Shown: positions 1 through 64,000 of the stretch, piece by piece
Position numbering within the stretch: the stretch's first letter is position 1
Layout of the letters: each line of letters opens with the position of its first letter
Virus record (IMG/VR): IMGVR_UViG_3300028028_000001
Span: 32,001 to 96,000 of that record
Length of the DNA stretch: 64,000 nucleotides
Reading direction: 5' to 3' (one strand)
Source: a virus
The notes under the pieces: generated by a model
What the model was told of the DNA's origin: nothing
The model's database searches: none
Seen by the model: only the letters and a program-made list of their open reading frames with translations
Translations under genes and position numbers: made by a program

Positions 1-1314
1 CGCTGGGGGTCCGTGTTTGATGCGGTTCAGGGCTCCACTGGCGACTCCGAGAAAGCGGCTCGGGTGGCTTGGGGGGTGATGAGGAAGGCTATCATGGCGG
101 TCCGTGTTCCAGGCCATACCAGAAACGGACACTATGTGAAACCCTACCTGCGGATGATGGACCGCGCCGAGGCCCAGGCGGGACCAGGCGAGCGCATCGT
201 TTACCGGGCGTCCAACGAGAACGCTCCCGAGGTCGGTACGCACTACACCGAGCAGAAGGAGCACGCGGTCGCCTACACCGATAATTCTGGTTTCGGTGGC
301 TCAAAGGTCCATCGGTACGCGATCAAGCCGCAGAACGTGGCGGATACGGTCGGGGAGGAAAGGAACGGTCTTCGAGGACTGGCGCTTGCCTACCTGCGGG
401 CGCTCGACCCTGAAGACGCGGCAGAGGTGAAGGAGAAGACCAGAAGACGACTTGGCGTGGATGACGACGAGCGGATCACGTCGAAGCACGTCGCGCAGGA
501 TTGGGATGAGCGCGGGCTGACTCATGTCTTCCATGTTCTGGAGCACGATCCCCGGGTTGAACAGGCGATATCGCAGGTCCACGACTGGATCCGGTTTGAG
601 GATGATTTCCCCGAGGGGTCGATTACCTGGAAGCGTCTTGGTGGAGAAAAGCCGATGAACAAGGGTCTTGTACTGGAGGCCTCAGATACCAACCCCGCAG
701 TCAAGCGCTGGAAGCAGATCGATCGTGGCCACTCCGAGGAAGGGCACCGCTTCCTTTCGCGGGTCCATGCGGGCGGTGGGCAAATGGCCATCACCCAGGG
801 CCATGCGGACGAGCCGCACGTCAAGAGGCTCCTTCGAGAAAAGTTGATTCAACTCAAGAGGAACCCGGGTCACCACTGGAACGAGTACACGGCGCACCTC
901 ACGAAGGAGGGCACGAAGTACCATGAGGCCTATCGAGCCGCGCACGAGCAGACAGGAAAGCAGGAGAGCCTGTTCAAGGGCGTGGTCTGCATCTACATGA
1001 TCCGCAGTGACACGATGAGGAAAAGCATCCTTGAGAAGGCGGTTATCCCGGCGCTCGACATGGTTCCGGAGGACTTGGAGGAAGACGCTACCCCGAACAC
1101 CTGGACCGAGAACGGGTATACCGTCTCATGGCGACGGGGCAAGCGCGGGCATGGGTCGGTTACCTTCGAAGGGAACGGGCTGGCTATGCCGTTCGTGATG
1201 ACCGCTGCGGGCAAGAAGCACGCTCGGATCGTCGCAAGGGACGCGTCGGCGCTGTTGGCGAAGGGCAAGATCCCGCTTCTTGACGGGGTATTCAGGATGC
1301 GGAGAAAGACATGA
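1..1314 (+). CDS. Large-protein segment whose 5' end lies outside the window; ChaB-like motif plus one HxR hairpin motif
   Basis: Frame 1 is open from nt 1. 'GDSEKAARVAWGVMRKA' resembles the ChaB family. 'VRVPGHTRNGHYVKPYLR' matches a motif shared with the next four large proteins. The stop overlaps the next start (ATGA at 1311). Confidence 0.6.
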   Translation, partial: RWGSVFDAVQGSTGDSEKAARVAWGVMRKAIMAVRVPGHTRNGHYVKPYLRMMDRAEAQAGPGERIVYRASNENAPEVGTHYTEQKEHAVAYTDNSGFGGSKVHRYAIKPQNVADTVGEERNGLRGLALAYLRALDPEDAAEVKEKTRRRLGVDDDERITSKHVAQDWDERGLTHVFHVLEHDPRVEQAISQVHDWIRFEDDFPEGSITWKRLGGEKPMNKGLVLEASDTNPAVKRWKQIDRGHSEEGHRFLSRVHAGGGQMAITQGHADEPHVKRLLREKLIQLKRNPGHHWNEYTAHLTKEGTKYHEAYRAAHEQTGKQESLFKGVVCIYMIRSDTMRKSILEKAVIPALDMVPEDLEEDATPNTWTENGYTVSWRRGKRGHGSVTFEGNGLAMPFVMTAAGKKHARIVARDASALLAKGKIPLLDGVFRMRRKT

Positions 1315-3122
1315 ACCAGATCGCGAATCAGCCGGGCGTTCATCTTGACCATTTGAAGCATAGGTGGGTTCGAGATGAGGACGTGAAACCAGGCACGCGG
1401 TTTTATGTGCCTCACCATGAGGAATTGGACGTTCGGTCTGTCAAAGACGGGAAGGCAGAGGTGGGTTTGGTTGGCCACCCCATCACTGTGGACGTGCCTG
1501 AAAAGTCGGTGAAGTACTTTCATGCAGACATGCATGGGCAGTTGAACCACAAGCCCGATAGTGGCAACGAGCATGTTGACGCCGTAATTAGAGGGGAGGG
1601 TGAACACCTCGGCAAGGGCAACGACGGGATCGTTTATCGCCACGGGGAGAAAGTGGTCAAGGTCTCAACGACCGTCCCTTACCAGCCCTTCAACCGTGGG
1701 CAGCACAGGACTCCAGAGGAAGCCCTACGGCATCTTCAAAAGGAGCACGAGGCCCATACGGCACTCCAGGGGATTCCTGGCGTGCCCGAAGTGGATGGGC
1801 AAGAGCATGAGGGGCGATACTGGATGGTTAAGCCGCATCTTTCGCCTACTGGCGTGGTCGATGAAAAAGAAGCACATCAGGTGCGCGATTCCGTCCGGGC
1901 CATGCACGCGAAGGGATGGGTTCTGGGCGATACCGTGCAGGTTGGCCGAGACAAGTCGGGCGGCATCCAGTTCATGGACCTCGGGTCTGCTCACAAGTCG
2001 GATAGCGACTACCAAAGAGAGCACGACGAAGAAAGGTTGGCCTCGTTCTTCCATCTTCATCGGTTGAAGTACACGGATCCCCCTGCTGAAGTACAGAAAA
2101 AGGAGCGGGTAGCACGCACTCTCCTGGACATGGCCATCAAACACCAGGATCCGGAAAAGGTCAGGGCGCATCGTATTGAGTGGAAACGACTGGCGAGCGA
2201 ACACAGGATGAACCTCGTCAGAAAAGACGACTTCGACGGGATGATGGCGTTTGCGGACATTACCGATGCGATGGAGAAACGGCTTGAAAAGGCCATCTTC
2301 CTCAACGGCCAAAAGCGCAACCCCAAGGACTTCGACGAAGCCGCCCTATCTCAAGGCATCCGCGTGGAGATGGAGCACACCGACGATCCGAAGATCGCGA
2401 TAGAGATCGCGATGGATCACCTTGCCGAGCGTCCGGACTACTACGATCGGCTGGAAGAGATGGAAGCGAAGCCGATTCAAAAAGCCATCCTCTCCGGGAT
2501 CCGCTTTATGTACCTACTACGCAAGTCTCAGCTCAACCTCTTCGACTGGCACGGCGAACCCGTCCAGCACGAGCACCGCGAGCCGATCCCCACCAGGCCA
2601 CGCATGGGACCGGGCCCCCTGTTCGCCGAAGAGCGAGCGTCGGCGCCCGTGCATGCCCCGCTGCCCCCTATGCCTCCTCCGACCTCGCACACCTTCACCT
2701 CCAATATTCACGTCAAGAGCCACCTTCGGCGCCTGCCGTCGGGTGAAGTGGTGGAGGTAGCCGCGCACGAGAGAACAGCCGATCGGGTAACCCACGACGA
2801 TCCGAAGCCCCGGCAGACGAAGATCACAGAGTACGCCGACAAGCCGGCGCTCTTGAAGCCGCCTTCCATGGCACCGCAGCCCCGAGAGATGCCGAAGCCC
2901 TTCACGGAAGAGCAGTTAAAAGCGATTGGAGAGGCACGGGTGCGCCAAGAGGCGGCCGGCGGAACTCCGGGACAAGGAAGGCCCTGGGTACGATGGCCCA
3001 GCCAACCAGCGCCTCTCTGCTGCGAAAGCGGGGAGACTTGGGCCCGCGCACCGGGCAGCGGCAAAGAGCGCCCCGTGGACCTCGCAGGGCGTCCTGCTCC
3101 GATGGCAGCAACTGGCGATTGA
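1311..3122 (+). CDS. Multidomain protein: protein-kinase-like domain, DUF5661-like segment and the shared QLNLF/HxR module
   Basis: G-loop 'GKGNDGIVY', 'KVVKV', 'FMDLGSA' (DFG-like). 'RVEMEHTDDPKIAIEIAMDHLAERPDYYDRLEEME' is DUF5661-like. 'LRKSQLNLFDW...IHVKSHLRRLPSGEVVEVAAHER'. GC3 drops after about 2925, so the true 3' end is uncertain. Confidence 0.7.
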   Translation: MNQIANQPGVHLDHLKHRWVRDEDVKPGTRFYVPHHEELDVRSVKDGKAEVGLVGHPITVDVPEKSVKYFHADMHGQLNHKPDSGNEHVDAVIRGEGEHLGKGNDGIVYRHGEKVVKVSTTVPYQPFNRGQHRTPEEALRHLQKEHEAHTALQGIPGVPEVDGQEHEGRYWMVKPHLSPTGVVDEKEAHQVRDSVRAMHAKGWVLGDTVQVGRDKSGGIQFMDLGSAHKSDSDYQREHDEERLASFFHLHRLKYTDPPAEVQKKERVARTLLDMAIKHQDPEKVRAHRIEWKRLASEHRMNLVRKDDFDGMMAFADITDAMEKRLEKAIFLNGQKRNPKDFDEAALSQGIRVEMEHTDDPKIAIEIAMDHLAERPDYYDRLEEMEAKPIQKAILSGIRFMYLLRKSQLNLFDWHGEPVQHEHREPIPTRPRMGPGPLFAEERASAPVHAPLPPMPPPTSHTFTSNIHVKSHLRRLPSGEVVEVAAHERTADRVTHDDPKPRQTKITEYADKPALLKPPSMAPQPREMPKPFTEEQLKAIGEARVRQEAAGGTPGQGRPWVRWPSQPAPLCCESGETWARAPGSGKERPVDLAGRPAPMAATGD

Positions 3123-3819
3123 CCCTCGCCTGTTGGATGATGAGTTCGCCGACGACTTCCCCGGATACAAGAGCCCGAAGCTCCAGGCGGTCATCCAGGC
3201 CACGAAGGACCACCTGACGAATCACCCCGAAACCGGCGCCGTGCTTTTCTGTGAGTACAACGGCGGGATTGAGGCGATGAAGTCGAGCCTGATCGAGGAA
3301 GGCTACCGCCCCGAGGACATCGGGGTCTATACGGGCAAGGTGTCAAGCCAGCGGAAACGGCGCGACCTTCAGAACGACCTGAACAGCGGCAAGATCAAGA
3401 TCCTCCTTGGCAACACGGCGGCACTTGAGACGGGCGCGAACCTCCAGAAACGCGCTAACTTTGTCGCTCATCTCAACACGCCATGGGCCCCGGATCGGCT
3501 TGTCCAGTCAACCGGGCGAGTCCATCGGCAAGGGCAGGAACGGAAGGTTACCGTATTTCGCCCGACCGGATCCGAGGTAGAAGAACTCATCGAGCGCGTT
3601 GTCTCGCGCAAGCTCCTTCAATCCTCACAGGCGACCGGCGTAACGATGGCCGCTGACTCTCATGTAGCTGTCTCCATGCGCCGAAAGGGCCGCGAAAAGC
3701 TCGACTCCTCCACGATCGCGAAACTGCTGGGAATCGACCCGTCGCTGTTGTCGCAGAAGGGCGATGAAGCAGAACGCGAGGCCGCAGAGATCAAGGAAAT
3801 GAAGAAGAGGAAGAAATGA
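2926..3819 (+). CDS. SNF2/SF2 helicase C-terminal lobe only (motifs IV-VI); probably continues the upstream ORF by a frame change
   Basis: 'LLRWQQLAIDPRLL', 'KILLGNTAALETGANLQ', 'WAPDRLVQSTGRVHRQGQ'. No ATG start (TTG at 2926) and a 197-nt overlap with 1311..3122. High GC3 in this frame from about 2926. Confidence 0.65.
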   Translation: MERHGCAKRRPAELRDKEGPGYDGPANQRLSAAKAGRLGPAHRAAAKSAPWTSQGVLLRWQQLAIDPRLLDDEFADDFPGYKSPKLQAVIQATKDHLTNHPETGAVLFCEYNGGIEAMKSSLIEEGYRPEDIGVYTGKVSSQRKRRDLQNDLNSGKIKILLGNTAALETGANLQKRANFVAHLNTPWAPDRLVQSTGRVHRQGQERKVTVFRPTGSEVEELIERVVSRKLLQSSQATGVTMAADSHVAVSMRRKGREKLDSSTIAKLLGIDPSLLSQKGDEAEREAAEIKEMKKRKK

Positions 3820-5537
3820 ACGACTCCGAAGCCACGAATCTCCTGCGCGCCTTGGCCCCCGTCGGTGGGTCTCCTGGTGGGTTCGACCCCAAGAAGCGCC
3901 GCGTGCTCGTCATGCGGCTTCATCGGTATCTGGTGGAGGATGGCGGCTACATCCCAGCGTGGCTCAAGAACGAGGCGGCCGAGATGCGGAAGGGCGTGAT
4001 CCTTTACGTCGAGTTGCACAAGGCCGCTCAACTTGGGCTCTTCGGTGGTCAGGGTCGGGAGTTTCGCCCGGAGGTGCCGAAGCCGCATGGTGGTGGTAAG
4101 CCTCGTGGGCCGCAGCAGACCGGGATGACCTCGGGCGGGCTCTTCGGCACGGTCTGGGTCAAGGACCATGATCGGGTGGTGAATGGGCACGTCGAGCACG
4201 TTGACGGTCATGAGAGGAAGGTGGTGGGGAATGTCCACGCGCCCACGTTGACAGGAAAGGAGGAAGGTGGTAGGGTCGAGAGTGAACCTTCTCCGAAAGA
4301 GGAAAGCATGACCCGGCACCCTGACGCTCCGGAAGGATTCGAACCGGTTGACATGTCCATTCATGGAGCCCATAAGGCACCATCGAACGAAAAGGGGCAA
4401 CAGGGCTCTTTCAACTACTGGTATCCGACGCTGGAATCGGCTCGGGCAGGCCAGAAGCACCATGAAGAGCAGCAACGAGTAAAGGGGGATATGAAGCGGG
4501 CGCGGGAACATGAGAAGATCGCTCGCGGATCGGCAAAGTTCATTGAGGCTGAAACTCAACGAAGAGCAAAACTCGCGGCGGCAGAGATTCGGCGCACCGC
4601 TGTTCCTTTTGTTCACCCGAGTATCTATGAATATCGGGACTACATCAGAGAGCAGGGTGGTTTCGTGGAAGATGGTGGGTGGAAGGTGCCAGCCGCAGCT
4701 CACGCCGCCATTACGGAGCACATCGAGGAGCGGAATCGGAAATTGGCCATCAAGCGCCAAACGAAGCCATCAGTAACCCCACCGGTTCCGGCCGCACTGA
4801 AATACATACCCATACAGCACTCGAACACCTACGACTATCGGGAAGACATCAAGAAAGCCGGTGGTCGGTGGGACAATAACCAGCGGGTCTGGATGGTCCC
4901 GGAAAACAGGCATGCCGAACTAATCGCCAAGATGACGCCTGCGCCTGCGCCCCCTCCCGCAGCTCCTTTGCCGACGATCGCACCAGGAGAAAAGGAATAC
5001 ACCAGATTTGAGAATGGATCGCGTCGTATGAAGCCCGCTCATCCGTTGGCTGTCGGAGACGTGGTGTTTCGAGGGGATGGCGCAAACCGAACTTACCAGA
5101 CGGTCACGAAAGTAAGGCCTTCGCTCTTCCGTTCCGAAAACGATCAGGAGGACTTTGGAGAAACCGGAAGAGGTGCAGGTTGGTATCATCCGTATACCGT
5201 TCGACCTGCTACTGAGGAGGAATCGGCCAACCTCCGCGGCAAGCACGCAGAAGCAGACGCAAAGGTCAAGGCTGCGACTGCCGCAAAAATGGCGCTACAG
5301 TCAGCCATCCAGACGGCGGAATATCCGAAGAAGGCTGAACCATCAGGAGAGAGCATCAAGATTGGTCAAAATGAAACAATTCAGGTTGAGCCAGACCTTC
5401 AACACGCGTGGCACATCAAGTATAACGGTCGTGATGGCGACAACTGGGCCTACAACAACCTGGGCGGCCACTCGATCGCGCATCGGTTCCCAATGACTCC
5501 TGAACTATCAGGACACATCGAAGCGCTGAAAGTCTAA
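3816..5537 (+). CDS. Large hypothetical protein with the shared QLGLF/HxR module and two DUF5710-like repeats
   Basis: ATGA overlap at 3816. 'LHKAAQLGLFGG...VWVKDHDRVVNGHVEHVDGHER'. Repeats 'YEYRDYIREQGGFVEDGGWKVP' and 'YDYREDIKKAGGRWDNNQRVWMVP'. Confidence 0.75.
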   Translation: MNDSEATNLLRALAPVGGSPGGFDPKKRRVLVMRLHRYLVEDGGYIPAWLKNEAAEMRKGVILYVELHKAAQLGLFGGQGREFRPEVPKPHGGGKPRGPQQTGMTSGGLFGTVWVKDHDRVVNGHVEHVDGHERKVVGNVHAPTLTGKEEGGRVESEPSPKEESMTRHPDAPEGFEPVDMSIHGAHKAPSNEKGQQGSFNYWYPTLESARAGQKHHEEQQRVKGDMKRAREHEKIARGSAKFIEAETQRRAKLAAAEIRRTAVPFVHPSIYEYRDYIREQGGFVEDGGWKVPAAAHAAITEHIEERNRKLAIKRQTKPSVTPPVPAALKYIPIQHSNTYDYREDIKKAGGRWDNNQRVWMVPENRHAELIAKMTPAPAPPPAAPLPTIAPGEKEYTRFENGSRRMKPAHPLAVGDVVFRGDGANRTYQTVTKVRPSLFRSENDQEDFGETGRGAGWYHPYTVRPATEEESANLRGKHAEADAKVKAATAAKMALQSAIQTAEYPKKAEPSGESIKIGQNETIQVEPDLQHAWHIKYNGRDGDNWAYNNLGGHSIAHRFPMTPELSGHIEALKV

Positions 5538-5539
5538 TC

Positions 5540-5818
5540 GTGCTGCTTCTTTTCGTTCTCCTCCTCTCCTGCGCCCCAGAACCGCCAGAAGTCTGCAATA
5601 TGGTCTCCGTGCCCTGGGAGCGCTCGACGCTCAAGGCGATCGAGGTTTACCTCGACTACCTGCCCTGTGAGGCCACGATCGGCTGCGAGTCGCTTAACGG
5701 GACCGTGACGATTTACGACCTGGAGCCCGTTTGCGGAGTCGCCTGCCGGGTATACGGATCCTGCCGCCCGGACGAAACGCCGCTGGAACTTCGATACTCC
5801 GCGTGCGACTGCTCATAG
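5540..5818 (+). CDS. Small Cys-rich putative lipoprotein
   Basis: GTG start 3 nt after the previous stop. N-terminus 'MLLLFVLLLSC' has a lipobox-like LLSC. 8 further Cys. Confidence 0.5.
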   Translation: MLLLFVLLLSCAPEPPEVCNMVSVPWERSTLKAIEVYLDYLPCEATIGCESLNGTVTIYDLEPVCGVACRVYGSCRPDETPLELRYSACDCS

Positions 5819-6625
5819 CAGCGTAGTTTGCTCCCGCTCCTCATCCTGGCCCATTGGCAGACCTATCTGAACGCCAGCGGCCTCGATGCTCTCCAACCTG
5901 CGCGCCGCGATGTCGAGATAAGCCGGCTCCGTCTCGATCCCGATGTACTGGCGCCCAGAGAGTAATGCAGCCTCTCCGATGGCCCCAGAACCTGCGAAAG
6001 GGTCAAGGACCGTGCCGCCATGGGTCACGACGGAAACGAGCCACGCGCAGACCCTTGGGGGCTTTTCGGTGACGTGCTCGCGGTCCCTTGAAGACGCCTC
6101 GGTGACGTAACCGGGCAGGCAGCCGATCCCTGGTCTGTCGGTCGGCATCGGTCCAAGGGTTCCGACGGCGATGAATTCGCCCGGGTTCCAGAACCAGCCC
6201 ATCCGAGGCCTTGACGATCCGGGAGGCTTCAACCACGGGTGGATCCCGCGAAGGATGAACCCGCCCACTTGGAGCGCATCACAGACCGCGCCAACCTGCC
6301 GCCAGTCGGAAAAGACGCATGCCGGACTGCCGGGGAGCATGACCCGAGTCGCACGGGCCGCAATCTCCCCAAGCCAGATCGTGAAGGATCGCTGGTCTCG
6401 GTTGTCGCCTGCGAAGTTCGGAAGGTATTCGGCCTGCGCGGAATCGGAGCTGAGATACTTCTTGCGGGTGTCTAGCGTTCGATCACCACGGAAGGCACCC
6501 CCCGAAGAGTACGGGGGATCCGTGATCAGGGCGTCAACGCGGACGCGTTCGCGTTCGAGATCCGCGAGTACGAACAGGGAGTCGCCGTTGTAGAGTTTCC
6601 AGGTCTTTCCTTGGGCGTGTAGCAT
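5813..6625 (-). CDS. DNA methyltransferase, beta-class N6-adenine/N4-cytosine type
   Basis: Catalytic 'ITDPPYSSGG' precedes the SAM-binding 'VLDPFAGSGAIGEAA'. Opposite strand to all neighbouring genes. Confidence 0.9.
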   Translation of the reverse strand: MLHAQGKTWKLYNGDSLFVLADLERERVRVDALITDPPYSSGGAFRGDRTLDTRKKYLSSDSAQAEYLPNFAGDNRDQRSFTIWLGEIAARATRVMLPGSPACVFSDWRQVGAVCDALQVGGFILRGIHPWLKPPGSSRPRMGWFWNPGEFIAVGTLGPMPTDRPGIGCLPGYVTEASSRDREHVTEKPPRVCAWLVSVVTHGGTVLDPFAGSGAIGEAALLSGRQYIGIETEPAYLDIAARRLESIEAAGVQIGLPMGQDEEREQTTLL

Positions 6626-6667
6626 GGTGGAAGTGTAACACGTTGCATGGAGAGGTCAAGGTGGCAC

Positions 6668-6702
6668 GGTCTTTGCTACACCTTTCAGTGAAAGGAAAGA
6701 CC
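6668..6702. promoter_or_regulatory. Nested hairpin in the divergent intergenic region; possible operator or RNA structure
   Basis: GGTCTTT...AAAGACC encloses CCTTTC-agt-GAAAGG. Lies between the divergently transcribed MTase and + strand genes. No promoter consensus could be assigned. Confidence 0.25.
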
Positions 6703-6790
6703 ATGGAAACCCTCATCGCGGCGGGATCGGCTCCGGCCATCCTCATGTCGAGTTCTTCGTTCCCGTCTACCGAATCCACGCGAGCAAGCC

Positions 6791-7006
6791 ATGACCTGCC
6801 CCCGCTGCCACCAGCAATTCACCCCGACAGCAGAGGAGTCCAAGTGCCCCGACTGCGAGCGGGAGATCCTTCGTCGCAGGTACGAGATCGCCAGGATCCG
6901 CCGACATGGCGAGACCTGGCTTCTCGTCTCCCCGCGCCATGTTCTCGCGGGTGGGTTCGCCTCGCGCGAGCAGGCCGAGAGGTTCCGTTCCGCCAGGGTG
7001 GGGTAG
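6791..7006 (+). CDS. Small zinc-ribbon protein
   Basis: 'CPRC...CPDC' pair. ATG start. The stop lies 8 nt before the next ATG. Confidence 0.55.
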   Translation: MTCPRCHQQFTPTAEESKCPDCEREILRRRYEIARIRRHGETWLLVSPRHVLAGGFASREQAERFRSARVG

Positions 7007-7013
7007 ATCCGGA

Positions 7014-7511
7014 ATGGACCTCTTCAACCATCAAGGCGCCGTCTTCTCGGAGGATCGCGTCTACCGCTATCGGCTCTGGCGGCATCCTCCTGATACCCGG
7101 TTCGCCGCGTTCATCGGGCTCAACCCGAGCACCGCTGACGAAACCCAGAACGACCCGACCGTGACCCGTTGTATCGGGTTCGCTCGGTCGTGGGGTCTTG
7201 CGGGCATGGAGATGTTGAACCTTTACGGGTTTCGCTCGACGGATCCCGATCCGATGTTCAAGCACTCTGCTCCTATAGGACCGGGCAACGACGAGGCGAT
7301 CCTGGCGGTCGCTCGTGAGGCGTCGATCGTGATCGGCTGCTGGGGCGCGTTTCCTCAAGCCCGCATCCGTGCTATCGAGGTTCATAGGATGCTTTCCTCT
7401 GCCGGTATCGTGCTTCATGCTCTGCAATTGACTTCGCAGGGTTGGCCTCGGCATCCTCTCTACCTCTGCCGAGACCGGGAGCCCTTTCCATGGAGGATCC
7501 CTGCGGGGTAA
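7014..7511 (+). CDS. DUF1643 family protein
   Basis: 'VYRYRLWR...FIGLNPSTADETQNDPTVTRCIGFA...GWPRHPLYL' is typical of DUF1643. Start moved to ATG 7014 from the ORF-track 6906. Confidence 0.8.
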   Translation: MDLFNHQGAVFSEDRVYRYRLWRHPPDTRFAAFIGLNPSTADETQNDPTVTRCIGFARSWGLAGMEMLNLYGFRSTDPDPMFKHSAPIGPGNDEAILAVAREASIVIGCWGAFPQARIRAIEVHRMLSSAGIVLHALQLTSQGWPRHPLYLCRDREPFPWRIPAG

Positions 7512-7537
7512 AGAGGTAACACCATTCGAGGGTTCCC

Positions 7538-9871
7538 ATGCACCTCTATCGCCCCGTTCGATCCGCTGACGGTTCTCTTTCGCTACGTGCCTCGGAACTG
7601 GTCTTCCGTCGCCCCGATGTGGCCCCCCGCGAGCTGCGCAAGGCCCTTCGTCTTCCGATCGGCATCGGCTGGCGTGACATCGACCAGGACGTGGACGGTG
7701 GCAAGGAGAAGAGGATCGTGGAGTGGGGAACGGTCTCCCGCTACTGGCCCTCACTCGAAGCCGCCATGGCCGCAGAACGGCGCTACCTGATCCTCGGGTC
7801 GCAGGATGACGGCTACGGGATTCCCCAGGTCGAGCGGCCCGGGTCGGTCCAGGCCTGGGAAGCACGGGAGCGCGCCCGTTCGGCTCATGAGATGGTGATC
7901 TACTACTCGCCCGACGGGTGGACGGCTCTTGCTGGTGACGAGCACGGTGGGCAGGTCAAGGTGCTCGACGACTGCCGCGCGTACCGCTGGCCCTCGCTCA
8001 TGGACGCGCTCTCTGCTGAGACGGCGTGGAGAGAGAAGGCGGACGCCGCGACCCTCAAACAGGTCCAGGCCGAAGCGCGCGGTGGAGAACCGAAGCCTTC
8101 GTTCTACGGTTACGGCGCGTTCATGGACGCGGCGCGGAAGTGTGCGGAGTTCATGGCGCTTGCGGATCCGGGTGTCGGGGCGCCTCTCGTTCGGTTCACG
8201 GTGGACCTTCGCAAGGCCGCTCAAATGGGGTTGTTCGGAGGGGAGACACGGATCCCGGAGCGGTCGCATCAAATGGGCCTCTTCGGTGGGACCGCGCACG
8301 TCAAGGCGCATACCCGGGTGGTCCATGGGCATGTGATCGAGGTGAAGGCCCATGATCGGGAGGTCGAGCATGGGGCGAACCATCCTCCCGAGGTGATGGG
8401 GCACTCGGCGCCGGGACATCGGGTGGATGTGGATGCGAAGGTGGCATGGCCAGAAGTCAAAGAAGGCAACCTGTACCGCATCCATTTCGACACCCGCGAC
8501 GAAGGCCAGCCGCACGGCGACTATATCGCCAAACGAGCCTCGACGAATCATCACCAGTTCGAGAACCTTCTCAACGGCGCCCCCATGATGTTGAACCGGG
8601 ATGCGGAAGGGCAGGGGAAGCACAGTCTGAGCGGCAAGGAAGGTGTCAGGATCCGAAGCGTTACAGGGTTTGAGGATGCTCTGGATGAGGCGAAAGCCAA
8701 GCATGAGATCATCCGAAAGGACGCGGAACGGGCGGCTTTGGCACCGAAGGTTGAGGAGAAGCCCTCCATTTCCGTCGATCCGGCCCAAATCGTCAAACCA
8801 GCGGACATTCAACCACCGGGCCCCATTCGTGACTACACCGACATGAAGCCATCGGTCGGTATGAAGGTTCACGGGCACTACATGCGGTCACCCTTCACCG
8901 GCACGGTCCATAACATCGAATCCGACTCAAGCGGATACCCTGGCACCCAGAACGATCGCAGGTTGTGGGTGAAACTTGATAGCCCCCTGGTGGTCCCGGA
9001 AGGTGATTCGTCATACCCCGCCGGTCACGTTCGGCGCGAGGCAGGGGAAAGCATCATTTTCCACGGGGAAAAACAGGCGTCAGGACATACACGGGTTCAT
9101 CATGACACCCATCAAACCCTGGATTCGGTAGATAATCCGCTTCCTGGGTTGGTGCCCTTCGTAACAGACTACGATTCACGAAAGAAAACCCATACCCTGT
9201 CCGTGAACGGGAAGATGTCGAGCCATCCGACGCATGAAGCCGCGTTTGCTGCGGGGATGGAGGAGGTCAAGCCCACAACGCAACTTATCACCGAAGATGA
9301 GCTGAGAGAGCAGACCATCAAGCCCCCACCCAAGCCCACCCTATCCGTCAAACCTGCGGAAATCGTTCAGGTTATACCGGGTATGGAGCACGAACATCCG
9401 GACTTTCCAGGCCACCGGTTGACCCGTGTGCAAACCCGGGAGAGGGACATCAGTTCCCGTGGTCGGGGACATGATTTATACACAATGATTGCCGGCCCAG
9501 AAGATGACACAATGCACTGGAGCGACAAGCATGTTGGCCATGAAGTAATTTCGGACGATTATCCAAGGTCAAGGTCCATACGATCAAGCGATAGACATGG
9601 TGAAACCTATGCGCATATGCCGCTCAAGCCCGGTAGTGTGATTATGCGTCTCAAAAAGAATACCGACGGGACAACCCAGAAGTCTGCGTTAGTTGTTCCG
9701 GAAAGTGGAGGAGACACATACCCAAGACACAAAGATCAACCACTGGACGCCGATAGTTTGCCGTCTGCAACGGTAACCTCACGCAAAGCGGCTACTGGAT
9801 GGGAAACTGTAGTAGATATCCCCGAAGGGATATCGGGTGTCAAGGCTGGTAAGCGAATTTACCGAGGATAG
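7538..9871 (+). CDS. Large hypothetical protein with a duplicated QMGLF motif plus the HxR module
   Basis: 'LRKAAQMGLFGG...SHQMGLFGGTAHVKAHTRVVHGHVIEVKAHDR'. The last ~500 nt have visibly lower GC. Confidence 0.75.
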   Translation: MHLYRPVRSADGSLSLRASELVFRRPDVAPRELRKALRLPIGIGWRDIDQDVDGGKEKRIVEWGTVSRYWPSLEAAMAAERRYLILGSQDDGYGIPQVERPGSVQAWEARERARSAHEMVIYYSPDGWTALAGDEHGGQVKVLDDCRAYRWPSLMDALSAETAWREKADAATLKQVQAEARGGEPKPSFYGYGAFMDAARKCAEFMALADPGVGAPLVRFTVDLRKAAQMGLFGGETRIPERSHQMGLFGGTAHVKAHTRVVHGHVIEVKAHDREVEHGANHPPEVMGHSAPGHRVDVDAKVAWPEVKEGNLYRIHFDTRDEGQPHGDYIAKRASTNHHQFENLLNGAPMMLNRDAEGQGKHSLSGKEGVRIRSVTGFEDALDEAKAKHEIIRKDAERAALAPKVEEKPSISVDPAQIVKPADIQPPGPIRDYTDMKPSVGMKVHGHYMRSPFTGTVHNIESDSSGYPGTQNDRRLWVKLDSPLVVPEGDSSYPAGHVRREAGESIIFHGEKQASGHTRVHHDTHQTLDSVDNPLPGLVPFVTDYDSRKKTHTLSVNGKMSSHPTHEAAFAAGMEEVKPTTQLITEDELREQTIKPPPKPTLSVKPAEIVQVIPGMEHEHPDFPGHRLTRVQTRERDISSRGRGHDLYTMIAGPEDDTMHWSDKHVGHEVISDDYPRSRSIRSSDRHGETYAHMPLKPGSVIMRLKKNTDGTTQKSALVVPESGGDTYPRHKDQPLDADSLPSATVTSRKAATGWETVVDIPEGISGVKAGKRIYRG

Positions 9872-9874
9872 CCC

Positions 9875-12800
9875 ATGTTCACCCCCTGCAAGTGCTCCAA
9901 AGGCTGCAAGGCCCACGCCATCATCACAGCGCTCGACATGGACGGGACCACCTACCCTGTGCGAGTCCCCTATGAGCACCGCTACTCCTCGATCGGCTGG
10001 GGCGACCGTCCGCGCGTGCGGTTCGGTGATTCCGTAGCCGTCGAAGTGGCGCGCGGAGAGAAGGGCGTCCAGGCTCTTGACGAACTCGGCAACCTTCACC
10101 GGTTGAACCATGGCGCGTTCTCCACCTGGATTCCGGAAAGGAAGGGCAAGGCTCTCAAAAAGGCGGAAGTCAAAGCCGGTCAACGATGGATCACGGTCCA
10201 CCCCGGCGGCGAAGGCTCAACGGGCGTCCCCATCCTGATTCAGGAGGAGAAGGACGGAACCCACCGAGTCGTGGCAGGCGCGGGCGGGAAACTGACGCAC
10301 CTCCGGCTTGAGAACGTCAAGAGCGCGGACGAATACGCCAAGTCCAAAGCCGACAAGAAGGCCGCAAAGAAAGAGAAGGACAAGACCGCTCCGAAGGAAG
10401 TCAAGGAGACCAAGAAGGAAGCCCACGAGAAGAAGCGCGAGGCCGAGCGCCAGTTCGTCAAAAAGGTGAGCACGAAACTCGGGGGAGTCTCCGAGGATCG
10501 CAAGCGTGACGAATCCGAATCTCCCGCCGTCGCACGTCGGCTTGACGCGCAGCATCATCGAAAGCAGGTCAACGAGGCCAAGAAGCGCGCCCACGGAGCC
10601 ATGCAGGCGGTCGTTGCAGAGCGGACCGGGCAGGAGAGGGCAAAGGCGCTCACCTCCGAGGATACTCCCGAGGTCTCCGCTCACGTTCAGGAAACGATTC
10701 GCGCAGAACTCGACGACGAGGAAGCCGCTCAGAAGGCGCGCAAGGAAGCCCGCGCGCCAAAGATGATGGCCTCCCGGGCCGTGGACCCCGGAGCGCAAGA
10801 GAAAGCCGTCGTCCATGCCGTTGAAGCGGTCAAGCAGGCCCCTGAGCAGCTCGACAAGACACTTGAAGCGCTCGGCGGGCGTACTGACTCGGGCGAGGTT
10901 CTCCGGCTCTCTGTCGTGCCTGCCGTGGAGGCGAAACGCCGGTCCCTGCAAGCGCTCCAGGACGCCCAGATCATCCATGAAGCCCTATCGAACGGGCCCC
11001 CGAAAGACGAGAAGCAGCAGGCGATCGTGGAGCAGGCCCTGGGCGGCGCGAAACTCGGAACCGAGGAGGCCAAGGAAGCACTCCAGACCGCCATGGTCTC
11101 GAAGGTCAACGAAGCCGAGCGGCACGAAGTCCAGTCCAGGAAGCTCGACCAGATCGCACGGGACAAGGGCGAAGACGTGGCCGACCGTGCTCTCCGGGCG
11201 ACCGACGCGGCAAGGGCCATCGCTCGCGAAACACAGGAAGCGCGGCGCCTGGGACTCGACAATCCCGAGAAGACGCCCCTTACTGTGCCTGAAACCGATG
11301 AACTCATGGACGTGGTGAAGGACCTCCAGGACCTGAAAGCGAAGACCCGAGCCCTGAAGAACGTCGTCAAGGACGCGGAAAAGGGCAACTTCGATCGGTC
11401 GCGCCGTGCGTTCAAGATGGACGTTCAAGCGGCCCCCAAAGACGTGGAGATGTCGATCGAGGAAGAGGTTCAGCGCTCACTCACGGAGCAGCTCCTCGGC
11501 GCGGTCAAGACCGATCGCCCGGAGTACATCCAGGGCGTCACCGCTGGGCACTATGACGCCCTCGCGGATGTCGGCTTGCAGATTGGCGGCCAGCGCTACC
11601 TGGACCGCCCCACGGTGGACGCTCTCGGCGCGAAGAATGCCGCGATCCTACTCCGGTATGGGCTTGACCAGGACGGGCACGATATGGACGCCGTTCGCCA
11701 GGCCGTGGAAGAGTCGCACGTTGACGCGGTGAAAACCGAAGCCGCCAAAGCCATCGAGAAAGCGCGATCCTACGTCCCTGGGTTGGTCCACGAAGTCGAT
11801 ACAACCGAAGACGCCGAAGCAGCAATGGCGCACTTGGACGCCCACGAATCCGAGATCGTCTCAGCGCAGAAGGCCCTTTCCTCGGCGATCGGGAGGCTCG
11901 AAGGTACGGCTACCCTTGGCCAGGCGCTGCGCGACAAGATGCCCGATAGCCTTTCCGTTCGGGGCACCTCTCTTGAATCGTCTCAGCAGTGGGTTCATTC
12001 GCTCGGGCTTCACCCTGCCGATTACGAGGTGAACGCTGCACGGAACGAGATTACGATCCCCCGCCGATCGTGGGACAAACTGCTATCCCGAGACTCGCGC
12101 GAGGACATCGACAACCGGCGCGTGGTCAACGAGATCAAGGCAGGTCAGCACGACATCAAGGGTTGGCTTCCTCCCGGCATTGCCTATCGAGAGGCCTCCA
12201 CGTTCACCGCGCCCGTTCCCAGCGCTCCTCGCATGTGGGAACCGCTTTCGTTCGATGGCGACCTCGACGAGGCCATCAAGACACACGTCGGCGCCCGGTT
12301 GGCATCCGGTGAGCATATCGGGGAGATTGCGTCTGACATCTCCTCGGAAGGTGTTGCTTCGCAGGCCCCGAGCGCGAAGGAATACCGCGCGGCACTCGAG
12401 CGGCACTTCCCTCTCTACAAGGAAGGTGGAAAGGAACGGCTCACCGAAGCCCTGGCGGCTCTTGGACCTCGGCCGGAGAACGAGAACGAGGCGATCGAGT
12501 GGGACCGAAAAGCCATTAAGGCGGAGCAAGCGGAAAAGGTAGGCCTGACGCACTTCGCCGACAAGTGGGAGTCCTGGGCCCAGGACTACATGGAAAAGAA
12601 GCACGGTGGCGAGGGAGCCTATCACTCGCAGAACCTGCATCCCGAGGACGTGGCGACCCGTGAGGCCATTTTCCGGACGCTGGCGGATCACCCGGAGGGC
12701 AAGATCGCCTTCAAGCCGTCGGGTCAACTGACACCGCAGGAAGAGGGGGTGATTCGGGACCGGTACTATCAGAGGATGGGGATCGACCCGAAGGTGAAGG

Positions 12801-15577
12801 TTGACGAGGCAAGGTTCCAAAGGGAGATGGCCCAGGCCAGTATGCCGGAAGGGCAGTGGGAGACCATGGTCAAGGAACACGAAGGAGAAGGCATAACTCC
12901 AGGGCAGGCCAAGGCCCGAGCCATGTCTCACCTTGGAGAGAAGGTCAAGAATGAGGCGTATTACCAAGAACTGACGAAACCATGGGACAAGACGGCTGGA
13001 ACTGCATCTATAGACGAACCAAAGGATGTAAAACAACGTCGCCAATACCTGACGCGCGAACTCGCCGCACTCGGGAAAGAGCCCGACCGCCAAGACAAAG
13101 AGGCCAACCAGAAATGGCAAGAAGCGCGTAATGCTGTTTTTGAAAAGGCCGACACCGATTCTGGCAAGGAAGAACTTGATGAGACCAGTCCCGAATACCG
13201 GGCTTGGCAAAAACGACGTGATGCTGTTCTTGCCCGTCATCCGCGAGCGGGTATGCAAAGCGCAATCGATAGTCTCGACAAAGCCGATCCGGAGTACGCA
13301 AGCAAAGTCGAAGCCATCAAACAGGACGCAGCGACCGCCCCCACCGCCTGGGGCAACTACGTTGAAGCGCACGGTTCGCGGCAACTGGCGATCGAGGCCC
13401 TGCAAGATGAGATGAGGGGCGAATTCGTCAAGACGTACCAGGAGCACCACGGAAAGGTCACCGGGAACCCGCTACGGGTGGGCGTTCAGGACGTAACCAA
13501 CAAGGCGCGCCATATCCGGGCAACAGGATCCCCCGAGGAAATCGCGCAAGCCAGGGCAGAGGAAAGGTCCAGGCTATCCAGTCTCCAGAAGAGGCAGGGC
13601 GGCGGATTTACCGAGATGGGCGGTGCAGGGTCGGCGAAAGCCCTGTTCACAAAAGCACTTGAACAAGACGAAATCGACAAGTCAAGTCAACTCGCTATGT
13701 TCGGATCGGCTACCTCCTCGGTGGCGGACCTCCCCGAAAAGAAGATCGAGCCGAAGACCGGCCAGCGGTGGAGTCTCGGAACCCGCGCGGAATCGCAACT
13801 TGAGAGCGTCATCAATGGCGGCCTGGGCCAGCAGTTTCAACCAGGAAGCCCGATCCGGCTTTTCGGTGGGCTCAACATGGATGGCGATCGAATCCACCAG
13901 CAGCGGGTTCTTCGCCAACTCGATCGGGTCAAAAGGATGGCGGCGCTTCTCGGCACGGGCGCGGGGAAGTCGCTCACCTCGATCGCAGGGTTCACCCAGG
14001 CGCACGCGAAGGGTGAGGCATCCCACGGGCTCTATCTGGTCCCTGCCGCAGTCCAAGACCAGTTCGGCGGCGAGATGTTGCGCTACACGCAGCCCGGGAA
14101 ATACAACTGGGCAACGGGTGGCGGAAAGAGCCACGCGGAACGGGTACGGATGCTCAAGGATCCGTCTATTCATATGCGGGTTATGACACACCAGTCCTTC
14201 CGGGATACTGCCCTAAAACTCATGGCAGACCACCATGGTCGGACTACCGAGAAGATGACAGAGGACTTCGGAAAGGCAGACCCAAAGACCCGCGCCCGGT
14301 GGATGCGTGAGGCCTTCGATGCCCACGGGATCCCCCGCCACTTCGTCTATTATGACGAGGCGCACACCGCGACCTCCGAGAACGAGAAGAGCGCCTCTCT
14401 GACTCATGACGTTGCGACGGCGGTAACGCATCCGTCGAACGCTACCCATCTGCTTCTCGGGACCGCCACCCCCACGAAGAACAACACCGGAGAGATGCAC
14501 TCATGGGCCTCGCTACTCGATCCGGACAAGTACGCCGATCGGTGGAAGTTCATGCAGAACTTTGGGAGGGAAACCGCCTGGAACCCGAACGCGATCCGTC
14601 AAGAACTTGGGCACCGGGTTTACACCGCCAGAATCGACCCCGAAGGAGTATCCCGAACAGACACCGACAACCCGACCGTGGAGGAAAAGGAAGTCCAGAC
14701 TGGTGAGAATATGTGGGGTCCAACCTACGAAAAGCAGAAGGTGAAGTCTGCCGGCAAGCCGATCGAACTTCACCCTACCCAGAAGGCCCGGGTAGATGAG
14801 ATCACGGCGGCTTATGAGCAGGCATCCACCTCGTTCAAGAAGGGCCATGTGGACGTGGAGAGCATCCGGAAAATCAACCCGGCACCGTTCGAGGGTAAGA
14901 CCGATGAGCAGGCCCAAAGCATCGCGCGGAACATGATGAAGGGCCTTGGCTTCACCCGTGACGCGGCGCTGGAGCGGGCGATCAACCGCTCGCCTGTGGG
15001 CCAGAACGCGAAACTGGACGCCCTGGCCTCTGTCGTCCAGCATGACCTCGCGCAGAACTGGACCGATCGGAAAGGCAACGCGCGCAAGGGGAAGGCCTCG
15101 ATCATCTTTTCGGACTCGGCGCAGGATGGAAAACTCATCAACCAGCACCTTCGCTCTCTTGGCGTCCGCTCGGCTTTCTATCACGGTGGGCTTCCGAACG
15201 AGCAGAAAGAAGCCATCCGCACCGGGTTCCAACCCGAGCAAGGCGAGCCGAAGCACGACGTTATCGTCGCCACGTCGGCGGCCGAGGCGGGTCTGAACCT
15301 CCAACGGGCAAGCGTGCTGCACAATTACGACGTGCCCCAGACTGAGAAGAGCCACGCGCAGAGAGCCGGGCGAGCGTACCGGCAGGGGCAACTTGGCGAC
15401 GTGGAGATTCACAACTGGCACACGAACACGGCGTTCGAGCGTCGGGCGCTTCAACTGCTCAAGGAGAAGCGGTATCTCGCTTCCGTGTTTCAGACTCCGA
15501 TCGGCCATATGGACGACACAGGAACGGGCCTGCGTTATACTCGGATCATCTCACGCAAACATGAGGCTGCGGCATGA
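9875..15577 (+). CDS. 1900-aa SNF2-family helicase with long N-terminal extension (polyvalent/DarB-style architecture)
   Basis: 'GTGAGKSLTS' (Walker A), 'YYDEAHTA' (motif II), 'LLGTATPTKNN', 'ATSAAEAGLNLQ', 'QRAGRAYRQGQ'. N-terminal 'RWITVHPGGEGSTGVPILI' and a K/E/A-rich coiled region. Confidence 0.9.
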   Translation: MFTPCKCSKGCKAHAIITALDMDGTTYPVRVPYEHRYSSIGWGDRPRVRFGDSVAVEVARGEKGVQALDELGNLHRLNHGAFSTWIPERKGKALKKAEVKAGQRWITVHPGGEGSTGVPILIQEEKDGTHRVVAGAGGKLTHLRLENVKSADEYAKSKADKKAAKKEKDKTAPKEVKETKKEAHEKKREAERQFVKKVSTKLGGVSEDRKRDESESPAVARRLDAQHHRKQVNEAKKRAHGAMQAVVAERTGQERAKALTSEDTPEVSAHVQETIRAELDDEEAAQKARKEARAPKMMASRAVDPGAQEKAVVHAVEAVKQAPEQLDKTLEALGGRTDSGEVLRLSVVPAVEAKRRSLQALQDAQIIHEALSNGPPKDEKQQAIVEQALGGAKLGTEEAKEALQTAMVSKVNEAERHEVQSRKLDQIARDKGEDVADRALRATDAARAIARETQEARRLGLDNPEKTPLTVPETDELMDVVKDLQDLKAKTRALKNVVKDAEKGNFDRSRRAFKMDVQAAPKDVEMSIEEEVQRSLTEQLLGAVKTDRPEYIQGVTAGHYDALADVGLQIGGQRYLDRPTVDALGAKNAAILLRYGLDQDGHDMDAVRQAVEESHVDAVKTEAAKAIEKARSYVPGLVHEVDTTEDAEAAMAHLDAHESEIVSAQKALSSAIGRLEGTATLGQALRDKMPDSLSVRGTSLESSQQWVHSLGLHPADYEVNAARNEITIPRRSWDKLLSRDSREDIDNRRVVNEIKAGQHDIKGWLPPGIAYREASTFTAPVPSAPRMWEPLSFDGDLDEAIKTHVGARLASGEHIGEIASDISSEGVASQAPSAKEYRAALERHFPLYKEGGKERLTEALAALGPRPENENEAIEWDRKAIKAEQAEKVGLTHFADKWESWAQDYMEKKHGGEGAYHSQNLHPEDVATREAIFRTLADHPEGKIAFKPSGQLTPQEEGVIRDRYYQRMGIDPKVKVDEARFQREMAQASMPEGQWETMVKEHEGEGITPGQAKARAMSHLGEKVKNEAYYQELTKPWDKTAGTASIDEPKDVKQRRQYLTRELAALGKEPDRQDKEANQKWQEARNAVFEKADTDSGKEELDETSPEYRAWQKRRDAVLARHPRAGMQSAIDSLDKADPEYASKVEAIKQDAATAPTAWGNYVEAHGSRQLAIEALQDEMRGEFVKTYQEHHGKVTGNPLRVGVQDVTNKARHIRATGSPEEIAQARAEERSRLSSLQKRQGGGFTEMGGAGSAKALFTKALEQDEIDKSSQLAMFGSATSSVADLPEKKIEPKTGQRWSLGTRAESQLESVINGGLGQQFQPGSPIRLFGGLNMDGDRIHQQRVLRQLDRVKRMAALLGTGAGKSLTSIAGFTQAHAKGEASHGLYLVPAAVQDQFGGEMLRYTQPGKYNWATGGGKSHAERVRMLKDPSIHMRVMTHQSFRDTALKLMADHHGRTTEKMTEDFGKADPKTRARWMREAFDAHGIPRHFVYYDEAHTATSENEKSASLTHDVATAVTHPSNATHLLLGTATPTKNNTGEMHSWASLLDPDKYADRWKFMQNFGRETAWNPNAIRQELGHRVYTARIDPEGVSRTDTDNPTVEEKEVQTGENMWGPTYEKQKVKSAGKPIELHPTQKARVDEITAAYEQASTSFKKGHVDVESIRKINPAPFEGKTDEQAQSIARNMMKGLGFTRDAALERAINRSPVGQNAKLDALASVVQHDLAQNWTDRKGNARKGKASIIFSDSAQDGKLINQHLRSLGVRSAFYHGGLPNEQKEAIRTGFQPEQGEPKHDVIVATSAAEAGLNLQRASVLHNYDVPQTEKSHAQRAGRAYRQGQLGDVEIHNWHTNTAFERRALQLLKEKRYLASVFQTPIGHMDDTGTGLRYTRIISRKHEAAA

Positions 15578-15738
15578 AGATGAGAAAGAAAAAAGTAGAC
15601 TTCTCAGCGGTAATCCGGCCAGTCAAAGAAGAAACTTCCTCGCACTTCGGATCGCGTGTCGTCGATATACGGTGTGTAGATTTCTCGGTTGACTCGATCC
15701 GTGCGTTTATCAAGCGGATGGAGCAGGAACCACTATGA
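15574..15738 (+). CDS. Small basic hypothetical protein (54 aa); below the ORF-track length cutoff
   Basis: My translation: MKMRKKKVDFSAVIRPVKEETSSHFGSRVVDIRCVDFSVDSIRAFIKRMEQEPL. ATGA overlaps at both ends (15574 and 15735). GC is lower than the flanks. Confidence 0.45.
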   Translation: MKMRKKKVDFSAVIRPVKEETSSHFGSRVVDIRCVDFSVDSIRAFIKRMEQEPL

Positions 15739-15977
15739 ACGACCGACAAGAGATGATCAAACTCCTCGCGTCTCTGGAGGCCAACAAGCAGGCAATCCAG
15801 GGCGCAAGAAAGGACCTGGCCCGGGAATGCTCCGAGCGTCAGGATGCCGTGTCTCCTGCCCTGGAAACGATCGGCGAGCACCCCGACATGGAAGACGCGG
15901 GGATCCTCGGGCACCGCTACCACAAGACGATTCTGGCCGATCACCATGCGCTTGGCGAACTGGCGCGCCGTGGCTGA
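15735..15977 (+). CDS. Hypothetical protein
   Basis: ATG start, coding-like composition, helical sequence. Confidence 0.6.
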   Translation: MNDRQEMIKLLASLEANKQAIQGARKDLARECSERQDAVSPALETIGEHPDMEDAGILGHRYHKTILADHHALGELARRG

Positions 15978-16206
15978 CCTGTCGGCGTTCAAGATCCGAT
16001 GTCCTGCCTGCGGTTACGATATGTGGGCCGTGCGCGCGGGTCAGTGGACGCTCAAAACCGCTATTATCCGGGTGGACGACGGGGTCTTCATTGCACGATG
16101 CCCAGAAGGGCGGTGCAAAGGTGAAGCCGTGGTCCCGATGGTTCTCCTGCACTCCGACGCTACCCGCCGAATTGTGAGAATTCGAAAAAACAGCGCTGAG
16201 GTATAG
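15946..16206 (+). CDS. Small zinc-ribbon protein
   Basis: 'RCPACGYDMW...RCPEGRC'. Start is uncertain: ATG 15946 or GTG 15970 (GTGGCTGA coupling with the upstream stop). Confidence 0.55.
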   Translation: MRLANWRAVADLSAFKIRCPACGYDMWAVRAGQWTLKTAIIRVDDGVFIARCPEGRCKGEAVVPMVLLHSDATRRIVRIRKNSAEV

Positions 16207-16246
16207 CCGGGCAGTCTGGTCCGAACCTCTCACGGCCCACCCACGG

Positions 16247-16284
16247 CCCTACCCGGATCCCCTCCCGGGTAGGGCCTTCTTTTG
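16247..16284 (+). terminator. Rho-independent terminator
   Basis: Perfect 10-bp stem CCCTACCCGG/CCGGGTAGGG, 8-nt loop, then CCTTCTTTTGTT. Confidence 0.75.
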
Positions 16285-16293
16285 TTGGTACTC

Positions 16294-17079
16294 ATGTCGA
16301 TCCCCTTCGAACTCTCCGGATCCCTCCTCGCTCGCCCGCTCCGAAAAGCGGTGAGCGCGCGGACTCGTCCGCTTGAAGGGTTCCTGACTACCTACGGCGT
16401 ACTCAGCGAAAACGGCGGGATCATCCCGACCGCTGACCGAGACGGGCAGGTCATGGAAGCCGCCTCTGCTCTGGGGCTCATCGACTTTCAGGAGTACCTC
16501 CGAACCGGGCTCTGGAACGATACCCACGATGACACCGTGATTGTAGGGCGCTCCGATGGCCTGGAGTTTCACAACGGCTCGACGAAGTTGTCACAGGCTC
16601 ACCGGAAGGTCGGCTACTTCACGGCCGGGCACTTGTTCGACCCTGCGAACCCGGCTTCTTTCGGGGACTACAAGCCCTCGCCAAAGGAACTGGAACGCTC
16701 GGACTACTTCTGGGACCTCGCCAGCAGTACCCTGGGCGAAACCGATCGCGGGTTGGCTTTTTCGGCTCATGGCCGGATGTGGACCGACCCGACAAATACC
16801 AGGATTTTGACGGCGAAGATTGATCAGGTGGCGGTCTGCGAAACCCCGGTCAATCCCTACTGTCCTGCCGAGATCCCCGAAGTGTCGGCTGAACTTGCGA
16901 AGGCGGTCAAGAAGCCGACTGCTTCCTCTTTGCTTGCTTCCCTCAAACCGGAGACGCGGGAAAAGCTGGTCGCCATCATCAAGAAGCGTTTCCCCCATCT
17001 GTCAGACGCGGAGATCGATACCGTTCTTCTGAAACTGGCAGAAAACCACCACTATGGAGTAAAATCCGATGCCCAATGA
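16294..17079 (+). CDS. Putative prohead maturation protease
   Basis: Sits directly upstream of the scaffold and capsid genes. 'WNDTHDDTVIVGR', 'GLAFSAHGR' and 'IDQVAVCETPVNPYC' resemble prohead serine protease blocks. Start set to ATG 16294. Confidence 0.55.
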   Translation: MSIPFELSGSLLARPLRKAVSARTRPLEGFLTTYGVLSENGGIIPTADRDGQVMEAASALGLIDFQEYLRTGLWNDTHDDTVIVGRSDGLEFHNGSTKLSQAHRKVGYFTAGHLFDPANPASFGDYKPSPKELERSDYFWDLASSTLGETDRGLAFSAHGRMWTDPTNTRILTAKIDQVAVCETPVNPYCPAEIPEVSAELAKAVKKPTASSLLASLKPETREKLVAIIKKRFPHLSDAEIDTVLLKLAENHHYGVKSDAQ

Positions 17080-17746
17080 AAAGAAGCCGCTCGATGACCT
17101 GATCGAGCAGATCGATGCCTCTGTCGTCACCTCGGCAATGCAGCCGCTGGTGGACGGGTTCAAGGACCTTGCGAAAGCGGTCAAGGACTTCACCGACAAG
17201 GAAGACGACGAGAAGGAAGACAAGGAAGAGGAGTCCGACCCCGACATCCACGAGGACAAGGAGGACGAATCCGATCCTGACATCCACGAGGACAAGGAAG
17301 AGCCCCCGCACAAGGCCAAGGAAGACGACTCCGACGCCATGGAAAAGGCGATCGCGCTCGACGTGACCGAGTACCTTGACCGGTGGTCCAGGGATCTCCC
17401 GGCGCTCACCTCCGAAGTCAAGGCGCTCCGCAAGGACAACGCGGACCTTCGGAAGGCGGTGGCCGCTTACGCGGACCATTCGGCAGCGCTCACCAAGGCC
17501 GTGCTCTCCCTCGCCGAAGTCCGCAAGCCTGCCGAGGCCTCCCCGGCTCCCGTGGTCGCCGAAGCCGCTGGAGAGCGCTTCGAGGCTCCGGTCGTTCTGT
17601 CCGTGATTCCCATGGAGAAACTCACCAAGGCCGTGATGTCCGGCGTCATCGACGGTCGCCACTTCGACAACTACACCTCCACCAAGCGTTTCGACCCCAA
17701 CGACATCACGAACGATCGGCTTCACAAAGCCGTCTCCGCTCTCTGA
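17069..17746 (+). CDS. Putative scaffolding protein (acidic, helical)
   Basis: Lies between the protease and the capsid gene. D/E/K-rich with an internal tandem repeat. Confidence 0.6.
   Translation: MPNEKKPLDDLIEQIDASVVTSAMQPLVDGFKDLAKAVKDFTDKEDDEKEDKEEESDPDIHEDKEDESDPDIHEDKEEPPHKAKEDDSDAMEKAIALDVTEYLDRWSRDLPALTSEVKALRKDNADLRKAVAAYADHSAALTKAVLSLAEVRKPAEASPAPVVAEAAGERFEAPVVLSVIPMEKLTKAVMSGVIDGRHFDNYTSTKRFDPNDITNDRLHKAVSAL
17216..17302 (+). repeat. 36-nt tandem repeat, about 2.4 copies, inside the scaffold gene
   Basis: Units 17216-17251 and 17252-17287 encode 'EDKE(E/D)ESDPDIH'. A partial third unit runs to 17302. Confidence 0.85.
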
Positions 17747-17777
17747 TCCCATCCCAACCCCACAAGGACAAAACACC

Positions 17778-19379
17778 ATGAACCCTCAGACTCTCCTCCT
17801 CGCCTTGACGATGGCCTATTCGTTCTCCGCTGACGGCTCCGTCTCGATGAACAAAGCCGTCACATCCAGCACGATCGCCAGCGCGGTCCCCGAGTCGCTG
17901 GAAATGCAGGCCGCCATCGCGACCTGGAGCGACCGAACCCCGGGCGTCAACACCCTGCTCAAGCTCATCCCGCGCGCCGTCGCCACGAAGCAGGAGCACA
18001 AGTACGTCAGCCTCGACTCCTGGGGCGACGTGGCCCACCAGACCGGCATGGGCACCGAGACCGGCACCCCCGCGAGCCTCCAGTTCTCCTCGACCACCCC
18101 GGTTGTGTGGCTCCAGATCTGCAACCAGGCGACCGACGTCTACTTCATGGCCGAGCTCCAGAAGATGGTCGGCATTGAAGGGACCGTGGATCCCGTCGTC
18201 GTCGCCACCAACGCCACCCTCAAGCGTGAAGCGTGGCTCACCAACCGCAACATGTACCTGCTCGACACCAGTAAGAGCCGCGCAGGCGTCGGCGCCGCCG
18301 GTCGCGTCTACAAGGGCGTCCTTCAGCAGGTTCGCGAGGGCACCGACGGCACCACGGGTTCCTCGACCTTCGGCTCGCACGAGATCGACCTTCGTGGCGC
18401 GGACATCACCTCCGATAACATCCGCACCCAGATCGCCCACATCCTGGAGTACTACGGCATGGCCAACGTGCTCCTGATGCCGCCCACCCCGCGAGGCAAC
18501 CTGGAAAGCTCCCTCGAAGGCGCCAACCGCATCACCATGGGCGGCGTGGACATTCGAACCCACCTTCTGGGCAACTCGATCGCCGGCCTCCAGAGCCAGG
18601 GCAACGTCATGTGGTTCGCCACCGAGCTCGCGCTCAGCGCGAAGAACTCGAAGCCCCGATACACCGCGCCTCCCGCCGGCTGGGCAACCACCACGGTCCC
18701 GACCGTCGTGTCTGCCGTGGTCGCTGGTGGAACCTCGGGCAACGCCTCGCTGTGGGGCGCCTCGGACGATGGCAACATCTACCACGTCGTCACCGAGGTT
18801 GTCAACGAGCTCGAAGGCGCGGGAACCCGTGAGCCTGCCGGCGCCGCCTACAACGCGGTCGCAGTCGGGCAGGAAGTCCGCCTGACCCTCACCCCGGGTT
18901 CCGTGGATGCCGATCGCCTCCGCGTCTACCGTGGCCACGATACCGACGTGAGCCCCGGCGGCACCGCTGGCGCCGTGACTGAGGCTTGGTTCCTCTTCGA
19001 GGTGGCCGCGAACGGCGCGGTTCCCGTCGTGACCTACGACTACAACCAGAGCCTGCCCCGCACCGCCTGGGCCGTCGCGCTCGACATCCAGAGCCCGGTC
19101 GCCGACGCCATGTTCAACCCGAGAGGCAACTCCCTGGGCGCCAACTATGCCGACGCCAACGACGCCGCGATCTCGCAGATCGGCTACCGCGACAACGGTA
19201 TGACCTCGAACGTGAGCTTCGCGCAGCTCGGGCCCGCTCCCATGCGCCTCCAGCTCGCCCCCGTGGCCCTGACCGCCCCGATGGGCCGCCCCGTGATCCT
19301 CCGCGTCGGCGCCCCCGTCGTGCGGATCCCGCAGCGCTGCTTCACCTTCAAGAACGTTCGTGACGTGGTTTACAACTAG
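17778..19379 (+). CDS. Major capsid protein (533 aa)
   Basis: Follows protease and scaffold, and is followed by a terminator. Very high GC3. No specific motif recognised, so the call is positional. Confidence 0.7.
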   Translation: MNPQTLLLALTMAYSFSADGSVSMNKAVTSSTIASAVPESLEMQAAIATWSDRTPGVNTLLKLIPRAVATKQEHKYVSLDSWGDVAHQTGMGTETGTPASLQFSSTTPVVWLQICNQATDVYFMAELQKMVGIEGTVDPVVVATNATLKREAWLTNRNMYLLDTSKSRAGVGAAGRVYKGVLQQVREGTDGTTGSSTFGSHEIDLRGADITSDNIRTQIAHILEYYGMANVLLMPPTPRGNLESSLEGANRITMGGVDIRTHLLGNSIAGLQSQGNVMWFATELALSAKNSKPRYTAPPAGWATTTVPTVVSAVVAGGTSGNASLWGASDDGNIYHVVTEVVNELEGAGTREPAGAAYNAVAVGQEVRLTLTPGSVDADRLRVYRGHDTDVSPGGTAGAVTEAWFLFEVAANGAVPVVTYDYNQSLPRTAWAVALDIQSPVADAMFNPRGNSLGANYADANDAAISQIGYRDNGMTSNVSFAQLGPAPMRLQLAPVALTAPMGRPVILRVGAPVVRIPQRCFTFKNVRDVVYN

Positions 19380-19398
19380 TCGCGGCTTCGAGGTATAA

Positions 19399-19425
19399 GG
19401 GGATCGCTCTGCGGTCCCTTTTTTC
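19399..19425 (+). terminator. Rho-independent terminator after the capsid gene
   Basis: GGGATCGC-tct-GCGGTCCC (8 bp, one G-U pair) followed by TTTTTT. Confidence 0.65.
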
Positions 19426-19436
19426 TTGGAGTTTGC

Positions 19437-20204
19437 ATGATTGCCATTGAGTACATTTCGCCGATTTCGATCCGGATCAATGGAATCACCGTCGATTTTC
19501 GCGCCCATGATTTCAGGGGCCGCTCCCGGTTTATGGCCTTTGTCGCCGAAGACATGCCGATCGGGTTCTTCAAATCGAAGGGCTACACGATCCACGGCAT
19601 CGTCGCGGATCCTCCTGTTCCGACGCTCAAGGCCCCTCCGCTGGCGTCCGGCGCGATCTACTCCCTCCCGGAAACGCTGGCGCACGCCTTCCTCCGAGGA
19701 TGGACCCTGGAAGACCTCTGGGGCGCTGGCAAGGGCGGCAAGTGGAATGACGAGGGCGGGCGCGGAACTTGCGGCCTGACGGTTGTGGAGTGCGCTCTGG
19801 CGTCCCCTCCGAAGGGTTGGGTTCCTGGTTGCGGCGCGAAGCCCTGGGAGATGGCTGGGTGGATCGCACCTGCGCAGACCTGGGCGCCGCCTGTCGTCGT
19901 CGAACCTGTTGTGGAGGCTGAGCCCGAAGTGGTGGCCGAGGAACCTGCCGAAGAGCCCCAGGCGGAACCAGAAGTGGAGCCAGAAGTGGAACCCGTGAAG
20001 GAGAAGATCCCCGAGTCCTGGACCGCTGATGAGTGGGAGCGGATGGCCTCGGCGATCCGCGAGGTCCACAAATCCGACGATCCCCCCAAGCGTGGGCGCC
20101 TGGAATGGCTCTGGAAGAACAAGGCCACCGATGACAAGCGGCGCAAGATGCCGGCGCTCTCGGACGATGACCTGAACCTGCTTCTCGGCCGGGCCTTCGC
20201 GTGA
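19437..20204 (+). CDS. Hypothetical virion-module protein with a P/E-rich region
   Basis: ATG with GGAG upstream. 'EPVVEAEPEVVAEEPAEEPQAEPEVEPEVEP'. The N-terminal ~100 nt are lower in GC. Confidence 0.6.
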   Translation: MIAIEYISPISIRINGITVDFRAHDFRGRSRFMAFVAEDMPIGFFKSKGYTIHGIVADPPVPTLKAPPLASGAIYSLPETLAHAFLRGWTLEDLWGAGKGGKWNDEGGRGTCGLTVVECALASPPKGWVPGCGAKPWEMAGWIAPAQTWAPPVVVEPVVEAEPEVVAEEPAEEPQAEPEVEPEVEPVKEKIPESWTADEWERMASAIREVHKSDDPPKRGRLEWLWKNKATDDKRRKMPALSDDDLNLLLGRAFA

Positions 20205-21106
20205 CACTTGAGCGCACCCTTGGCCTGACGTGCCCCATCCCGGAGGCCATCGACGCTCAGCTTTGGTTGGACCGGTTCGCGTGGCCCCTCCTGGAATCGG
20301 TTGGCGCGTCTCGGTCCAAAAGTGTCTTCGAGAACACCGATCCCGTGGTCCGGGCGAAACTGCTGGACGCGGTACGCTGGCAACTTCGGGCCGTGCTGTC
20401 CGAGGCCGAGATCAAACTCGGCGTGCCCATGGGCATCCGCGTGGTCAAGTCCGATCCTGTGGACTCCGGTCTTCGGCAGGGCATCGACTATGACGAGCGG
20501 ATCGGGAGAACCCCCTTCTATCCCGAGCAATGCCGGGATGAGTACTACCCGCTCGAACTCCCGTCAGGCACGATATCGATCGAACGGGTCCGCCTGTACT
20601 ACCTTCGGAACCTCGTCTATGAGTTTTCCCCTGCCATGGGCAACGAAGACGCGATCCGGCTGGCCAACATGCGGACGGGCGCGGCGAACCTGATCCCTCA
20701 AGGTGCGCCGTATCTGCTCACGTCCACCGCGTGGCTCCCGATGATGCTCCCTTCCTTCTCACTTGGGAGGACCACCCCGGACGCCTGGGCCATCGACTAC
20801 ACCCTGGGCCCGGTCACTGTCACCGGGGAGATCGGGCGGATTGAACTCGTGGTGGTGAACTGGTGCTATGCCGCTGCGGCTAAGATGATCTTCGCCCAGG
20901 CCGGCCTTGCCCGTAGCCAGGGGCTTACCAACGCCTCCCTTTCCTTTGACGGGTTCTCCAAGTCGATCGGTCTGTCGTCGGGCGCAAACACCGGGCTTTA
21001 TTCGGCGATCGAGAAGTCCTGCCAGGACCTGATGGATCGGATCGATTGGCGCGCTTTGCGGTCCATGAAGCGAGGGGGCCCGAGGATTCTTCCTTATGGC
21101 TCGTGA
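20201..21106 (+). CDS. Hypothetical head/neck-module protein
   Basis: GTGA overlap with the upstream stop. Coding-like composition. Call is positional. Confidence 0.6.
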   Translation: MTLERTLGLTCPIPEAIDAQLWLDRFAWPLLESVGASRSKSVFENTDPVVRAKLLDAVRWQLRAVLSEAEIKLGVPMGIRVVKSDPVDSGLRQGIDYDERIGRTPFYPEQCRDEYYPLELPSGTISIERVRLYYLRNLVYEFSPAMGNEDAIRLANMRTGAANLIPQGAPYLLTSTAWLPMMLPSFSLGRTTPDAWAIDYTLGPVTVTGEIGRIELVVVNWCYAAAAKMIFAQAGLARSQGLTNASLSFDGFSKSIGLSSGANTGLYSAIEKSCQDLMDRIDWRALRSMKRGGPRILPYGS

Positions 21107-21869
21107 ACCGTTCTTCTTCGGCGTTCATGCCGACGACTTCCCGGCTCTGCACTTCGATTCGATCGAGTACGATCACGCGATTGAGGAGCACGGGCAGAAC
21201 ATCGAACTCCGGCGCGCGGTTCTGTGTCCTTGCGCCCGAATCGAGGATCACCGGCCACGGGGAACCTGCACGACGTGTAAGGGCCTCGGACTGGTCTACC
21301 CGGAAACGATGCGAGAAGAGACCCGGGTGCTTCTGTCAACCCGTGCCCCTCGGAAGACTCCGGAGGGCGCCACGGTCTACGTCGTGGGCACCATTTGGGC
21401 TTCTTTTCGGCTCGGGTACGTCCCTGGTGACGGGGATCTGATTCTACCCGAGGAGGAAGAGCACGTCGTCCACCAGACCATCTTCCGTGAGTCGCTACAG
21501 GTCACCACGGGGGCGGCATGGGCCCGAGCTACCGCACACGATCAGGTGCCGCCCGTCCTTCGACCCGCGCAGGATCGGCTTCTGTACCCAGATCCTACGA
21601 CGATCGAAGCCGTGCTCTGGAAGAACGGCGATACCCTGATCACTGCCGGCGCTCTCGATTACTCGATCGTCGGTGATCGTATCGTGTGGAGCGGCGCAAG
21701 GTCTCCGGCTCCGGGCGTGGCCTACACGATCCGATATCGGGCGAAAGCGGCCTATCAGTTGCAGCCGTCAGAACCTCTCTACCGGATGGAGGCAGATTCC
21801 GGGCTCCCCTACCGCTGCCAGGCCGTGCGCCTCGACCGCGTTGGATGGCCTGATGTTCGGGATGTTTGA
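21096..21869 (+). CDS. Hypothetical virion protein with a Cys cluster
   Basis: 'CPCARIEDHRPRGTCTTCKGLG'. Lies in the neck module. Confidence 0.6.
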   Translation: MAREPFFFGVHADDFPALHFDSIEYDHAIEEHGQNIELRRAVLCPCARIEDHRPRGTCTTCKGLGLVYPETMREETRVLLSTRAPRKTPEGATVYVVGTIWASFRLGYVPGDGDLILPEEEEHVVHQTIFRESLQVTTGAAWARATAHDQVPPVLRPAQDRLLYPDPTTIEAVLWKNGDTLITAGALDYSIVGDRIVWSGARSPAPGVAYTIRYRAKAAYQLQPSEPLYRMEADSGLPYRCQAVRLDRVGWPDVRDV

Positions 21870-22777
21870 TGAAACTGGAGATCCCCCGGCTGACGTTCAA
21901 CGTGGAGTTGTCCTCGTTCCAGGGCCTTGAGCGGATCGGTCTGGAGCAGGTAGGCGCGGCTCTTGAGTCGGCGACGTGGCGCACCGCTCAATGGATGAGG
22001 AACCAGTGGGCAGACCAGGCGCAGCGGATGGGCGTTCATGACACGGGCGCCTATCTCCGAGGAATACGAGAAGATGGCATGATCGTGCCGGTTTCGTCGA
22101 ACCTAGCGGATCCGTCGGCCGCTATGTTTGCCGTCGTGCTCGACGTGGTGAACACCGCGAAGCACGCGCAGGCGGTGGAGGAGGGGTCCATGGCCTTCCA
22201 TATGCCCGATCGCGTGGATTGGGCCCGATCGGGTCGGGTCAAGGTCTCCAAAAAGGGCGTTCCTTACATCCATGTCCCGTTTCGGCACTACACGCACGCG
22301 GCGAGCGGGTCAACGGCTACCGCCCTGCGCTCGATGATGACGAAGGAGATCACAGCGGAGGCCAAGACGCTCGACCGTCGGTTGGCCCTTGGCGCTGGGT
22401 TCCAGCATACGCCAGAGGGCCAGTTCGTAGCCGTTGACAAGTACCGCTGGGCGGGCCTGTCGGACAAGAAGAGGATCACGAGGCCCGGGGCAAGTGTCGG
22501 CGATCCGGAGTGGCGTGGAGCGAAGCACGTCGCGTTCGGGATGGTCAACCCCGCGTGGAAGTCGTCGAAGTACGAAGGGCTCATGAAGACGGACCCGGAA
22601 AAGCATACCAACTACATGACGATCCGCACGATGACTCGGGACTCTCCAGGGTGGAACATCCCGGCAAAGGCCGGCAAGTGGGTTGCCCGGACTACTGCGC
22701 AGATCACAGAGTCCTCCGATGAGGTAAAGAAGACCTTTGAAACGGCTTTCGCAAAGGCGATATTGAAGGTGCTATGA
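21869..22777 (+). CDS. Hypothetical head-tail joining-module protein
   Basis: ATG 21869 shares one base with the upstream TGA (TGATG). Weak HK97 gp10-like feel ('HDTGAYLRGI'). Confidence 0.55.
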   Translation: MKLEIPRLTFNVELSSFQGLERIGLEQVGAALESATWRTAQWMRNQWADQAQRMGVHDTGAYLRGIREDGMIVPVSSNLADPSAAMFAVVLDVVNTAKHAQAVEEGSMAFHMPDRVDWARSGRVKVSKKGVPYIHVPFRHYTHAASGSTATALRSMMTKEITAEAKTLDRRLALGAGFQHTPEGQFVAVDKYRWAGLSDKKRITRPGASVGDPEWRGAKHVAFGMVNPAWKSSKYEGLMKTDPEKHTNYMTIRTMTRDSPGWNIPAKAGKWVARTTAQITESSDEVKKTFETAFAKAILKVL

Positions 22778-23484
22778 CGGTTCCCGTTCTTCCCAACAGC
22801 GCCAACTTCACGGAACTCCGGATCCGCGAGATCCTTCTTCGAGGCATCGTTGACCTGGCCTCCGATGAAGAGCGGCTCAACCTCCTTTTCCGCAGGGTGG
22901 ACGGTCTGCCGCAGGGCACCCAAGAGACCTGGGCCGAAGACCTGAAAACGCTCTTGAAACTTTCGGTTACGGACCCTGCCGCCAGGATCCGGGTCATCAT
23001 TGGCTACCCCTGGGATGTCAACTCCCTACCATGCTGGTCGATCGTGAAAGAAGGGGGCTCGGAGAACGATTCCGAGGCCACCATGGGCGATGAAGCCGGC
23101 CTCGTGAACGTCCAGACCGGGCATATCCACGATTCAGACGGCGTTGAATGGCCCCGGATCGTCGGGTATACGGCTTACGGGATCCCGTGGACATCGAACT
23201 TCCAGATCGGGACCTGGGCCACGACTCCGGATGTTTCGATCCTTCTGCACGAAGCCGCGATCGAGATTCTGGACATCGCCCGGGGGGAGCTCGATACCTC
23301 TGGCGTCCAGTCCATCTCCCTCTCCGAGCCGGGTGGGATGATCCCGAACCCGGAACAGCATCCCTCCCTTGGCGTGGGGTATATCCCGCTCGTTCGCGTC
23401 TCCTGTAAGTGGACTCGCCTCCGGTTGCAGAAGCGCTCCCCTCGTCCAACACACGTCACACGCCGCACCACGACCCTCCTGTAA
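22774..23484 (+). CDS. Hypothetical tail-completion-module protein
   Basis: ATGA overlap at 22774. Lies immediately before the sheath gene. Confidence 0.55.
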   Translation: MTVPVLPNSANFTELRIREILLRGIVDLASDEERLNLLFRRVDGLPQGTQETWAEDLKTLLKLSVTDPAARIRVIIGYPWDVNSLPCWSIVKEGGSENDSEATMGDEAGLVNVQTGHIHDSDGVEWPRIVGYTAYGIPWTSNFQIGTWATTPDVSILLHEAAIEILDIARGELDTSGVQSISLSEPGGMIPNPEQHPSLGVGYIPLVRVSCKWTRLRLQKRSPRPTHVTRRTTTLL

Positions 23485-23496
23485 GGAGCGCTCTCC

Positions 23497-25290
23497 ATGT
23501 TCATCACGTTCAACGGCGAAAAAGTCTACATTCCTGGAGCGTACTCCTCGACCGAGATCGTTTCGACGCTCGAAGGCCCCACGGCTTCGTTCCAGGTCCC
23601 CATGCTCATGGGCGCGGCGGACTACGGGATCCCCTACCATTTCCCGGAGATCAAGTTCTCCGACGAGCCCGCGCAGAACCCCTGGATCATGTGCGGCGAT
23701 TTGACCACGCTCAAGCGGTTCTTCAACCGAGATTCCGAGATTGCGACGGCATACGAGACGGCGGCACTTCACGGGCTCCCCTACTCCTACGTCGCCTGCA
23801 TGTCGAAACTCACGCGCGAAACCGTGGTCGCCACCTCCGGCGCTGGTCCCGTGGTCAACGAGCAGACGATCTACTCTCGCCTTGCTGGTGCTCCGGGTGG
23901 GTTCCATAAGATCAGTTACACCGCTGCGCACGTCTTCACAGTCATCCCGGTCAAGGACTTCTCGATGCTCACCGCCAACGCGGCGGGCGCTGCGACCAGG
24001 GTCTACGTCAAGAGCAACTCCTGGGTCACAGATGGCATGACTCTCACGATCGGCGGAAACGCCATCGTCGCGGAAACGAAGGTGGTAGCCACGCCCGGAA
24101 CAGGTGAGGAACTCTCTTCGACCGGTCAGAAACTCTACTGGATCGAGTTCACCACGGGGCTCGCGAACCCGATGACCACGGCGGCTTACAGCCTCGTGTG
24201 CTCCCATGACGCTCCGATCGTCGGCTCCGCACTCACCACGGGTCAGAAACTCTACGATTGGCTCAACACCGATCCGGCCGCGAAGCTCGTCCTGGGCTCC
24301 AAAAAAGAGTCCACCTACACGGGCACCCGGCCCACCACGATCGCGGCGGCTACCTTGATGAAGGAGATCGCGACCTGGGGCGCCAACACCGCTGGGACCT
24401 CGCCGAAGCCCGCACTCACGGACTTCACCGACTTCATCACGGACATGGACGCCTCGGCCTGGGATGACTTCATTCAGGTCTATGACGACGTGCCCCGGCT
24501 TTTCTACGTCGTGGACCCCACGAACACGGTTCATGAGGCCATGCGCAACTGGGCGATTGCCAAGCGGTCCTCGACGACTCCGGGCGACTATTCGATCAAG
24601 GTCCTTACCGGGTGCGCCTGGGGCGATGTCGTTGTCGCCTCGGGGACCACGACTTCGCCGACCTTTCGAGCGCAGGCCATCGACAATCAGGATGTTGTCC
24701 TGGTTGCCAACGGCTTCAACTGGCAGGCCGCATACCTTTCCCACGCGGCGGCCGTTTTCGGGATGATCGTCGCGGGCGGCGTGAACCACAACCTGACCCA
24801 GGACCGATATGTCGGCATCATGGCGTGGGAAGCGAAGTGGAACGAGCGGGCGCTCGGCGAACTCACCACGCTGCACAAGTACGGGGTTCTCACGAACCGG
24901 CTCGCGGTAGACAACTCTGGATCCTACTGGGTCGTTTCGCAGGGGCTTTCGACGCTCCAGGCGAACTCGGTCTCCTGGAACCCTGACGCGACGACTCCGC
25001 TGATTCAGCAGCGCGACCTCCAGGACTTCGTGAAGCGGGATCTCGACTTTGTTCTCGTGCGGTCGCAACTCGGCCAGGACGAAACCGATCGCAACTCGAT
25101 CACCTCGGCGCTGGTCGCTCGGGCAACCGGCTACCACTACGACAACGGGTTCATCGAGGATGGCACCTACAAGATCACTTCTACCGCGCTTGACCCCTCC
25201 GGCGCTGGCTGGGTTGTCGGCGACACCTATCGCCTGCCCACCACGGTAGACTGGATCACGACTGTTCACCGCGTCCTCGTGGGCGAGTAA
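23497..25290 (+). CDS. Tail sheath protein
   Basis: AAGGAG RBS. N-terminus 'VYIPGAYSSTEI...GPTASFQVPMLMGAADYG' is sheath-like. 597 aa, followed by the tube gene. Confidence 0.75.
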   Translation: MFITFNGEKVYIPGAYSSTEIVSTLEGPTASFQVPMLMGAADYGIPYHFPEIKFSDEPAQNPWIMCGDLTTLKRFFNRDSEIATAYETAALHGLPYSYVACMSKLTRETVVATSGAGPVVNEQTIYSRLAGAPGGFHKISYTAAHVFTVIPVKDFSMLTANAAGAATRVYVKSNSWVTDGMTLTIGGNAIVAETKVVATPGTGEELSSTGQKLYWIEFTTGLANPMTTAAYSLVCSHDAPIVGSALTTGQKLYDWLNTDPAAKLVLGSKKESTYTGTRPTTIAAATLMKEIATWGANTAGTSPKPALTDFTDFITDMDASAWDDFIQVYDDVPRLFYVVDPTNTVHEAMRNWAIAKRSSTTPGDYSIKVLTGCAWGDVVVASGTTTSPTFRAQAIDNQDVVLVANGFNWQAAYLSHAAAVFGMIVAGGVNHNLTQDRYVGIMAWEAKWNERALGELTTLHKYGVLTNRLAVDNSGSYWVVSQGLSTLQANSVSWNPDATTPLIQQRDLQDFVKRDLDFVLVRSQLGQDETDRNSITSALVARATGYHYDNGFIEDGTYKITSTALDPSGAGWVVGDTYRLPTTVDWITTVHRVLVGE

Positions 25291-25299
25291 GGAGCTTCG

Positions 25300-25788
25300 A
25301 TGGGTTACGCTGACTATCAGACTTCGGGCGCGTATGCGGCAAAGCAGGCCGGCGCCTTCCATTCCGTCGTGCTCCAGAACGAGGCGGACGCCACCGACAA
25401 GTTGGTCGGCGCCACCACGGGGATCTCCTGGAACGAGGACTATGAAGGGATCCCGGTGGAAGAGATGGGCAACGATGGCGTCGACGAGCATGTTGACGGT
25501 CGCATGACCGTCTCAGGCTCCTTCACCATGAACGCCTCCTCACAGCGCCTCGACGCCATGCCGACGCGCCAGGACTTCATCGGCAAGCGCTACACGATCA
25601 CGCAGCAAGTCGCAAAGTCGGCGGACTCGACGGCGATCGGGACCGTGGTCTGGGTCTGTACCAAGTGCAAGATCACCGGGATTTCCGGGCAGAACGCGGC
25701 GCGCGGGATTCAGACGCTTTCGGTGAACTTCGTCGGTTCGCGGCGCTACTCCGGCGCGGAATGGGCCGACCTGACTGGGGCGATGTAG
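25300..25788 (+). CDS. Tail tube protein
   Basis: 162 aa directly after the sheath gene, GGAG RBS. 'GISWNEDYEGIPVEEMGNDG...GRMTVSGSF' is tube-like. Confidence 0.7.
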   Translation: MGYADYQTSGAYAAKQAGAFHSVVLQNEADATDKLVGATTGISWNEDYEGIPVEEMGNDGVDEHVDGRMTVSGSFTMNASSQRLDAMPTRQDFIGKRYTITQQVAKSADSTAIGTVVWVCTKCKITGISGQNAARGIQTLSVNFVGSRRYSGAEWADLTGAM

Positions 25789-26298
25789 ATGAAGCGCGCC
25801 ACCGTTTCGTTCCAGGCGCAAGTCCGGGATCTCTGGGTTCTCCCCGATGGGTCCCTTGGCCCCAAGGAGCAGGCGGCTACCTTCACCATGCACCGGTCCC
25901 CTACCGGCCTGGAACGGCTCAAGATCACCCGTCGAACCCACTCCATCCTCGGCGAGGGCAACGAAGCCGCTGGGCATTTGGAACTCGCGGCGCTCAAGAT
26001 GGCGATTCAAGAGCAGGCTCGGATCGTGCGCGAGGAGATCGGCGAAGTTGAAGACGTTGAGAAGGCCTGGGAAACCCACGAAAGCGAAGCCGCGATCATG
26101 TATGCGGACCTATCTGAGCAGGCGGGCGACCTTTACGCAATGGCCCGGTGGGAACTCCTGGCCGTGGACGTACCCGAGCGATTCCGGAACCTCGCAGAAT
26201 CCGACATCGAAGAGCGGGTCGTGATGGCGCTCCGGGTCGCCTGGTGGAAAGCCGAGGATCCGACTCGCGCGGGAAAAGAGCAGCCCTCCGAGTCCTGA
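25789..26298 (+). CDS. Tail assembly chaperone, short (G-like) product
   Basis: Lies between the tube and tape measure genes. A slippery site sits near its 3' end. Confidence 0.7.
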   Translation: MKRATVSFQAQVRDLWVLPDGSLGPKEQAATFTMHRSPTGLERLKITRRTHSILGEGNEAAGHLELAALKMAIQEQARIVREEIGEVEDVEKAWETHESEAAIMYADLSEQAGDLYAMARWELLAVDVPERFRNLAESDIEERVVMALRVAWWKAEDPTRAGKEQPSES

Positions 26299-26642
26299 AC
26301 GGGGAGCCCGGAGGGCAGACCGCAGGACACCCGACCGTAACGGACGCGGAGATCGAGGCTGATTCCATCTGGACCCTTTGGCGGCTCGCCTATGGAATGC
26401 CTCCGAACGACCCACGGTTTCAGGATATCACGGAAGAGGAGGTTCTAACGGATCTCCTCGTTCGCCATTTCCACAGGAAGAACGGCGCATCCGAGGAAGA
26501 GCGGCTTATCGAGCACCTTCGAGACAACCTATCGGAGTTCGATGCTCTTGAGAAGTTGGCCGAGAAGATACCGCAAGTGAGGCCTTCGAAGCCAAAAGCG
26601 CCGCCCACGATCGCCCGTCGGGGTAAAAAGGTGATGCCATGA
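25789..26642 (+). CDS. Tail assembly chaperone, -1 frameshift (GT-like) product: 25789..26277 joined to 26277..26642
   Basis: The frame-3 ORF is open across the site and ends in an ATGA overlap with the tape measure start. The predicted fusion is about 284 aa. Confidence 0.65.
26271..26277 (+). promoter_or_regulatory. Programmed -1 ribosomal frameshift slippery heptamer G GGA AAA
   Basis: In-frame X XXY YYZ pattern 21 nt before the G stop. Same class as lambda G/GT (G GGA AAG). Confidence 0.65.
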
Positions 26643-28318
26643 CCGACGCCAAGATCAGAATCACCGGTGAAGCCGACGTTACCCGTATGCGGGCGATGAC
26701 GGATGAACTGCGCAAGTTGACGGATGGCGTCCGGAACTTCAATCGCGAATCGAAGACCAGCGGAGGCGGCGCGCCTGCTGGTGGCGATTGGGGCGCCTGG
26801 CAGGCGTATCACAAGGCGAATCCGATCCCCTGGGCGCCTGTGTCGGGGATGGCTGACGAGGAGGCCAGGGACCGCAGGACGGAGCGAGATGAAGAGCGGC
26901 GGGTTGCTCGCGAGGAGCGTCAACGATCGTCGAAGGAGAGCCGAGTCGGCGCTAAGGCGATGGCTGGCGCTCGGGCTGGCTACGGCTACGGTATGGCAGG
27001 CCTGGGGCTCCTGGGCCTCGGTGGTGGCGTTGGCGGCGTGATGTCCTGGCTCTTCCAGTCGGGCGAGGAGCACCTTCAGCAGAGCACGGCCATCAAGGTT
27101 CTTGAGCAGAGGTTTGGCTCACTGGCGACCGCAGGCGACCGGGTGAAGTCCTCGTTCTGGGGCGCCGGGCACTCTCTCGGGTTCGTGAATTCTCAAATGG
27201 CCGGGCTTATGGAAGCCCTTGGCGCGCAGACGAACACGGTATCGAAAGAGGATTGGCAGCAGTTCGGCGGGTTTGCAAAGCACACTGGGATGGACCCAGG
27301 CGCGGCAATGGGATTACTTGGGCATTTGGAACGGTTGACCCCAGGTGGTGTTACTGTGGTTGAGTTGGCCGGGCTCAAGCAGCAGGCCAACAAGCAGGGC
27401 ATGGGTAGGGGGAGGCTCCCGGAGTTTCTTCAAAACTTCATGACCCTTGCTCAGGAGCAGTTCCAGGACACCGGAAAGTTCGACTTCTCGCCCGCTATGA
27501 ACGTCTCGGCGATGCCTTCCTCGATGTTTTCGGGTGAGGCAGGGCGCGGCGAGATGGGTTTGAGTTTTGTCCAGAACATGAACCAGGCCATGACCGGATC
27601 GGACGCGGCGAAAACGTTTCTTCTTCGGTCGATGGGCTACGGTCGCGAAGGTGGCCCCGACTACATGTCTGCGAAGGAGCGGCTTGAAGCCGGTATCCAT
27701 GGGGAAGCCGGCGCTCAGAACCTGCTTGCGATGTCCGAGGGTATGCGCGGATGGGGCAAAGACCGAATCGCGCAGTCCATGGAAAAACTCAACCCGAACA
27801 TGAAGATGTGGCAGATTCGGGGATTCGTCGAAACTATTTCGGACGACAAGAAATATGCGGAGTTCAAGAGGGCGCTTTCCGGGGATCGTACCTTTTCCGA
27901 TTATGAGGAATACGTAGGCACCTTGAGTGAGGATCAGAGAAAAGCCTTTGAGGAAGAGGGCTATTTCGGTCTTGGCAAAAAGGCGCTTTCCGAAGGTGAA
28001 TCGATGGCGGTTACCAAGGAAGCGCAGAAAGCCGAGCAAGGCGACACGATGGCCGATGTTCTCCGATCGCTGAATCGAACGCTGGAAAACCTGCGCGATT
28101 GGATGCAGAGCGCCACCGGGCAGACTTTGGCGAAGTCGGTGGAGAAGATGACTGATGCTATCGAGGGTTGGTCAGAGAAGTTTGAGAAGTACGCAAAGGG
28201 TGGGGAAATAAAGGATGCGCTCAAATACTACCTGGAACCTGATGAAAAACCGCCACTGAAACCGGGTGAAAGGGGTTACGAGCGGCAGCAAGCAGAACGG
28301 GAACGGTACGGCCTATGA
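26639..28318 (+). CDS. Tape measure protein
   Basis: Follows the chaperone. Helical, with a Gly-rich hydrophobic segment 'GYGYGMAGLGLLGLGGGVGGVMSWLF'. Confidence 0.75.
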   Translation: MTDAKIRITGEADVTRMRAMTDELRKLTDGVRNFNRESKTSGGGAPAGGDWGAWQAYHKANPIPWAPVSGMADEEARDRRTERDEERRVAREERQRSSKESRVGAKAMAGARAGYGYGMAGLGLLGLGGGVGGVMSWLFQSGEEHLQQSTAIKVLEQRFGSLATAGDRVKSSFWGAGHSLGFVNSQMAGLMEALGAQTNTVSKEDWQQFGGFAKHTGMDPGAAMGLLGHLERLTPGGVTVVELAGLKQQANKQGMGRGRLPEFLQNFMTLAQEQFQDTGKFDFSPAMNVSAMPSSMFSGEAGRGEMGLSFVQNMNQAMTGSDAAKTFLLRSMGYGREGGPDYMSAKERLEAGIHGEAGAQNLLAMSEGMRGWGKDRIAQSMEKLNPNMKMWQIRGFVETISDDKKYAEFKRALSGDRTFSDYEEYVGTLSEDQRKAFEEEGYFGLGKKALSEGESMAVTKEAQKAEQGDTMADVLRSLNRTLENLRDWMQSATGQTLAKSVEKMTDAIEGWSEKFEKYAKGGEIKDALKYYLEPDEKPPLKPGERGYERQQAERERYGL

Positions 28319-29877
28319 CCACCATAATCCAGCAGCCCCAAAGAGGGCAACCAAGGGTCTATATCTGGGCAGGTGACACCGAAGCCGACAAGGTGGACGT
28401 TTCCGCCGACGTGATCGGGTTCGAGACATCCAAGAAACTCGGCTCCCCTACAGGCTCCTTCACGCTAACGCTCATGCCGAGCGTTGGATCCGCACAGACT
28501 CCCGCCGACATGCGGAGAATCACGAAACTCTATAGGGCGAACCTGACGAATCGCGTTGTTTCCATCGGCTGGAAGTACGACGGCGGAATCATGCTCGGGC
28601 TGGTTTCCAACGTCGCGGAAAGCCACAACTTCGGCGGGTCCTACACGCGCACGCTGACTATCACCGGGCAGGACTTTGGTAAGGTGCTTGTGAACGACAA
28701 CGTGGTTTCTGCGCTCATGAACCAACACGACGCGGGCTCTATCAAGTTCCTCGACAACGTGAAGGCGGCGCTCGGTCCAAGTACCTACGTTGGAGAGATG
28801 TACCTGAATGACCCACTTTCAAACGAACTCATCCCGACTCTGGCATACGGGCTGAGCGAGGTTATCGACTGGATTCTTGCAATATCGCCGTCCATGACGA
28901 TTCCGATCATGGGTAAAGTGTTCGGCGGGTCGGGCAAGGTGTCCGAGTACATTAACACCGCGAGTTACAGCTCCTTGGCCTGGAACGATGGCAAGATCTG
29001 GTCCACCGACGCGGCTACCTATTCGGGCAATATCTGGGGCTATATCCAGTCCATGATCGATCCAGACTTTTACGAAGTGGTGATCGATAGTTACCCACTT
29101 GCGACCAACCATACCGCGCTGAATGGACTTGCGCAGGTTTACCTCATGGTTCGCCCCAAACCCTTCGACGAGAAGATTCTTGAGTGGGCCTCGGTAGACG
29201 AGCAGACCGGGATGACGTGGGAAGACCTCAAGACCAAAACGAACGAGAGCAACCACGATATCGACCTTTCCGAGATGATCTCAGCGCAGTTCTCCTATGG
29301 GGATTCGGGCGCGATTTCGTCCTATGTGGTGACCTCGCCCTATACCGTGTTCGGCGCCTCCGACGGCTCGCTTCTTGGGATGCAATTCCCACTTCTGGAC
29401 ACCTATATCGCGAAAAGGTACGGTATCAAGTCCATGAAGTCCCGGCTTACCATGCTCGGACTCGACCCAAACGTGAAGTCCGATCCTGCGGCGATAACGG
29501 ACTTTATCCACCGCCTGTTCAACTGGTATCGGTATGCCCCGTTCTTTGAGAACGCCACGATAACGATCGCGGGTGGAACGCCGCTTGAGGGGGCGACTCC
29601 GACAAGCCGCGAGCTGATCCGGGTCGGCGATCCTGTTCGGCTTCCGTGGCGAAAGGCTCCCTATTCGGTCCCCTACATGTCGGAGGATGGCATGCGCTAC
29701 TACTGCACAGGCGTCTCGCAATCCTGGCGATCCTCACCTGGGCGCACGGGCATCCTGACGACTCGCCTGGACCTTACCCGAGGGCACAACGCTTCGATGA
29801 TCGCGGCTCTTGACGAGATGGTCCGCAAGGATGCGCCCGTCTCAAATCCCGCCCACTTCGCCGATTCCCTGGGGTAA
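28315..29877 (+). CDS. Baseplate hub / tail-associated protein (gpD/XkdQ-like position)
   Basis: ATGA overlap. Position after the tape measure. The resemblance is weak. Confidence 0.45.
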   Translation: MTTIIQQPQRGQPRVYIWAGDTEADKVDVSADVIGFETSKKLGSPTGSFTLTLMPSVGSAQTPADMRRITKLYRANLTNRVVSIGWKYDGGIMLGLVSNVAESHNFGGSYTRTLTITGQDFGKVLVNDNVVSALMNQHDAGSIKFLDNVKAALGPSTYVGEMYLNDPLSNELIPTLAYGLSEVIDWILAISPSMTIPIMGKVFGGSGKVSEYINTASYSSLAWNDGKIWSTDAATYSGNIWGYIQSMIDPDFYEVVIDSYPLATNHTALNGLAQVYLMVRPKPFDEKILEWASVDEQTGMTWEDLKTKTNESNHDIDLSEMISAQFSYGDSGAISSYVVTSPYTVFGASDGSLLGMQFPLLDTYIAKRYGIKSMKSRLTMLGLDPNVKSDPAAITDFIHRLFNWYRYAPFFENATITIAGGTPLEGATPTSRELIRVGDPVRLPWRKAPYSVPYMSEDGMRYYCTGVSQSWRSSPGRTGILTTRLDLTRGHNASMIAALDEMVRKDAPVSNPAHFADSLG

Positions 29878-29879
29878 CC

Positions 29880-30668
29880 GTGGAACCTGACCGACACAGT
29901 ACTTATCCGGTTGGGCCTCGCCTTGCGTGGTTCGTCAAGCAGGATGGGAAATACTTCCTCCAGGACGAGCACGGGAACAAGTTCAGGAACCTGGACCGTA
30001 TCCTGATCGTTCAGGGCTCGTTTGGCTTCGACTTTGAGGGCCAGGAGAAACTCCCCCGGCCGCAGATTCGGGATCCCCTTGGGAAGGTCCTTGTCCAGGG
30101 TGACGCGCTCATCCTCGACTTTCGGAACGGGGACGATCGTTGTCCGATCGTTCGCGGTGGCGTCCGCTCCTATGATACCGGCGACGGGCAGTTGGCGCGC
30201 AACTTTGAGAACATGGCGCGGGGATATAACCGCTACAAGTTCCGGCTCTATCCGCAGGACGAGACCGGGCTGAAACTCGGAGAGGTCCGGTTCTACTGCT
30301 GCGACAATTACAAGAACGAGGCGGATTGGGGCCTTGTTGATTTCTACGTCTCGAACAGCGTGGACGGGGTGATCGAAACGGCGCTGAATGTCCAGGTCGG
30401 GCCGGTTCTTGGGTCTCATAACCTGTTCTTCATGAGTCCGTCGCAGGCTGGTTTTACGGTTTCGGGTGGGTCGGATCCGGTTATCAAGCAGCCCTTTGAA
30501 GACGACTTGAAGACGTGGCTTAACGGACTCACGACGTTTCTGGCGTCCATTGCTGCGGCGCCGCCCCCGATCGCTGCTGCCGTCGCTGCCTTCCAGCCGA
30601 TCCATGCGGCGTTTCTGGCAACCGTCAACGCGGGAACCCACCTCACCACGGTCTTCAAAACGGAGTAG
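29880..30668 (+). CDS. Baseplate spike protein (gpV/Mu gp45-like)
   Basis: 'VLVQGDALILDFRNGDDRCPIVRGGV' matches the gpV-type OB-fold block. GTG start. Confidence 0.6.
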   Translation: MEPDRHSTYPVGPRLAWFVKQDGKYFLQDEHGNKFRNLDRILIVQGSFGFDFEGQEKLPRPQIRDPLGKVLVQGDALILDFRNGDDRCPIVRGGVRSYDTGDGQLARNFENMARGYNRYKFRLYPQDETGLKLGEVRFYCCDNYKNEADWGLVDFYVSNSVDGVIETALNVQVGPVLGSHNLFFMSPSQAGFTVSGGSDPVIKQPFEDDLKTWLNGLTTFLASIAAAPPPIAAAVAAFQPIHAAFLATVNAGTHLTTVFKTE

Positions 30669-30671
30669 CCC

Positions 30672-32324
30672 ATGATCGGCGTTAACGGCGGGCATCAACT
30701 GAACATCCTGATCTTCGAGGTCGGCATGATTCAGACGATTCAGGCGCTCGGGATTGACCTCAAGGTGGTCTCGACCGTTTCTGTTCATCCGCTCCTTGTG
30801 GCTCCAACCTCGATCCGCTACACGGATGCAACCCGATCCTCGTTCAACCAGACTGCCGGTGGGACCGTGCTCACGCCCGGCGGGCGGGCTCTCCGAAACG
30901 TCACGCTTGAGGGCACGTTCGGGTCAGAATCGCGGGGGCTTGGCCCCTACATCGGCAACGGAGCGATCCGCTTTACCCGGTTTTACAAGGAAGTCGTCCG
31001 TATGGGTGAGGCGCTAACCCAAGACGAAGTGGACGATAACGTGGATTGGCTCAATGGAACGCCGTTTATCAAGCTGTTCCTGACGACCTACGATGATGCG
31101 AATACAAACTTCTTCATCAACTTCTATGACTTCTGGCACGATCGCGCTTTCCAGTGTTTGGTCCAGCGCTTTGACCACGATCGCGCGTTCATGAAGGGCG
31201 GCGCGGTCGGTCTGACGCACTACACGATGTCGCTTCAAGAAATCGGGCCTATTGTGGAAGGTGGGCTTGGGGAGTCCATCATTTCGCTTCTGATGGACGG
31301 GTTGACGCTCTGGAACGATATCAACAACGTGATCGATAGTTACGACCTCGCTACGATCATCGAGGCCTTCACCGGACCCGTTGCCATCGCTCTTTCGATG
31401 GCCGAGGGCACCCTGGAGGCCATCCGGAGCAACCTGGACGCGGCGACGGCTCTCTTCGGATCCTCCCTGCCGCCCGAGTCGGCACTTCCGTCGGCGCTTT
31501 CCTCGTTCGGTGCGGAGTGTGAATCGTTGGCATCCTCCATGGAGGCAATCTCTGGAACAGTGGAGGCCTCGGCGCCTGCTCCTGCAGCGCCTGCTACCAC
31601 GATGTCCTGGGATGACCCGCGAGCGCTCGACCTGGACGCCTGGGATACCGTGGCGTCCATGCGCGACCTGGCCGACGCTGCACGTTTCCAACTCTGCGCT
31701 GGCCTGTTCTTCGGGATGTCGCTCACCGACTATCAGAACTTCCTGGCTTCGTCCGGAGACGCATCCTGGCGGGGTCCGGAGTTTGGGGGCTCCATCGACT
31801 ACATTGTGGGCGAGTACGACACCGCAGGAGCCATCGAGGCGCGCTTCGGGGTAGACTGGCAACGCGTGCTTGCCTTCAATGGCCTGACGCCTCTGGAGGC
31901 CCTTACCGAGGGCACCAGGATCCGGATCCCGGTGCGCCGCTACTACGGAACCCAGGGACGGAATGCGATCCCCGTGCTCGACTCGCACGCTGGGGAAGCC
32001 GCCTGGGGTCGTGACGTGGCGATGGAGATCGGCGTTGATGCACTTGGGGATCTCCTGCTCGTCGAAGGGGAGGATTGCCTCACCCAGGGCGTGCAAGTCC
32101 TTTCCGAAGAACTGGCCACCAGTCTGATCAAGCCGCTACAGTCGATCCCCGAAAGCGTGCGGGGTTCCTGGCTTACCAAGAAGATTAGCGCCGCCATGAA
32201 GTCCGATCCCCGCATCTCCTCTGTGGTGTCGGTGACCACGGAAGAAAGTGATCGAGGTATAGCCCTCCGCGTGGTGGCCCAGGCCATCAACGGTTCTACG
32301 ATCCGCACCGGAGTCCGTGTCTAA
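30672..32324 (+). CDS. Baseplate protein with a LysM-like segment and a C-terminal gp25/gpW-like domain
   Basis: 'YIVGEYDTAGAIEARFGVDWQRVLAFNGL...GTRIRIPV' is LysM-like. C-terminal 'GDLLLVEGEDCLTQGV...DPRISSVVSVTTEE...' is gp25-like. Confidence 0.6.
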   Translation: MIGVNGGHQLNILIFEVGMIQTIQALGIDLKVVSTVSVHPLLVAPTSIRYTDATRSSFNQTAGGTVLTPGGRALRNVTLEGTFGSESRGLGPYIGNGAIRFTRFYKEVVRMGEALTQDEVDDNVDWLNGTPFIKLFLTTYDDANTNFFINFYDFWHDRAFQCLVQRFDHDRAFMKGGAVGLTHYTMSLQEIGPIVEGGLGESIISLLMDGLTLWNDINNVIDSYDLATIIEAFTGPVAIALSMAEGTLEAIRSNLDAATALFGSSLPPESALPSALSSFGAECESLASSMEAISGTVEASAPAPAAPATTMSWDDPRALDLDAWDTVASMRDLADAARFQLCAGLFFGMSLTDYQNFLASSGDASWRGPEFGGSIDYIVGEYDTAGAIEARFGVDWQRVLAFNGLTPLEALTEGTRIRIPVRRYYGTQGRNAIPVLDSHAGEAAWGRDVAMEIGVDALGDLLLVEGEDCLTQGVQVLSEELATSLIKPLQSIPESVRGSWLTKKISAAMKSDPRISSVVSVTTEESDRGIALRVVAQAINGSTIRTGVRV

Positions 32325-33670
32325 TGGCCACCCCCCGCTCACGAACAGACCTTGCCCGAGAATGGATCCGCCGACTCGTCGGCTATTCCCCCTCGGTCTC
32401 CTGGTTCGGGTCGGGTGGCGTGGCTCTGGCATTCTCGAAGGCCACCGGGGACCTTGCCGAGATCGCCCAGGACCTCTTCGTCTCGATGCGCAGGCGCTTG
32501 ACGCTCCTGGCATCTTCGGAATCGGACCTGGATGATATCGCCCAGGAACTCGGCACGGCGCGACTCACGGACGCACGGGCGCACGTTTACGCCGTGGTGG
32601 TTCCCTGGTCCGCTTCCGTTGTCGCGGTCGTGAGCGCGGGGAATGACTTCCTTCAAGTGGATGACGCCAGCAGGTTCCTCGCTCTTGACTCCCTTCGGAT
32701 CCGGGGATCCTCGGGAACGTCCGAGGCGCTTGTCGTGATCGCCATCGTCGGAAACGTGATCGAGTGCTTGCCTCTTACTGGTACCTACAACCCGCTGACG
32801 GAAGGTGTCTCGGTCCTGCTGCGGACTACGATCCCGGTTGGATCCACGATCGTCTCGCAGGCCGGTGTTTCATTTCAGACTCTGGCGACCGTGATTGCTG
32901 GTGACGCAAACCCACTTTTTGACGGTGAAGCCGCGTTCGTAGCGCTCGCCGACAAGGTGGATTGTGAATGCTCGGTCGCTGGTGCGGCGGGCAACATCGA
33001 GCCGGACTCCCTGGATTCCATCACCGGAGCCCCACGAATCGCCCGGGTCTACAACCCTGAAGGCGGCTATGGCGGCGACTCTGAACAGGACGCTCAACTC
33101 AAATACCGGGCCTCCCATCGTGCGACACTGGCGAATCAGGAGACCTCGGCGTGGTTGTTCGCCCTTGCCCGCGAGGGCAACCCGAACACTCTCCGGGCCA
33201 TCAAGGACACGACAACGGCGCTTTCCACATTGAAGTTTCGGCTTCTGAAAAGAACGGGAGCATCCTTTTCGGCTGCTGAACTCACCGAGTTGAAAGCCTA
33301 CATGGAGGCCCGCTTTCGGTCGCAGTATCAAGCCGATATTGGCAATGTGACCCTGACGGCCATCACAGTTGAGGCGCGGGTGAAGATGTCCTCGGGCGCC
33401 AGTTTCCAGACCTCCTGGCGCGCTGCTGCTTCGGGAATGGCGGCCTATCTCGACTATCGGGTCTGGGCCTTTGGGGGGACCGTTGACAACTCCGAGCTTC
33501 TTCAAATCCTCCAGAACACGGCGGGCATTGCGAGCGTTGAAACAGCATCTTTTCTTCCTGCTGTTCCGGTTCCAGTTTCCGCGCTGTCCCTCCCGGTACT
33601 GGTCTACTTCGCGATCGAGGATCAAGACACGGGTGAGACGTTCGGCGGGAATCTTGCGGTGAGTTTCTGA
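32324..33670 (+). CDS. Baseplate J-like protein
   Basis: 'AGAAGNIEPDSLDSITGAPRIARVYNPEGGYGGDSEQDAQLKYR' is a typical gpJ block. Confidence 0.75.
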   Translation: MATPRSRTDLAREWIRRLVGYSPSVSWFGSGGVALAFSKATGDLAEIAQDLFVSMRRRLTLLASSESDLDDIAQELGTARLTDARAHVYAVVVPWSASVVAVVSAGNDFLQVDDASRFLALDSLRIRGSSGTSEALVVIAIVGNVIECLPLTGTYNPLTEGVSVLLRTTIPVGSTIVSQAGVSFQTLATVIAGDANPLFDGEAAFVALADKVDCECSVAGAAGNIEPDSLDSITGAPRIARVYNPEGGYGGDSEQDAQLKYRASHRATLANQETSAWLFALAREGNPNTLRAIKDTTTALSTLKFRLLKRTGASFSAAELTELKAYMEARFRSQYQADIGNVTLTAITVEARVKMSSGASFQTSWRAAASGMAAYLDYRVWAFGGTVDNSELLQILQNTAGIASVETASFLPAVPVPVSALSLPVLVYFAIEDQDTGETFGGNLAVSF

Positions 33671-35658
33671 TGGATAAGCGCCTGATCTGGTGGCACTCCG
33701 ATAGCGGGGTTCTTCCGACGGCGTGGACCGTGGTGGGCGGTGGCGCGCTTCAACTCCCGGAGTCCGGCGGGCTGCTGGTGGAAGACGTTTCCGCGGTTGA
33801 TCCGCTCTACTGCATGATCCAGGTGTTTGAATCTGACACGGGCGCCGGACCTGTGCGCGACCAGGACACGATCGAGGTTCAGATCCGCTGTCAGGGGCAG
33901 GCCAACACCGCTGGATGGGCATCCGGGGCCTCTGGTATCGGCGTGGCCATCTCCGACGGGTCAAGGGTATGCCTGTTCTCGTTCGGCGATCGCCTGCGCT
34001 TCGTGAACCCTGCAACGGGCGCAATCTACTACACCGATCCGCGACCGTTTCCCTGGCTCGGGTGGAACACGATCAAGATTACGAAACGCGCCTCCGAGGC
34101 CTGGGTGGTCGAAATGAACGGGCACCTCCATATCGTGATCCCCTACCTGCTCGCTACGGCTCTGGTGACACCTCCTGCATACGTCGCCTTCGGGTGCTTC
34201 GACCCTACTGGAACGGCTACGGCTACGTTCGAGCAGCCCGAGGTTGGCCTGAACATGGCGCTGCCCTCTCAGGGGCTTGTGGAGCGGCTTCATTCGCTCT
34301 TCCCTGTCGCAGTCCGGGAAAGGTGGACCGACGTAGGCCGAGGCCTCCTGCGCGCTTCTGTGGGCGTTTTCCAGCAAGGGTATGAGGCGATTCAAGGCGC
34401 GTGGAGAGACATGACCTCCGCTGCTGAGACCGCTGGGCTACCCTACTCCTTCACCGGAAAGGTTCTCCCGAATCGCGAGGCTCCGGCGTGGACCCTGACG
34501 AATCCGGGGCAGATATCGATCGTGCGAGAGCGGGTCAGAATCCAGGGGGTTGGCGCGGCGGCCAGCGCTACGGCGTTCTGGGACGCCACCATGCCGACGG
34601 TTTCAGACTACGAGCACATTCTCGGCGCTCGGGTAGATTCCTGGGAAGCGCTGCCTCCGACGGTGGACGCATGGGGCCGGGTTGGTCCCTACCTCCAGAT
34701 TGACGACATGAATCGTTCAATAACGGCGCACTTGATCGAAGACTCCGGCGCGTGGTTCTGGGTTCTGACCGACGACACGATCGGCGGCGGTGCCTTCACA
34801 GAGATCGGGCGAAGGTGGCAAGTCGGCAGGTTTGTCTCCCATACCGTCGATGTCCGAATGTTCGGGCGCGACGTGGTGGTGCTCATGGTCAACGGGCAGA
34901 TCGTTGACCGGGTGAGTTATTCCTCGTTCCCGCTTTCAATGGGACCTTTCCCGTTCGGTGTGATCGGGGTTACCTCGGCGCTCGGGTACTTCGACTTTTC
35001 GCACGCTACGGCTGTTCGCCGGTTGTGCGATTTGACCCAGCGGATCGGGTTGATCTCCAGGTGTCAAGAGCGCCTGATTGCTCCAGGCGGCTGTGAGCGA
35101 AACGACGAGTTGGAAGTCTGGAAACGCGCCCAGCCGTGCGTGAACGAGCTCCGGGGAACGACTCGCGGAATGGAGATCGAGATCGCGCGGTTGGCGTGCT
35201 GTGGGACGGACGTGGTGGTCGAGCAGACCCGCGTTGAATGGTTCCTCGATGTGACATGGCCCGACATTACGCCAATATACTTGGATGCAGCGGGGTTATT
35301 CTCCGATGTATTTACCGAGGTATGCGACGGGCCCTCCGCTTGGGATCCGAACGAGCTTGCGAGGTATGCAGCAACGTACCTTGTTCCTCTTTCCATTCTC
35401 GAACTGACTTACTCGATCTGCCTCTCTACGGCGCTGACAGGCCCAAACGTGACCATCCCGACCGAAACGCTGCTTCCTGTAACCTCTGTCTCCGGCTTCG
35501 GTGTCGGCGATGTGGTTCAGGTACGAACGGCGACCGGGACAAGCCACGAAGACGCCTCGATAACTTCGATCGTTGGCCTGAATGTCATCGTTCAACCTCC
35601 TCTTGTCGGGGCTTACGTCGCAGGATCCTTGCTTCGTAAAGTCCTAACCACGACGTGA
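33670..35658 (+). CDS. Putative baseplate wedge / tail fibre protein
   Basis: Follows the gpJ-like gene (TGATG junction). 662 aa. No motif recognised. Confidence 0.5.
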   Translation: MDKRLIWWHSDSGVLPTAWTVVGGGALQLPESGGLLVEDVSAVDPLYCMIQVFESDTGAGPVRDQDTIEVQIRCQGQANTAGWASGASGIGVAISDGSRVCLFSFGDRLRFVNPATGAIYYTDPRPFPWLGWNTIKITKRASEAWVVEMNGHLHIVIPYLLATALVTPPAYVAFGCFDPTGTATATFEQPEVGLNMALPSQGLVERLHSLFPVAVRERWTDVGRGLLRASVGVFQQGYEAIQGAWRDMTSAAETAGLPYSFTGKVLPNREAPAWTLTNPGQISIVRERVRIQGVGAAASATAFWDATMPTVSDYEHILGARVDSWEALPPTVDAWGRVGPYLQIDDMNRSITAHLIEDSGAWFWVLTDDTIGGGAFTEIGRRWQVGRFVSHTVDVRMFGRDVVVLMVNGQIVDRVSYSSFPLSMGPFPFGVIGVTSALGYFDFSHATAVRRLCDLTQRIGLISRCQERLIAPGGCERNDELEVWKRAQPCVNELRGTTRGMEIEIARLACCGTDVVVEQTRVEWFLDVTWPDITPIYLDAAGLFSDVFTEVCDGPSAWDPNELARYAATYLVPLSILELTYSICLSTALTGPNVTIPTETLLPVTSVSGFGVGDVVQVRTATGTSHEDASITSIVGLNVIVQPPLVGAYVAGSLLRKVLTTT

Positions 35659-35662
35659 GCCC

Positions 35663-37564
35663 ATGCCAGGAATCCCGACTTCTCAAGGCCTGCGCTACCT
35701 GCTGAACCTTCGGATCGGCGTGGACGAGTTGCAGTGGTGGCAGAAGGAAGAGGTCGAGCAGCGCCGGCTGGCCGTTCGCGCGATGACTCGCAACTTCGGC
35801 CTTGTCGTGTCGAACAAGTGCGACGGCTCGGCGGATTCGCAGTGGCTCGTTGATGACGCTCCGGCAGGCACCGACGGCGTTCTCTACCTGACGACTTCGA
35901 CCGATAGCGCGCTCCCCGGGCAGGGTCCCGAGTCCGCGATCCTCGTCACAGATGACGGGGACGCGGTGGAGTTTGAAGGGCCTGACGGTGGGGCGATTCC
36001 CAACGTGATCGTGCCTGGCGATGCAACGTGGTACACGCTCGTCGCCCGGGCGTCGAGCACTTACGAGGGGCCCGGCACGATTCAACTCTTTGCAGGCGCT
36101 GGAAACGTTGTAGGTATCGACACGGTTTTTACGCGGTATATCGGCGCAACGGATGGCGGTACGGGACGTGGAACCCTCCTGCGCGTTTCTGGCTCGGCGT
36201 TAGGAAACGATGGCGACTACACGATCGAGACGATCGTGGATGGCTTGACCGCCACGGTTTCCCCTGTGGCTATTGCAAACGAATCCGGGCTTACCTACAC
36301 TCCGATCGGCACGTTTCTGGGCGCGACTCCTGCAAACCCGGAACTGCACGAACGCAAGCGTATTGTGTTTGCCTTGGTGGCCAGGACTCGGGAACCTGCC
36401 GCAGGGGATTACGTTGTCGCCGACGTGATGCGTGGGATTGGCGTTCACCCGATCACCGTCATCGACCGACGCGAGCGCAACATCTGGCGACCTTCGTTGG
36501 GTGGGGAGCATCACTGCTGCACCGCTTTTCCGATGTTGGGTTATGACACCGGAGCGGCTACGTGGGGCCCTGTTGTCGAGACAATTATGGCAAATGCTGG
36601 GCTCACGTCGTTGACAACCTCAAGCGGGATCGGATTGCTTGCCGCAGTTCAGGACATCGTGGCGGGCGATATTGTAGCGATGGAGTACGACGCCGCAACA
36701 TCAACTTGGCAGAACCCAGGCGGGGGCGCTGCGGTTACCATTGCAGCAGGAGCGGACGACCCAGCGATCATCGAAGTACCGGCCTCGTGTGGATTCACCC
36801 ATATCTGCTTCTACGTTGATGGCGGCGCTCTTTATATGGCGAGGTCCACGGACAAGGGTCTGACCTTCGCTGCTGGTGGGTTGATCTGGAACCCCCCAGC
36901 GGTTGATGCTGCTGACTACATCGAGAGACCCGCTGCGATCTTGTTGAAGAACCATCGGATCATCGTTCTTTGCTCGTATTACGACGACTCCGTGTCCCAT
37001 AAACTGATCAAGTACGTGTATTCAGATACCTACTCAGCGACCTGGGTTACCAACGCAAACGTCGGTTATACCTGGGTCAACTCGTTTACCTTGGCCCCTC
37101 CTGCCACGTATGACACAACGGACCCCGCCATTTGGCAGTCGGACAGCGGACGGATTGAGACCTGCTGGCAGGAGACCGGTCCAGGAGGGGCTATTCGGAT
37201 CCGTCATGCCGAGTCTCTTCGCGCTGGAGAACTTTACAGTGCGTCCATGATCAACCGTGGGTATGCAATAGCTGATCATTCTCAGGACCAGTACAGCCCT
37301 TGTTGTTTTGCAGACGACGATGGTAGTACGATTGTCGTTTACGAGCAAGATGCAGGGTTAAACGCAGATTTGCAAGTGTCAACTGTAGGCGGCACCTCAG
37401 TAATAGATGACAGCATTATTGTTCGTGGCGTGCTTTCGGTCAAACCATACGCATTACAACCCATTGGCTCCAGTCTTATCACGCTTTACCGTGTTGTGAA
37501 TACCATTTATTCAATCCGTCTTCAACTCAACCGCGCCCAAAGAAACAAACTCACGAGGTTCTAA
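35663..37564 (+). CDS. Tail fibre / receptor-binding protein with BNR (Asp-box) beta-propeller-like C-terminal half
   Basis: 'RSTDKGLTF', 'YSDTYSATW' and 'QSDSGRIETCW' fit SxDxGxTW-type repeats. The last ~300 nt are markedly low in GC. Confidence 0.6.
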   Translation: MPGIPTSQGLRYLLNLRIGVDELQWWQKEEVEQRRLAVRAMTRNFGLVVSNKCDGSADSQWLVDDAPAGTDGVLYLTTSTDSALPGQGPESAILVTDDGDAVEFEGPDGGAIPNVIVPGDATWYTLVARASSTYEGPGTIQLFAGAGNVVGIDTVFTRYIGATDGGTGRGTLLRVSGSALGNDGDYTIETIVDGLTATVSPVAIANESGLTYTPIGTFLGATPANPELHERKRIVFALVARTREPAAGDYVVADVMRGIGVHPITVIDRRERNIWRPSLGGEHHCCTAFPMLGYDTGAATWGPVVETIMANAGLTSLTTSSGIGLLAAVQDIVAGDIVAMEYDAATSTWQNPGGGAAVTIAAGADDPAIIEVPASCGFTHICFYVDGGALYMARSTDKGLTFAAGGLIWNPPAVDAADYIERPAAILLKNHRIIVLCSYYDDSVSHKLIKYVYSDTYSATWVTNANVGYTWVNSFTLAPPATYDTTDPAIWQSDSGRIETCWQETGPGGAIRIRHAESLRAGELYSASMINRGYAIADHSQDQYSPCCFADDDGSTIVVYEQDAGLNADLQVSTVGGTSVIDDSIIVRGVLSVKPYALQPIGSSLITLYRVVNTIYSIRLQLNRAQRNKLTRF

Positions 37565-38428
37565 ATGGACTTTTCACGAATCTATAGCACTTTGGAGCGG
37601 ATACGGGCCGCGATTGCTTCTCCTGCGATTCCTGCTGGTGCGGCGACATCATCCAACCAAACGACCGGAGCCCAGAAGACCCAACTCTGCGGCGCTGGCC
37701 CTGGATACGCCGCGCTTGATGTTGCGACCGCCACGAAGCAGAGCGACGGCTCCCAGAAGACCATGATCATGGGCGTCGAGGGTGCCAACCAGCGTCAGGT
37801 CAAGGTCAACCCGCTGGGAGCCGTGAACATCGACGCTCCGCAGCTTCCCGCAGCCCTCGATGGAGTCTCGCTCAAGGTCAAGGAGCAGAGCCCCCTGACC
37901 GGGTTCGCCCTTGAGGCCGGTGGAAACCTCGCGAGCATCAAAGGCGACATGACCACACTCGCGGGCATTGACTACGCGACTGACACGAATCTCGCCGACG
38001 TGCTCACGTCGCTCTCTGCCGGTGGCGACGCCCTGAACGCGATTAACGCGCCGGCAAGAGGCACCAGGATCCCGCTGGCGACGATCGTGCTGGCGGCCGA
38101 AACCGGAGTCACCGAGTACGCCCTTGCGACCGGCCTCCCCGCAGGTACGGAGATCGACATCGTTGGAGTCAAGGGCGGGCTCTCTGCTGCTCCTGGCGCT
38201 GCGACCTGGAGGATCCACGCGAGCGACGTGACCGGCTGGACCCCGCTCGACTACGAAGAGGAGTGTTACACGTCGGCGGCTACTGCGGTGGCCTCGCCCA
38301 TCGGCGACAGCATCCCGAACAATCCCGCCATGCTCACCGTCCCCGTGAGTGGAAACATCTTCGTTCGAATCATCCCCAACGCTGGAACCATCACGGGCAG
38401 CGTCAAGATCCGCATTGTAAGGCGGTAA
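37565..38428 (+). CDS. Putative tail fibre protein
   Basis: Position in the fibre module. Ala/Gly/Thr-rich fibrous composition. Confidence 0.5.
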   Translation: MDFSRIYSTLERIRAAIASPAIPAGAATSSNQTTGAQKTQLCGAGPGYAALDVATATKQSDGSQKTMIMGVEGANQRQVKVNPLGAVNIDAPQLPAALDGVSLKVKEQSPLTGFALEAGGNLASIKGDMTTLAGIDYATDTNLADVLTSLSAGGDALNAINAPARGTRIPLATIVLAAETGVTEYALATGLPAGTEIDIVGVKGGLSAAPGAATWRIHASDVTGWTPLDYEEECYTSAATAVASPIGDSIPNNPAMLTVPVSGNIFVRIIPNAGTITGSVKIRIVRR

Positions 38429-38429
38429 C

Positions 38430-39587
38430 ATGTCATTCCCCAGCCAGCCCCAGCTTCCCGCCGGCTCGATTGTACCGACTCTGCCGGTTGTTCCTGTGGC
38501 CTTGCCAGCCCCGAGCCTCCCCACAATCACCCCAAGCGGAACCTTCGTTTGGGGCAACTGCGAAACCTACGTAGAGGAAACCCTTACCCTGACCTGTGCT
38601 GCGGGTGTGTCCCCGGGATCGTGCCTCCTCACGTTCACGGGTGACGCAGACGCGTTCGAGATGGTCGAGCGTGATGGGGTGATCATCGACCCCCCGCAGG
38701 ACTGCTCGACGATATCCGACCAACAGAGCCGATTTTCCGTGGCTCCAGGCGGCTCCACGACCGCGAAGTTCCGATTCATACCGACCGATGGCGCGGCAAA
38801 GTCTGCAACTCTGACCGTCACAAACGAGCTTGGAGCCAGTCTTGGCACGTTCACGATGTCAGGAACGTGGACGGACACATTCGTTATCGCCAATATTTCC
38901 GCGGGAATGTCGCTCTATTGCGCGCGGGACATTTCAGTAGGAGCGCTATCCCTGGGTACACGATTCAGGGATATGTCCGGCGTTCTACCAGATCACATCG
39001 CAATAGTGCCCGCGGGGGAGTGGGCCATTAAAAGCGACGCACCGATCGGGGCTTGTGCATCGCTCGCTAAATGCGTCGAGTCAGATACTCAGACGGATTG
39101 GGTTGCCGGTGCTACTCGACGGCAAATCACAATCGAAAGCAATCTTTCCACGGGGGCGATAGCGGGCTTCGTCGTCTTCAAAGTACCAAGTTATTACTAC
39201 TACGTCACCCTTTGGATGAACAAGGGAAACTGTCTGGTGGAAGGCGGTTTGAACCCGTCGTTTGGGATATATACAAGTGCAACACAGATTGCGCTTTACG
39301 TCAACGATGGAGGTGGGTTTGCACAAGTCAATCACGCATCAACGGCCGGTGTTCTTTTTGCGGCTTGGCGCCGATCGGGCGGAACGACCTATCACTATCT
39401 TTCCGCTGTCGGCGGTGCGTGGAAGGGGCTGGGGTCGGCCTCCTCTGCAACGTTTCAGGTCGTAAAGGGCTCCATGATCTACCCCGATTGCACCCCGACA
39501 AGAGTGGATAATCTCATGTACGCTTGGGGGATCAGCGAATTTGACACATCAGAGGCGGACCTCCAGGCCATCTTCGAGGCGATGTGA
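38430..39587 (+). CDS. Hypothetical tail-associated protein
   Basis: Pro-rich N-terminus. Lies between the fibre genes and the endolysin. Its central part is lower in GC. Confidence 0.5.
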   Translation: MSFPSQPQLPAGSIVPTLPVVPVALPAPSLPTITPSGTFVWGNCETYVEETLTLTCAAGVSPGSCLLTFTGDADAFEMVERDGVIIDPPQDCSTISDQQSRFSVAPGGSTTAKFRFIPTDGAAKSATLTVTNELGASLGTFTMSGTWTDTFVIANISAGMSLYCARDISVGALSLGTRFRDMSGVLPDHIAIVPAGEWAIKSDAPIGACASLAKCVESDTQTDWVAGATRRQITIESNLSTGAIAGFVVFKVPSYYYYVTLWMNKGNCLVEGGLNPSFGIYTSATQIALYVNDGGGFAQVNHASTAGVLFAAWRRSGGTTYHYLSAVGGAWKGLGSASSATFQVVKGSMIYPDCTPTRVDNLMYAWGISEFDTSEADLQAIFEAM

Positions 39588-40174
39588 TGAAACCCTACCT
39601 CATCACCGCGCACACGCCCCACCCAGGAGCGGACCCTGATGGCCCGGGAGGAATCCCCTCGGAGTCCGAACTCTCCCCCGTGGTCTGCCGCGAGGTCTGC
39701 CGCCTTGTCCAGGGCGCTCGACTCGCGGAGGGTGCTACGTCAGGAGACCGGCGCGCGTTCGTGGCGGCTCAAAGTGGCGAGCGCCTGGCCATCGAGGTGC
39801 ATGCCAACATGGGTAGGGGCAGAGCCGGGATCGTCTTCTACATGCCCGGGTCGAAGCGTGGTGAAAGGGCCGCTCGTCTCATCGCCGCAGAGCTCCAGCG
39901 CGAGATCCGGATCATCGCGCCCGATTACTACTGCATCGTCCAGCCGGCCCAAGACAAGTGGGATGACGGATCCGAAGCGTGGCCGAACACGCAGGACGCG
40001 CTTCATTGGACATGGCCGGACGATCCCAAGAAGTTCAAGAAAATGGTGGAATGCTCCGGTGTGCTGGTCGAGCTCGGGTTCCTGGACCAACCCAAGCACG
40101 CGGCGCTGTGGAAGGAAGACGGACTCAAGATTTGTGCCCGAGGCATTGCTTCCGGGTTATGGATGATGTCATGA
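39587..40174 (+). CDS. Endolysin, N-acetylmuramoyl-L-alanine amidase (Amidase_3-like)
   Basis: 'LAIEVHANMGRGRAGIVFYMPGS...RLIAAELQ...GVLVELGFLDQPKHAALW'. ATG 39587 (TGATG junction). Confidence 0.8.
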   Translation: MKPYLITAHTPHPGADPDGPGGIPSESELSPVVCREVCRLVQGARLAEGATSGDRRAFVAAQSGERLAIEVHANMGRGRAGIVFYMPGSKRGERAARLIAAELQREIRIIAPDYYCIVQPAQDKWDDGSEAWPNTQDALHWTWPDDPKKFKKMVECSGVLVELGFLDQPKHAALWKEDGLKICARGIASGLWMMS

Positions 40175-40395
40175 ACCAGCGCCTCACCATGATCCTCCTC
40201 GCGCTCGGAGTCATGGCCTCCTGCCTGCTCATGGGGCGATGTTCGGCGCCACCTTGCCGGGAGTGCCCACCTCCCCCAATATGCCCCAGCGTTGACGTGG
40301 AAGCCCGCGACGTGCAGATCAGAGCGCTCCGGGATATGGAGCCGGACCTTCGGACCGAGGAGATCGCTACCCTTCTTGAGGAGTGCCTCCGATGA
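40171..40395 (+). CDS. Small membrane/lipoprotein, Pro/Cys-rich (o-spanin-like)
   Basis: ATGA overlap. 'MILLALGVMASC' is lipobox-like, followed by 'CRECPPPPICP'. Confidence 0.5.
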   Translation: MNQRLTMILLALGVMASCLLMGRCSAPPCRECPPPPICPSVDVEARDVQIRALRDMEPDLRTEEIATLLEECLR

Positions 40396-40565
40396 ACGAT
40401 GAGCACGATATGCCCGCATTCTCCGGCTCCAACGACAGTTGGATCGAGAAGAGGCGGATCCGAGAGCAGATCGCGGGTTCCTGTACCTACTGCCGCCCCC
40501 ATTCGGGCGAAAACCGGCGCAAGGGAAACCGTCCGCCCCAGAAAAAACGGAAGGACTGGCGATGA
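40392..40565 (+). CDS. Small basic hypothetical protein
   Basis: ATGA overlaps at both ends. 57 aa, 'CTYCRPH', K/R-rich tail. Confidence 0.45.
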   Translation: MNDEHDMPAFSGSNDSWIEKRRIREQIAGSCTYCRPHSGENRRKGNRPPQKKRKDWR

Positions 40566-40966
40566 TCTGGCTCCTCCTAACCGGTTGCATCCACACGATC
40601 GAGCCGCTCTATCCGGACGTGCCGCCCGTTGCGCCGGCTCGCGAAGAAGTGCCGGCTTCGTTGGATGACGTGCCGGGCGTGGGGTTCTACATCCCCGGAA
40701 AGCCAGCGCCGTTCGTTGACGCGCAATGCCGGGCGACTGGACGCGGGCAGGTCCTTCCTCAATCGGATTCGGTACTTGTGATTCAACAATCCCGAGACCT
40801 TGACTTCTGGCGCCAGTACGGCATGGACCGATACCAGGAGCGGCAGGGCTACGAGAATTCGAGGCAGTTTCTTTACTCCGAGGCGGTGGTCGCCCGGAGA
40901 AAAATGATCTGGGGGACCGCTTCCGATGTCGGAGTTGGGATCCTGGTTGAATTCATTATCCTGTGA
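40562..40966 (+). CDS. Lipoprotein with C-terminal TM helix (unimolecular-spanin-like architecture)
   Basis: ATGA overlap. 'MIWLLLTGC' lipobox. C-terminal 'VGVGILVEFIIL'. 134 aa. Confidence 0.55.
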   Translation: MIWLLLTGCIHTIEPLYPDVPPVAPAREEVPASLDDVPGVGFYIPGKPAPFVDAQCRATGRGQVLPQSDSVLVIQQSRDLDFWRQYGMDRYQERQGYENSRQFLYSEAVVARRKMIWGTASDVGVGILVEFIIL

Positions 40967-40973
40967 TGCGGAG

Positions 40974-41519
40974 ATGAACATGGCAGAACCGAAAGTCAAA
41001 CCGGACCAGGACCACGAGACAACGCAGGAGTGTTTCAGGTCTACGGTTGCCAGACTGGATGAATCATCGAAGGCTATGGCCGGGCTTCCTCCTGCTATGG
41101 CCGTGCTTGGTGAAAAGATAGACCGAGCAGTTGACGAGATCAACAGCACTGCCGCAGCGGCTATGGCACTTGTGCATGGTAGTATTGCCCAAGTTGCGGC
41201 CGTGGTAGCCGTTGCCACATCGCACGCTGAAATGGTTGCAAGGCGAGAGGCTATTGAAGCCAAAAAAGAGGCGGACAAAATCGCAGTAGCGAAAGAAAAG
41301 GAAGCTCAGTGGTGGGGTAGAATCGACCGGGTCGGCGGGAAACTGACCATTCCCGCGCTTATTGTGCTGACATCTCTCGCGAATTGTCTGGCATCGAGAA
41401 TGAGTTATCAGCCTGCTGCCGTTGCACAAACCGCATCGGTGGCGGCTGTGGCGACGACTGCGACGGTGGCTCCAACGGCGGCTGTTGCCCCTACGGCTGC
41501 GGTGGCTACATCGCCGTGA
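40974..41519 (+). CDS. Membrane protein of the lysis cassette (holin candidate)
   Basis: Hydrophobic 'IAQVAAVVAVAT' and 'LTIPALIVLTSLANCLA'. C-terminal VAPTAA repeats. Confidence 0.45.
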   Translation: MNMAEPKVKPDQDHETTQECFRSTVARLDESSKAMAGLPPAMAVLGEKIDRAVDEINSTAAAAMALVHGSIAQVAAVVAVATSHAEMVARREAIEAKKEADKIAVAKEKEAQWWGRIDRVGGKLTIPALIVLTSLANCLASRMSYQPAAVAQTASVAAVATTATVAPTAAVAPTAAVATSP

Positions 41520-41701
41520 AGTGGGCGATCCTGTTTCTTTTGGCGATCGATGAGTGCCCCGGCTCGAACATCGAGGAGGCGCTTATAGATTATGAGGATC
41601 GGTGCGGGGAGAGTCTTGCTGTGGCGGGCTACCCTACGCCGGAATGCGTTGCTGCTATCGAGGTTTCTGATTGTGGGGTTGTGCCGGGGGAGTGTAAATA
41701 G
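41516..41701 (+). CDS. Small Cys-containing protein with a hydrophobic N-terminus
   Basis: GTGA overlap with the upstream stop. 'VKWAILFLLAI...'. Last + strand gene. Confidence 0.4.
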   Translation: MKWAILFLLAIDECPGSNIEEALIDYEDRCGESLAVAGYPTPECVAAIEVSDCGVVPGECK

Positions 41702-41703
41702 CA

Positions 41704-41732
41704 GCGACCGCATAGGATCGCTATACGGTCGC
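41704..41732. terminator. Hairpin between convergent blocks (possible bidirectional terminator)
   Basis: GCGACCG-c-ATAG [gatcg] CTAT-a-CGGTCGC, 11 bp paired. No clear U-tract on either strand. Confidence 0.4.
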
Positions 41733-41802
41733 GGTACTCCTTGTGCGACTTGGCACATGAGCTGAAATCAGTTTAGCATGGGTTAGGGTGGGGCAAGGGC
41801 CT

Positions 41803-42063
41803 TCACAGGTCATACTCCGATGTCTTGTTCATGCCGCGCCGCTCATCTCGGAGAGCGCGACGAAGAACCTTCTTGGCGATTCCTGGCGGTAATAGGGGAA
41901 CGTCTCGAAAGAACGGCGTACCGGAGCAGTTTGGGCAATCGCCATAGCGACATGAGTTTATGACGGGATCCATGAACCAAAGGAGCGGCTTTTTACCTCG
42001 CCTGACCCGTCGCGTCTCGAATCCGCACATCCAACAGCGGACTTTGTAGCGGTGATGGCGCAT
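41803..42063 (-). CDS. Zinc-finger hypothetical protein
   Basis: 'CWMCG...CRYGDCPNC'. Lies in the low-GC island. Confidence 0.55.
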   Translation of the reverse strand: MRHHRYKVRCWMCGFETRRVRRGKKPLLWFMDPVINSCRYGDCPNCSGTPFFRDVPLLPPGIAKKVLRRALRDERRGMNKTSEYDL

Positions 42064-42065
42064 CG

Positions 42066-42374
42066 CTACTCCGGCAAAGGCACGTCAACAAGCCGATAGT
42101 TGATCATTTCAACGTGCCCATGGTGGTCCATTCTGGCCACAAGGTCCTCATCTCCATCCGCCTCCGCTTGCTCACGGGTCACTCGGTCGCACTCCTCGGT
42201 CATGCCATGGACCACGCCCCAACAGATTCCGGTTACGGCATCGTCCCAGCCGTCTTCGGCGTGCTCTCTCATGTCGTCTATGGCCTCCTGACAGCGCTTG
42301 CGGGCTTCGTCGGCCGTCGCGTGAAAGTCGGTCCCGTCGTCGGGGACGTAGCTGAAATAGTTGCGTTCGGTCAT
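42066..42374 (-). CDS. Acidic hypothetical protein
   Basis: ATGA overlap upstream. Coding-like composition. Confidence 0.6.
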   Translation of the reverse strand: MTERNYFSYVPDDGTDFHATADEARKRCQEAIDDMREHAEDGWDDAVTGICWGVVHGMTEECDRVTREQAEADGDEDLVARMDHHGHVEMINYRLVDVPLPE

Positions 42375-42799
42375 TTCTTCAATCCTTTCGCTAACAGTTC
42401 CATAAATGTAGGGGGAATGGGTTCCTCAAAAAAGAGATATCCCTCTGTACCTTTATACGCCCAATATAAATCCTGGTAGTATCCAAGTTGTTCATCGTCC
42501 ACAACACACGCTTTTTTCTCCGGAGCCCACGACCAGGTGCAAAGTTTGCCATCGACTATCTTCGTACCTTGAAAGGCGTAAAGCAATGAAATACGCTGGC
42601 CATGTGCATCCATGAAGGGCTTGCTATCGACACCGCGACGATGATGATCCTCGTAGTATTCTCCGCAATGTGGGCACGGAATATGTGGAAAGAAAAGACG
42701 CGCCATGAACGGATGAAAGGCACCGGCCCGAAGATAAAACAGGATCCCTCCGTTTTGGGATAGGTCTATGATTTTCTCAGTCATCAGGTCGTCAAACAT
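42371..42799 (-). CDS. Hypothetical protein (lowest-GC gene in the window)
   Basis: AGGTGA RBS. 'CPHCGEYYEDHH'. GC about 47% by eye against about 60% in the flanks. Confidence 0.6.
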   Translation of the reverse strand: MFDDLMTEKIIDLSQNGGILFYLRAGAFHPFMARLFFPHIPCPHCGEYYEDHHRRGVDSKPFMDAHGQRISLLYAFQGTKIVDGKLCTWSWAPEKKACVVDDEQLGYYQDLYWAYKGTEGYLFFEEPIPPTFMELLAKGLKK

Positions 42800-42829
42800 T
42801 ATTTCACCTGTTTCCTTTTTGGAAAAGAA

Positions 42830-43057
42830 TCATCTCCTCCACCATTCCCGCGCAGGAGGCGGGCGCTTTTCGTGTTTCTTTTTCGGAGGGTCGGCAGGTA
42901 TGGGTTGGTGCCAACACAAGTAGTACGCCGTTTCCGTGGCATTTGAGACCGGATATTCACCCGTCCCGAGGCACGTCGGGCAGTCCGATTGAGTGCTTGT
43001 GATGTCTCGGTTGTTTATCCAACCGAGACCTTTGCACGTTGGGCAAGGCGTGGGCAT
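42830..43057 (-). CDS. DnaJ-type zinc-finger protein (two CxxCxGxG motifs)
   Basis: 'CPTCKGLG' and 'CPTCLGTG'. Start set to the internal ATG, which shares one base with the upstream TGA. Confidence 0.6.
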   Translation of the reverse strand: MPTPCPTCKGLGWINNRDITSTQSDCPTCLGTGEYPVSNATETAYYLCWHQPIPADPPKKKHEKRPPPAREWWRR

Positions 43058-43401
43058 CACCACTCCGTAGAGTAAAGGAACCCGGAAGGCTGCAACGCCC
43101 ACCAGGAGGCCTTCGCGTGAATCCCGTACCGGAAAGGACCATCCGGGTACGTGTTGCCCATGGCCTTCGTGATGACGATGCACTTGGACAAGTCCGCGCC
43201 CGCGTGCTCGGCATGGATGAGTTCTTCTTTTACGGTGAAGTCGTCTTCAAAGCCGACATCTACCGATTCGTCATCGGACAGTTGATCCCACTCTTCATCG
43301 TAGGTGTACGGTTCGCCCGTGTGCTCCTCGTAAACCGTGAGCACGTCTGATGCTGTTTCGGCTATGAACGTGTCCGTGCCGTTTGTGAAAAGGTGGCGCA
43401 T
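43057..43401 (-). CDS. Acidic hypothetical protein
   Basis: ATG 43401 has AAGGA 7 nt upstream. The ORF-track GTG at 43446 lacks usable RBS spacing. Confidence 0.55.
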   Translation of the reverse strand: MRHLFTNGTDTFIAETASDVLTVYEEHTGEPYTYDEEWDQLSDDESVDVGFEDDFTVKEELIHAEHAGADLSKCIVITKAMGNTYPDGPFRYGIHAKASWWALQPSGFLYSTEW

Positions 43402-43433
43402 TTTCTTGTCCTTGGGATGAAAGGTGTACCGGG

Positions 43434-44183
43434 TCACTCCTCGCACCCCTCGAAAATGATGGATTCAAGGTGCCCTTCCAGCAGAGGGAAACTCATCCAC
43501 TTGTCCGGATCCTGTCGCAACAGCCGGAGGTCAAGCCAGCAGTTGAAGCGCTCTTCCAAGTTGGCCCGGGTCAACCCCGCGCGTACTTCGGGTTCGATGA
43601 ACCCCTCCGAATCGCTGGTGTCCACGGGTTCGACCACCGGCACGGGCTCCACGGTCGTCTTCTTCTTCGCGACAACGACTCTCCGTCTGACTTCGGGCGC
43701 CCGCGCGAGCTCTTCCAGCCGTCCGGCTTTCTCCGCCGCTCGATAGTGCTTGTGGCACAACCCGCCCTTGTGATCCGGAGTCGAGCAACCCTCGATCCGG
43801 CAAACTCCGGGCGTCGTGGAGTTGCCGATTTTCATCTCGACAACCGGAGCCACGGGCGCGAACTCATCAAGTCGGTTTTCCGCGAGCGCGCGCTGGTAGT
43901 GGCGCTCACAGAGGCCCTTGCGCTTTGCCCCGAATCGGCACCCTTCGACGTTGCACCGGCCATAGACCGGATTGGAAGCCCGGTGCATTTCATCGGGGAT
44001 CTTACGCATCGTGCTCTCCGGGGGTTCGCAGAGACCCGCCTTGATGACCTGCTCTCGGTGTTCTCGGCAAAGGTGGCGCGTTTCAGGGGACCGTAGAGGA
44101 CCCGTGGCGTTGCGATAGATCGTGACGCGCTCGGTTCCGCCGAAAGAGGCGGTGCATCCTGTCACGTCGCAGGGGTGGGTCAT
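43434..44183 (-). CDS. Protein with three CxxGC...(G)LCxxH(Y/R) zinc-ribbon repeats (putative DNA-binding)
   Basis: 'CDVTGC...LCREHR', 'CNVEGC...GLCERHY', 'CRIEGC...GLCHKHY'. AAGGAG RBS before ATG 44183. The longer ORF-track N-terminus overlaps the tRNA. Confidence 0.65.
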   Translation of the reverse strand: MTHPCDVTGCTASFGGTERVTIYRNATGPLRSPETRHLCREHREQVIKAGLCEPPESTMRKIPDEMHRASNPVYGRCNVEGCRFGAKRKGLCERHYQRALAENRLDEFAPVAPVVEMKIGNSTTPGVCRIEGCSTPDHKGGLCHKHYRAAEKAGRLEELARAPEVRRRVVVAKKKTTVEPVPVVEPVDTSDSEGFIEPEVRAGLTRANLEERFNCWLDLRLLRQDPDKWMSFPLLEGHLESIIFEGCEE

Positions 44184-44202
44184 GTTGGCTCCTTGAAAAG
44201 AA

Positions 44203-44274
44203 TGGACCCGGTGGGAGTCGAACCCACGACATCCTGCTTGCAAGGCAGGCGCTCTCCCGCTGAGCTACGGGCCC
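44203..44274 (-). tRNA. tRNA-Ala (anticodon UGC)
   Basis: Hand-folded cloverleaf: GGGCCCG/CGGGTCC acceptor with G3:U70, anticodon loop CUUGCAA, T-loop TTCGACT, discriminator A. CCA is not encoded. Confidence 0.9.
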
Positions 44275-44282
44275 GGTGGTGG

Positions 44283-44546
44283 TCAGATCCCCGGGTGGGG
44301 ACCCGTGCGCCAGTCGAAGCCGCCGAGCACGGAGTCGAACCACTCGCCCGGGTCGGCTCCCCAGCCGTCTTCATCGTCTTCGTCGCCCGTGTCGTCGCCG
44401 TCGCCCGTGTCCTCGGTTTCGCCGGTGTCAGGATCGGGTTCGATCGGGGAATCCCATCCCGGCGGGTGGAATTCGTCCGGGATGACGCGGATCGTGGGGC
44501 CGTCGAGCGGACTGGCGGCGAGAAGGGCGAGAAGTAGGAATCTCAT
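44283..44546 (-). CDS. Secreted acidic protein (signal peptide)
   Basis: 'MRFLLLALLAASPLDG' followed by a D/E/G/T-rich region. ATGA overlap upstream. Confidence 0.55.
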   Translation of the reverse strand: MRFLLLALLAASPLDGPTIRVIPDEFHPPGWDSPIEPDPDTGETEDTGDGDDTGDEDDEDGWGADPGEWFDSVLGGFDWRTGPHPGI

Positions 44547-44704
44547 GGTTTCTCCTGTTTTGGTGGTTCAGTCTTGTGGGTAGTAACATGTTGAGCAGAA
44601 AGGGCAAGGCCTCGCGCGATTCGGGCGCGGCGGTAGAAGAATCGGAAGAGGTCAGCGAAAAGCCAGCCGAGAAGGAAACCGGCGATGAGAAGGGCGTAGT
44701 TCAT
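44543..44704 (-). CDS. Small single-pass membrane protein (53 aa)
   Basis: 'MNYALLIAGFLLGWLFADLF'. ATGA overlap with the radical-SAM stop. The RBS lies inside the 23-bp repeat. Confidence 0.5.
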   Translation of the reverse strand: MNYALLIAGFLLGWLFADLFRFFYRRARIARGLALSAQHVTTHKTEPPKQEKP

Positions 44705-45546
44705 CTCTCGATCTCCTGATTGGGTTCGCCGTCCAGAGGGCCGGCCAGTTTCGCGATCAATGCCGGTCGGAACCATCGCCGTTGAAAAGCGCGCCATTCT
44801 GGTTTGAATTGCCCGCCGTCATCTCGCCAGAGCATCGCGGCGGGAAAGATCCCAGTCTCCAGGACCGCTCGAAGCCGCGTTTCTGCTTTCTCGAAGGTGT
44901 CGCTCGGAAACCCGATCAGGACGTAGCAGCGGACCCGATGGCCCGCAAAGTGCTGTCCGGCTTCCTTGAGCACCTCCGCTGCCCGCTTGACGTGATCCCA
45001 ATCGTCAGGGGTGTCGTAGGCCAAGAAGATGCTTTCTGGGTGTAGTTTGACGAGAGCAGCGGCAACGTCGCGCGTTATCCGTTTCGGTTCGAGCCCGCCT
45101 GTGAATTGCGGACGTTTCGGTTGCCGAGCGAGCATGGCGAATACGTCGGTAATGTGCCCATCGGAGCAAGCTAATAGGTTGTCGTCGAGCACGTTCCAAC
45201 CATCATGAATCGAGAGTTCTCGGATTGTGCCTTCGCGCTTCGGTACAGAGCAGAACCAGCAGCGATTTGGGCACCCGCGAGACGTGATCGTGTAGCCGTG
45301 TCGGAGGTACTGGCCGGACTCGAAGTCACCTCCGGGCAGGCCAAGAGCAGGGCCGCCTACCTGGACAGGCGCAATCCTGGCCCACGAATCCGCAAGCATC
45401 CGAGCGACCGGGAGATCCCAGGTAAACGCCACCGATACCCTAACCTCTGTGATTCCGTCTGGAATGAACAGCGGGGGATCTCCGATGAACGTCAGCGGAT
45501 CGGTTGGCGTTGCTTGGGTTCGCCGTGGGAAAACGCGCGCAATCAT
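44701..45546 (-). CDS. Radical SAM protein
   Basis: 'SRGCPNRCWFCSV' is a CX3CX2C motif. Start set to ATG 45546 (ATGA overlap, AGGAGA RBS). Confidence 0.85.
   Translation of the reverse strand: MIARVFPRRTQATPTDPLTFIGDPPLFIPDGITEVRVSVAFTWDLPVARMLADSWARIAPVQVGGPALGLPGGDFESGQYLRHGYTITSRGCPNRCWFCSVPKREGTIRELSIHDGWNVLDDNLLACSDGHITDVFAMLARQPKRPQFTGGLEPKRITRDVAAALVKLHPESIFLAYDTPDDWDHVKRAAEVLKEAGQHFAGHRVRCYVLIGFPSDTFEKAETRLRAVLETGIFPAAMLWRDDGGQFKPEWRAFQRRWFRPALIAKLAGPLDGEPNQEIER
44711..44733 (-). repeat. 23-bp direct repeat, copy 1
   Basis: ATCTCCTGATTGGGTTCGCCGTC (+ strand), identical to 45553-45575. Encodes 'DGEPNQEI' and provides the AGGAGA RBS of the next gene. Confidence 0.95.
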
Positions 45547-46505
45547 GGAGCTATCTCCTGATTGGGTTCGCCGTCGCCAGGAAACTCCCGCCATTCCCGA
45601 CCGTCGATAATTGCCCCGGTGTTGTGCTTTCCGAGGCGAGAAAGAATAGTCACCGGGAAAGCGTCTTCATCGCGGGCCCGCATGAAGTCGATACCCATGT
45701 TCAGAACGCGCCCCTTCTTGTCCATGCAGGCATCCGTCCTGGAAATATGGGTACTGGCCTTGCTGACCCAACGCTGATAGTTCCACATTTCATCGAATAC
45801 CGGCATCCCGTTACACATATCCACCATTCCGGGCCCGTATTCCCCCCACTGTTTAAAAAAATACGGAACCCCAGCGGCCAAACACTGATCGCGCAACCCA
45901 CGAACCCAATCCGGATGGGTAGGCCGCGCGTTCGGGCCCGACTCACCGCCAGCGATAACCCAATGGATCCCGTCCAGATTCAACTGGATAGGCCCAAGAA
46001 GAGGCTCGCAGGACAGGAAGCGAACGGGCGCTTTGACCTGTCGAAGGAACGGATACCGCTCATCGAAGCGCTGTTGATTCTCGGCAGTGACCCCGGCCCA
46101 GGCGTTGATCGGCCACCAGTAGGACCGATTCCAGGCCAGCATCGCCTCGGGTCGCTTCGTCAGGAGTTGCCAGATCAGCCCGCGCTTGGTTTCCTCGATG
46201 AGTTCCCAGAGTCGTCGCCGGGCCATGACGAGTTCGGGAAGTTCCTCGAACACGTCGCACGTCGAGCCGCAAAAGACCTTGACCCGCGTGCCTTCCTTCT
46301 CGGCCTTTCGACTCCAGGCGATCGGCTGCTTCCAGTAGGAGTCGCTGGCCATCACCCGAGGATGATCGCCCCATTCCGCGTGGCGTCTCATGCCGGGCGG
46401 TAGGGTTTCGGCGTAGCAGTTTTTGCAGGCCTCGGAGACCTTTCGGCATCCTGACCATGGATTGAAGGTATTTCCGGTCCACGCTATGTTGGAGTTTTCG
46501 CTCAT
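45543..46505 (-). CDS. DUF5131 (phage Gp37/Gp68) family protein
   Basis: 'NIAWTGNTFNPWSGCRKVSEACKNCYAE' is the family's N-terminal signature. 320 aa. Confidence 0.85.
   Translation of the reverse strand: MSENSNIAWTGNTFNPWSGCRKVSEACKNCYAETLPPGMRRHAEWGDHPRVMASDSYWKQPIAWSRKAEKEGTRVKVFCGSTCDVFEELPELVMARRRLWELIEETKRGLIWQLLTKRPEAMLAWNRSYWWPINAWAGVTAENQQRFDERYPFLRQVKAPVRFLSCEPLLGPIQLNLDGIHWVIAGGESGPNARPTHPDWVRGLRDQCLAAGVPYFFKQWGEYGPGMVDMCNGMPVFDEMWNYQRWVSKASTHISRTDACMDKKGRVLNMGIDFMRARDEDAFPVTILSRLGKHNTGAIIDGREWREFPGDGEPNQEIAP
45553..45575 (-). repeat. 23-bp direct repeat, copy 2
   Basis: Perfect match to 44711-44733, 842 nt apart. Together they bracket the radical-SAM gene. Confidence 0.95.
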
Positions 46506-46632
46506 TTTCTGCTCCCGTCCGAAGTGTAAAATCGTGAGAGTTCAAACTCAATCAGCCGGGCCAGAAGGGCGCGCGCAACAGCCGAGAGATGGATACACGT
46601 TGCGGCCTTTCTTTCGGCATAGATACGGCGAG

Positions 46633-47004
46633 TCATCCCTTCACCTCAATAATCGCCTTGGCAATGGCGATCCCTTCGGAATCATGCCAGCCGGTGATAC
46701 GTTCCGAAAAGTCCGCGACTGCCCAGCCGTTCAAGGGGTCGTAGCGGGTGGAAAGGAACGGGCGGTTTGTGAGTTCTCGGAGGCCTTGTAGTAGGGCGCC
46801 ACGCGTGGCTCCATCGGAAAGGGCAGGATACCAACCGAGGGTGCTTCTGTTGAACATGGTAGCACCTGCGCCGTCACCGTATGGGTGTGGTAGTGTGCCG
46901 GTGACTCGGACTTGGTTTCGCCCAAAGACCGCGAGCATCCCCTCCCGCCAGCACTCCGGCCAGGCCCTAACGAGTTCTTGGGCTACTTCGGTTTCGTGGG
47001 TCAT
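46633..47004 (-). CDS. Hypothetical protein
   Basis: ATG 47004 with AAGGAGG RBS and an ATGA overlap upstream. Confidence 0.6.
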   Translation of the reverse strand: MTHETEVAQELVRAWPECWREGMLAVFGRNQVRVTGTLPHPYGDGAGATMFNRSTLGWYPALSDGATRGALLQGLRELTNRPFLSTRYDPLNGWAVADFSERITGWHDSEGIAIAKAIIEVKG

Positions 47005-47144
47005 GATTCCTCCTTGAATTCGAAATACCAAACCGTCTCGCAATGCGGGCATTTCCACGCGGGGCAACCTGCATAAACAATGTCCGTAAGCCACTCGGGG
47101 AGCACGTCCAGGCCGCAGGATGGACAGTGGAAAAGCGGAGTCAT
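47001..47144 (-). CDS. Small zinc-ribbon protein (47 aa)
   Basis: 'CPSCG...CPHC'. ATGA overlaps at both ends. Confidence 0.5.
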   Translation of the reverse strand: MTPLFHCPSCGLDVLPEWLTDIVYAGCPAWKCPHCETVWYFEFKEES

Positions 47145-47314
47145 GGCCTCATCACTCCGAAAAGCAAACCAAAGAGGCAGGAGCAAACCCAGAAGAGCCA
47201 AGCAGGTTCCTGGCCAAGGTGAATGTCGTACCCGCCGACGAGCCCGGCAAGAAGGCCAAGAAGAGGCCACCTTTTCCCGTAGGCGTATAGGGCGAGGGGG
47301 ATTGCGAGGATCAC
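47141..47314 (-). CDS. Small two-TM membrane protein (57 aa); absent from the ORF track
   Basis: My translation: VILAIPLALYAYGKRWPLLGLLAGLVGGYDIHLGQEPAWLFWVCSCLFGLLFGVMRP. GGAGG RBS, GTGA overlap upstream, ATGA overlap downstream. Confidence 0.5.
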   Translation of the reverse strand: MILAIPLALYAYGKRWPLLGLLAGLVGGYDIHLGQEPAWLFWVCSCLFGLLFGVMRP

Positions 47315-47508
47315 GGAGTTACCTCCACAACGACATCAGCAAATTCCACCCGGTCAATCGACTGCCGGATGATGTTGGCCTGTTTCTCGGCTTCGGACGG
47401 GTCGAACCAGAGCGCTTGCCTCTTCGTCTTGGTCAGGAGAAAAGCCGGCTTTGTTGAGCGGACGAATCTCCGGAAACCGTTGGAGGAGCGGAGGAGGATG
47501 GTGGTCAT
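47311..47508 (-). CDS. Hypothetical protein (65 aa)
   Basis: Internal ATG 47508 forms an ATGA overlap with the upstream stop. Confidence 0.5.
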   Translation of the reverse strand: MTTILLRSSNGFRRFVRSTKPAFLLTKTKRQALWFDPSEAEKQANIIRQSIDRVEFADVVVEVTP

Positions 47509-47909
47509 CTCTTCCTCGCTTCCCAAGCCGCAAGAGTCGCGGGAACGTCGAATCGCGCGCCATACGGGTACCGGTAGCCCGTCGCGCGTTGCCATGGCTG
47601 CTCATCGGAATTCCCGACTTCGCGCAGGTAGACCCGAGCCGGCGTTACCCGTGTGATAACATACTCATCCTTTGGCGCATGAATCCAGACCGGACGGGGA
47701 AGAGCCTGATCTTTCTCGGTTTGCTCCAGGCGCGCAAGTTTCGCTTGAGCCTGCGGAATCAAGCCGTCCCGGGACCATCCCATCAGGATGGAGTCGCGCC
47801 GTTCCAGGGCCTCGATGCTCATTTGATGCGCAGCGATGTTTGCCGCAATGTCAACCCGCTCCTGTTGGAGTCGGGCTATGGTGGCACGGGCCTCTTCGAT
47901 CGGGGTCAT
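47505..47909 (-). CDS. Hypothetical protein
   Basis: ATGA overlaps at both ends. Coiled-coil N-terminus. Confidence 0.6.
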   Translation of the reverse strand: MTPIEEARATIARLQQERVDIAANIAAHQMSIEALERRDSILMGWSRDGLIPQAQAKLARLEQTEKDQALPRPVWIHAPKDEYVITRVTPARVYLREVGNSDEQPWQRATGYRYPYGARFDVPATLAAWEARKR

Positions 47910-48205
47910 TTGCCCACCTCCTGAACCCGCCAGACTTCGGCGGACGGGGTCATCTCCGCGATCTCGGTCCCCGGAAAGTTGACGCAGGCGATCCGGGTGT
48001 AGGAAACGCCGTACAAGGCCGCCAGCGCGTCCCTACGGCTCTTTGAGTTCGGGGAGCGCGTACCACGCTCCCACTCGCTGACGGTGTGAGGCGGGAGGGA
48101 GAGGGCCGTCTCTACGGCCTTCTGGGTCAGACCTGCTTCCCTGCGCAGTTGCCGCAGTCCGTAGCCGTGGCATTTTTGGAGCCAGCGATCGATGGGGTCG
48201 GTCAT
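47906..48205 (-). CDS. XRE-family helix-turn-helix transcriptional regulator
   Basis: 'LRQLRREAGLTQKAVETALSLPPHTVSEWERGTRSPN'. Confidence 0.8.
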   Translation of the reverse strand: MTDPIDRWLQKCHGYGLRQLRREAGLTQKAVETALSLPPHTVSEWERGTRSPNSKSRRDALAALYGVSYTRIACVNFPGTEIAEMTPSAEVWRVQEVGK

Positions 48206-48549
48206 GGCTTCCTCACTGCCAGTCTCAACTCATCCCGCTGGATGGTCAAGGACAGGATTTTCTCGCGGAGTCGGCCCTGCTCGACAAGGAACGACTCCAC
48301 CACGCGAGCCCAGCTCTCGGAGTACGGATAGACGGAGTAGTTCACGCCGGGTTGGACTCGTTCTATAAGCGAGTGTTTCCGATCCGTTAAGCCGATGATA
48401 TCGGCCTCCACTTCAATGTAGTTCGGATGCCGTTCCATCCGGGTGATTTCCCCGATCCACCATCCTTCTGGATGGTTGACCGAGTCCACTTCGATGATGC
48501 ACTTCTGCCCTACCTTGGGCGTTTCTTCGGATTTCCATTGACCGGACAT
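48202..48549 (-). CDS. Hypothetical protein (115 aa)
   Basis: ATG 48549 lies 2 nt after the upstream TAG. The longer 244-aa ORF N-terminus is an alternate frame of the L12-like gene. Confidence 0.55.
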   Translation of the reverse strand: MSGQWKSEETPKVGQKCIIEVDSVNHPEGWWIGEITRMERHPNYIEVEADIIGLTDRKHSLIERVQPGVNYSVYPYSESWARVVESFLVEQGRLREKILSLTIQRDELRLAVRKP

Positions 48550-48551
48550 TT

Positions 48552-48929
48552 CTACTCCTTCACGATCGCACCGGATTCCCGGAGCATCCGGGCGGCGGCG
48601 GCGAGGGTGACCGTGGAACCGCTCCGATCGCATCGCAGTTCCGACTGCCCGATGGTGGTTGGCGCGGCTTCGACGAGGTTCTTGGCCTCCATGAGACCGA
48701 TGCCGGTCAACTCGCGGATCGCCTTGATGACGTTGATCTTGTTCTCGCCCCATGAGACGAGGAGGATCGCGTCGCCGGGAATGGGCACGTCCATCTTGGA
48801 GAGAGTCGCGGTCTTCTCTGCGATGGCGCCGCGGAGTATCTCCGCTCGCGTCAACGCATCGCGGCCGATCCGCTCCAGTTCCTCCGCTCTCGCGCGGAGT
48901 ACTTCGATTTCCTGTTTCAATCGTTCCAT
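48552..48929 (-). CDS. Protein with a coiled-coil N-terminus and a ribosomal protein L7/L12 C-terminal domain
   Basis: 'NKINVIKAIRELTGIGLMEAKNLVEAAP...LRESGAIVKE' aligns by eye with E. coli bL12 '[28 protein letters not shown]...LEEAGAEVEVK'. Confidence 0.8.
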   Translation of the reverse strand: MERLKQEIEVLRARAEELERIGRDALTRAEILRGAIAEKTATLSKMDVPIPGDAILLVSWGENKINVIKAIRELTGIGLMEAKNLVEAAPTTIGQSELRCDRSGSTVTLAAAARMLRESGAIVKE

Positions 48930-49000
48930 GTTTCACTTCCTTTCCTCTCTGTCATACCCGGTTAGCGAGAGTCTGTCAACGCGATTCCGTGGAATACTTC

Positions 49001-49249
49001 TCACCAGGGGATAGAACCACGATACCAAGCCACTTTCCCGCGAGTCGGCACGCCGAGGATCAAGGTGAGAGGATCGCCACGGGACCATGGCCAGGCCACG
49101 ACGCAAGCGGCGGATCCCTTCGGCAAGGTCCCGAGATACCGGCTTACATCGGGTAGAATCATCTCCCCGGAGTAGAGGAGGATCGCCACGTCTTCGGCTC
49201 GGCAAGGCGATAACTGCGCCTCGCCGACTTTGGCGCGGTCGCTAATCAC
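49001..49249 (-). CDS. Hypothetical protein
   Basis: ATGA overlap with the helicase stop. Confidence 0.5.
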   Translation of the reverse strand: MISDRAKVGEAQLSPCRAEDVAILLYSGEMILPDVSRYLGTLPKGSAACVVAWPWSRGDPLTLILGVPTRGKVAWYRGSIPW

Positions 49250-51228
49250 CGACGAAACCCCACAATCTGCGAAATAGTTGTTTCTCGCCGTTCTATGGCT
49301 CGGCAGTCCACCGCGCGGAGACCAGGATGGCTCGTTAGCCCTGTCGGCTTCCCTTCCCTAAAGGTTTTCGTCCATACCTTCGGCTTTTTCCAGGCGTCGG
49401 GAGCGCTCTTTCGGCACGTCTGACAGAACCAGAATAGCCGATCGGAGAGGACGTAAGGCGAGCCGCAAGAGCAGGTATCGTGCCGCCAGTCCTGCACGCG
49501 GGCACGGGATGAGGCGGCCTCGATCAAGATGTCCACCTCGCCCTTCGTCATAGCCGAGAAGTCACGTTTCAACCCGAGACCGGAAAGGCGCTTGATATCC
49601 GCCGGAGTAGCCGGTTTCCCCTTCCAGTCTTCGGCCGTCGCACCGCGCACTTTCCTATCCAAAAGCCACTTCTGCCCGAATCGGATAGCCTCGCCCTTGT
49701 CGGTGAACGTGCCGATCTTTGTAGGATCCTCCTTGTTCAGGATGGACCAGACTTCAAACCGATCGCATATATGCACGGTCCATCGGTCCTTTTCCGAGGA
49801 ACCGTATGGAGTACCAGCAAAGAGACCGGACGGGGCGGCCCGATCCGACAAGCCGGAAGCCGTCCATGTCTTCTGGTACTCGTAAAAGCCGATATCTTCC
49901 GTCGCTTTCTGGCCACCGAGGAGGAAGATTTCGTAAGACTTGACGCCTGATATCCGGGGCTCGATCGTCAGAAGTTCTGGCGTATCAAGCAGGGTTTGCT
50001 TCGGGCGGTCAAGTTCGGAAAGGGGGTGTTTTGAACGGGCGGTCTTCCACTGGACGCTCGCGATCCGCTCTTCGATGGCCTCGATACATCCGATACCCTG
50101 GTCTTCATGGTGGCGACGAACACATAGATCGCCGGGTTTCCACTCCCTTTTCTCGGTTGGCGAGGTGCGGGAGAGGTCAACCAGATCGGAGAGGTCAAGA
50201 GGGCAGCCGTTGTCCACGAGGTCAATGAAAAGGGCGTCGGGCTTACCTTTCCGCAATGAACGTCCGAGCATCTGGACGAAGACGATCCGGGATTGAGTCG
50301 GCCTGGCCTTGAGGATCGCCGCGCAGTTCGGGGCGTCGAATCCCTCCCGGATGAGGTCCACGGAAACGACCACGGGGATAGCGCCAACCTTGAAGCCATC
50401 TACTACCGCGCGACGGTCTTTCATCGCTCCCCAGGCCGCCCGGGCCGGAATACCGGCCTCCTGGAAGGCCTCGGTAAGGTGCTGCGCGTGCTCGACCGTG
50501 ACCGCAAAGACGAGGGTCGGGCGAGCTCCGCAACGGGAAAGGTACTGCTCGACCACCAGCCGGTTACGGTCTGGCGTGTCGATGGCCTTGGCGAGGTCCA
50601 CCGCCTGCCAGTCGTCGCCGATCGTGCGAACCGAGGAGAGATCGATGGAGGTCTTGACCCGGAAGGATTGGAGTTGGCAGAGGTCGCCGTTCTCGATCGC
50701 TTCACGGATCCCGTACTCGTAGACTACCGCCTGGAACACGTCGCCCAGGCCAGACGTTCCGCCTTTCGGGGCGCTGCGGAAGGGGGTCGCGGTCATGCCC
50801 ACCGTCTTACATGCGAAGTGGTCAATAATCCTTTTTCGGGACGGCGCTGTGTAGTGGTGCACCTCGTCCGGCAAGAGAAGATCGATTTTCGGCGCGGTCG
50901 CCAGTCGCTTGGGGGTCAGGGATTGCGCGGACGCCACAATGATCGGGCCGGTCCAATCGTCCAGTTTCGCCATTACAATGGAGCATTTTCCGATCCGGGC
51001 GATCCGGTTGGCAAGGTCGGTTACCAGTTCCTCCCGCTCCGTCGTGATTAGGACGCGCTTTCCTTTGTCGGCGGCGGCTTGGGCGATGCCGGAGATTAGA
51101 TTCCCTTTTCCCGTTCCAGTTGCGGCGCTGATAATGATCCGGTCCCAGGTTTTGAGTCCGGATCGGGCGGCTTGGAAGGCCTCTTCCTGCCACTTTCTTG
51201 GGGGTTGGTTCGGGGGGTGGGGGAACAT
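49246..51228 (-). CDS. SF2 DEAD/DEAH-box DNA helicase with a C-terminal Zn-ribbon extension
   Basis: 'AATGTGKG' (Walker A), 'LLLPDEVHHY', 'MTATPFR', 'QMLGRSLR', and a C-terminal 'CSCGS...CQTC'. Confidence 0.9.
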   Translation of the reverse strand: MFPHPPNQPPRKWQEEAFQAARSGLKTWDRIIISAATGTGKGNLISGIAQAAADKGKRVLITTEREELVTDLANRIARIGKCSIVMAKLDDWTGPIIVASAQSLTPKRLATAPKIDLLLPDEVHHYTAPSRKRIIDHFACKTVGMTATPFRSAPKGGTSGLGDVFQAVVYEYGIREAIENGDLCQLQSFRVKTSIDLSSVRTIGDDWQAVDLAKAIDTPDRNRLVVEQYLSRCGARPTLVFAVTVEHAQHLTEAFQEAGIPARAAWGAMKDRRAVVDGFKVGAIPVVVSVDLIREGFDAPNCAAILKARPTQSRIVFVQMLGRSLRKGKPDALFIDLVDNGCPLDLSDLVDLSRTSPTEKREWKPGDLCVRRHHEDQGIGCIEAIEERIASVQWKTARSKHPLSELDRPKQTLLDTPELLTIEPRISGVKSYEIFLLGGQKATEDIGFYEYQKTWTASGLSDRAAPSGLFAGTPYGSSEKDRWTVHICDRFEVWSILNKEDPTKIGTFTDKGEAIRFGQKWLLDRKVRGATAEDWKGKPATPADIKRLSGLGLKRDFSAMTKGEVDILIEAASSRARVQDWRHDTCSCGSPYVLSDRLFWFCQTCRKSAPDAWKKPKVWTKTFREGKPTGLTSHPGLRAVDCRAIERRETTISQIVGFRR

Positions 51229-51239
51229 GTAAGCAATCC

Positions 51240-51692
51240 TTACAGGTTCACGCGCCGGATCATCTCGGCTTCAATGCGCTTGATAAGTTGCCACTTCGTT
51301 CCAACGTGGTCCACTCCGATCGATTGGGCCGCCTTGACGACTTCGGCCTTCGGGTCGTTGTAGGTGACTTTCCGCCCGTACAACGCGCCAAACTTGAGCC
51401 ACGCCCGTTCCTTGATTTCGTACTGGCGATCCTGTTCTTCCTTCCTCTCCTGCTCTTCCTTGGCTCTTTGTGAGGCCAACTTTTCCCGGATCGCCGTCTC
51501 GTCTATCTCCAGGGGCCGGCGCCATGCCCAGACCGGATCGGGTTCGAGCCGGATGACCGCCACGGGTTCCCACGCGCTTAACGCTGCCATGCCTTCGGGG
51601 AGCGGTGGGAGATCCTCTTCTGCTGACGCCGTTCCTATTTGCCACTTGTCGATTTGCATATGAAGTTCCAGGGAGAGTTTGGGGGTTGGCAT
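51240..51692 (-). CDS. Hypothetical protein with a SAP/HeH-like C-terminal motif
   Basis: Start moved to the internal ATG just after the upstream stop. 'GVDHVGTKWQLIKRIEAEM'. Confidence 0.5.
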   Translation of the reverse strand: MPTPKLSLELHMQIDKWQIGTASAEEDLPPLPEGMAALSAWEPVAVIRLEPDPVWAWRRPLEIDETAIREKLASQRAKEEQERKEEQDRQYEIKERAWLKFGALYGRKVTYNDPKAEVVKAAQSIGVDHVGTKWQLIKRIEAEMIRRVNL

Positions 51693-51696
51693 GGGT

Positions 51697-52077
51697 TCAC
51701 GGTTTGGGAATGAAGAAAGGATCATCCCATGGCGGATAGGAAACGACAGGAATCCCCTTCGCCCGCGCAAACGCGACTTCCGTTTCCAACCCGGCGGATA
51801 CCTCCATCGGCGCGCATCTCCAAACGGCATCGCAGACTGCCACAAGCGCAAGGTCCCGAGAGATGTAAAAGCCCTGTGGATCCTTGGGATTCGTGAGTCC
51901 CGCTTCGTGCATCAGGTGATGGTGGATCCATGAGACCACCACGAACCCGCTATTTGTTGCGAGCGCGCAGAAGGCCAGGTATCGGCGGATATTGCGCTCC
52001 TTGTTGCCCCATTCCGGGGAGCCGTCGCCTTGTAGGGGGTGGGCTATGTAGATTAGGGGGCCGGGGTGGGGGTTCAT
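51697..52077 (-). CDS. Nucleoside 2-deoxyribosyltransferase-like protein (DUF1937/DUF4406-like)
   Basis: 'LIYIAHPLQGD...NIRRYLAFCA...CDAVWRCAPMEVSAGLETEVAFARAKGIPVV'. ATGA overlap at 52077. Confidence 0.65.
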   Translation of the reverse strand: MNPHPGPLIYIAHPLQGDGSPEWGNKERNIRRYLAFCALATNSGFVVVSWIHHHLMHEAGLTNPKDPQGFYISRDLALVAVCDAVWRCAPMEVSAGLETEVAFARAKGIPVVSYPPWDDPFFIPKP

Positions 52078-53102
52078 CTTGCGTGCTCCCATTCAATCCA
52101 TTGTTTCAGCACGAGCCCGACAGCATGAGCGACGGGAGGCACTACGGCGTTCCCGAGCGCACAGATTTTCGCCGCGTGGACTCTGGCGGGGGTCCATCCG
52201 GACGGCTTGACGCTTCCGTCCATCCAATCGGGAATCCCATGAACGCCTCGCACCAGGGGATCGAAAGGCGATGCCCCGGACCACGGAGCCGCCTCATCTC
52301 CCGCCCGACACTCGCGGTCCCCTGCTCCGTCCCCGCTTTCCAGTCTGCCGACATGAGCGTCGGTAGCAGTTCGGATCGCGGAGTCGAGCCAATCCGCAAA
52401 GCGGGGAGCAGGCTCATGTGATGCAGATCCCCTCCCGCCCCGCATCGTTCCCCATCGCTCGCTCGAAGCGTCGGCAGCAGCCCGCGCTGCGCCTTCGTGG
52501 TTCGCCCTTCCTTGGGGCGTCGGGATCCGCCCATCTCCGATGCCGTCAGGGTCGGTAGCAGTTCCGTCCGCAGGTCGCGCCCACGTTGCGGCGCAGCGGG
52601 CCTGATTCCCCCGGTCCCCATCGCTGAGCACAGAGTCGGCAAGAGCGAGAACAAACCCTCTTGACCGCTCGTGTCTGGCTCCCACGTCACAGGCCCGCAC
52701 GCGCAGGACAGGACTGGTCCGATAGCCGAGATCTGCAAGTCCGCCCCGCACCACGGGCACCCACGTCTTCTTGGCATTCCAGACGTTCTCGACGACGACA
52801 GCGCGAGGTCTGGCTTCTCGGATGACTCGAAGCATCTCGAACCAGAGACCCGATCGGGCTCCGTCGAAGCCGGCTTTTCGGCCAGCGGTGGACAAGTCCT
52901 GGCAAGGGAATCCGCCGCAAATAACATCTGCTGAGACATCTCGAAGCTCCTTGATGTCCGGGTAAATCGGACAGTTCCAATGCGCTCGAAGGACCGAGCG
53001 ACAAAATGCATCGGCCTCGCATTGCCAGGCGACGGGGCCGAATCCCGCGAGTTCAAGGCCCATTTCGAGCCCGCCTATGCCGCTGAACAGGGAGCCGATC
53101 AT
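52074..53102 (-). CDS. DNA (cytosine-5)-methyltransferase
   Basis: 'FSGIGGLEMG' (motif I), 'GGFPCQDLS' (IV), 'VVVENV' (VI), 'ALGNAVVPPVA' (X). Confidence 0.9.
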   Translation of the reverse strand: MIGSLFSGIGGLEMGLELAGFGPVAWQCEADAFCRSVLRAHWNCPIYPDIKELRDVSADVICGGFPCQDLSTAGRKAGFDGARSGLWFEMLRVIREARPRAVVVENVWNAKKTWVPVVRGGLADLGYRTSPVLRVRACDVGARHERSRGFVLALADSVLSDGDRGNQARCAATWARPADGTATDPDGIGDGRIPTPQGRANHEGAARAAADASSERWGTMRGGRGSASHEPAPRFADWLDSAIRTATDAHVGRLESGDGAGDRECRAGDEAAPWSGASPFDPLVRGVHGIPDWMDGSVKPSGWTPARVHAAKICALGNAVVPPVAHAVGLVLKQWIEWEHAR

Positions 53103-53401
53103 CCCGTCATCCTCCCCAAAACCAAACCCGCCAGCACAAGAGCCTCACGCGAAACCTCGTCCAATCCGTCCCGACGTGCATAGACGGCCAAGTCAAGCGC
53201 CTCCTGGAGTCCGTCCTTGAGCCCGCGACCGTCGCCGTAGGGAAGCGGCTTACCGTGCTTCTCGATGCCCATGAGCCGGCGTTCGATGCAGACATCTCGA
53301 AGCAAACCTTGGGGCATTTCGTCGATGATGTCCTGCCAAACGTCGCCTTCCCCTTGGTTGGAGCCTACGGGGAGGGTGGTTACGAGGTCACGCACGTTCA
53401 T
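53099..53401 (-). CDS. Hypothetical protein, possibly a MazG-like NTP pyrophosphohydrolase fold
   Basis: 'GIEKHGKPLP...LQEALDLAVYARR' weakly resembles all-alpha NTP-PPase blocks. Confidence 0.35.
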   Translation of the reverse strand: MNVRDLVTTLPVGSNQGEGDVWQDIIDEMPQGLLRDVCIERRLMGIEKHGKPLPYGDGRGLKDGLQEALDLAVYARRDGLDEVSREALVLAGLVLGRMTG

Positions 53402-53969
53402 TGAACACCTCCGGACAAGCCTTGACCAGTTCAGCGCGAACGAGAACCATCAAGGCGCGCATCTGCGGGTGAGTCGCCGGGGCCTCGCGGAGGGACAGGA
53501 CATGGAGCCATTCCCGGAAGTTGCACGTCATCACGATCTCGGTCTTGAGACCGTTTGGCAGGAAGTACCGGGCTTGCTGGGGAGTCCTACCGCGCGCGAG
53601 GCACCTGGAATAGTGGCGTTCGATGGCTGCGAGGAGAATCCGATCGGCGTCATCAAGGTCGAAGTCCACGGGGGCGATAAAACGGATCGAGTCGCGGTAG
53701 TTGCAGTATCGCGTTGACTCCTGCGAGTAGGCCGCGATCCTGTGCCTCACCAGTTCATGCGTCACGCCCCGATCGGTAACGATCCGGATCGTGGCGCTTG
53801 CGTGCTCCAACACGGACAGGTGCCCGCGCCGCATGAGCATGGCGATGAAAGGGGCGGTTGACTCCGGGTTTCCGGTACTTTGGTAGCAGGTGCGCCCGGC
53901 GGACTCGATGAGCCGAGCCGATTCGGGAGTCACGGAAAGAAGTTCGGCAGACTGATTGACTACTTGCAT
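53388..53969 (-). CDS. thyX: Flavin-dependent thymidylate synthase ThyX
   Basis: ThyX signature 'LVRHRIAAYSQESTRY' and 'SVLEHASATIRI'. Confidence 0.9.
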   Translation of the reverse strand: MQVVNQSAELLSVTPESARLIESAGRTCYQSTGNPESTAPFIAMLMRRGHLSVLEHASATIRIVTDRGVTHELVRHRIAAYSQESTRYCNYRDSIRFIAPVDFDLDDADRILLAAIERHYSRCLARGRTPQQARYFLPNGLKTEIVMTCNFREWLHVLSLREAPATHPQMRALMVLVRAELVKACPEVFNERA

Positions 53970-54211
53970 GGGCGCTCCAGAAAAAACATAGCCGCGTCCT
54001 GGACATCGGGAGGCATGGCCTGGTTGATGAAGTACCGTGCGATGGTCTGCCCGTTCACCATCGGATCGGTGGAACGGACGGGCTTATGCGCGCGCACGGC
54101 GTCAATGATTTCGCGCCAGGGCCGCATCCACTCCGCGCACCCAAGGCAAAGACCGCCGGGGGAGGTCAGGCAGTCTGGGCAGAGTTGGCTTGGGGGTTGG
54201 AGTTCGGTCAT
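53960..54211 (-). CDS. Hypothetical Cys-containing protein
   Basis: ATG 54211 forms an ATGA overlap. 'CPDC...CLGC'. Confidence 0.5.
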   Translation of the reverse strand: MTELQPPSQLCPDCLTSPGGLCLGCAEWMRPWREIIDAVRAHKPVRSTDPMVNGQTIARYFINQAMPPDVQDAAMFFLERPCK

Positions 54212-54663
54212 GGGTTCACCGCGAGCCATTCAGAGACGAGGGCTTCGGGGTTGTCACGAAGGGCGAGCCAGTAACTGCGTTTCGCATCGGGCAAGAAATG
54301 TTCGATATCTTGCTCGTACCATCCCTCACCCATCCACTTTTCTTGCCCATCAGGAAAGCGCACATAGATAGCTGTGTTGCTAAAGTGATCCGGCCCTTTG
54401 TACCGGTGGCTCCATCGTTTGTCCCACTCCATCCCACTCCTCACCAGCCAATCGCGGGTCTCGGGGCGGGTTGGGTCGGAGAGGAGGCGGGTGGAGGCGT
54501 CTATCCAGTTTTTCCGAATATCCTCCTCTACATCTTCCCATTCCCGGGCGTACTTTCGAGCCACATCGCAAGTATCGATCAAAGCTTGAAAGAACTCGAC
54601 GGCTCGTCTTTCCGCCTCTTCGCGGACCTTGGGGTGATTCAGGAGTCGGGGGTCGGGGGTCAT
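54208..54663 (-). CDS. Hypothetical protein
   Basis: ATGA overlaps at both ends. Coding-like composition. Confidence 0.6.
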   Translation of the reverse strand: MTPDPRLLNHPKVREEAERRAVEFFQALIDTCDVARKYAREWEDVEEDIRKNWIDASTRLLSDPTRPETRDWLVRSGMEWDKRWSHRYKGPDHFSNTAIYVRFPDGQEKWMGEGWYEQDIEHFLPDAKRSYWLALRDNPEALVSEWLAVNP

Positions 54664-55130
54664 TTTCCAATCTCCTCATCCGGGTCCATGCCATGTTCTC
54701 GGCAAAGTTCTTGCGCCGTCGTCGAACCGGTTCCAAGGGCGTTCCGGACGTGCGCCCACCTTGGCCCCCTCTTTGTCTTTCGGCCGGCGTTATGGACCGC
54801 TCCCCATAGAAGTTTCCTATCCACTTCCTCGATCTTCCGGAGCCTCCTCACCTCCTCAATGAGCGCTCGGAGGTCTTCGGGGGCGTGGGCGATGAGCGAG
54901 GCGTTTGCATAGCTTTCCGATTTTGACCGGTCAACCGAACCGTTCGGAATGATCGCCCAATGTTGCGGCGGGTTCGGATCAAGTAGATAGGTTCCAAGGA
55001 TGCACTTGGTTGGTACTTCGGCGATTTCGTACCCGTCGGATCCGATAACCGAGTCGCATTCGCCGGTCCACGGCCCCCGAGTCGCGGCCTTGAGCCGGTC
55101 TTCGATGGCCTGGAGTTGTTCGGGGGTCAT
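54660..55130 (-). CDS. Ead/Ea22-like protein, paralog 1
   Basis: 'RLKAATRGPWTGE...GSDGYEIAEV...ANASLIAHAPEDLRALIEEVRRLRK'. Confidence 0.7.
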   Translation of the reverse strand: MTPEQLQAIEDRLKAATRGPWTGECDSVIGSDGYEIAEVPTKCILGTYLLDPNPPQHWAIIPNGSVDRSKSESYANASLIAHAPEDLRALIEEVRRLRKIEEVDRKLLWGAVHNAGRKTKRGPRWAHVRNALGTGSTTAQELCREHGMDPDEEIGK

Positions 55131-55483
55131 GGGTTCTTCTCCATCGCTAAAAGGGCGCAGTCGATGGGGTTACTTGAAAATGTGGTGTCCATCAACGACC
55201 GAGAACGTGCGTCTATAACGCATGTTGGCCCTATCATCCACCCCAACCCTTCCGACGCCGCTTTCATCCACGCGGCCGAATCACAAGGAGCCCAGGCCCA
55301 CCCGCCGTCGATGGCGTCAAGGGTGCATCGGTCGGTCGGGCGATTGAACGGACGATCGTCGCTCATCTCCATGGGTTCGCCGTGTATCATGGCAAACCAT
55401 CGGCCAGGGGCTTCCTGTTCCGCCAGTTTCTTGCGCCACTTCACAGGGAGCGCCAGGAGCCGCTTGATTTGTTCTGGGGTCAT
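55127..55483 (-). CDS. Hypothetical protein
   Basis: ATGA overlaps at both ends. Confidence 0.55.
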   Translation of the reverse strand: MTPEQIKRLLALPVKWRKKLAEQEAPGRWFAMIHGEPMEMSDDRPFNRPTDRCTLDAIDGGWAWAPCDSAAWMKAASEGLGWMIGPTCVIDARSRSLMDTTFSSNPIDCALLAMEKNP

Positions 55484-55719
55484 CTCTTCGCCTCCTCAAT
55501 AGCGGCCTTGAGGCTATCAAGGAGCGCTTCGGCAACCGGGATACTCATGCTGTAGCACATTCCATGATCGGCAAAGGCCGCATCAGACCACGGTGGATCA
55601 ATGCCCTTGACACGAATCCTGACATCTCGGACCTTGGAGCCATCATTGCGGACCCATTCCTCCGATTCCGCGCTTATCCAGGGTCGCGCCTTCCACTCGG
55701 CTTTTTCTTCGGGGGTCAT
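55480..55719 (-). CDS. Hypothetical protein (79 aa)
   Basis: Internal ATG 55719 lies 4 nt after the dnaN stop, with GGAG upstream. Confidence 0.5.
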   Translation of the reverse strand: MTPEEKAEWKARPWISAESEEWVRNDGSKVRDVRIRVKGIDPPWSDAAFADHGMCYSMSIPVAEALLDSLKAAIEEAKR

Positions 55720-55723
55720 CTCG

Positions 55724-56791
55724 TTACTCCAACCGAATCGGCATGACAACGAACAAAGCAGACTCGTCGCCAACCGGGTAAATCAGGCAAGGGGAAAGCG
55801 CCTCGTCGAGTCCAATCCGCACCTGCTCGGTCGCAATCACCGCGAGCGCTTCGATCAAATAGACCACGTTGAATCCCATGGTGATAGCCTCGCCAGTCAT
55901 ATCCACCGGGACGGGATGAGAGGCCTCGCCGTGTTCGATGGACCTGGCGCTGATGGTCAGTTCCTCGCGATCGAACACGATCCGGACCGTGGAGGCCTTG
56001 TCCTGCGCTTCCAGAGAGACCCGCTTGAGGGCTTCGACAAGTCGGATCCGGTCAACCAGGATCGTTCTCTTGGACGTGCCGGTCGGAAGAACGCGGCGGT
56101 AGGGAGGAAACTCGCCATCGATGAGATGGGCGTGAAGCGTGACGTTGGCGCTCCGGATGACGAGCGAGCGCGACAGGAAACCGAGGGTCAACGGCGCGGG
56201 CATCTTGCGGATCTCTTGGAGGGTTCGCCTGGAGATGAGCATTTTCCCGGGGACTTTGAGCGTCCCGGAGAACGGCCCTTCCGCGTACTGGAGGCGACTC
56301 CCGTCCGTGGAGACGAGCCGGAGCATGTCTTCGGAGTTCTCGAAGTGGGCGCCGTTCAGGCCATACCGGTTGTCTAAGGCGGGGATCCCGAACGCCACCT
56401 GTTCGATGAGCCGGTGAAGGTTGGCCGGGGTGAAGGTCTCGTGGGTTTCCAGGCTCGGCATTTCCTGCGCGTTGGCCGGATCTTCGCCGTGAATCTTGAA
56501 TGAAGCCGGGGCGCAGTCGATGGAGAGTTTGAACTTGTCATCCGTCGCGAGCGTGACCGTGCCTGTTGGCAGGGACTTGGCGATCTGGAAGAGATGGCGA
56601 CCGTCAACCAGGATCGCTGACGGGCTGGTGACGTCGGCGGGCACCAGGATCGAGAGCGTGTTTTCGTCGTCGGAGGCGATGAGTTCCAGACTGACGCCCG
56701 CGCGGAGTAGGGCATTGTTGGTTTTCCTGAGGCAACCCTGGATTGCTGATAGGGCGTCGAGTAGGGTTCTAGAGGGGATGGTTAGGTTCAT
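55724..56791 (-). CDS. dnaN: DNA polymerase III beta subunit (sliding clamp)
   Basis: 'STDGSRLQY', 'IDGEFPPYRRVLP', 'GFNVVYLIEAL', 'LFVVMPIRLE'. Start set to ATG 56791 (ATGA overlap). Confidence 0.9.
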   Translation of the reverse strand: MNLTIPSRTLLDALSAIQGCLRKTNNALLRAGVSLELIASDDENTLSILVPADVTSPSAILVDGRHLFQIAKSLPTGTVTLATDDKFKLSIDCAPASFKIHGEDPANAQEMPSLETHETFTPANLHRLIEQVAFGIPALDNRYGLNGAHFENSEDMLRLVSTDGSRLQYAEGPFSGTLKVPGKMLISRRTLQEIRKMPAPLTLGFLSRSLVIRSANVTLHAHLIDGEFPPYRRVLPTGTSKRTILVDRIRLVEALKRVSLEAQDKASTVRIVFDREELTISARSIEHGEASHPVPVDMTGEAITMGFNVVYLIEALAVIATEQVRIGLDEALSPCLIYPVGDESALFVVMPIRLE

Positions 56792-57507
56792 TTGGGGGCC
56801 TTTTCGGGGGTTGGGGGCACAAGACTGAGACGGGTGGCGTCGTCGTCCCAGAGCCGTCCGCTCATGGTGATTCGGTCTATCTGATCGTCCGAATCCCACT
56901 TCACGGATAGGTGCTTCCCGTCCATGATGACGGTCGCGGTGTCATCCGGTGCGCCCGTCCAGAATACGCGGTCGCCAGGGTGGAAACGGGCAAGTTGTAG
57001 GTTGGGAGTAGCGTTCTCGTTGGGTTCCTTTATTTGGGGGGGGCTTGCGCGGAGTTCTTCGATTTCCGCCTGCATCCTTGACATCGCCGCGGAGTGTTCG
57101 TGCTCCTCTTTGATGTTCTTGCGGTAGGACTCAAGCAGGCGATCTTCGAGGCGGGCGATCGTGGCCTGCATTGTCTTGACATATTCGACCCAGCCGACAT
57201 CTTCGGGGCAGTGGGCTGCCTCTTCATTCTCCAGTCGGGTGAGCTCTGCGACGGCGTTTCGAAGGTCGGCGTTGGCGATCCGAAGTTCTGCGGTCGTCTT
57301 GGCGTACTGGCTTTCCAGTTTGGAGACACCTTCCGCCAACCTTTCGGGCGGAATCTCGCCACCTGACAGGGCCTCGTTCACGTCGCGGATGATGGCCTCC
57401 ATCTCATCGAAAGCCCGCAACACGAGCCAAGGAAAGGACCGTTCGACCAGTTTATCCCCTGGCCACGTTCGGTTGATGAATTCTCGGAGTTGATCGGCGG
57501 TGGTCAT
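56788..57507 (-). CDS. Coiled-coil hypothetical protein
   Basis: Long heptad-like region. ATGA overlaps at both ends. Confidence 0.6.
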   Translation of the reverse strand: MTTADQLREFINRTWPGDKLVERSFPWLVLRAFDEMEAIIRDVNEALSGGEIPPERLAEGVSKLESQYAKTTAELRIANADLRNAVAELTRLENEEAAHCPEDVGWVEYVKTMQATIARLEDRLLESYRKNIKEEHEHSAAMSRMQAEIEELRASPPQIKEPNENATPNLQLARFHPGDRVFWTGAPDDTATVIMDGKHLSVKWDSDDQIDRITMSGRLWDDDATRLSLVPPTPEKAPK

Positions 57508-57719
57508 GCTCTTGCCGCTTTTCTGACTATGGTCAAGGAATGAGACCGGAACTTTTTGAGCGCCTCACACCAGCCAAGCGGAGAACATGTTCCGTCTTCA
57601 TGGCAGTGTTGGCAATGGATGGTGAACCCGCGACCACGGCGAACGATCATTGACACGATGAAACATCGGCCATCATCGTTGGATCTGTAGATGTCGCCGA
57701 CATGGACAGTTTCGGTCAT
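57504..57719 (-). CDS. Hypothetical protein
   Basis: ATGA overlaps at both ends. 'CQHCHEDGTC'. Confidence 0.5.
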   Translation of the reverse strand: MTETVHVGDIYRSNDDGRCFIVSMIVRRGRGFTIHCQHCHEDGTCSPLGWCEALKKFRSHSLTIVRKAARA

Positions 57720-57955
57720 TCCCCCTTCCTCCCAATCTCGATAATCCGAAGGGCAAGGGGGACAGAGATCATCTCGGTCCAGGTTTTGCCATCTTGACGC
57801 ACCGTAAAAATGAAGTCCGGATTGTAACCGAAGACCTTTACCGTCAAGTCATCGGTTGACATGACTCTTTCGAAGTCATGTGTAATAGTGGTCCATGCGT
57901 CAAGATATTCCTTGTCTCTTTTCGTTGTTGTTCCGTCGGGGAGTCTTCGGGTCAT
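57716..57955 (-). CDS. Hypothetical protein
   Basis: ATGA overlaps at both ends. Confidence 0.5.
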   Translation of the reverse strand: MTRRLPDGTTTKRDKEYLDAWTTITHDFERVMSTDDLTVKVFGYNPDFIFTVRQDGKTWTEMISVPLALRIIEIGRKGE

Positions 57956-58653
57956 TTGTATTTCTTCACTGCTTCCATAGCAAGAAGGGCGTATTCAAAC
58001 GGTCCGTATTTCTCGGGCTTGTAGTACCAACCATCGTCACGCCTGTATACCGTGTGGGCGCGGCCATCGGACCAAACCCAATCGGAATAGGTCCACCCCT
58101 CCAGCCCCTTCCTTCCGGTTTCTGCGTCAAGGATGGCCTGGAGGCGGGCGATTTTATCGAGGTCCTCCTGATTGGATATTCGGTACCCGGAAGGCCCTGC
58201 CGAGCACGGATATAGGGCGTTTACTGCCCTTCTCACCTCATACTCCTGTGCCATGGCGCGTTCATAATTCTGTGCAACCACCCTCAGTTCGACTGATTCT
58301 ATCCCGGTGACAAAAAGCTTGTGTTCATAAGCCCATCGGACGACACCTTCCCCGGAAATGTCAACGCGGGGATCCGATTTTCCCTCACAGTCGGCCGCAG
58401 TCGTGGAGTCGAGAGTCAATTCCTCGGAAATGGGGATATAACTATGGAGATTCAAGGCTTCGGTGACCATGGCGTATAGCGCAGGATCACGGGAGACAAT
58501 GCGCCGCATGTTGAGGCTCACTACCCAACTGACCGTTTTCGCCATGGCCATTATCGGAGGTAGCAGAATATTCAGTATCCGTTGGTTGTACGTACACTCT
58601 ACGTCATCCCGTTCGTTTTCGATCGCTCGAATGGTGTCAAGATCGAAGGTCAT
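57952..58653 (-). CDS. Hypothetical protein
   Basis: ATGA overlaps at both ends. 233 aa. Confidence 0.6.
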   Translation of the reverse strand: MTFDLDTIRAIENERDDVECTYNQRILNILLPPIMAMAKTVSWVVSLNMRRIVSRDPALYAMVTEALNLHSYIPISEELTLDSTTAADCEGKSDPRVDISGEGVVRWAYEHKLFVTGIESVELRVVAQNYERAMAQEYEVRRAVNALYPCSAGPSGYRISNQEDLDKIARLQAILDAETGRKGLEGWTYSDWVWSDGRAHTVYRRDDGWYYKPEKYGPFEYALLAMEAVKKYK

Positions 58654-59054
58654 TTTTCACTCTCCAGTTCATCCAATCTATCTCGAAGTTCTCGGAAGCA
58701 ATAGCAATCCAGCGTTGCATTATCGTTGTCCACAATCCATTGACGGGCAACCTCCTCAACTTTCCGAAGCCTCTTGATTTCCTCGATGCACGCCCGGAGG
58801 TCTTCGGGGGCGTGGGCGATGAGTTGTGTATTCGCATCGCTCTCCGATTCGGGCCTTTCAATCCAACCGTTTGGCGTGTTAGCCCAATGGTGCGGAGGGT
58901 TCGGATCGGATAGATAGGAACCGGAAATACACTTTCCTTCTATCACATCTGCGATTTCGTACCCGTCTGAGCCTATTACGTAGTCACGATCTCCAGCCCA
59001 CGGTCCCGGAGTAGCCTCTGCAAGCCGTTTTTCGATGGGTTCAAGGTCGAACAT
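58650..59054 (-). CDS. Ead/Ea22-like protein, paralog 2
   Basis: 'RLAEATPGPWAGD...GSDGYEIADV...ANTQLIAHAPEDLRACIEEIKRLRK'. Start moved to the internal ATG. Confidence 0.7.
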   Translation of the reverse strand: MFDLEPIEKRLAEATPGPWAGDRDYVIGSDGYEIADVIEGKCISGSYLSDPNPPHHWANTPNGWIERPESESDANTQLIAHAPEDLRACIEEIKRLRKVEEVARQWIVDNDNATLDCYCFRELRDRLDELESEK

Positions 59055-59065
59055 TGGGGCTCCTA

Positions 59066-59518
59066 TCAAAATGGCACGTCTTCCGTTTCGAACGGGCATG
59101 GATTGGCTTCGGCGTTCGAACGGATTGCGTAGCAGGATGGTGCGGTGCAATACCGAACATGCTCTGTGAAGGTATGGCCGTTGATGGTGGCCTCTGGTTC
59201 CTCTTTTTCGCCGAATATTGATCTTGTTTCGGCGTCCGTTGTGAGTCGTTCTACGGTCGCGATACTGTCCGCGTGTTTATTGCGCGATGAGCAGGGGTGA
59301 TCGACGGCGGCCTGCCGGCAAATGCAGCACCCTGGGTTGTCGCAGACCAGGTATCCCGATTTGAAGACGTGCCCGTTGAAGTGCCACTCTGGAGCGGCGG
59401 GCGCCACACTCATGGGCTCCAACACCCTTGCCGTCCAGAAGACCCGAGCCCCCTGAACACGATCCATGTCGATCCGCTCCCGCCGGCACCACTCAATAGC
59501 GGCATCTTCCATGGTCAT
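59066..59518 (-). CDS. Hypothetical Cys-rich protein ending in an SSB-like acidic tail
   Basis: C-terminus '...PFETEDVPF'; SSB ends '...DDDPVPF'. ATG 59518 forms an ATGA overlap with the upstream small ORF (the track start at 59527 is GTG). Confidence 0.55.
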   Translation of the reverse strand: MTMEDAAIEWCRRERIDMDRVQGARVFWTARVLEPMSVAPAAPEWHFNGHVFKSGYLVCDNPGCCICRQAAVDHPCSSRNKHADSIATVERLTTDAETRSIFGEKEEPEATINGHTFTEHVRYCTAPSCYAIRSNAEANPCPFETEDVPF

Positions 59519-59682
59519 CTCGTCCACCGAGAAGATGGAGCCGGGTCCGTAGTGGCTCGGAAGGGGCTTGACATGCCGTCCTTGAAGAACGGATGGACCT
59601 CTATGAGACCAGAAAACCGGGTAGACTGGCGGACCTCGCCGATTACCGTCGTGTGGCCCATTAGGGAGATTTTGGCGAACAT
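59515..59682 (-). CDS. Small hypothetical protein (55 aa); absent from the ORF track
   Basis: My translation: MFAKISLMGHTTVIGEVRQSTRFSGLIEVHPFFKDGMSSPFRATTDPAPSSRWTR. GGAG sits 6 nt upstream of the ATG. Confidence 0.4.
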   Translation of the reverse strand: MFAKISLMGHTTVIGEVRQSTRFSGLIEVHPFFKDGMSSPFRATTDPAPSSRWTR

Positions 59683-59694
59683 GGGAGACTCCTT

Positions 59695-60111
59695 TTAGAA
59701 TGGCACCGGATCGTCATCGGCAGGCGGCACATACGCTCCATCGTTGCCCGAAGACTGCGGCTGGTACTCGCCCCGTTCCTCTCGATTGGCGTTGGACCCG
59801 AGAAACCGGACGATCTCGGCGACGATCTCCGTCGTGTAGCGGTCGTTTCCGTCCTTGTCTTTCCACTTGGAGGTCTGGAGCCGGCCCTCGATGTAGACCT
59901 GCCGGCCCTTCTTGAGGTACTTGCCCGCGTTTTCGGCGGTCTTTCCGAAACAGGTCACCTTGTGCCACTCGGTATGATCCTGCCATTCCGAGCCCACTTT
60001 TCTCCGGTCGGTTGTGGCGACTCGGAGCGAGGCGACTTGCGAGCCGCTGTTGGTGTTGCGGACTTCTGGGTCGGCTCCGAGATTGCCGACGAGGATTACT
60101 TTGTTGATCAT
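59695..60111 (-). CDS. ssb: Single-stranded DNA-binding protein
   Basis: '[18 protein letters not shown]...[14 protein letters not shown]...[11 protein letters not shown]' with tail 'DDDPVPF'. ATGA overlap at 60111. Confidence 0.9.
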
Positions 60112-60353
60112 TTGGGGTCTCCGGGAAGGTCGCAGCGTTTGTGTTTGGGCCATGCGTCCATGCGATCGGCGTGCTCGCGGGCAAGTCGAGAGGCCTCCGG
60201 GGACCCGCCTTCTTGCTCGTTGACTTTCGCCCAAAGTCGCACAAGGGTTGCGGCCACGATGTCCTGACCACGAAGAAGGAACACGGGTTCATCTTCGGGG
60301 ATCAGGTTCTCGGGGTCCTGGATTCGGTTGTAGTCTTCTCTTGCGTGTTTCAC
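60108..60353 (-). CDS. Hypothetical protein (a conserved phage family, as I recall)
   Basis: '[26 protein letters not shown]' resembles a recurrent phage small-protein family of unknown function. Confidence 0.6.
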
Positions 60354-60643
60354 TTGATTTCTCCATGTTTTGGGAATGTCCAGTACCGACGATCCGATCC
60401 GATCCCGAACAGCGCATAGAGCATCTCTCCGTCGTCAATGGTGTATCGACCCTTCCGGATCGCCTTGATGACGCCCTTTCGCGTCCAGCCAGAGCGGAGG
60501 AAAACCGGGGCGTAGGGGTAGGGAAGGCGCTTTCCTCTCGGGAATGGTCTGCTTTCTTGGATGGTGTCGGGAAAGGACTCGATCCTTTCTTTGCGCTTGT
60601 TTCGGCAGAGGATGCTGACGAGGTGGATCCGGACGGTCTGCAT
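60350..60643 (-). CDS. Hypothetical basic protein
   Basis: Internal ATG 60643 lies directly after the upstream stop. Confidence 0.5.
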   Translation of the reverse strand: MQTVRIHLVSILCRNKRKERIESFPDTIQESRPFPRGKRLPYPYAPVFLRSGWTRKGVIKAIRKGRYTIDDGEMLYALFGIGSDRRYWTFPKHGEIK

Positions 60644-60644
60644 A

Positions 60645-61142
60645 TCAACTTCCTTTCGTGGACATCGTAACACGTCGCCTCAAAAGTTCAAGCCAGCCGT
60701 CTTCCGAATCCATGCGAATTGTGGTCAGGGAAGGGCGAAACGTGGAGAGTGCCTGAACGTCTCGCCATGGCAGGATGTACCGATCCTCTCCGAGGAGTAC
60801 GGCCAGGATTCCGATCCCGCCTTGCTGGTCGTAGGAGTCGAGGAAGGCCCTCTGGTGAGGCTCGACAACGGACAGCGATAGAGTCTCTTCCTTTGTCGCC
60901 TTGCACTCCGCACCGATGGCCAGGCCTCGGGATAGGAGGATGAAGTCCGAGGGGCCTATCCCTTCCGTATGACACAGCCAAAGATTTCCAACCTGGCGGA
61001 TCTTCTTCATCTCTTCGGGCGTCCTGGCCACCACAAGGAGACCCGATTGAGCGAGCGCTCGGCATCGGGTCTCGAAGTCGTCTTGCCAGGCCTCGCCTAA
61101 CTTCTGGGCTTCGTAGCCGGCGATTTTCTGGAGAGGATTCAT
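60645..61142 (-). CDS. PD-(D/E)xK nuclease, Holliday-junction-resolvase-like (RecU/Hjc type)
   Basis: 'GPSDFILLSRG..AIGAECKAT' fits a D...E-x-K motif. ATGA overlap at 61142. Confidence 0.6.
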   Translation of the reverse strand: MNPLQKIAGYEAQKLGEAWQDDFETRCRALAQSGLLVVARTPEEMKKIRQVGNLWLCHTEGIGPSDFILLSRGLAIGAECKATKEETLSLSVVEPHQRAFLDSYDQQGGIGILAVLLGEDRYILPWRDVQALSTFRPSLTTIRMDSEDGWLELLRRRVTMSTKGS

Positions 61143-61381
61143 TTTGCCTTTTCGTCTTCGGTTGGCATGGCAGGGACATCGAAAAAGGGACCGTCCGGGT
61201 TGTCGCCGCATCGCCCTTGTCTGTTCATCCTCCGATACCAGAGAGCGCACCGGGATCCGATGCAGTCGATTCCGGGGGCCTTGGAAGGGTCGGGGAAAAC
61301 AGGGACCGCGTAGGGAATTCCGCTATTCGGTACAATCTCAAGAAGGATCGCCCTCGCCTGCATGAGTCGGTGACAGATCAT
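61139..61381 (-). CDS. Hypothetical protein
   Basis: ATGA overlaps at both ends. Confidence 0.5.
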   Translation of the reverse strand: MICHRLMQARAILLEIVPNSGIPYAVPVFPDPSKAPGIDCIGSRCALWYRRMNRQGRCGDNPDGPFFDVPAMPTEDEKAK

Positions 61382-61740
61382 GATTCGACCCCTGCAAACC
61401 GCGCCCTTACCTCCTCGCTCATCGGCTCGGAGTTGTCAACGCACTTGAAGCAACCCCCAGCGCCACGGAATACCGACTTGTCGATCTCCATGAAAATGCC
61501 GTAGTGCTCTTTATCGGTCACAAGCCGGAACCGGAGCACCTTGGACCCTACCCGACGAAGGATCGCCATGATGTCCGACGCTCGCCCGGAGTAGACCGCG
61601 ACGTATCCGTCCGCTGATTCCGTTCCGCTGTTTCTGACGGTCGTTTCGTCATCTCTGGAGGAACCCTTGCCCTTGAACAGGTCCATAAGTTCCGCGATAA
61701 GCGCCGGGGTGGACTCGTGTTGGATGTTGGTTTCGATCAT
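61378..61740 (-). CDS. Hypothetical protein
   Basis: Internal ATG 61740 lies 1 nt after the upstream stop. Confidence 0.5.
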   Translation of the reverse strand: MIETNIQHESTPALIAELMDLFKGKGSSRDDETTVRNSGTESADGYVAVYSGRASDIMAILRRVGSKVLRFRLVTDKEHYGIFMEIDKSVFRGAGGCFKCVDNSEPMSEEVRARFAGVES

Positions 61741-61741
61741 G

Positions 61742-63319
61742 TCAGTCCCACCGATCGATGCGGTAGGAGGTTGCGATACCGTTCGCCGTGACGCGGAAAG
61801 TACCGGTTGCGCCATTGTCGATCAATACTCCGCAAGCACTGCCTTCCGGAAGTCCTTGCATGAGTGCGCCCCGTGAATACGCCTCGATGACCGCTCGGAT
61901 GCCGTGGAATTCCGACTTGAGCGTTTCGGGGAAAAGCGCATTTCCGCCTTGCTTCGATTCCCGAGCGCCATCGAGGATGAAGACGACTCCATGGCCTTGA
62001 TGCTCGTTCCCGCCATGCCACATCGATGGCTTCAAACTGATGGCGTTGACCTTGGTCCATCCGCGTGAGAGTCCCCACTGTGACGGCGCGGATCCGCCGT
62101 GCCAGAGATACCACGCGAACGGGTTTCGCTGTTCCTCCGAGTCCCATTGCAGGATCGGGGGCGCTTCGGGGTTGACCGCTGTCGTGATGGCTGTGAAGGA
62201 CGAAGAGCCTTCAACAAGGTATTCGATGGCGTCGGCGGTCGAAAGCACCGTGCGTTGGAATTTATCCCAAGTGATCGCCATGGAGGGAGCGGTCATCGTC
62301 GGTGTTTCCGCCTTGCCCTTCGCTTTGAGGTGCCCGAAAACACCGGACGGCTCTTCCGCTTTGGGCGCTTTCGGAGTCCAGACGGTCTGGAGTTCTTCAA
62401 CGCGGGCGATCCTTCGGTCCAGGGAGCCCGCAGCTTTCAGCGTTGCAATCACCTTTTCCGCCTGTGCGATCGTGCCTTCTGACGGCGCTGCTTGCGGGCG
62501 CTGGTACTGGAGGGGGTGCATCTTTTCGGCGAAGCGCTTGGACGCGACTTCGAAGCTCATCCCGGATGCGATGTCTTCCAGGAGTGTCCCGATCATCGAG
62601 GATCGAGGATGGCAGAAACCAGCGGGAGCGGTCGCGACGGCACGCCATACAATGTTGGCCTTGTTGGCTTTCGACGCATCGCGGACAACATGGAGATTTC
62701 GGAGCCATTCGGCGGGGCCAAGCACCTTCTCGGAGCGATAGAGCGCGTCGGACTTGAGAAGCGCGACGGCCTGTTCGAGACTCGACAAGGGGAACTCTCC
62801 GAGCGCTCGGGACACGTTCTTGAAGTCTTCGGCTTTCTCCGCCATCGCTTGACCGTCGGTGTGGATCGGGTGGCGAAAGACGTTCTTCGGACGGATGGCG
62901 AGATGATGCCAGACGCCTGTAACAGGCTGGCCCCATACCTTTTCCGAGGAGAGGAATACGCCGTTCACCTTGGCCTTGCGGACGATTCGAGCGAGCGACG
63001 CGATAGATGCTTTGCACTCTTCGGGGGCGTCGTCTTCGTGCCACATGACAGGCGATGTCCGCCCGTTCTCGTCGATCGTCACGAGTCCACCGAAGCGCTC
63101 GATGAAGTGGCGGCAGGCGTGGCAGTTGTGGTACTGACGGAGATGATCCGGAAAGGACGCAAGGTACGCGTCGAAAAGTCCGGTCGCGTCAGTCGTGAAA
63201 CGTGGCAGGCCTCCGAGTGCTTCGAATCTGGCCTGAAACCTCGCCAGAAACGCGTCGTACTCGTGATCTTCGTGATTGCCGGTATGGGCTGTTCCGATGC
63301 TGGTTGAGATGGTTTCCAC
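61742..63319 (-). CDS. Large hypothetical protein (525 aa), function unknown
   Basis: GTG 63319 has AAGGAAG 4 nt upstream. 'RQYHNCHACRHFIERFGG'. No family recognised. Confidence 0.6.
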   Translation of the reverse strand: METISTSIGTAHTGNHEDHEYDAFLARFQARFEALGGLPRFTTDATGLFDAYLASFPDHLRQYHNCHACRHFIERFGGLVTIDENGRTSPVMWHEDDAPEECKASIASLARIVRKAKVNGVFLSSEKVWGQPVTGVWHHLAIRPKNVFRHPIHTDGQAMAEKAEDFKNVSRALGEFPLSSLEQAVALLKSDALYRSEKVLGPAEWLRNLHVVRDASKANKANIVWRAVATAPAGFCHPRSSMIGTLLEDIASGMSFEVASKRFAEKMHPLQYQRPQAAPSEGTIAQAEKVIATLKAAGSLDRRIARVEELQTVWTPKAPKAEEPSGVFGHLKAKGKAETPTMTAPSMAITWDKFQRTVLSTADAIEYLVEGSSSFTAITTAVNPEAPPILQWDSEEQRNPFAWYLWHGGSAPSQWGLSRGWTKVNAISLKPSMWHGGNEHQGHGVVFILDGARESKQGGNALFPETLKSEFHGIRAVIEAYSRGALMQGLPEGSACGVLIDNGATGTFRVTANGIATSYRIDRWD

Positions 63320-63374
63320 TGTGCTTCCTTTGTTTTTGGGGCTTTGTTTTTTGTAGAAGTGTCCGAAGGGAAGA

Positions 63375-64000
63375 CTATTCCCCCCTCCATTCCATAGCCA
63401 ATTCGCCATCAGAGGGCCGGGCGGACAGGATGATCACGCCCTTCTCGACCGCGAGCCGGGCGAGTTCGGCGACACTGGAGGGCTGCAACTCCGCGAGCCA
63501 CTTTCCATCGATCGGGATGATTCGGCCGGGGAACGCGGCCAACCCAAGATGGAGCATGACGCTCATCCGCTGCCCGTCCGACAAGCCGCGAGGATCGGCG
63601 AAGAGTTTGACCTTGCCATCAACGCTGGCATAGAGCCGACCGTCCACGATGGTCAAGCCAGCCGGGATCCCCTTCGCGGCGAGAATGGCCCCGATTTTCG
63701 ACGAAACGGCCGCCGCCTGGACTCGGAGCCGTTTTCCGTCCGCCTGCGCGTTTTCGGAGGCTTCCTTGGCCAACCCTTGCGCCTCCTTGAGGGTCCGGAG
63801 CGTTTCGGCGTGCTCCTTTCGCTTGGTCTGGATGTCCTTGGCCCGCTTGACCTGCTCGTAGTGGGCCAGGGCGTCCGCGAGCACCTGTTCCGCCTTGTCG
63901 GCGTCGGCGATCGTGGGGAGGTCGGGGATCCCTGCGTAGCTCTTCTGGGCTTCGTCCCATCGGGCGGCTTCGGTGACTCGATCGGATCGCTGCTTGCGGA
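63375..64000 (-). CDS. SMC/Rad50/SbcC-like ATPase, C-terminal part (5' end outside the window)
   Basis: 'GLSDGQRMSVMLHLGLA' is an ABC signature-like motif, followed by 'GRIIPIDGKWLAEL' (Walker B-like). I checked that the frame stays open to nt 64000. Confidence 0.65.
   Translation of the reverse strand, partial: RKQRSDRVTEAARWDEAQKSYAGIPDLPTIADADKAEQVLADALAHYEQVKRAKDIQTKRKEHAETLRTLKEAQGLAKEASENAQADGKRLRVQAAAVSSKIGAILAAKGIPAGLTIVDGRLYASVDGKVKLFADPRGLSDGQRMSVMLHLGLAAFPGRIIPIDGKWLAELQPSSVAELARLAVEKGVIILSARPSDGELAMEWRGE

Follow-up and report, generated by a model that had tools for sequence, protein, structure and literature searches.

Gene organization of the locus

The window analysed here is a 64,000-nt stretch of the IMG/VR virus record IMGVR_UViG_3300028028_000001. 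[quoted passage not shown] Both open reading frames, with their sizes, minus-strand coordinates, ATGA overlap, CPNRCWFC motif and Cys-rich motif, are present in the sequence as the original prediction had described them. An earlier start codon would extend the rSAM ORF to 297 residues, but this was rejected because the homologues begin at the same MIARVFPRR sequence, which identifies the ATG at 45546 as the true start. A 53-aa ORF follows downstream and shares an ATGA overlap with the rSAM gene. Its product has a hydrophobic N-terminal stretch, judged by eye to be a likely membrane segment.

The 4-nt overlap is present at 19 of the 30 junctions of this operon. It is therefore the default junction there, and the overlap between the DUF5131 and rSAM genes is not special. 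The genomic surroundings agree in part with the earlier description: ThyX (PF02511) was found and a DUF7768 protein is encoded in the same context, whereas the two DNA methyltransferases proposed before reduce to a single C5 DNA methylase (52074-53102).

Table 1. Features of the DUF5131/rSAM locus (positions in the 64,000-nt window)
Feature	Position	Strand	Basis
Gene of the DUF5131 protein (Gp37/Gp68 family; 320 aa), listed as a subgroup of the radical SAM superfamily	45543..46505	-	PF07505, phrog_2045, PADLOC, AF2, RadicalSAM.org
rSAM gene, 281 aa, large uncurated rSAM family	44701..45546	-	Pfam Radical_SAM, phrog_9298, AF2, Foldseek
ATGA overlap of DUF5131 stop and rSAM start	45543..45546	-	read from sequence
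Codons of DUF5131 three-Cys motif C20-x6-C27-x2-C30	46416..46448	-	sequence and 32 homologues
Codons of rSAM CPNRCWFC (C92-x3-C96-x2-C99), canonical cluster motif	45250..45273	-	sequence and 31 homologues
53-aa ORF downstream of rSAM, ATGA overlap with rSAM	44543..44704	-	sequence
Repeat copy 1, GACGGCGAACCCAATCAGGAGAT, perfect 23 nt; last DUF5131 codons and rSAM Shine-Dalgarno	45553..45575	-	
Repeat copy 2, perfect 23 nt; last rSAM codons and Shine-Dalgarno of the next small gene	44711..44733	-	
Degenerate third copy (15/16 nt), repeat family D4; rSAM 5' end at conserved PRRTQA codons	45511..45526	-	

Sequence and structural features of the DUF5131 protein

The DUF5131 protein matches the Pfam family PF07505 over the entire profile (positions 1-243 of 243) with E = 9e-76 and 255 bits against a cut-off of 28.9. 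It also matches phrog_2045 (E = 2e-82) and, strongly, the PADLOC models PDC-M41B and PDC-M30B (E = 1e-57 and 2e-55), and its nearest relative is just 53% identical. The Cys-rich segment GCRKVSEACKNCYAE (residues 19-33) gives the three-Cys motif listed in Table 1, in which C20, C27 and C30, together with Y31, are invariant across 32 homologues. The same alignment shows an invariant GGESG, a candidate SAM-binding motif of the GGE type.

In the AF2 model (pLDDT 90.5), the predicted fold of this protein is TIM-barrel-like. Foldseek produced weak matches to UVDE, SPL, TYW1 and viperin, with solved rSAM structures at E ≥ 1.7e-3 and TM 0.3-0.4, and a PDB sequence search with the DUF5131 profile gave no match. 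DUF5131 is included as Megacluster-5-2 in the RadicalSAM.org list of radical SAM superfamily subgroups. In the literature, the term DUF5131 was found solely in this subgroup table, and PF07505 was found nowhere.

The full-length match and the invariant three-Cys and GGESG motifs are shared with the PF07505 family, and the early-region position is common to the window gene and its Burkholderia (phiE125 and phi1026b), mycobacteriophage and Gordonia phage counterparts. The window protein differs from the family in an 11-residue tail, DGEPNQEIAP, derived from a local 23-nt repeat. Within DUF5131/Gp37-Gp68, a family widespread in phages, it is an unexceptional member.

TcmP (three-Cys-motif partner protein) is probably the usual bacterial partner of DUF5131. 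An NCBIfam scan of ten neighbouring ORFs revealed no TcmP-like partner in the window, and the setting is a phage early operon rather than the bacterial defence island of DUF5131-TcmP and of PDC-M30 and PDC-M41. In the literature, TcmP, PDC-M30 and PDC-M41 appear just as table entries. Two further systems, an rSAM module of Thermus phage and the defence system Ophion, were considered and rejected, as their families differ from those of the window genes.

Sequence and structural features of the rSAM protein

The rSAM protein scores 29.9 bits against Pfam Radical_SAM (PF04055), barely over the gathering cut-off of 29.5 bits, and matches phrog_9298 with E = 7e-24; it has no match in PADLOC. The sequence CPNRCWFC occupies residues 92-99, and its three Cys residues are invariant in 31 homologues, which have no conserved Cys ahead of C92 for an auxiliary cluster. 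Cys127 and His131 are invariant as well.

This protein belongs to a very large family (> 6281 homologues) for which no dedicated curated model exists. Its members have a length of ~270 residues, retain a mean identity of ~59% across phyla, and originate from phages, prophage-like regions and genome assemblies of mostly uncultured, largely anaerobic lineages. A survey of fusion partners in the family found no informative domain, the sole fusion being an intein with an HNH domain. In one family member, an intein lies within ~30 residues of the cluster motif.

The AF2 model of the rSAM protein (pLDDT 86) predicts a Rossmann-like mini-domain of ~65 residues ahead of the CX3CX2C motif. The top Foldseek matches were MgmA (9ccb), RimO (4jc0) and AprD4 (6fd2), with E = 2e-6 to 9e-5 and TM ~0.5. 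A PDB sequence search with the rSAM profile matched only ~30 residues around the cluster motif. NCBIfam gave only weak matches, to rSAM_ladder_B12 and RimO (E ~1e-3), and a fold search of BFVD retrieved just distant phage proteins of the COG1032 type, all longer than 500 aa.

Class-B-like and methylthiotransferase-type rSAM enzymes such as MgmA, RimO and AprD4 likewise have an N-terminal Rossmann-like domain followed by the radical SAM core, and resemble the window protein around the cluster motif (SRGCPxxCxFC). However, identity to these enzymes is 12-16%, the window protein has no TRAM or other C-terminal domain, and it is shorter (~270 aa versus 420-450 aa). At ~65 residues, its N-terminal domain is about half of what is presumably the usual size. 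Assignment as RimO/MiaB or as a B12-dependent class B enzyme was rejected because these have a complete N-terminal domain, with an auxiliary-cluster Cys triad or a cobalamin-binding domain, and a TRAM or equivalent domain at the C-terminus, and because the match is confined to ~30 residues around the motif.

Both products had been proposed to be Fe-S or metal proteins. The superfamily listing, the invariant Cys motifs and GGESG make it very probable that they are Fe-S/SAM enzymes, and the earlier statement that neither protein has a defined function still holds.

Genomic linkage of the DUF5131 and rSAM genes

The original prediction treated the two genes as a translationally coupled functional pair. 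As a two-enzyme module, a heterodimer or enzymes catalysing consecutive steps, they would carry out a protective modification of DNA, RNA or nucleotides. The locus itself agrees with this proposal in that the genes adjoin, are co-oriented and overlap, both proteins are assigned to the radical SAM superfamily, and a DNA methylase and ThyX are encoded in the same operon. Linkage was scored as the presence of DUF5131 within 5 kb of rSAM in distinct locus clusters from IMG/VR and GTDB and evaluated with the Fisher test.

DUF5131 was present within 5 kb in 13 of 118 rSAM clusters, compared with 3 of 71 control loci anchored on DnaB (p = 0.18), a control that represents one gene family and is unmatched for host or habitat. 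Thus, ~89% of distinct rSAM loci have no DUF5131 in this range, and direct adjacency was found in five of the 118 clusters. A roughly five-fold enrichment emerged in IMG/VR alone, where DUF5131 was near rSAM in 9 of 50 clusters (18%; control, 4%; odds ratio ~5, p = 0.027). In the reverse direction, rSAM was found in 0/22 and 1/80 IMG/VR loci anchored on DUF5131 (the single case being a weak match), or in ~1 of 99 clusters, leaving ~99% of DUF5131 loci without it. Among isolate phages, none of the 13 rSAM records, which are the full set, shared an accession with the 40 DUF5131 matches listed out of 166. The significant co-occurrence expected from the original prediction was essentially not observed in the pooled data.

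The closest relatives of each gene do not adjoin the other. The nearest rSAM relative, in locus L354, is 84% identical. The ORF ahead of it is truncated by the contig start and has a C-terminus that does not resemble those of DUF5131 proteins. The closest metagenomic relatives of the DUF5131 protein (47-53% identity) had rSAM in 0 of 3 contexts. Homologues of rSAM at ~59% identity adjoin PrimPol or ResIII helicase genes and have no DUF5131 beside them. Across 80 IMG/VR loci, the immediate neighbours of rSAM are highly variable. DUF5131 is among the neighbouring genes that recur more often, and a DNA methyltransferase is near rSAM in 13 of 50 clusters. With the same overlap at most junctions of the operon and no adjacency in the closest relatives of either gene, translational coupling into a functional pair was not borne out.

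Where the two genes are neighbours, they are always on the same strand and DUF5131 is usually upstream, immediately so in five loci (L025, L053, L060, L277 and L317). This recurring adjacency involves at least two DUF5131 subfamilies, which favours the module. Speaking against it, L353 has the two genes in the opposite order, and the distance between them ranges from 0 to ~3 kb. There may be a loose functional affinity between DUF5131 and rSAM in a minority of phages.

Paired mobile rSAM genes do exist as a concept: the radical SAM mobile pair, formed by protein A (TIGR04471) and a partner B, likewise consists of two adjoining radical-SAM-type genes on a mobile element. Residues 112-219 of the DUF5131 protein weakly match TIGR04471 with E = 6e-10, but at 38.9 bits against a cut-off of 355 bits, and the window rSAM had no match to pair-B-type NCBIfam models at E ≤ 0.01. 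Identity with the mobile pair A/B was rejected on these scores and because the pairing is not conserved. The DUF5131 and rSAM genes are not conserved as a two-gene module, and their position side by side here is probably fortuitous. With the repeat described below also indicating separate acquisition, we consider a protective two-enzyme module unlikely.

A direct repeat brackets the rSAM gene

Two perfect copies of a 23-nt sequence are present in the 64 kb of the window, where sequence shuffles indicate that none would be expected by chance. They lie at a distance of 842 nt, bracketing precisely the rSAM ORF. Each includes an AGGAG Shine-Dalgarno sequence and is separated by 6 nt from the ATGA that follows, while its coding part adds the tail DGEPNQEI to both the DUF5131 and the rSAM protein, a tail that is absent from the homologues of each.

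Junction repeats of 12-15 nt also flank rSAM in four other lineages, with sequences that differ by lineage. Counting the window gene, such flanking repeats were found for 5 of ~52 distinct rSAM genes. None of 83 DnaB genes had them, nor did any of the 71 left after dereplication, and among other genes the count was 3 of 337 (p = 0.012 and 0.0015, respectively). The exact 23-mer had no match in viral or metagenome contigs, and hence no relative without the rSAM insertion was found.

Short repeated junction or regulatory sequences are known to shuffle phage genes, as in the lambdoid linker sequences, morons and T4-type PeSL cassettes. Like these, the window rSAM is a lone accessory ORF between direct repeats at gene junctions. 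In contrast, the window repeat consists of coding sequence plus a Shine-Dalgarno sequence, not of a promoter or stem-loop, and it is lineage-specific. The repeat and the foreign tails suggest that rSAM was separately inserted as a single-gene cassette.

In principle, a direct repeat can also represent a shared regulatory or translational element. Applied to this locus, the repeat would be a translational-coupling element or operator, or an sRNA or protein site, that co-regulates rSAM and the small downstream gene, in agreement with the equal spacing of both copies to the following ATGA (6 nt) and their AGGAG sequence. This reading appears very improbable: perfect identity over 23 nt, with seven sense codons and a non-homologous tail on two unrelated proteins, goes far beyond the needs of a ribosome-binding site, the 64 kb hold just two copies and the exact 23-mer is unmatched in viral and metagenome collections, while other phages flank rSAM with repeats of different, lineage-specific sequence.

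Discussion

The window likely carries two accessory genes that are independent of each other and belong to the early operon (replication and DNA metabolism) of a divergent tailed phage, the product of each being a radical SAM superfamily enzyme that works on its own. In the scenario that we propose, the rSAM gene would have come in behind DUF5131 as a single-gene cassette, duplicating the junction, that is, the last codons and the Shine-Dalgarno sequence. Each enzyme would reductively cleave SAM at a [4Fe-4S] cluster, acting alone and on its own substrate. Because of the genomic company of the two genes, this substrate would most likely be related to nucleic acids or nucleotides.

Thymidine hypermodification and 7-deazaguanine pathways both include known phage rSAM enzymes, and one homologue locus (L003) also encodes QueC and ThyX. 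It is nevertheless highly doubtful that the window rSAM is one of the known types (QueE, the NrdG activase, a viperin-like or a thymidine hypermodification enzyme) with DUF5131 as an accessory step, given its few weak NCBIfam matches, its class-B/methylthiotransferase-type structural neighbours (a phage QueE-like protein in BFVD ranks 42nd, with E = 0.36) and the absence of QueC, QueD, FolE, DpdA, 5-hmdU kinase and NrdD by Pfam and NCBIfam among the window genes examined. Identification as QueE, NrdG or viperin was rejected, with neither NCBIfam nor fold support.

Beyond the reading of two independent genes, we tentatively propose, as a single and possible rather than probable combination, that the family of the 281-aa rSAM protein acts alone on a universal substrate, a nucleic acid or nucleotide, in an as yet undescribed reaction for modification or anti-defence, that it spreads as a single-gene cassette with a junction duplication of 10-23 nt, and that it may cooperate with DUF5131 in the minority of loci where the latter is directly upstream.

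If real, a modification module would have implied a novel radical chemistry carried out on phage DNA by two enzymes; the evidence favours studying DUF5131 and rSAM singly. These findings alone settle no long-standing question. DUF5131 is a very common protein of phages and defence islands, and the rSAM family is abundant and highly conserved in phages and prophage-like regions, without a curated model. The rSAM locus is a clear example of a lone accessory gene between duplicated junctions and shows how such genes move among phage operons.

Genomic setting of the DUF5131 and radical SAM genes

The window belongs to a divergent tailed-phage genome. Its structural module is very divergent, and comparison of ten large plus-strand ORFs (window 1-42000) with PHROGs gave no match except for the major head protein. 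A long minus-strand operon encodes ThyX, a C5 DNA methylase, a DUF7768 protein, an SF2 helicase, an L7/L12-domain protein, an HTH protein, a beta-clamp homologue and a RecU-like protein. The genes for the Gp37/Gp68-family protein (DUF5131) and the radical SAM protein (rSAM) were confirmed on the minus strand with the sizes and ATGA overlap of the original prediction. ThyX was found in the same block as described, together with one of the two claimed DNA methyltransferases, the C5 DNA methylase.

The two genes are co-oriented, and their stop and start codons overlap, which is the case at most of the operon's junctions. Since 19 of the 30 consecutive junctions on this contig carry 4-nt overlaps according to the gene calls, the ATGA represents the local default and no sign of a special partnership. 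This start of rSAM is correct because its homologues begin at the identical N-terminal sequence MIARVFPRR, and a 297-aa version of the ORF was rejected as an over-extension on the same grounds.

Several other features of the early operon were observed. The tRNA-Ala gene lies about 430 nt downstream of rSAM and overlaps with the next gene at the 5' end of its longest ORF. The protein with a ribosomal L7/L12 C-terminal domain is unusual to find in the early operon of a phage, and the Cys-rich-repeat protein has no Pfam or NCBIfam match. Two similar stretches of approximately 280 nt indicate paralogous small genes.

Features of the window and of homologous loci
Feature	Position	Strand	Remarks
Major head protein	17778-19379	plus	
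Cys-rich-repeat protein	43434-44183	minus	249 aa; three copies of C..EGC....KGLC..HY
tRNA-Ala	44203-44274	minus	anticodon TGC
rSAM gene	44701-45546	minus	281 aa; CPNRCWFC = residues 92-99; Pfam Radical_SAM, phrog_9298
23-nt repeat, two copies	45553-45575 and 44711-44733		842 nt apart
Third repeat copy	45511-45526		15/16 nt; inside 5' end of rSAM
ATGA	45543-45546	minus	DUF5131 stop and rSAM start
DUF5131 gene	45543-46505	minus	320 aa; Pfam PF07505, phrog_2045
L7/L12-domain protein	48552-48929	minus	125 aa; PF00542
Similar stretches	54823-55108 and 58750-59038		73-75% identical; 3.9 kb apart; ORFs 54660-55130 and 58650-59150
DUF5131 gene, locus L111	4001-5026		50% identical to that of the window
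ORFs around rSAM, locus L354	1-1023		shared 'ATFYA' segment
Junction repeat, L077			15 nt
Junction repeat, L013/L014			15 nt
Junction repeat, L074			13 nt; inside imperfect repeat of about 30 nt
Junction repeat, L011			12 nt; part of duplicated small gene

Sequence and structural analysis of the two proteins

Alignments revealed conserved motifs of the cluster- and SAM-binding type in both proteins. The DUF5131 gene of the window is an ordinary member of its family, with a Pfam match spanning the whole profile (E = 9e-76) and additional matches to the PADLOC candidate-defence components PDC-M41B and PDC-M30B. Alignment with 31 homologues showed that the Cys-rich stretch (C20-x6-C27-x2-C30), Y31, C79 and G186-G187-E188-S189-G190 are invariant. 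RadicalSAM.org lists DUF5131 as the radical SAM superfamily subgroup Megacluster-5-2, which also holds spore photoproduct lyase and MJ0683-like proteins. The AlphaFold model is confident (pLDDT 90.5), and Foldseek found no close solved relative of it, the best matches being weak (E >= 1.7e-3, TM 0.3-0.4) and mixed (UVDE, AprD4, TigE, spore photoproduct lyase, TYW1, biotin synthase and viperin). PDB sequences likewise yielded no match in a profile search.

The Pfam Radical_SAM score of rSAM is barely over the threshold (29.9 vs 29.5 bits), and the protein matches the PHROG annotated as 'radical SAM domain protein' with E = 7e-24; no curated NCBIfam model matches it better than E of about 1e-3. 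It is a member of a very large phage family without a curated model, comprising more than 6281 proteins at E <= 1e-5 and 205 clusters at 50% identity (homologues with E <= 1e-30). The top 120 homologues are 53-84% identical to the window protein, and almost all homologues are unnamed or annotated as 'hypothetical protein'. The Cys triad of the cluster motif, C127, H131, a Phe-Thr-Gly-Gly-Leu motif and D178 are among the residues invariant in the aligned homologues. In GTDB genomes (80 loci), the family occurs mainly in uncultured and often anaerobic lineages, including Synergistales, Oscillospiraceae, Rikenellaceae, Treponema, Desulfosporosinus, Dehalococcoidia, Aminicenantes and Planctomycetota, a bias which would fit an oxygen-sensitive enzyme. 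An intein with an HNH endonuclease domain interrupts one family representative (P0123, 550 aa), the intein beginning no more than about 30 residues from the CxxxCxxC cluster motif.

The AlphaFold model of rSAM (pLDDT 86) has a Rossmann-like N-terminal domain of ~65 residues followed by the radical SAM core. Its top structural matches are MgmA (9ccb), RimO (4jc0) and AprD4 (6fd2), with E values of 2e-6 to 9e-5 and TM of about 0.5. These matches make rSAM a miniaturised protein related to the class-B/methylthiotransferase branch, with no conserved Cys N-terminal to C92 in the alignment that could hold an auxiliary cluster. Roles like those of QueE, NrdG or viperin, or in thymidine hypermodification, were not supported for the phage rSAM by profile or fold comparisons.

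Co-occurrence of DUF5131 and rSAM

Among isolate phages, 166 records contain DUF5131 versus only 13 with even a distant rSAM relative, and no accession was shared between the complete set of 13 rSAM records and the 40 DUF5131 records (of 166) compared with it. None of the 22 IMG/VR loci closest to the DUF5131 of the window has rSAM within 4 kb, and one of 80 further DUF5131 loci has a weak match (47 bits). The genes around three of the nearest metagenomic DUF5131 relatives (47-53% identity) are unrelated, and one of these relatives is located between portal and capsid genes. A position between the portal and major capsid genes, as at L111, shows how freely DUF5131 relocates.

Conversely, rSAM homologues with 59% identity lack a nearby DUF5131 and adjoin PrimPol or ResIII helicase genes, and the immediate neighbours vary strongly across 80 IMG/VR loci (50 clusters at 90% identity). 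The recurrent neighbours in a BLAST-based count are DNA methyltransferases (13/50), DUF5131 (8/50), PAPS-reductase-domain proteins (5/50) and DnaB (5/50). A large human-gut group of phages (L034-L052 and others) has a block of fixed order encoding an N6/N4 DNA methylase, a C5 methylase (590 aa), a 280-aa NPPF-motif protein, an 81-aa ORF, rSAM and a PAPS-reductase-domain protein; in L065, L081 and L082, rSAM is likewise flanked by PAPS-reductase genes, in other arrangements.

A more sensitive HMM scan placed DUF5131 near rSAM in 9 of the 50 clusters, immediately upstream in three of them. In a control of 80 IMG/VR loci anchored on DnaB helicases from the same kind of phages, DUF5131 was present within 5 kb in 3/71 clusters (odds ratio about 5, p = 0.027, IMG/VR only). 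With the 80 GTDB loci added, the dereplicated counts were 13/118 (5 adjacent) versus 3/71, with p = 0.18. The DUF5131 genes near rSAM represent at least two subfamilies and are separated from it by 0 to about 3 kb; the order is reversed in L353. In L354, which has the closest known relative of rSAM (84% identical), the upstream ORF, cut by the contig start, ends ...TATGLLISWATNPRHRK and shows no likeness to DUF5131 C-termini.

Thus, accessory genes of both families are common in the early regions of phages. They are sometimes found together, perhaps a little above chance frequency, and neither needs the other. The gene pair and the family memberships of the original prediction stand, but the proposed functional module lacks a conserved pairing, with essentially no significant co-occurrence of the two families.

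Direct repeats flanking rSAM

Two identical copies of a 23-nt direct repeat, GACGGCGAACCCAATCAGGAGAT, enclose precisely the rSAM ORF; by chance, no such repeat would be expected. Each copy comprises the 3'-terminal codons of the ORF before it and an AGGAG ribosome-binding site 6 nt ahead of the next ATGA. Consequently, two unrelated proteins share the C-terminal sequence DGEPNQEI, a tail absent from homologues of either. The junction is duplicated, and the simplest reading of the repeat is an insertion with junction duplication, in which the rSAM ORF would have entered between DUF5131 and a small downstream ORF. Likewise, cassette insertion is the simplest reading of the sequence for the juxtaposition of the two genes. 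A search of viral and metagenome contigs found no match to the exact 23-mer, and hence no pre-insertion relative to compare.

Lineage-specific junction repeats of 11-15 nt flank rSAM at other loci (L077, L013/L014, L074, L011 and L028). Repeats of at least 12 nt flank 5 of some 52 distinct rSAM genes and 4/115 DUF5131 genes, versus 0/83 DnaB genes (0/71 dereplicated; p = 0.012 for rSAM) and 3/337 other genes of the same loci (p = 0.0015 for rSAM). Phage accessory genes are known to shuffle as mosaics via junctions, and the rSAM repeats fit this behaviour. Such repeats argue for a separate acquisition of DUF5131 and rSAM. In L354, the ORFs on both sides of rSAM resemble each other in one segment and the downstream ORF begins with the same ATGATCGCC (M-I-A) as rSAM; this pattern suggests a further duplication, of a junction or a gene, around the cassette.

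Possible functions

Each protein would bind a [4Fe-4S] cluster and generate a 5'-deoxyadenosyl radical, probably acting alone. Substrates related to nucleic acids or nucleotides are a speculative proposal for both, based for rSAM on the replication genes and DNA methylases that surround it, and for DUF5131 on its RadicalSAM.org grouping with spore photoproduct lyase and its occurrence in candidate defence systems. The very high conservation of rSAM across phages of unrelated hosts suggests a universal substrate. The lasting value of this locus lies in an uncharacterised radical SAM family and a tidy insertion scar.

Follow-up and report, generated by a model that had tools for sequence, protein, structure and literature searches.

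A gene of 125 codons in the genome of an uncultured phage encodes a genuine, complete C-terminal domain (CTD) of ribosomal stalk protein bL12, attached not to the ribosome-anchoring N-terminal domain of that protein but to a single heptad-repeat helix. The gene was found in a 64,000-nucleotide stretch of viral DNA (the window), and its product is a well-documented, ordinary member of a class that is already known. As to function, the protein could well present free CTD heads to their usual partners away from the ribosomal stalk, a reading that we hold tentatively. The gene, its start signal, and the parts of its product are as follows.

48552..48929, minus strand: ORF of 125 aa, ATG start and TAG stop (48552-48554), encoding predicted coiled coil, linker, and bL12 CTD.
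48936..48942, minus strand: AAGGAAG, Shine–Dalgarno-like, 6 nt before the ATG, read from the sequence.
48792..48929, minus strand: residues 1-46, a single amphipathic helix in continuous heptad register, probable coiled coil (AlphaFold2 [AF2], heptad count).
48771..48791, minus strand: linker DVPIPGD, residues 47-53, standing where bL12 has its hinge (alignments).
48555..48770, minus strand: complete bL12 CTD, residues 54-125 (Pfam, PDB sequence matches, AF2, Foldseek).
48612..48632, minus strand: insertion CDRSGST, residues 100-106, between strand 2 and the last helix (alignments with cellular bL12).

The same 125-aa product appears in the public gene calls for locus L007 of Logan SRR8449812, in which the same phage was assembled independently; there, the products run, in order, 82, 125, 115, 99 (HTH), and 134 aa. 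Protein P0001, filed at NCBI as "MAG: ribosomal protein L7/L12 [Thermoleophilia bacterium]", is identical to it. A greedy caller chose a 244-aa ORF on the minus strand (48202-48936), which we rejected: its N-terminal half is an Arg-rich shadow frame, and the real genes, according to the public calls, are the ORFs of 125 and 115 aa. No sigma-70-like promoter or terminator stood above chance around the gene, and no Rfam element or L10-leader-like RNA was found upstream of it, the sole Rfam match being a tRNA.

The first-pass annotation had aligned residues ~55-125 by eye with the bL12 CTD, and the assignment stands. Pfam PF00542 (Ribosomal_L12 CTD) scores 55.1 bits over residues 55-95 (E 9.6e-15), the cut-off being 25.9. 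It is the seven-residue insertion alone that ends the match at profile position 43 of 67; the matches of the homologs P0003 and P0258 reach positions 64-65, and the alignment shows CDRSGST to be missing from P0003. The best 17 PDB sequence matches are all bL12 or its mitochondrial homolog, and a CTD hidden Markov model (HMM) run over the six frames of the window matches this ORF only. In an AF2 model with a 20-sequence alignment as input (mean pLDDT 85.8), the CTD folds as b-a-a-b-a-b, with strands at residues 54-59, 91-94, and 122-124 and helices at 64-75, 79-87, and 109-118. The structural alignment to bL12 that had been proposed as a check agrees: bL12 CTDs rank first in a Foldseek search of the PDB (TM 0.75-0.87), the target-normalized TM being 0.77 for 1ctf and 0.87 for 8phj_W. 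ClpS, an N-end-rule adaptor belonging to the structural superfamily of the bL12 CTD, has a similar small alpha/beta fold but no sequence similarity to the protein, whose sequence is unambiguously that of bL12; Pfam gave no match to the ClpS family, and the Foldseek matches to ClpS are weak (E 0.1-1, TM about 0.5).

The N-terminal part, judged by its sequence, is not homologous to the bL12 N-terminal domain, which bears out the earlier claim that a coiled coil replaces the L10-binding domain and the hinge. AF2 places residues 2-44 in one continuous helix. One heptad register puts a hydrophobic residue or Ala at 12 of 14 a/d positions (M1, L4, I8, L11, A15, L18, G22, A25, A29, L32, I36, K39, L43, and M46), and every other register at no more than 8. 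The bL12 N-terminal domain of Pfam (PF16320) has no match in the protein at E<=1, and the isolated N terminus matches coiled-coil families only below threshold, among them the crescentin rod and the CT398 coiled coil. A diverged bL12 N-terminal domain as the origin of the helix was rejected, hhalign giving a probability of 0.1% when the profile of the family's N terminus was compared with that of the bL12 N-terminal domain plus hinge. In the six-frame translation of the window, a local HMM of that domain matched nothing. The helix passes into the CTD through a short stretch of about 9 residues (KMDVPIPGD), which hardly varies among homologs, with M46, D47, V48, P49, I50, P51, and D53 unchanged across three close ones, whereas the hinge of cellular bL12 is long, flexible, and of low complexity, rich in Ala, Gly, and Pro.

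The family is very small. We searched 5.8 billion proteins with a word index and 1.84 billion cluster representatives with an exhaustive profile search, as well as IMG/VR, 185,579 species genomes, and JGI metagenomes. Among the matches listed, the relatives found in all of these are three close homologs and one distant one, represented by P0002, P0003, and P0258 only. P0002 has 77% identity and is encoded at locus L001 (the same as L008, and near-identical to L009); P0003 (L002) has 70-73% identity, by alignment or BLASTP, and carries an extra N-terminal extension. The distant P0258 (L003; 133 aa) shares W60, an insertion, and the motif TLAxAAxxLR but has a different N terminus that is not a coiled coil. 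The members all belong to a single loose group of uncultured phages, since further genes of the window recur in each of L001, L003, and L005. Two sets of candidates were rejected: L010-L012 are ordinary bL12 with its N-terminal domain, and L004 is a different viral CTD fusion. A tblastn search of annotated phages matched only true rplL or host contamination.

Both halves of the gene are under purifying selection. Compared with the 81%-identical gene in L001, the one pair on which the estimate rests, the Nei–Gojobori dN/dS is 0.26 overall at a dS of 0.56; codons 1-53 give 0.21 and the CTD 0.29. The small size of the family would suit a host rplL that was captured and is now decaying, its product without a function; we regard that origin as very improbable, given an intact ORF with a good Shine–Dalgarno sequence, the constraint just described, an N-terminal helix and linker that are highly conserved among homologs of 70-77% identity, and conserved marks of the family's own, the family-specific W60 and TLAxAAxxLR in the last helix.

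The window is the genome of an uncultured tailed phage. The phage origin assumed in the first-pass annotation is supported by baseplate wedge, tail lysin, and virion proteins together with phage-type replication genes, the main landmarks being these.

21096-21869, plus strand: virion structural protein (phrog_1004).
28315-29877, plus strand: tail protein with lysin activity (phrog_1015).
32324-33670, plus strand: Baseplate_J / baseplate wedge protein (phrog_6).
47906..48205, minus strand: HTH_31/HTH_3 (Cro/CI-type) regulator, two genes downstream of the target gene.
48202..48549, minus strand: 115-aa gene, downstream of the target gene and translationally coupled to it (target TAG, 2 nt, ATG).
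49001-49249: small 82-aa ORF between helicase and target gene.
49246..51228, minus strand: SF2 (ResIII/Helicase_C) DNA helicase, upstream of the target gene.
60645-61250: RecU, at the clamp end of the replication/early module, upstream of the clamp.

A LysM protein also lies among the plus-strand structural genes; in the window, where most proteins have no family, we identified no gene for a capsid, portal, or terminase protein. A related IMG/VR contig is L006. The target gene belongs to a long, tightly packed minus-strand replication/early module that also includes a sliding clamp, ThyX, a C5 methylase, the SF2 helicase, the 115-aa gene, the HTH_31 regulator, a DUF5131 protein, a radical-SAM protein, and a tRNA-Ala. 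The ribosome-binding site of the 115-aa gene (GAAGGAG, 48555-48561) lies within the last codons of the target gene, and its product is predicted to be a small Tudor/SH3-like beta-barrel with a long C-terminal helix (residues 78-113); it has no family match, and its predicted fold no significant PDB match. Two features of this setting had been taken to support a role in hijacking translation, and neither does. The HTH regulator is not the adjacent gene, as the 115-aa gene intervenes, and an HTH protein is no evidence for such a role; the tRNA-Ala is 4.3 kb away and has no bearing on the function of the protein.

The neighborhood is not conserved. In L001, the homolog has a PD-(D/E)XK-like protein on one side and on the other a 63-aa ORF and then an SbcC-like ATPase, a homolog of which lies 15 kb from the target gene in the window. 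L005 is syntenic with window positions 48543-47141, and the gene upstream of its homolog of the 115-aa gene ends in ...RAILALAKTLKES, which is not a bL12 CTD terminus. A conserved pair of the target and the 115-aa gene was therefore rejected, the downstream gene being different in L001 and the upstream gene ending differently in L005. With neighbors that are not conserved, the gene behaves as an accessory, movable one. The host is probably not a proteobacterium, since the contig (96.7 kb) is filed at NCBI as a Thermoleophilia MAG and the phage helicases nearest to that of the window (~33% identity) include those of actinobacteriophages, namely Mycobacterium and Nocardia phages, alongside that of Leptospira phage LE1.

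The protein is a rare further example of a class of virus-encoded bL12-CTD proteins known since 2019. The first-pass annotation had stated, correctly, that bL12 is encoded by viruses in genome surveys: Mizuno et al. (2019; PMC6375957) describe virus-encoded proteins with a bL12 CTD in varied fusions but without a ribosome anchor. The domain shared by the phage versions is Ribosomal_L12, that is, the CTD, and it retains the residues contacting uL11, EF-G, and EF-Tu. In some phages, it makes up the whole of a small protein, as in Ralstonia phage RSB3 (98 aa) and Dinoroseobacter phage DFL12phi1 (106 aa); the commoner case is a longer polypeptide, of up to 724 aa, that contains it at a position varying from protein to protein, as in Salmonella phages FSL SP-058/076 (418 aa) and Erwinia phage Ea9-2 (724 aa). 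Purifying selection acts on the genes, and their widely different genomic contexts imply repeated independent acquisition (PMC6375957). The weak PHROG matches of our protein include such families (phrog_26927 and phrog_26483, the latter a profile of 418 positions), and BFVD holds further phage proteins labeled "bL12 C-terminal domain-containing", from crAss-like phages, Ralstonia phage RSJ5, and Klebsiella phage KpCHEMY26. The truncated and fused architecture that the first-pass annotation had singled out is thus not unusual in phages, going by the 2019 survey and the BFVD proteins.

The features that place the protein in this class are its viral genome, PF00542 without the ribosomal N-terminal domain, and purifying selection. 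It is further like the proteins of PMC6375957 in keeping EF-G and EF-Tu contacts, in being a CTD fused to unrelated sequence, and in its variable genomic context. It differs from them in its fusion partner, a ~45-residue N-terminal heptad-repeat helix that leaves the whole the size of bL12; in the identity of its CTD to cellular bL12, about 50-60% over the aligned part against 30-40% in the published phages; and in a host that is probably not a proteobacterium. A heptad helix plus CTD, with bL12-like size and valency and no anchor, is an arrangement that we have not seen described in the sections of PMC6375957 on which we draw.

With cellular bL12 (L7/L12, rplL), the protein has in common the CTD fold and sequence family, the overall length, helices 4/5, and, probably, oligomerization via the N terminus. 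The features of a true stalk protein that it lacks are the N-terminal domain (PF16320), the flexible hinge, and the rplJ-rplL operon context, and, as stated in the first-pass annotation, it could not take the usual seat on the stalk, which follows from the missing N-terminal domain. A hybrid stalk, in which the N-terminal helix would dock on the C-terminal helix of uL10 or pair with host bL12 N-terminal domains and so make the protein a modified stalk subunit, seems to us improbable. The helix is amphipathic, conserved, and constrained at the dN/dS given above, which speaks for such docking, but it has neither sequence nor profile similarity to the bL12 N-terminal domain and is predicted as one long helix, whereas that domain is a helical hairpin. 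Stalk function needs a long flexible hinge, and the linker here is short and conserved. The published record bears on both sides of the question: the bL12-domain protein of FSL SP-076 was detected by mass spectrometry, from a single peptide, in salt-washed 70S ribosomes, whereas affinity purification of ribosomes via a tagged phage bL12 protein failed (PMC6375957).

The CTD keeps the face by which bL12 meets translation factors. The G' subdomain of EF-G contacts V66-V68, K70, L80, and E82 of bL12 (PMC5887453); with E. coli mature bL12 (chain 1rqu_A) numbered one above the target, these correspond to I65, N66, V67, K69, L79, and E81, and the further helix 4/5 positions K65, I69, R73, and K84 to K64, I68, R72, and K83. 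In each of the four members of the family, every EF-G contact position is either retained or replaced conservatively, and the four further positions are retained as well; the position of E. coli K81 is M in the target and K or R in its homologs. The departures from cellular bL12 lie elsewhere. K95, E96, K100, and A103, which are 95-98% conserved in a sample of cellular bL12 biased by the word index, are not kept in the family; the seven-residue insertion sits in this region, remodeling the stretch from strand 2 to the last helix, which is Ala-rich instead of charged. Together with W60, the departures extend to overall charge, the protein being near neutral (pI 6.4) and E. coli bL12 acidic (pI 4.6, computed from what we take to be the E. 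coli sequence, whose CTD part matches the PDB alignments).

The factor-binding motif is not confined to ribosomal proteins. In the exhaustive profile search, 147 of the best 148 of 7,737 matches (all cluster representatives) contain 2-8 tandem CTDs, and only 5 of those 148 have the ribosomal N-terminal domain. These bacterial proteins (P0121, P0127, and P0138 among them) resemble ours in having CTDs without that domain and in the same helix 4/5 motif, and they differ in carrying 2-8 CTDs, often with other repeat domains (P0121 has six CTDs plus LRV/HEAT repeats), whereas ours has a single CTD and would have to rely on the coiled coil for any multivalency. Across 370 CTD domains from non-ribosomal tandem proteins, the same helix 4/5 positions are 67-93% conserved, and their conservation in the target is thus no proof of GTPase binding or of a role in translation. 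What the motif marks may be the fold, or a binding function of a broader kind.

Such reuse of the CTD outside the ribosome leads to a second, non-translational reading, in which the domain would be a generic small protein-interaction module, serving for instance phage DNA replication, recombination, or transcription, while the coiled coil tethers it to another phage protein. The position of the gene between a helicase and an HTH regulator, and in L001 with a PD-(D/E)XK-like protein to one side and an SbcC-like ATPase to the other, is in keeping with this, and so is the mitochondrial case, in which POLRMT, an RNA polymerase of the phage type, is bound and activated by free bL12. Against it, the charged residues exposed on the factor-binding face are strictly conserved, no partner can be named, and the sole translationally coupled neighbor, the 115-aa gene, is not conserved beside the gene in relatives. 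On balance, we consider this reading unlikely, if worth keeping in mind.

We favor, as said, an action on translation away from the stalk, to which we would give not quite an even chance. By this reading, the coiled coil would make the protein a dimer, or pair it with another helical protein; like the native bL12 dimer, the protein would then display two CTD heads, here loose in the cytoplasm; these would bind the customary CTD partners, either EF-G, EF-Tu, IF2, and RF3 or, at the base of the stalk, uL11; and host translation would be modulated in early infection by a protein that is not a structural stalk subunit. The points in favor are the intact CTD, the kept helix 4/5 face, the lack of an anchor, the heptad helix, the constraint on both halves, and the phage setting. 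A precedent is given by the phage bL12-domain proteins with their retained EF-G/EF-Tu contacts and by the FSL SP-076 protein in 70S ribosomes (PMC6375957). Against it stand the loss of K95/E96/K100/A103, the insertion, the near-neutral pI, and the occurrence of the helix 4/5 motif in non-ribosomal CTDs, as well as the location among replication rather than translation genes, the different neighbors in L001, and the failed affinity purification in PMC6375957. The translation-hijacking role proposed in the first-pass annotation is plausible as a reading of the sequence. As regards its form, simple titration of factors is stoichiometrically unlikely, because the affinities of the CTD for the factors are weak and EF-Tu is extremely abundant; bulk sequestration is less likely than a specific target or a role in recruitment.

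One specific target may be sought in host defense. By analogy, soluble CTD heads might compete with stalk bL12 for effectors that it captures, such as the type III CRISPR CARF–RelE nuclease Cami1, and so protect phage translation. The bL12 CTD with the highest TM to the target (0.87) is that of the cA4-bound Cami1–70S complex (8phj_W), and accessory behavior in the early region is typical of anti-defense genes. On the other hand, 8phj_W is plain E. coli bL12, so the match is unspecific; the comparison is pure analogy, and no known anti-defense family was matched in general libraries such as Pfam. We therefore give little credence to an anti-defense decoy, and equally little to the broader proposition that the protein is a soluble dimeric bL12-head mimic acting as a decoy in trans for stalk-docking Cami1 (CARF–RelE)-like nucleases or for a specific translational GTPase.

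If the favored mechanism of free heads acting off the stalk were true, nature's most compact "anchorless" bL12 head would be this protein of 125 aa, a convenient reagent for asking what phage-encoded bL12 domains do. If the decoy reading were true, it would be the first anti-defense or translation-reprogramming factor derived from a ribosomal protein domain. Apart from the phage protein, hundreds of protein clusters (at least 147 among those listed) carry 2-8 tandem bL12 CTDs with no ribosomal anchor and with the factor-binding residues kept. They suggest a broad life of the bL12 CTD outside the ribosome, which may matter more than the protein described here.

The bL12 C-terminal domain (CTD) also occurs in a large family of proteins outside the ribosome, no study of which was found in literature searches. 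In a set of 370 CTD domains of these non-ribosomal tandem-CTD proteins, the residues that contact EF-G and EF-Tu are 67-93% conserved. Among the 148 best-scoring cluster representatives (P0121-P0268) from our profile search, 147 carry two to eight CTDs in tandem (e.g. P0121, P0127 and P0138), and the ribosomal N-terminal domain is present in only five. Some tandem-CTD proteins contain extra modules, such as P0121, where six CTDs are combined with LRV/HEAT repeats.

Another kind of viral CTD fusion is found on the 134-kb contig L004 (IMG/VR UViG_3300037067_001739), where a bL12 CTD lies inside the protein encoded at 7734-8240, which also carries a C-terminal Cys motif, CDTCELRFRCFTER. Similar motifs occur in the two ORFs upstream, as CDSCDDRFKCFTERKG near the C-terminus of one and as CATCLTRFECYTKD in the middle of the other. 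Region 6738-8240 thus looks like a small paralogous family with the CTD inserted into one member.

Other genes in the window include the following:

9875-15577, plus strand: 1900-aa protein
17706-20207, 23134-25491 and 25540-26079, minus strand: long ORFs
44203-46505, minus strand: group of tRNA-Ala(UGC), radical-SAM and DUF5131 genes
44701-45594, minus strand: radical-SAM protein
45543-46505, minus strand: DUF5131/phage Gp37-Gp68 protein
52074-53102: C5 cytosine methylase
53388-53969: ThyX

ThyX and the methylase belong to the same module as the tRNA-Ala group, 7-8 kb off, and together these genes may serve DNA modification. The C-terminal third of the 1900-aa protein matches a phage DNA helicase (phrog_62); its N-terminal 1300 residues gave no match. 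The three long ORFs, with a first-codon-position GC of 0.80-0.83, are probably shadows of plus-strand genes, so that the gene calls in 17.7-26 kb are tentative.

The gene of the 125-aa fusion protein itself is retained in a related phage (locus L001) with 81% nucleotide identity. Comparison of L001 1-3911 with window 63402-63998 and 48552-48929 points to a reshuffled gene order within the early region, as an SbcC-like ATPase adjoins the fusion gene in L001 whereas its homologue lies 15 kb away in the window. Two further features lie at the fusion gene in the window:

48771-48794, minus strand: linker MDVPIPxD (residues 46-53) from helix to CTD
48202-48549, minus strand: 115-aa gene, translationally coupled to the fusion gene

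The linker does not vary in the three close homologues and the distant P0258 retains its 'IP', a conservation that is unexpectedly strong for a plain spacer. Where the fusion protein has Met1, the close homologue P0003 (L002 681-1208) has no start codon, and its coiled coil is preceded by an N-terminal extension of 56 residues, so the family architecture is variable (extra domain, coiled coil, CTD). The 115-aa product, whose sole homologue among 5.8 billion proteins is P0375, is predicted to fold into a Tudor/SH3-like beta-barrel with a C-terminal helix of 36 residues (pLDDT 80.7, although the five models are discordant at 45-81). In principle, this long helix might associate with the coiled coil of the fusion protein.
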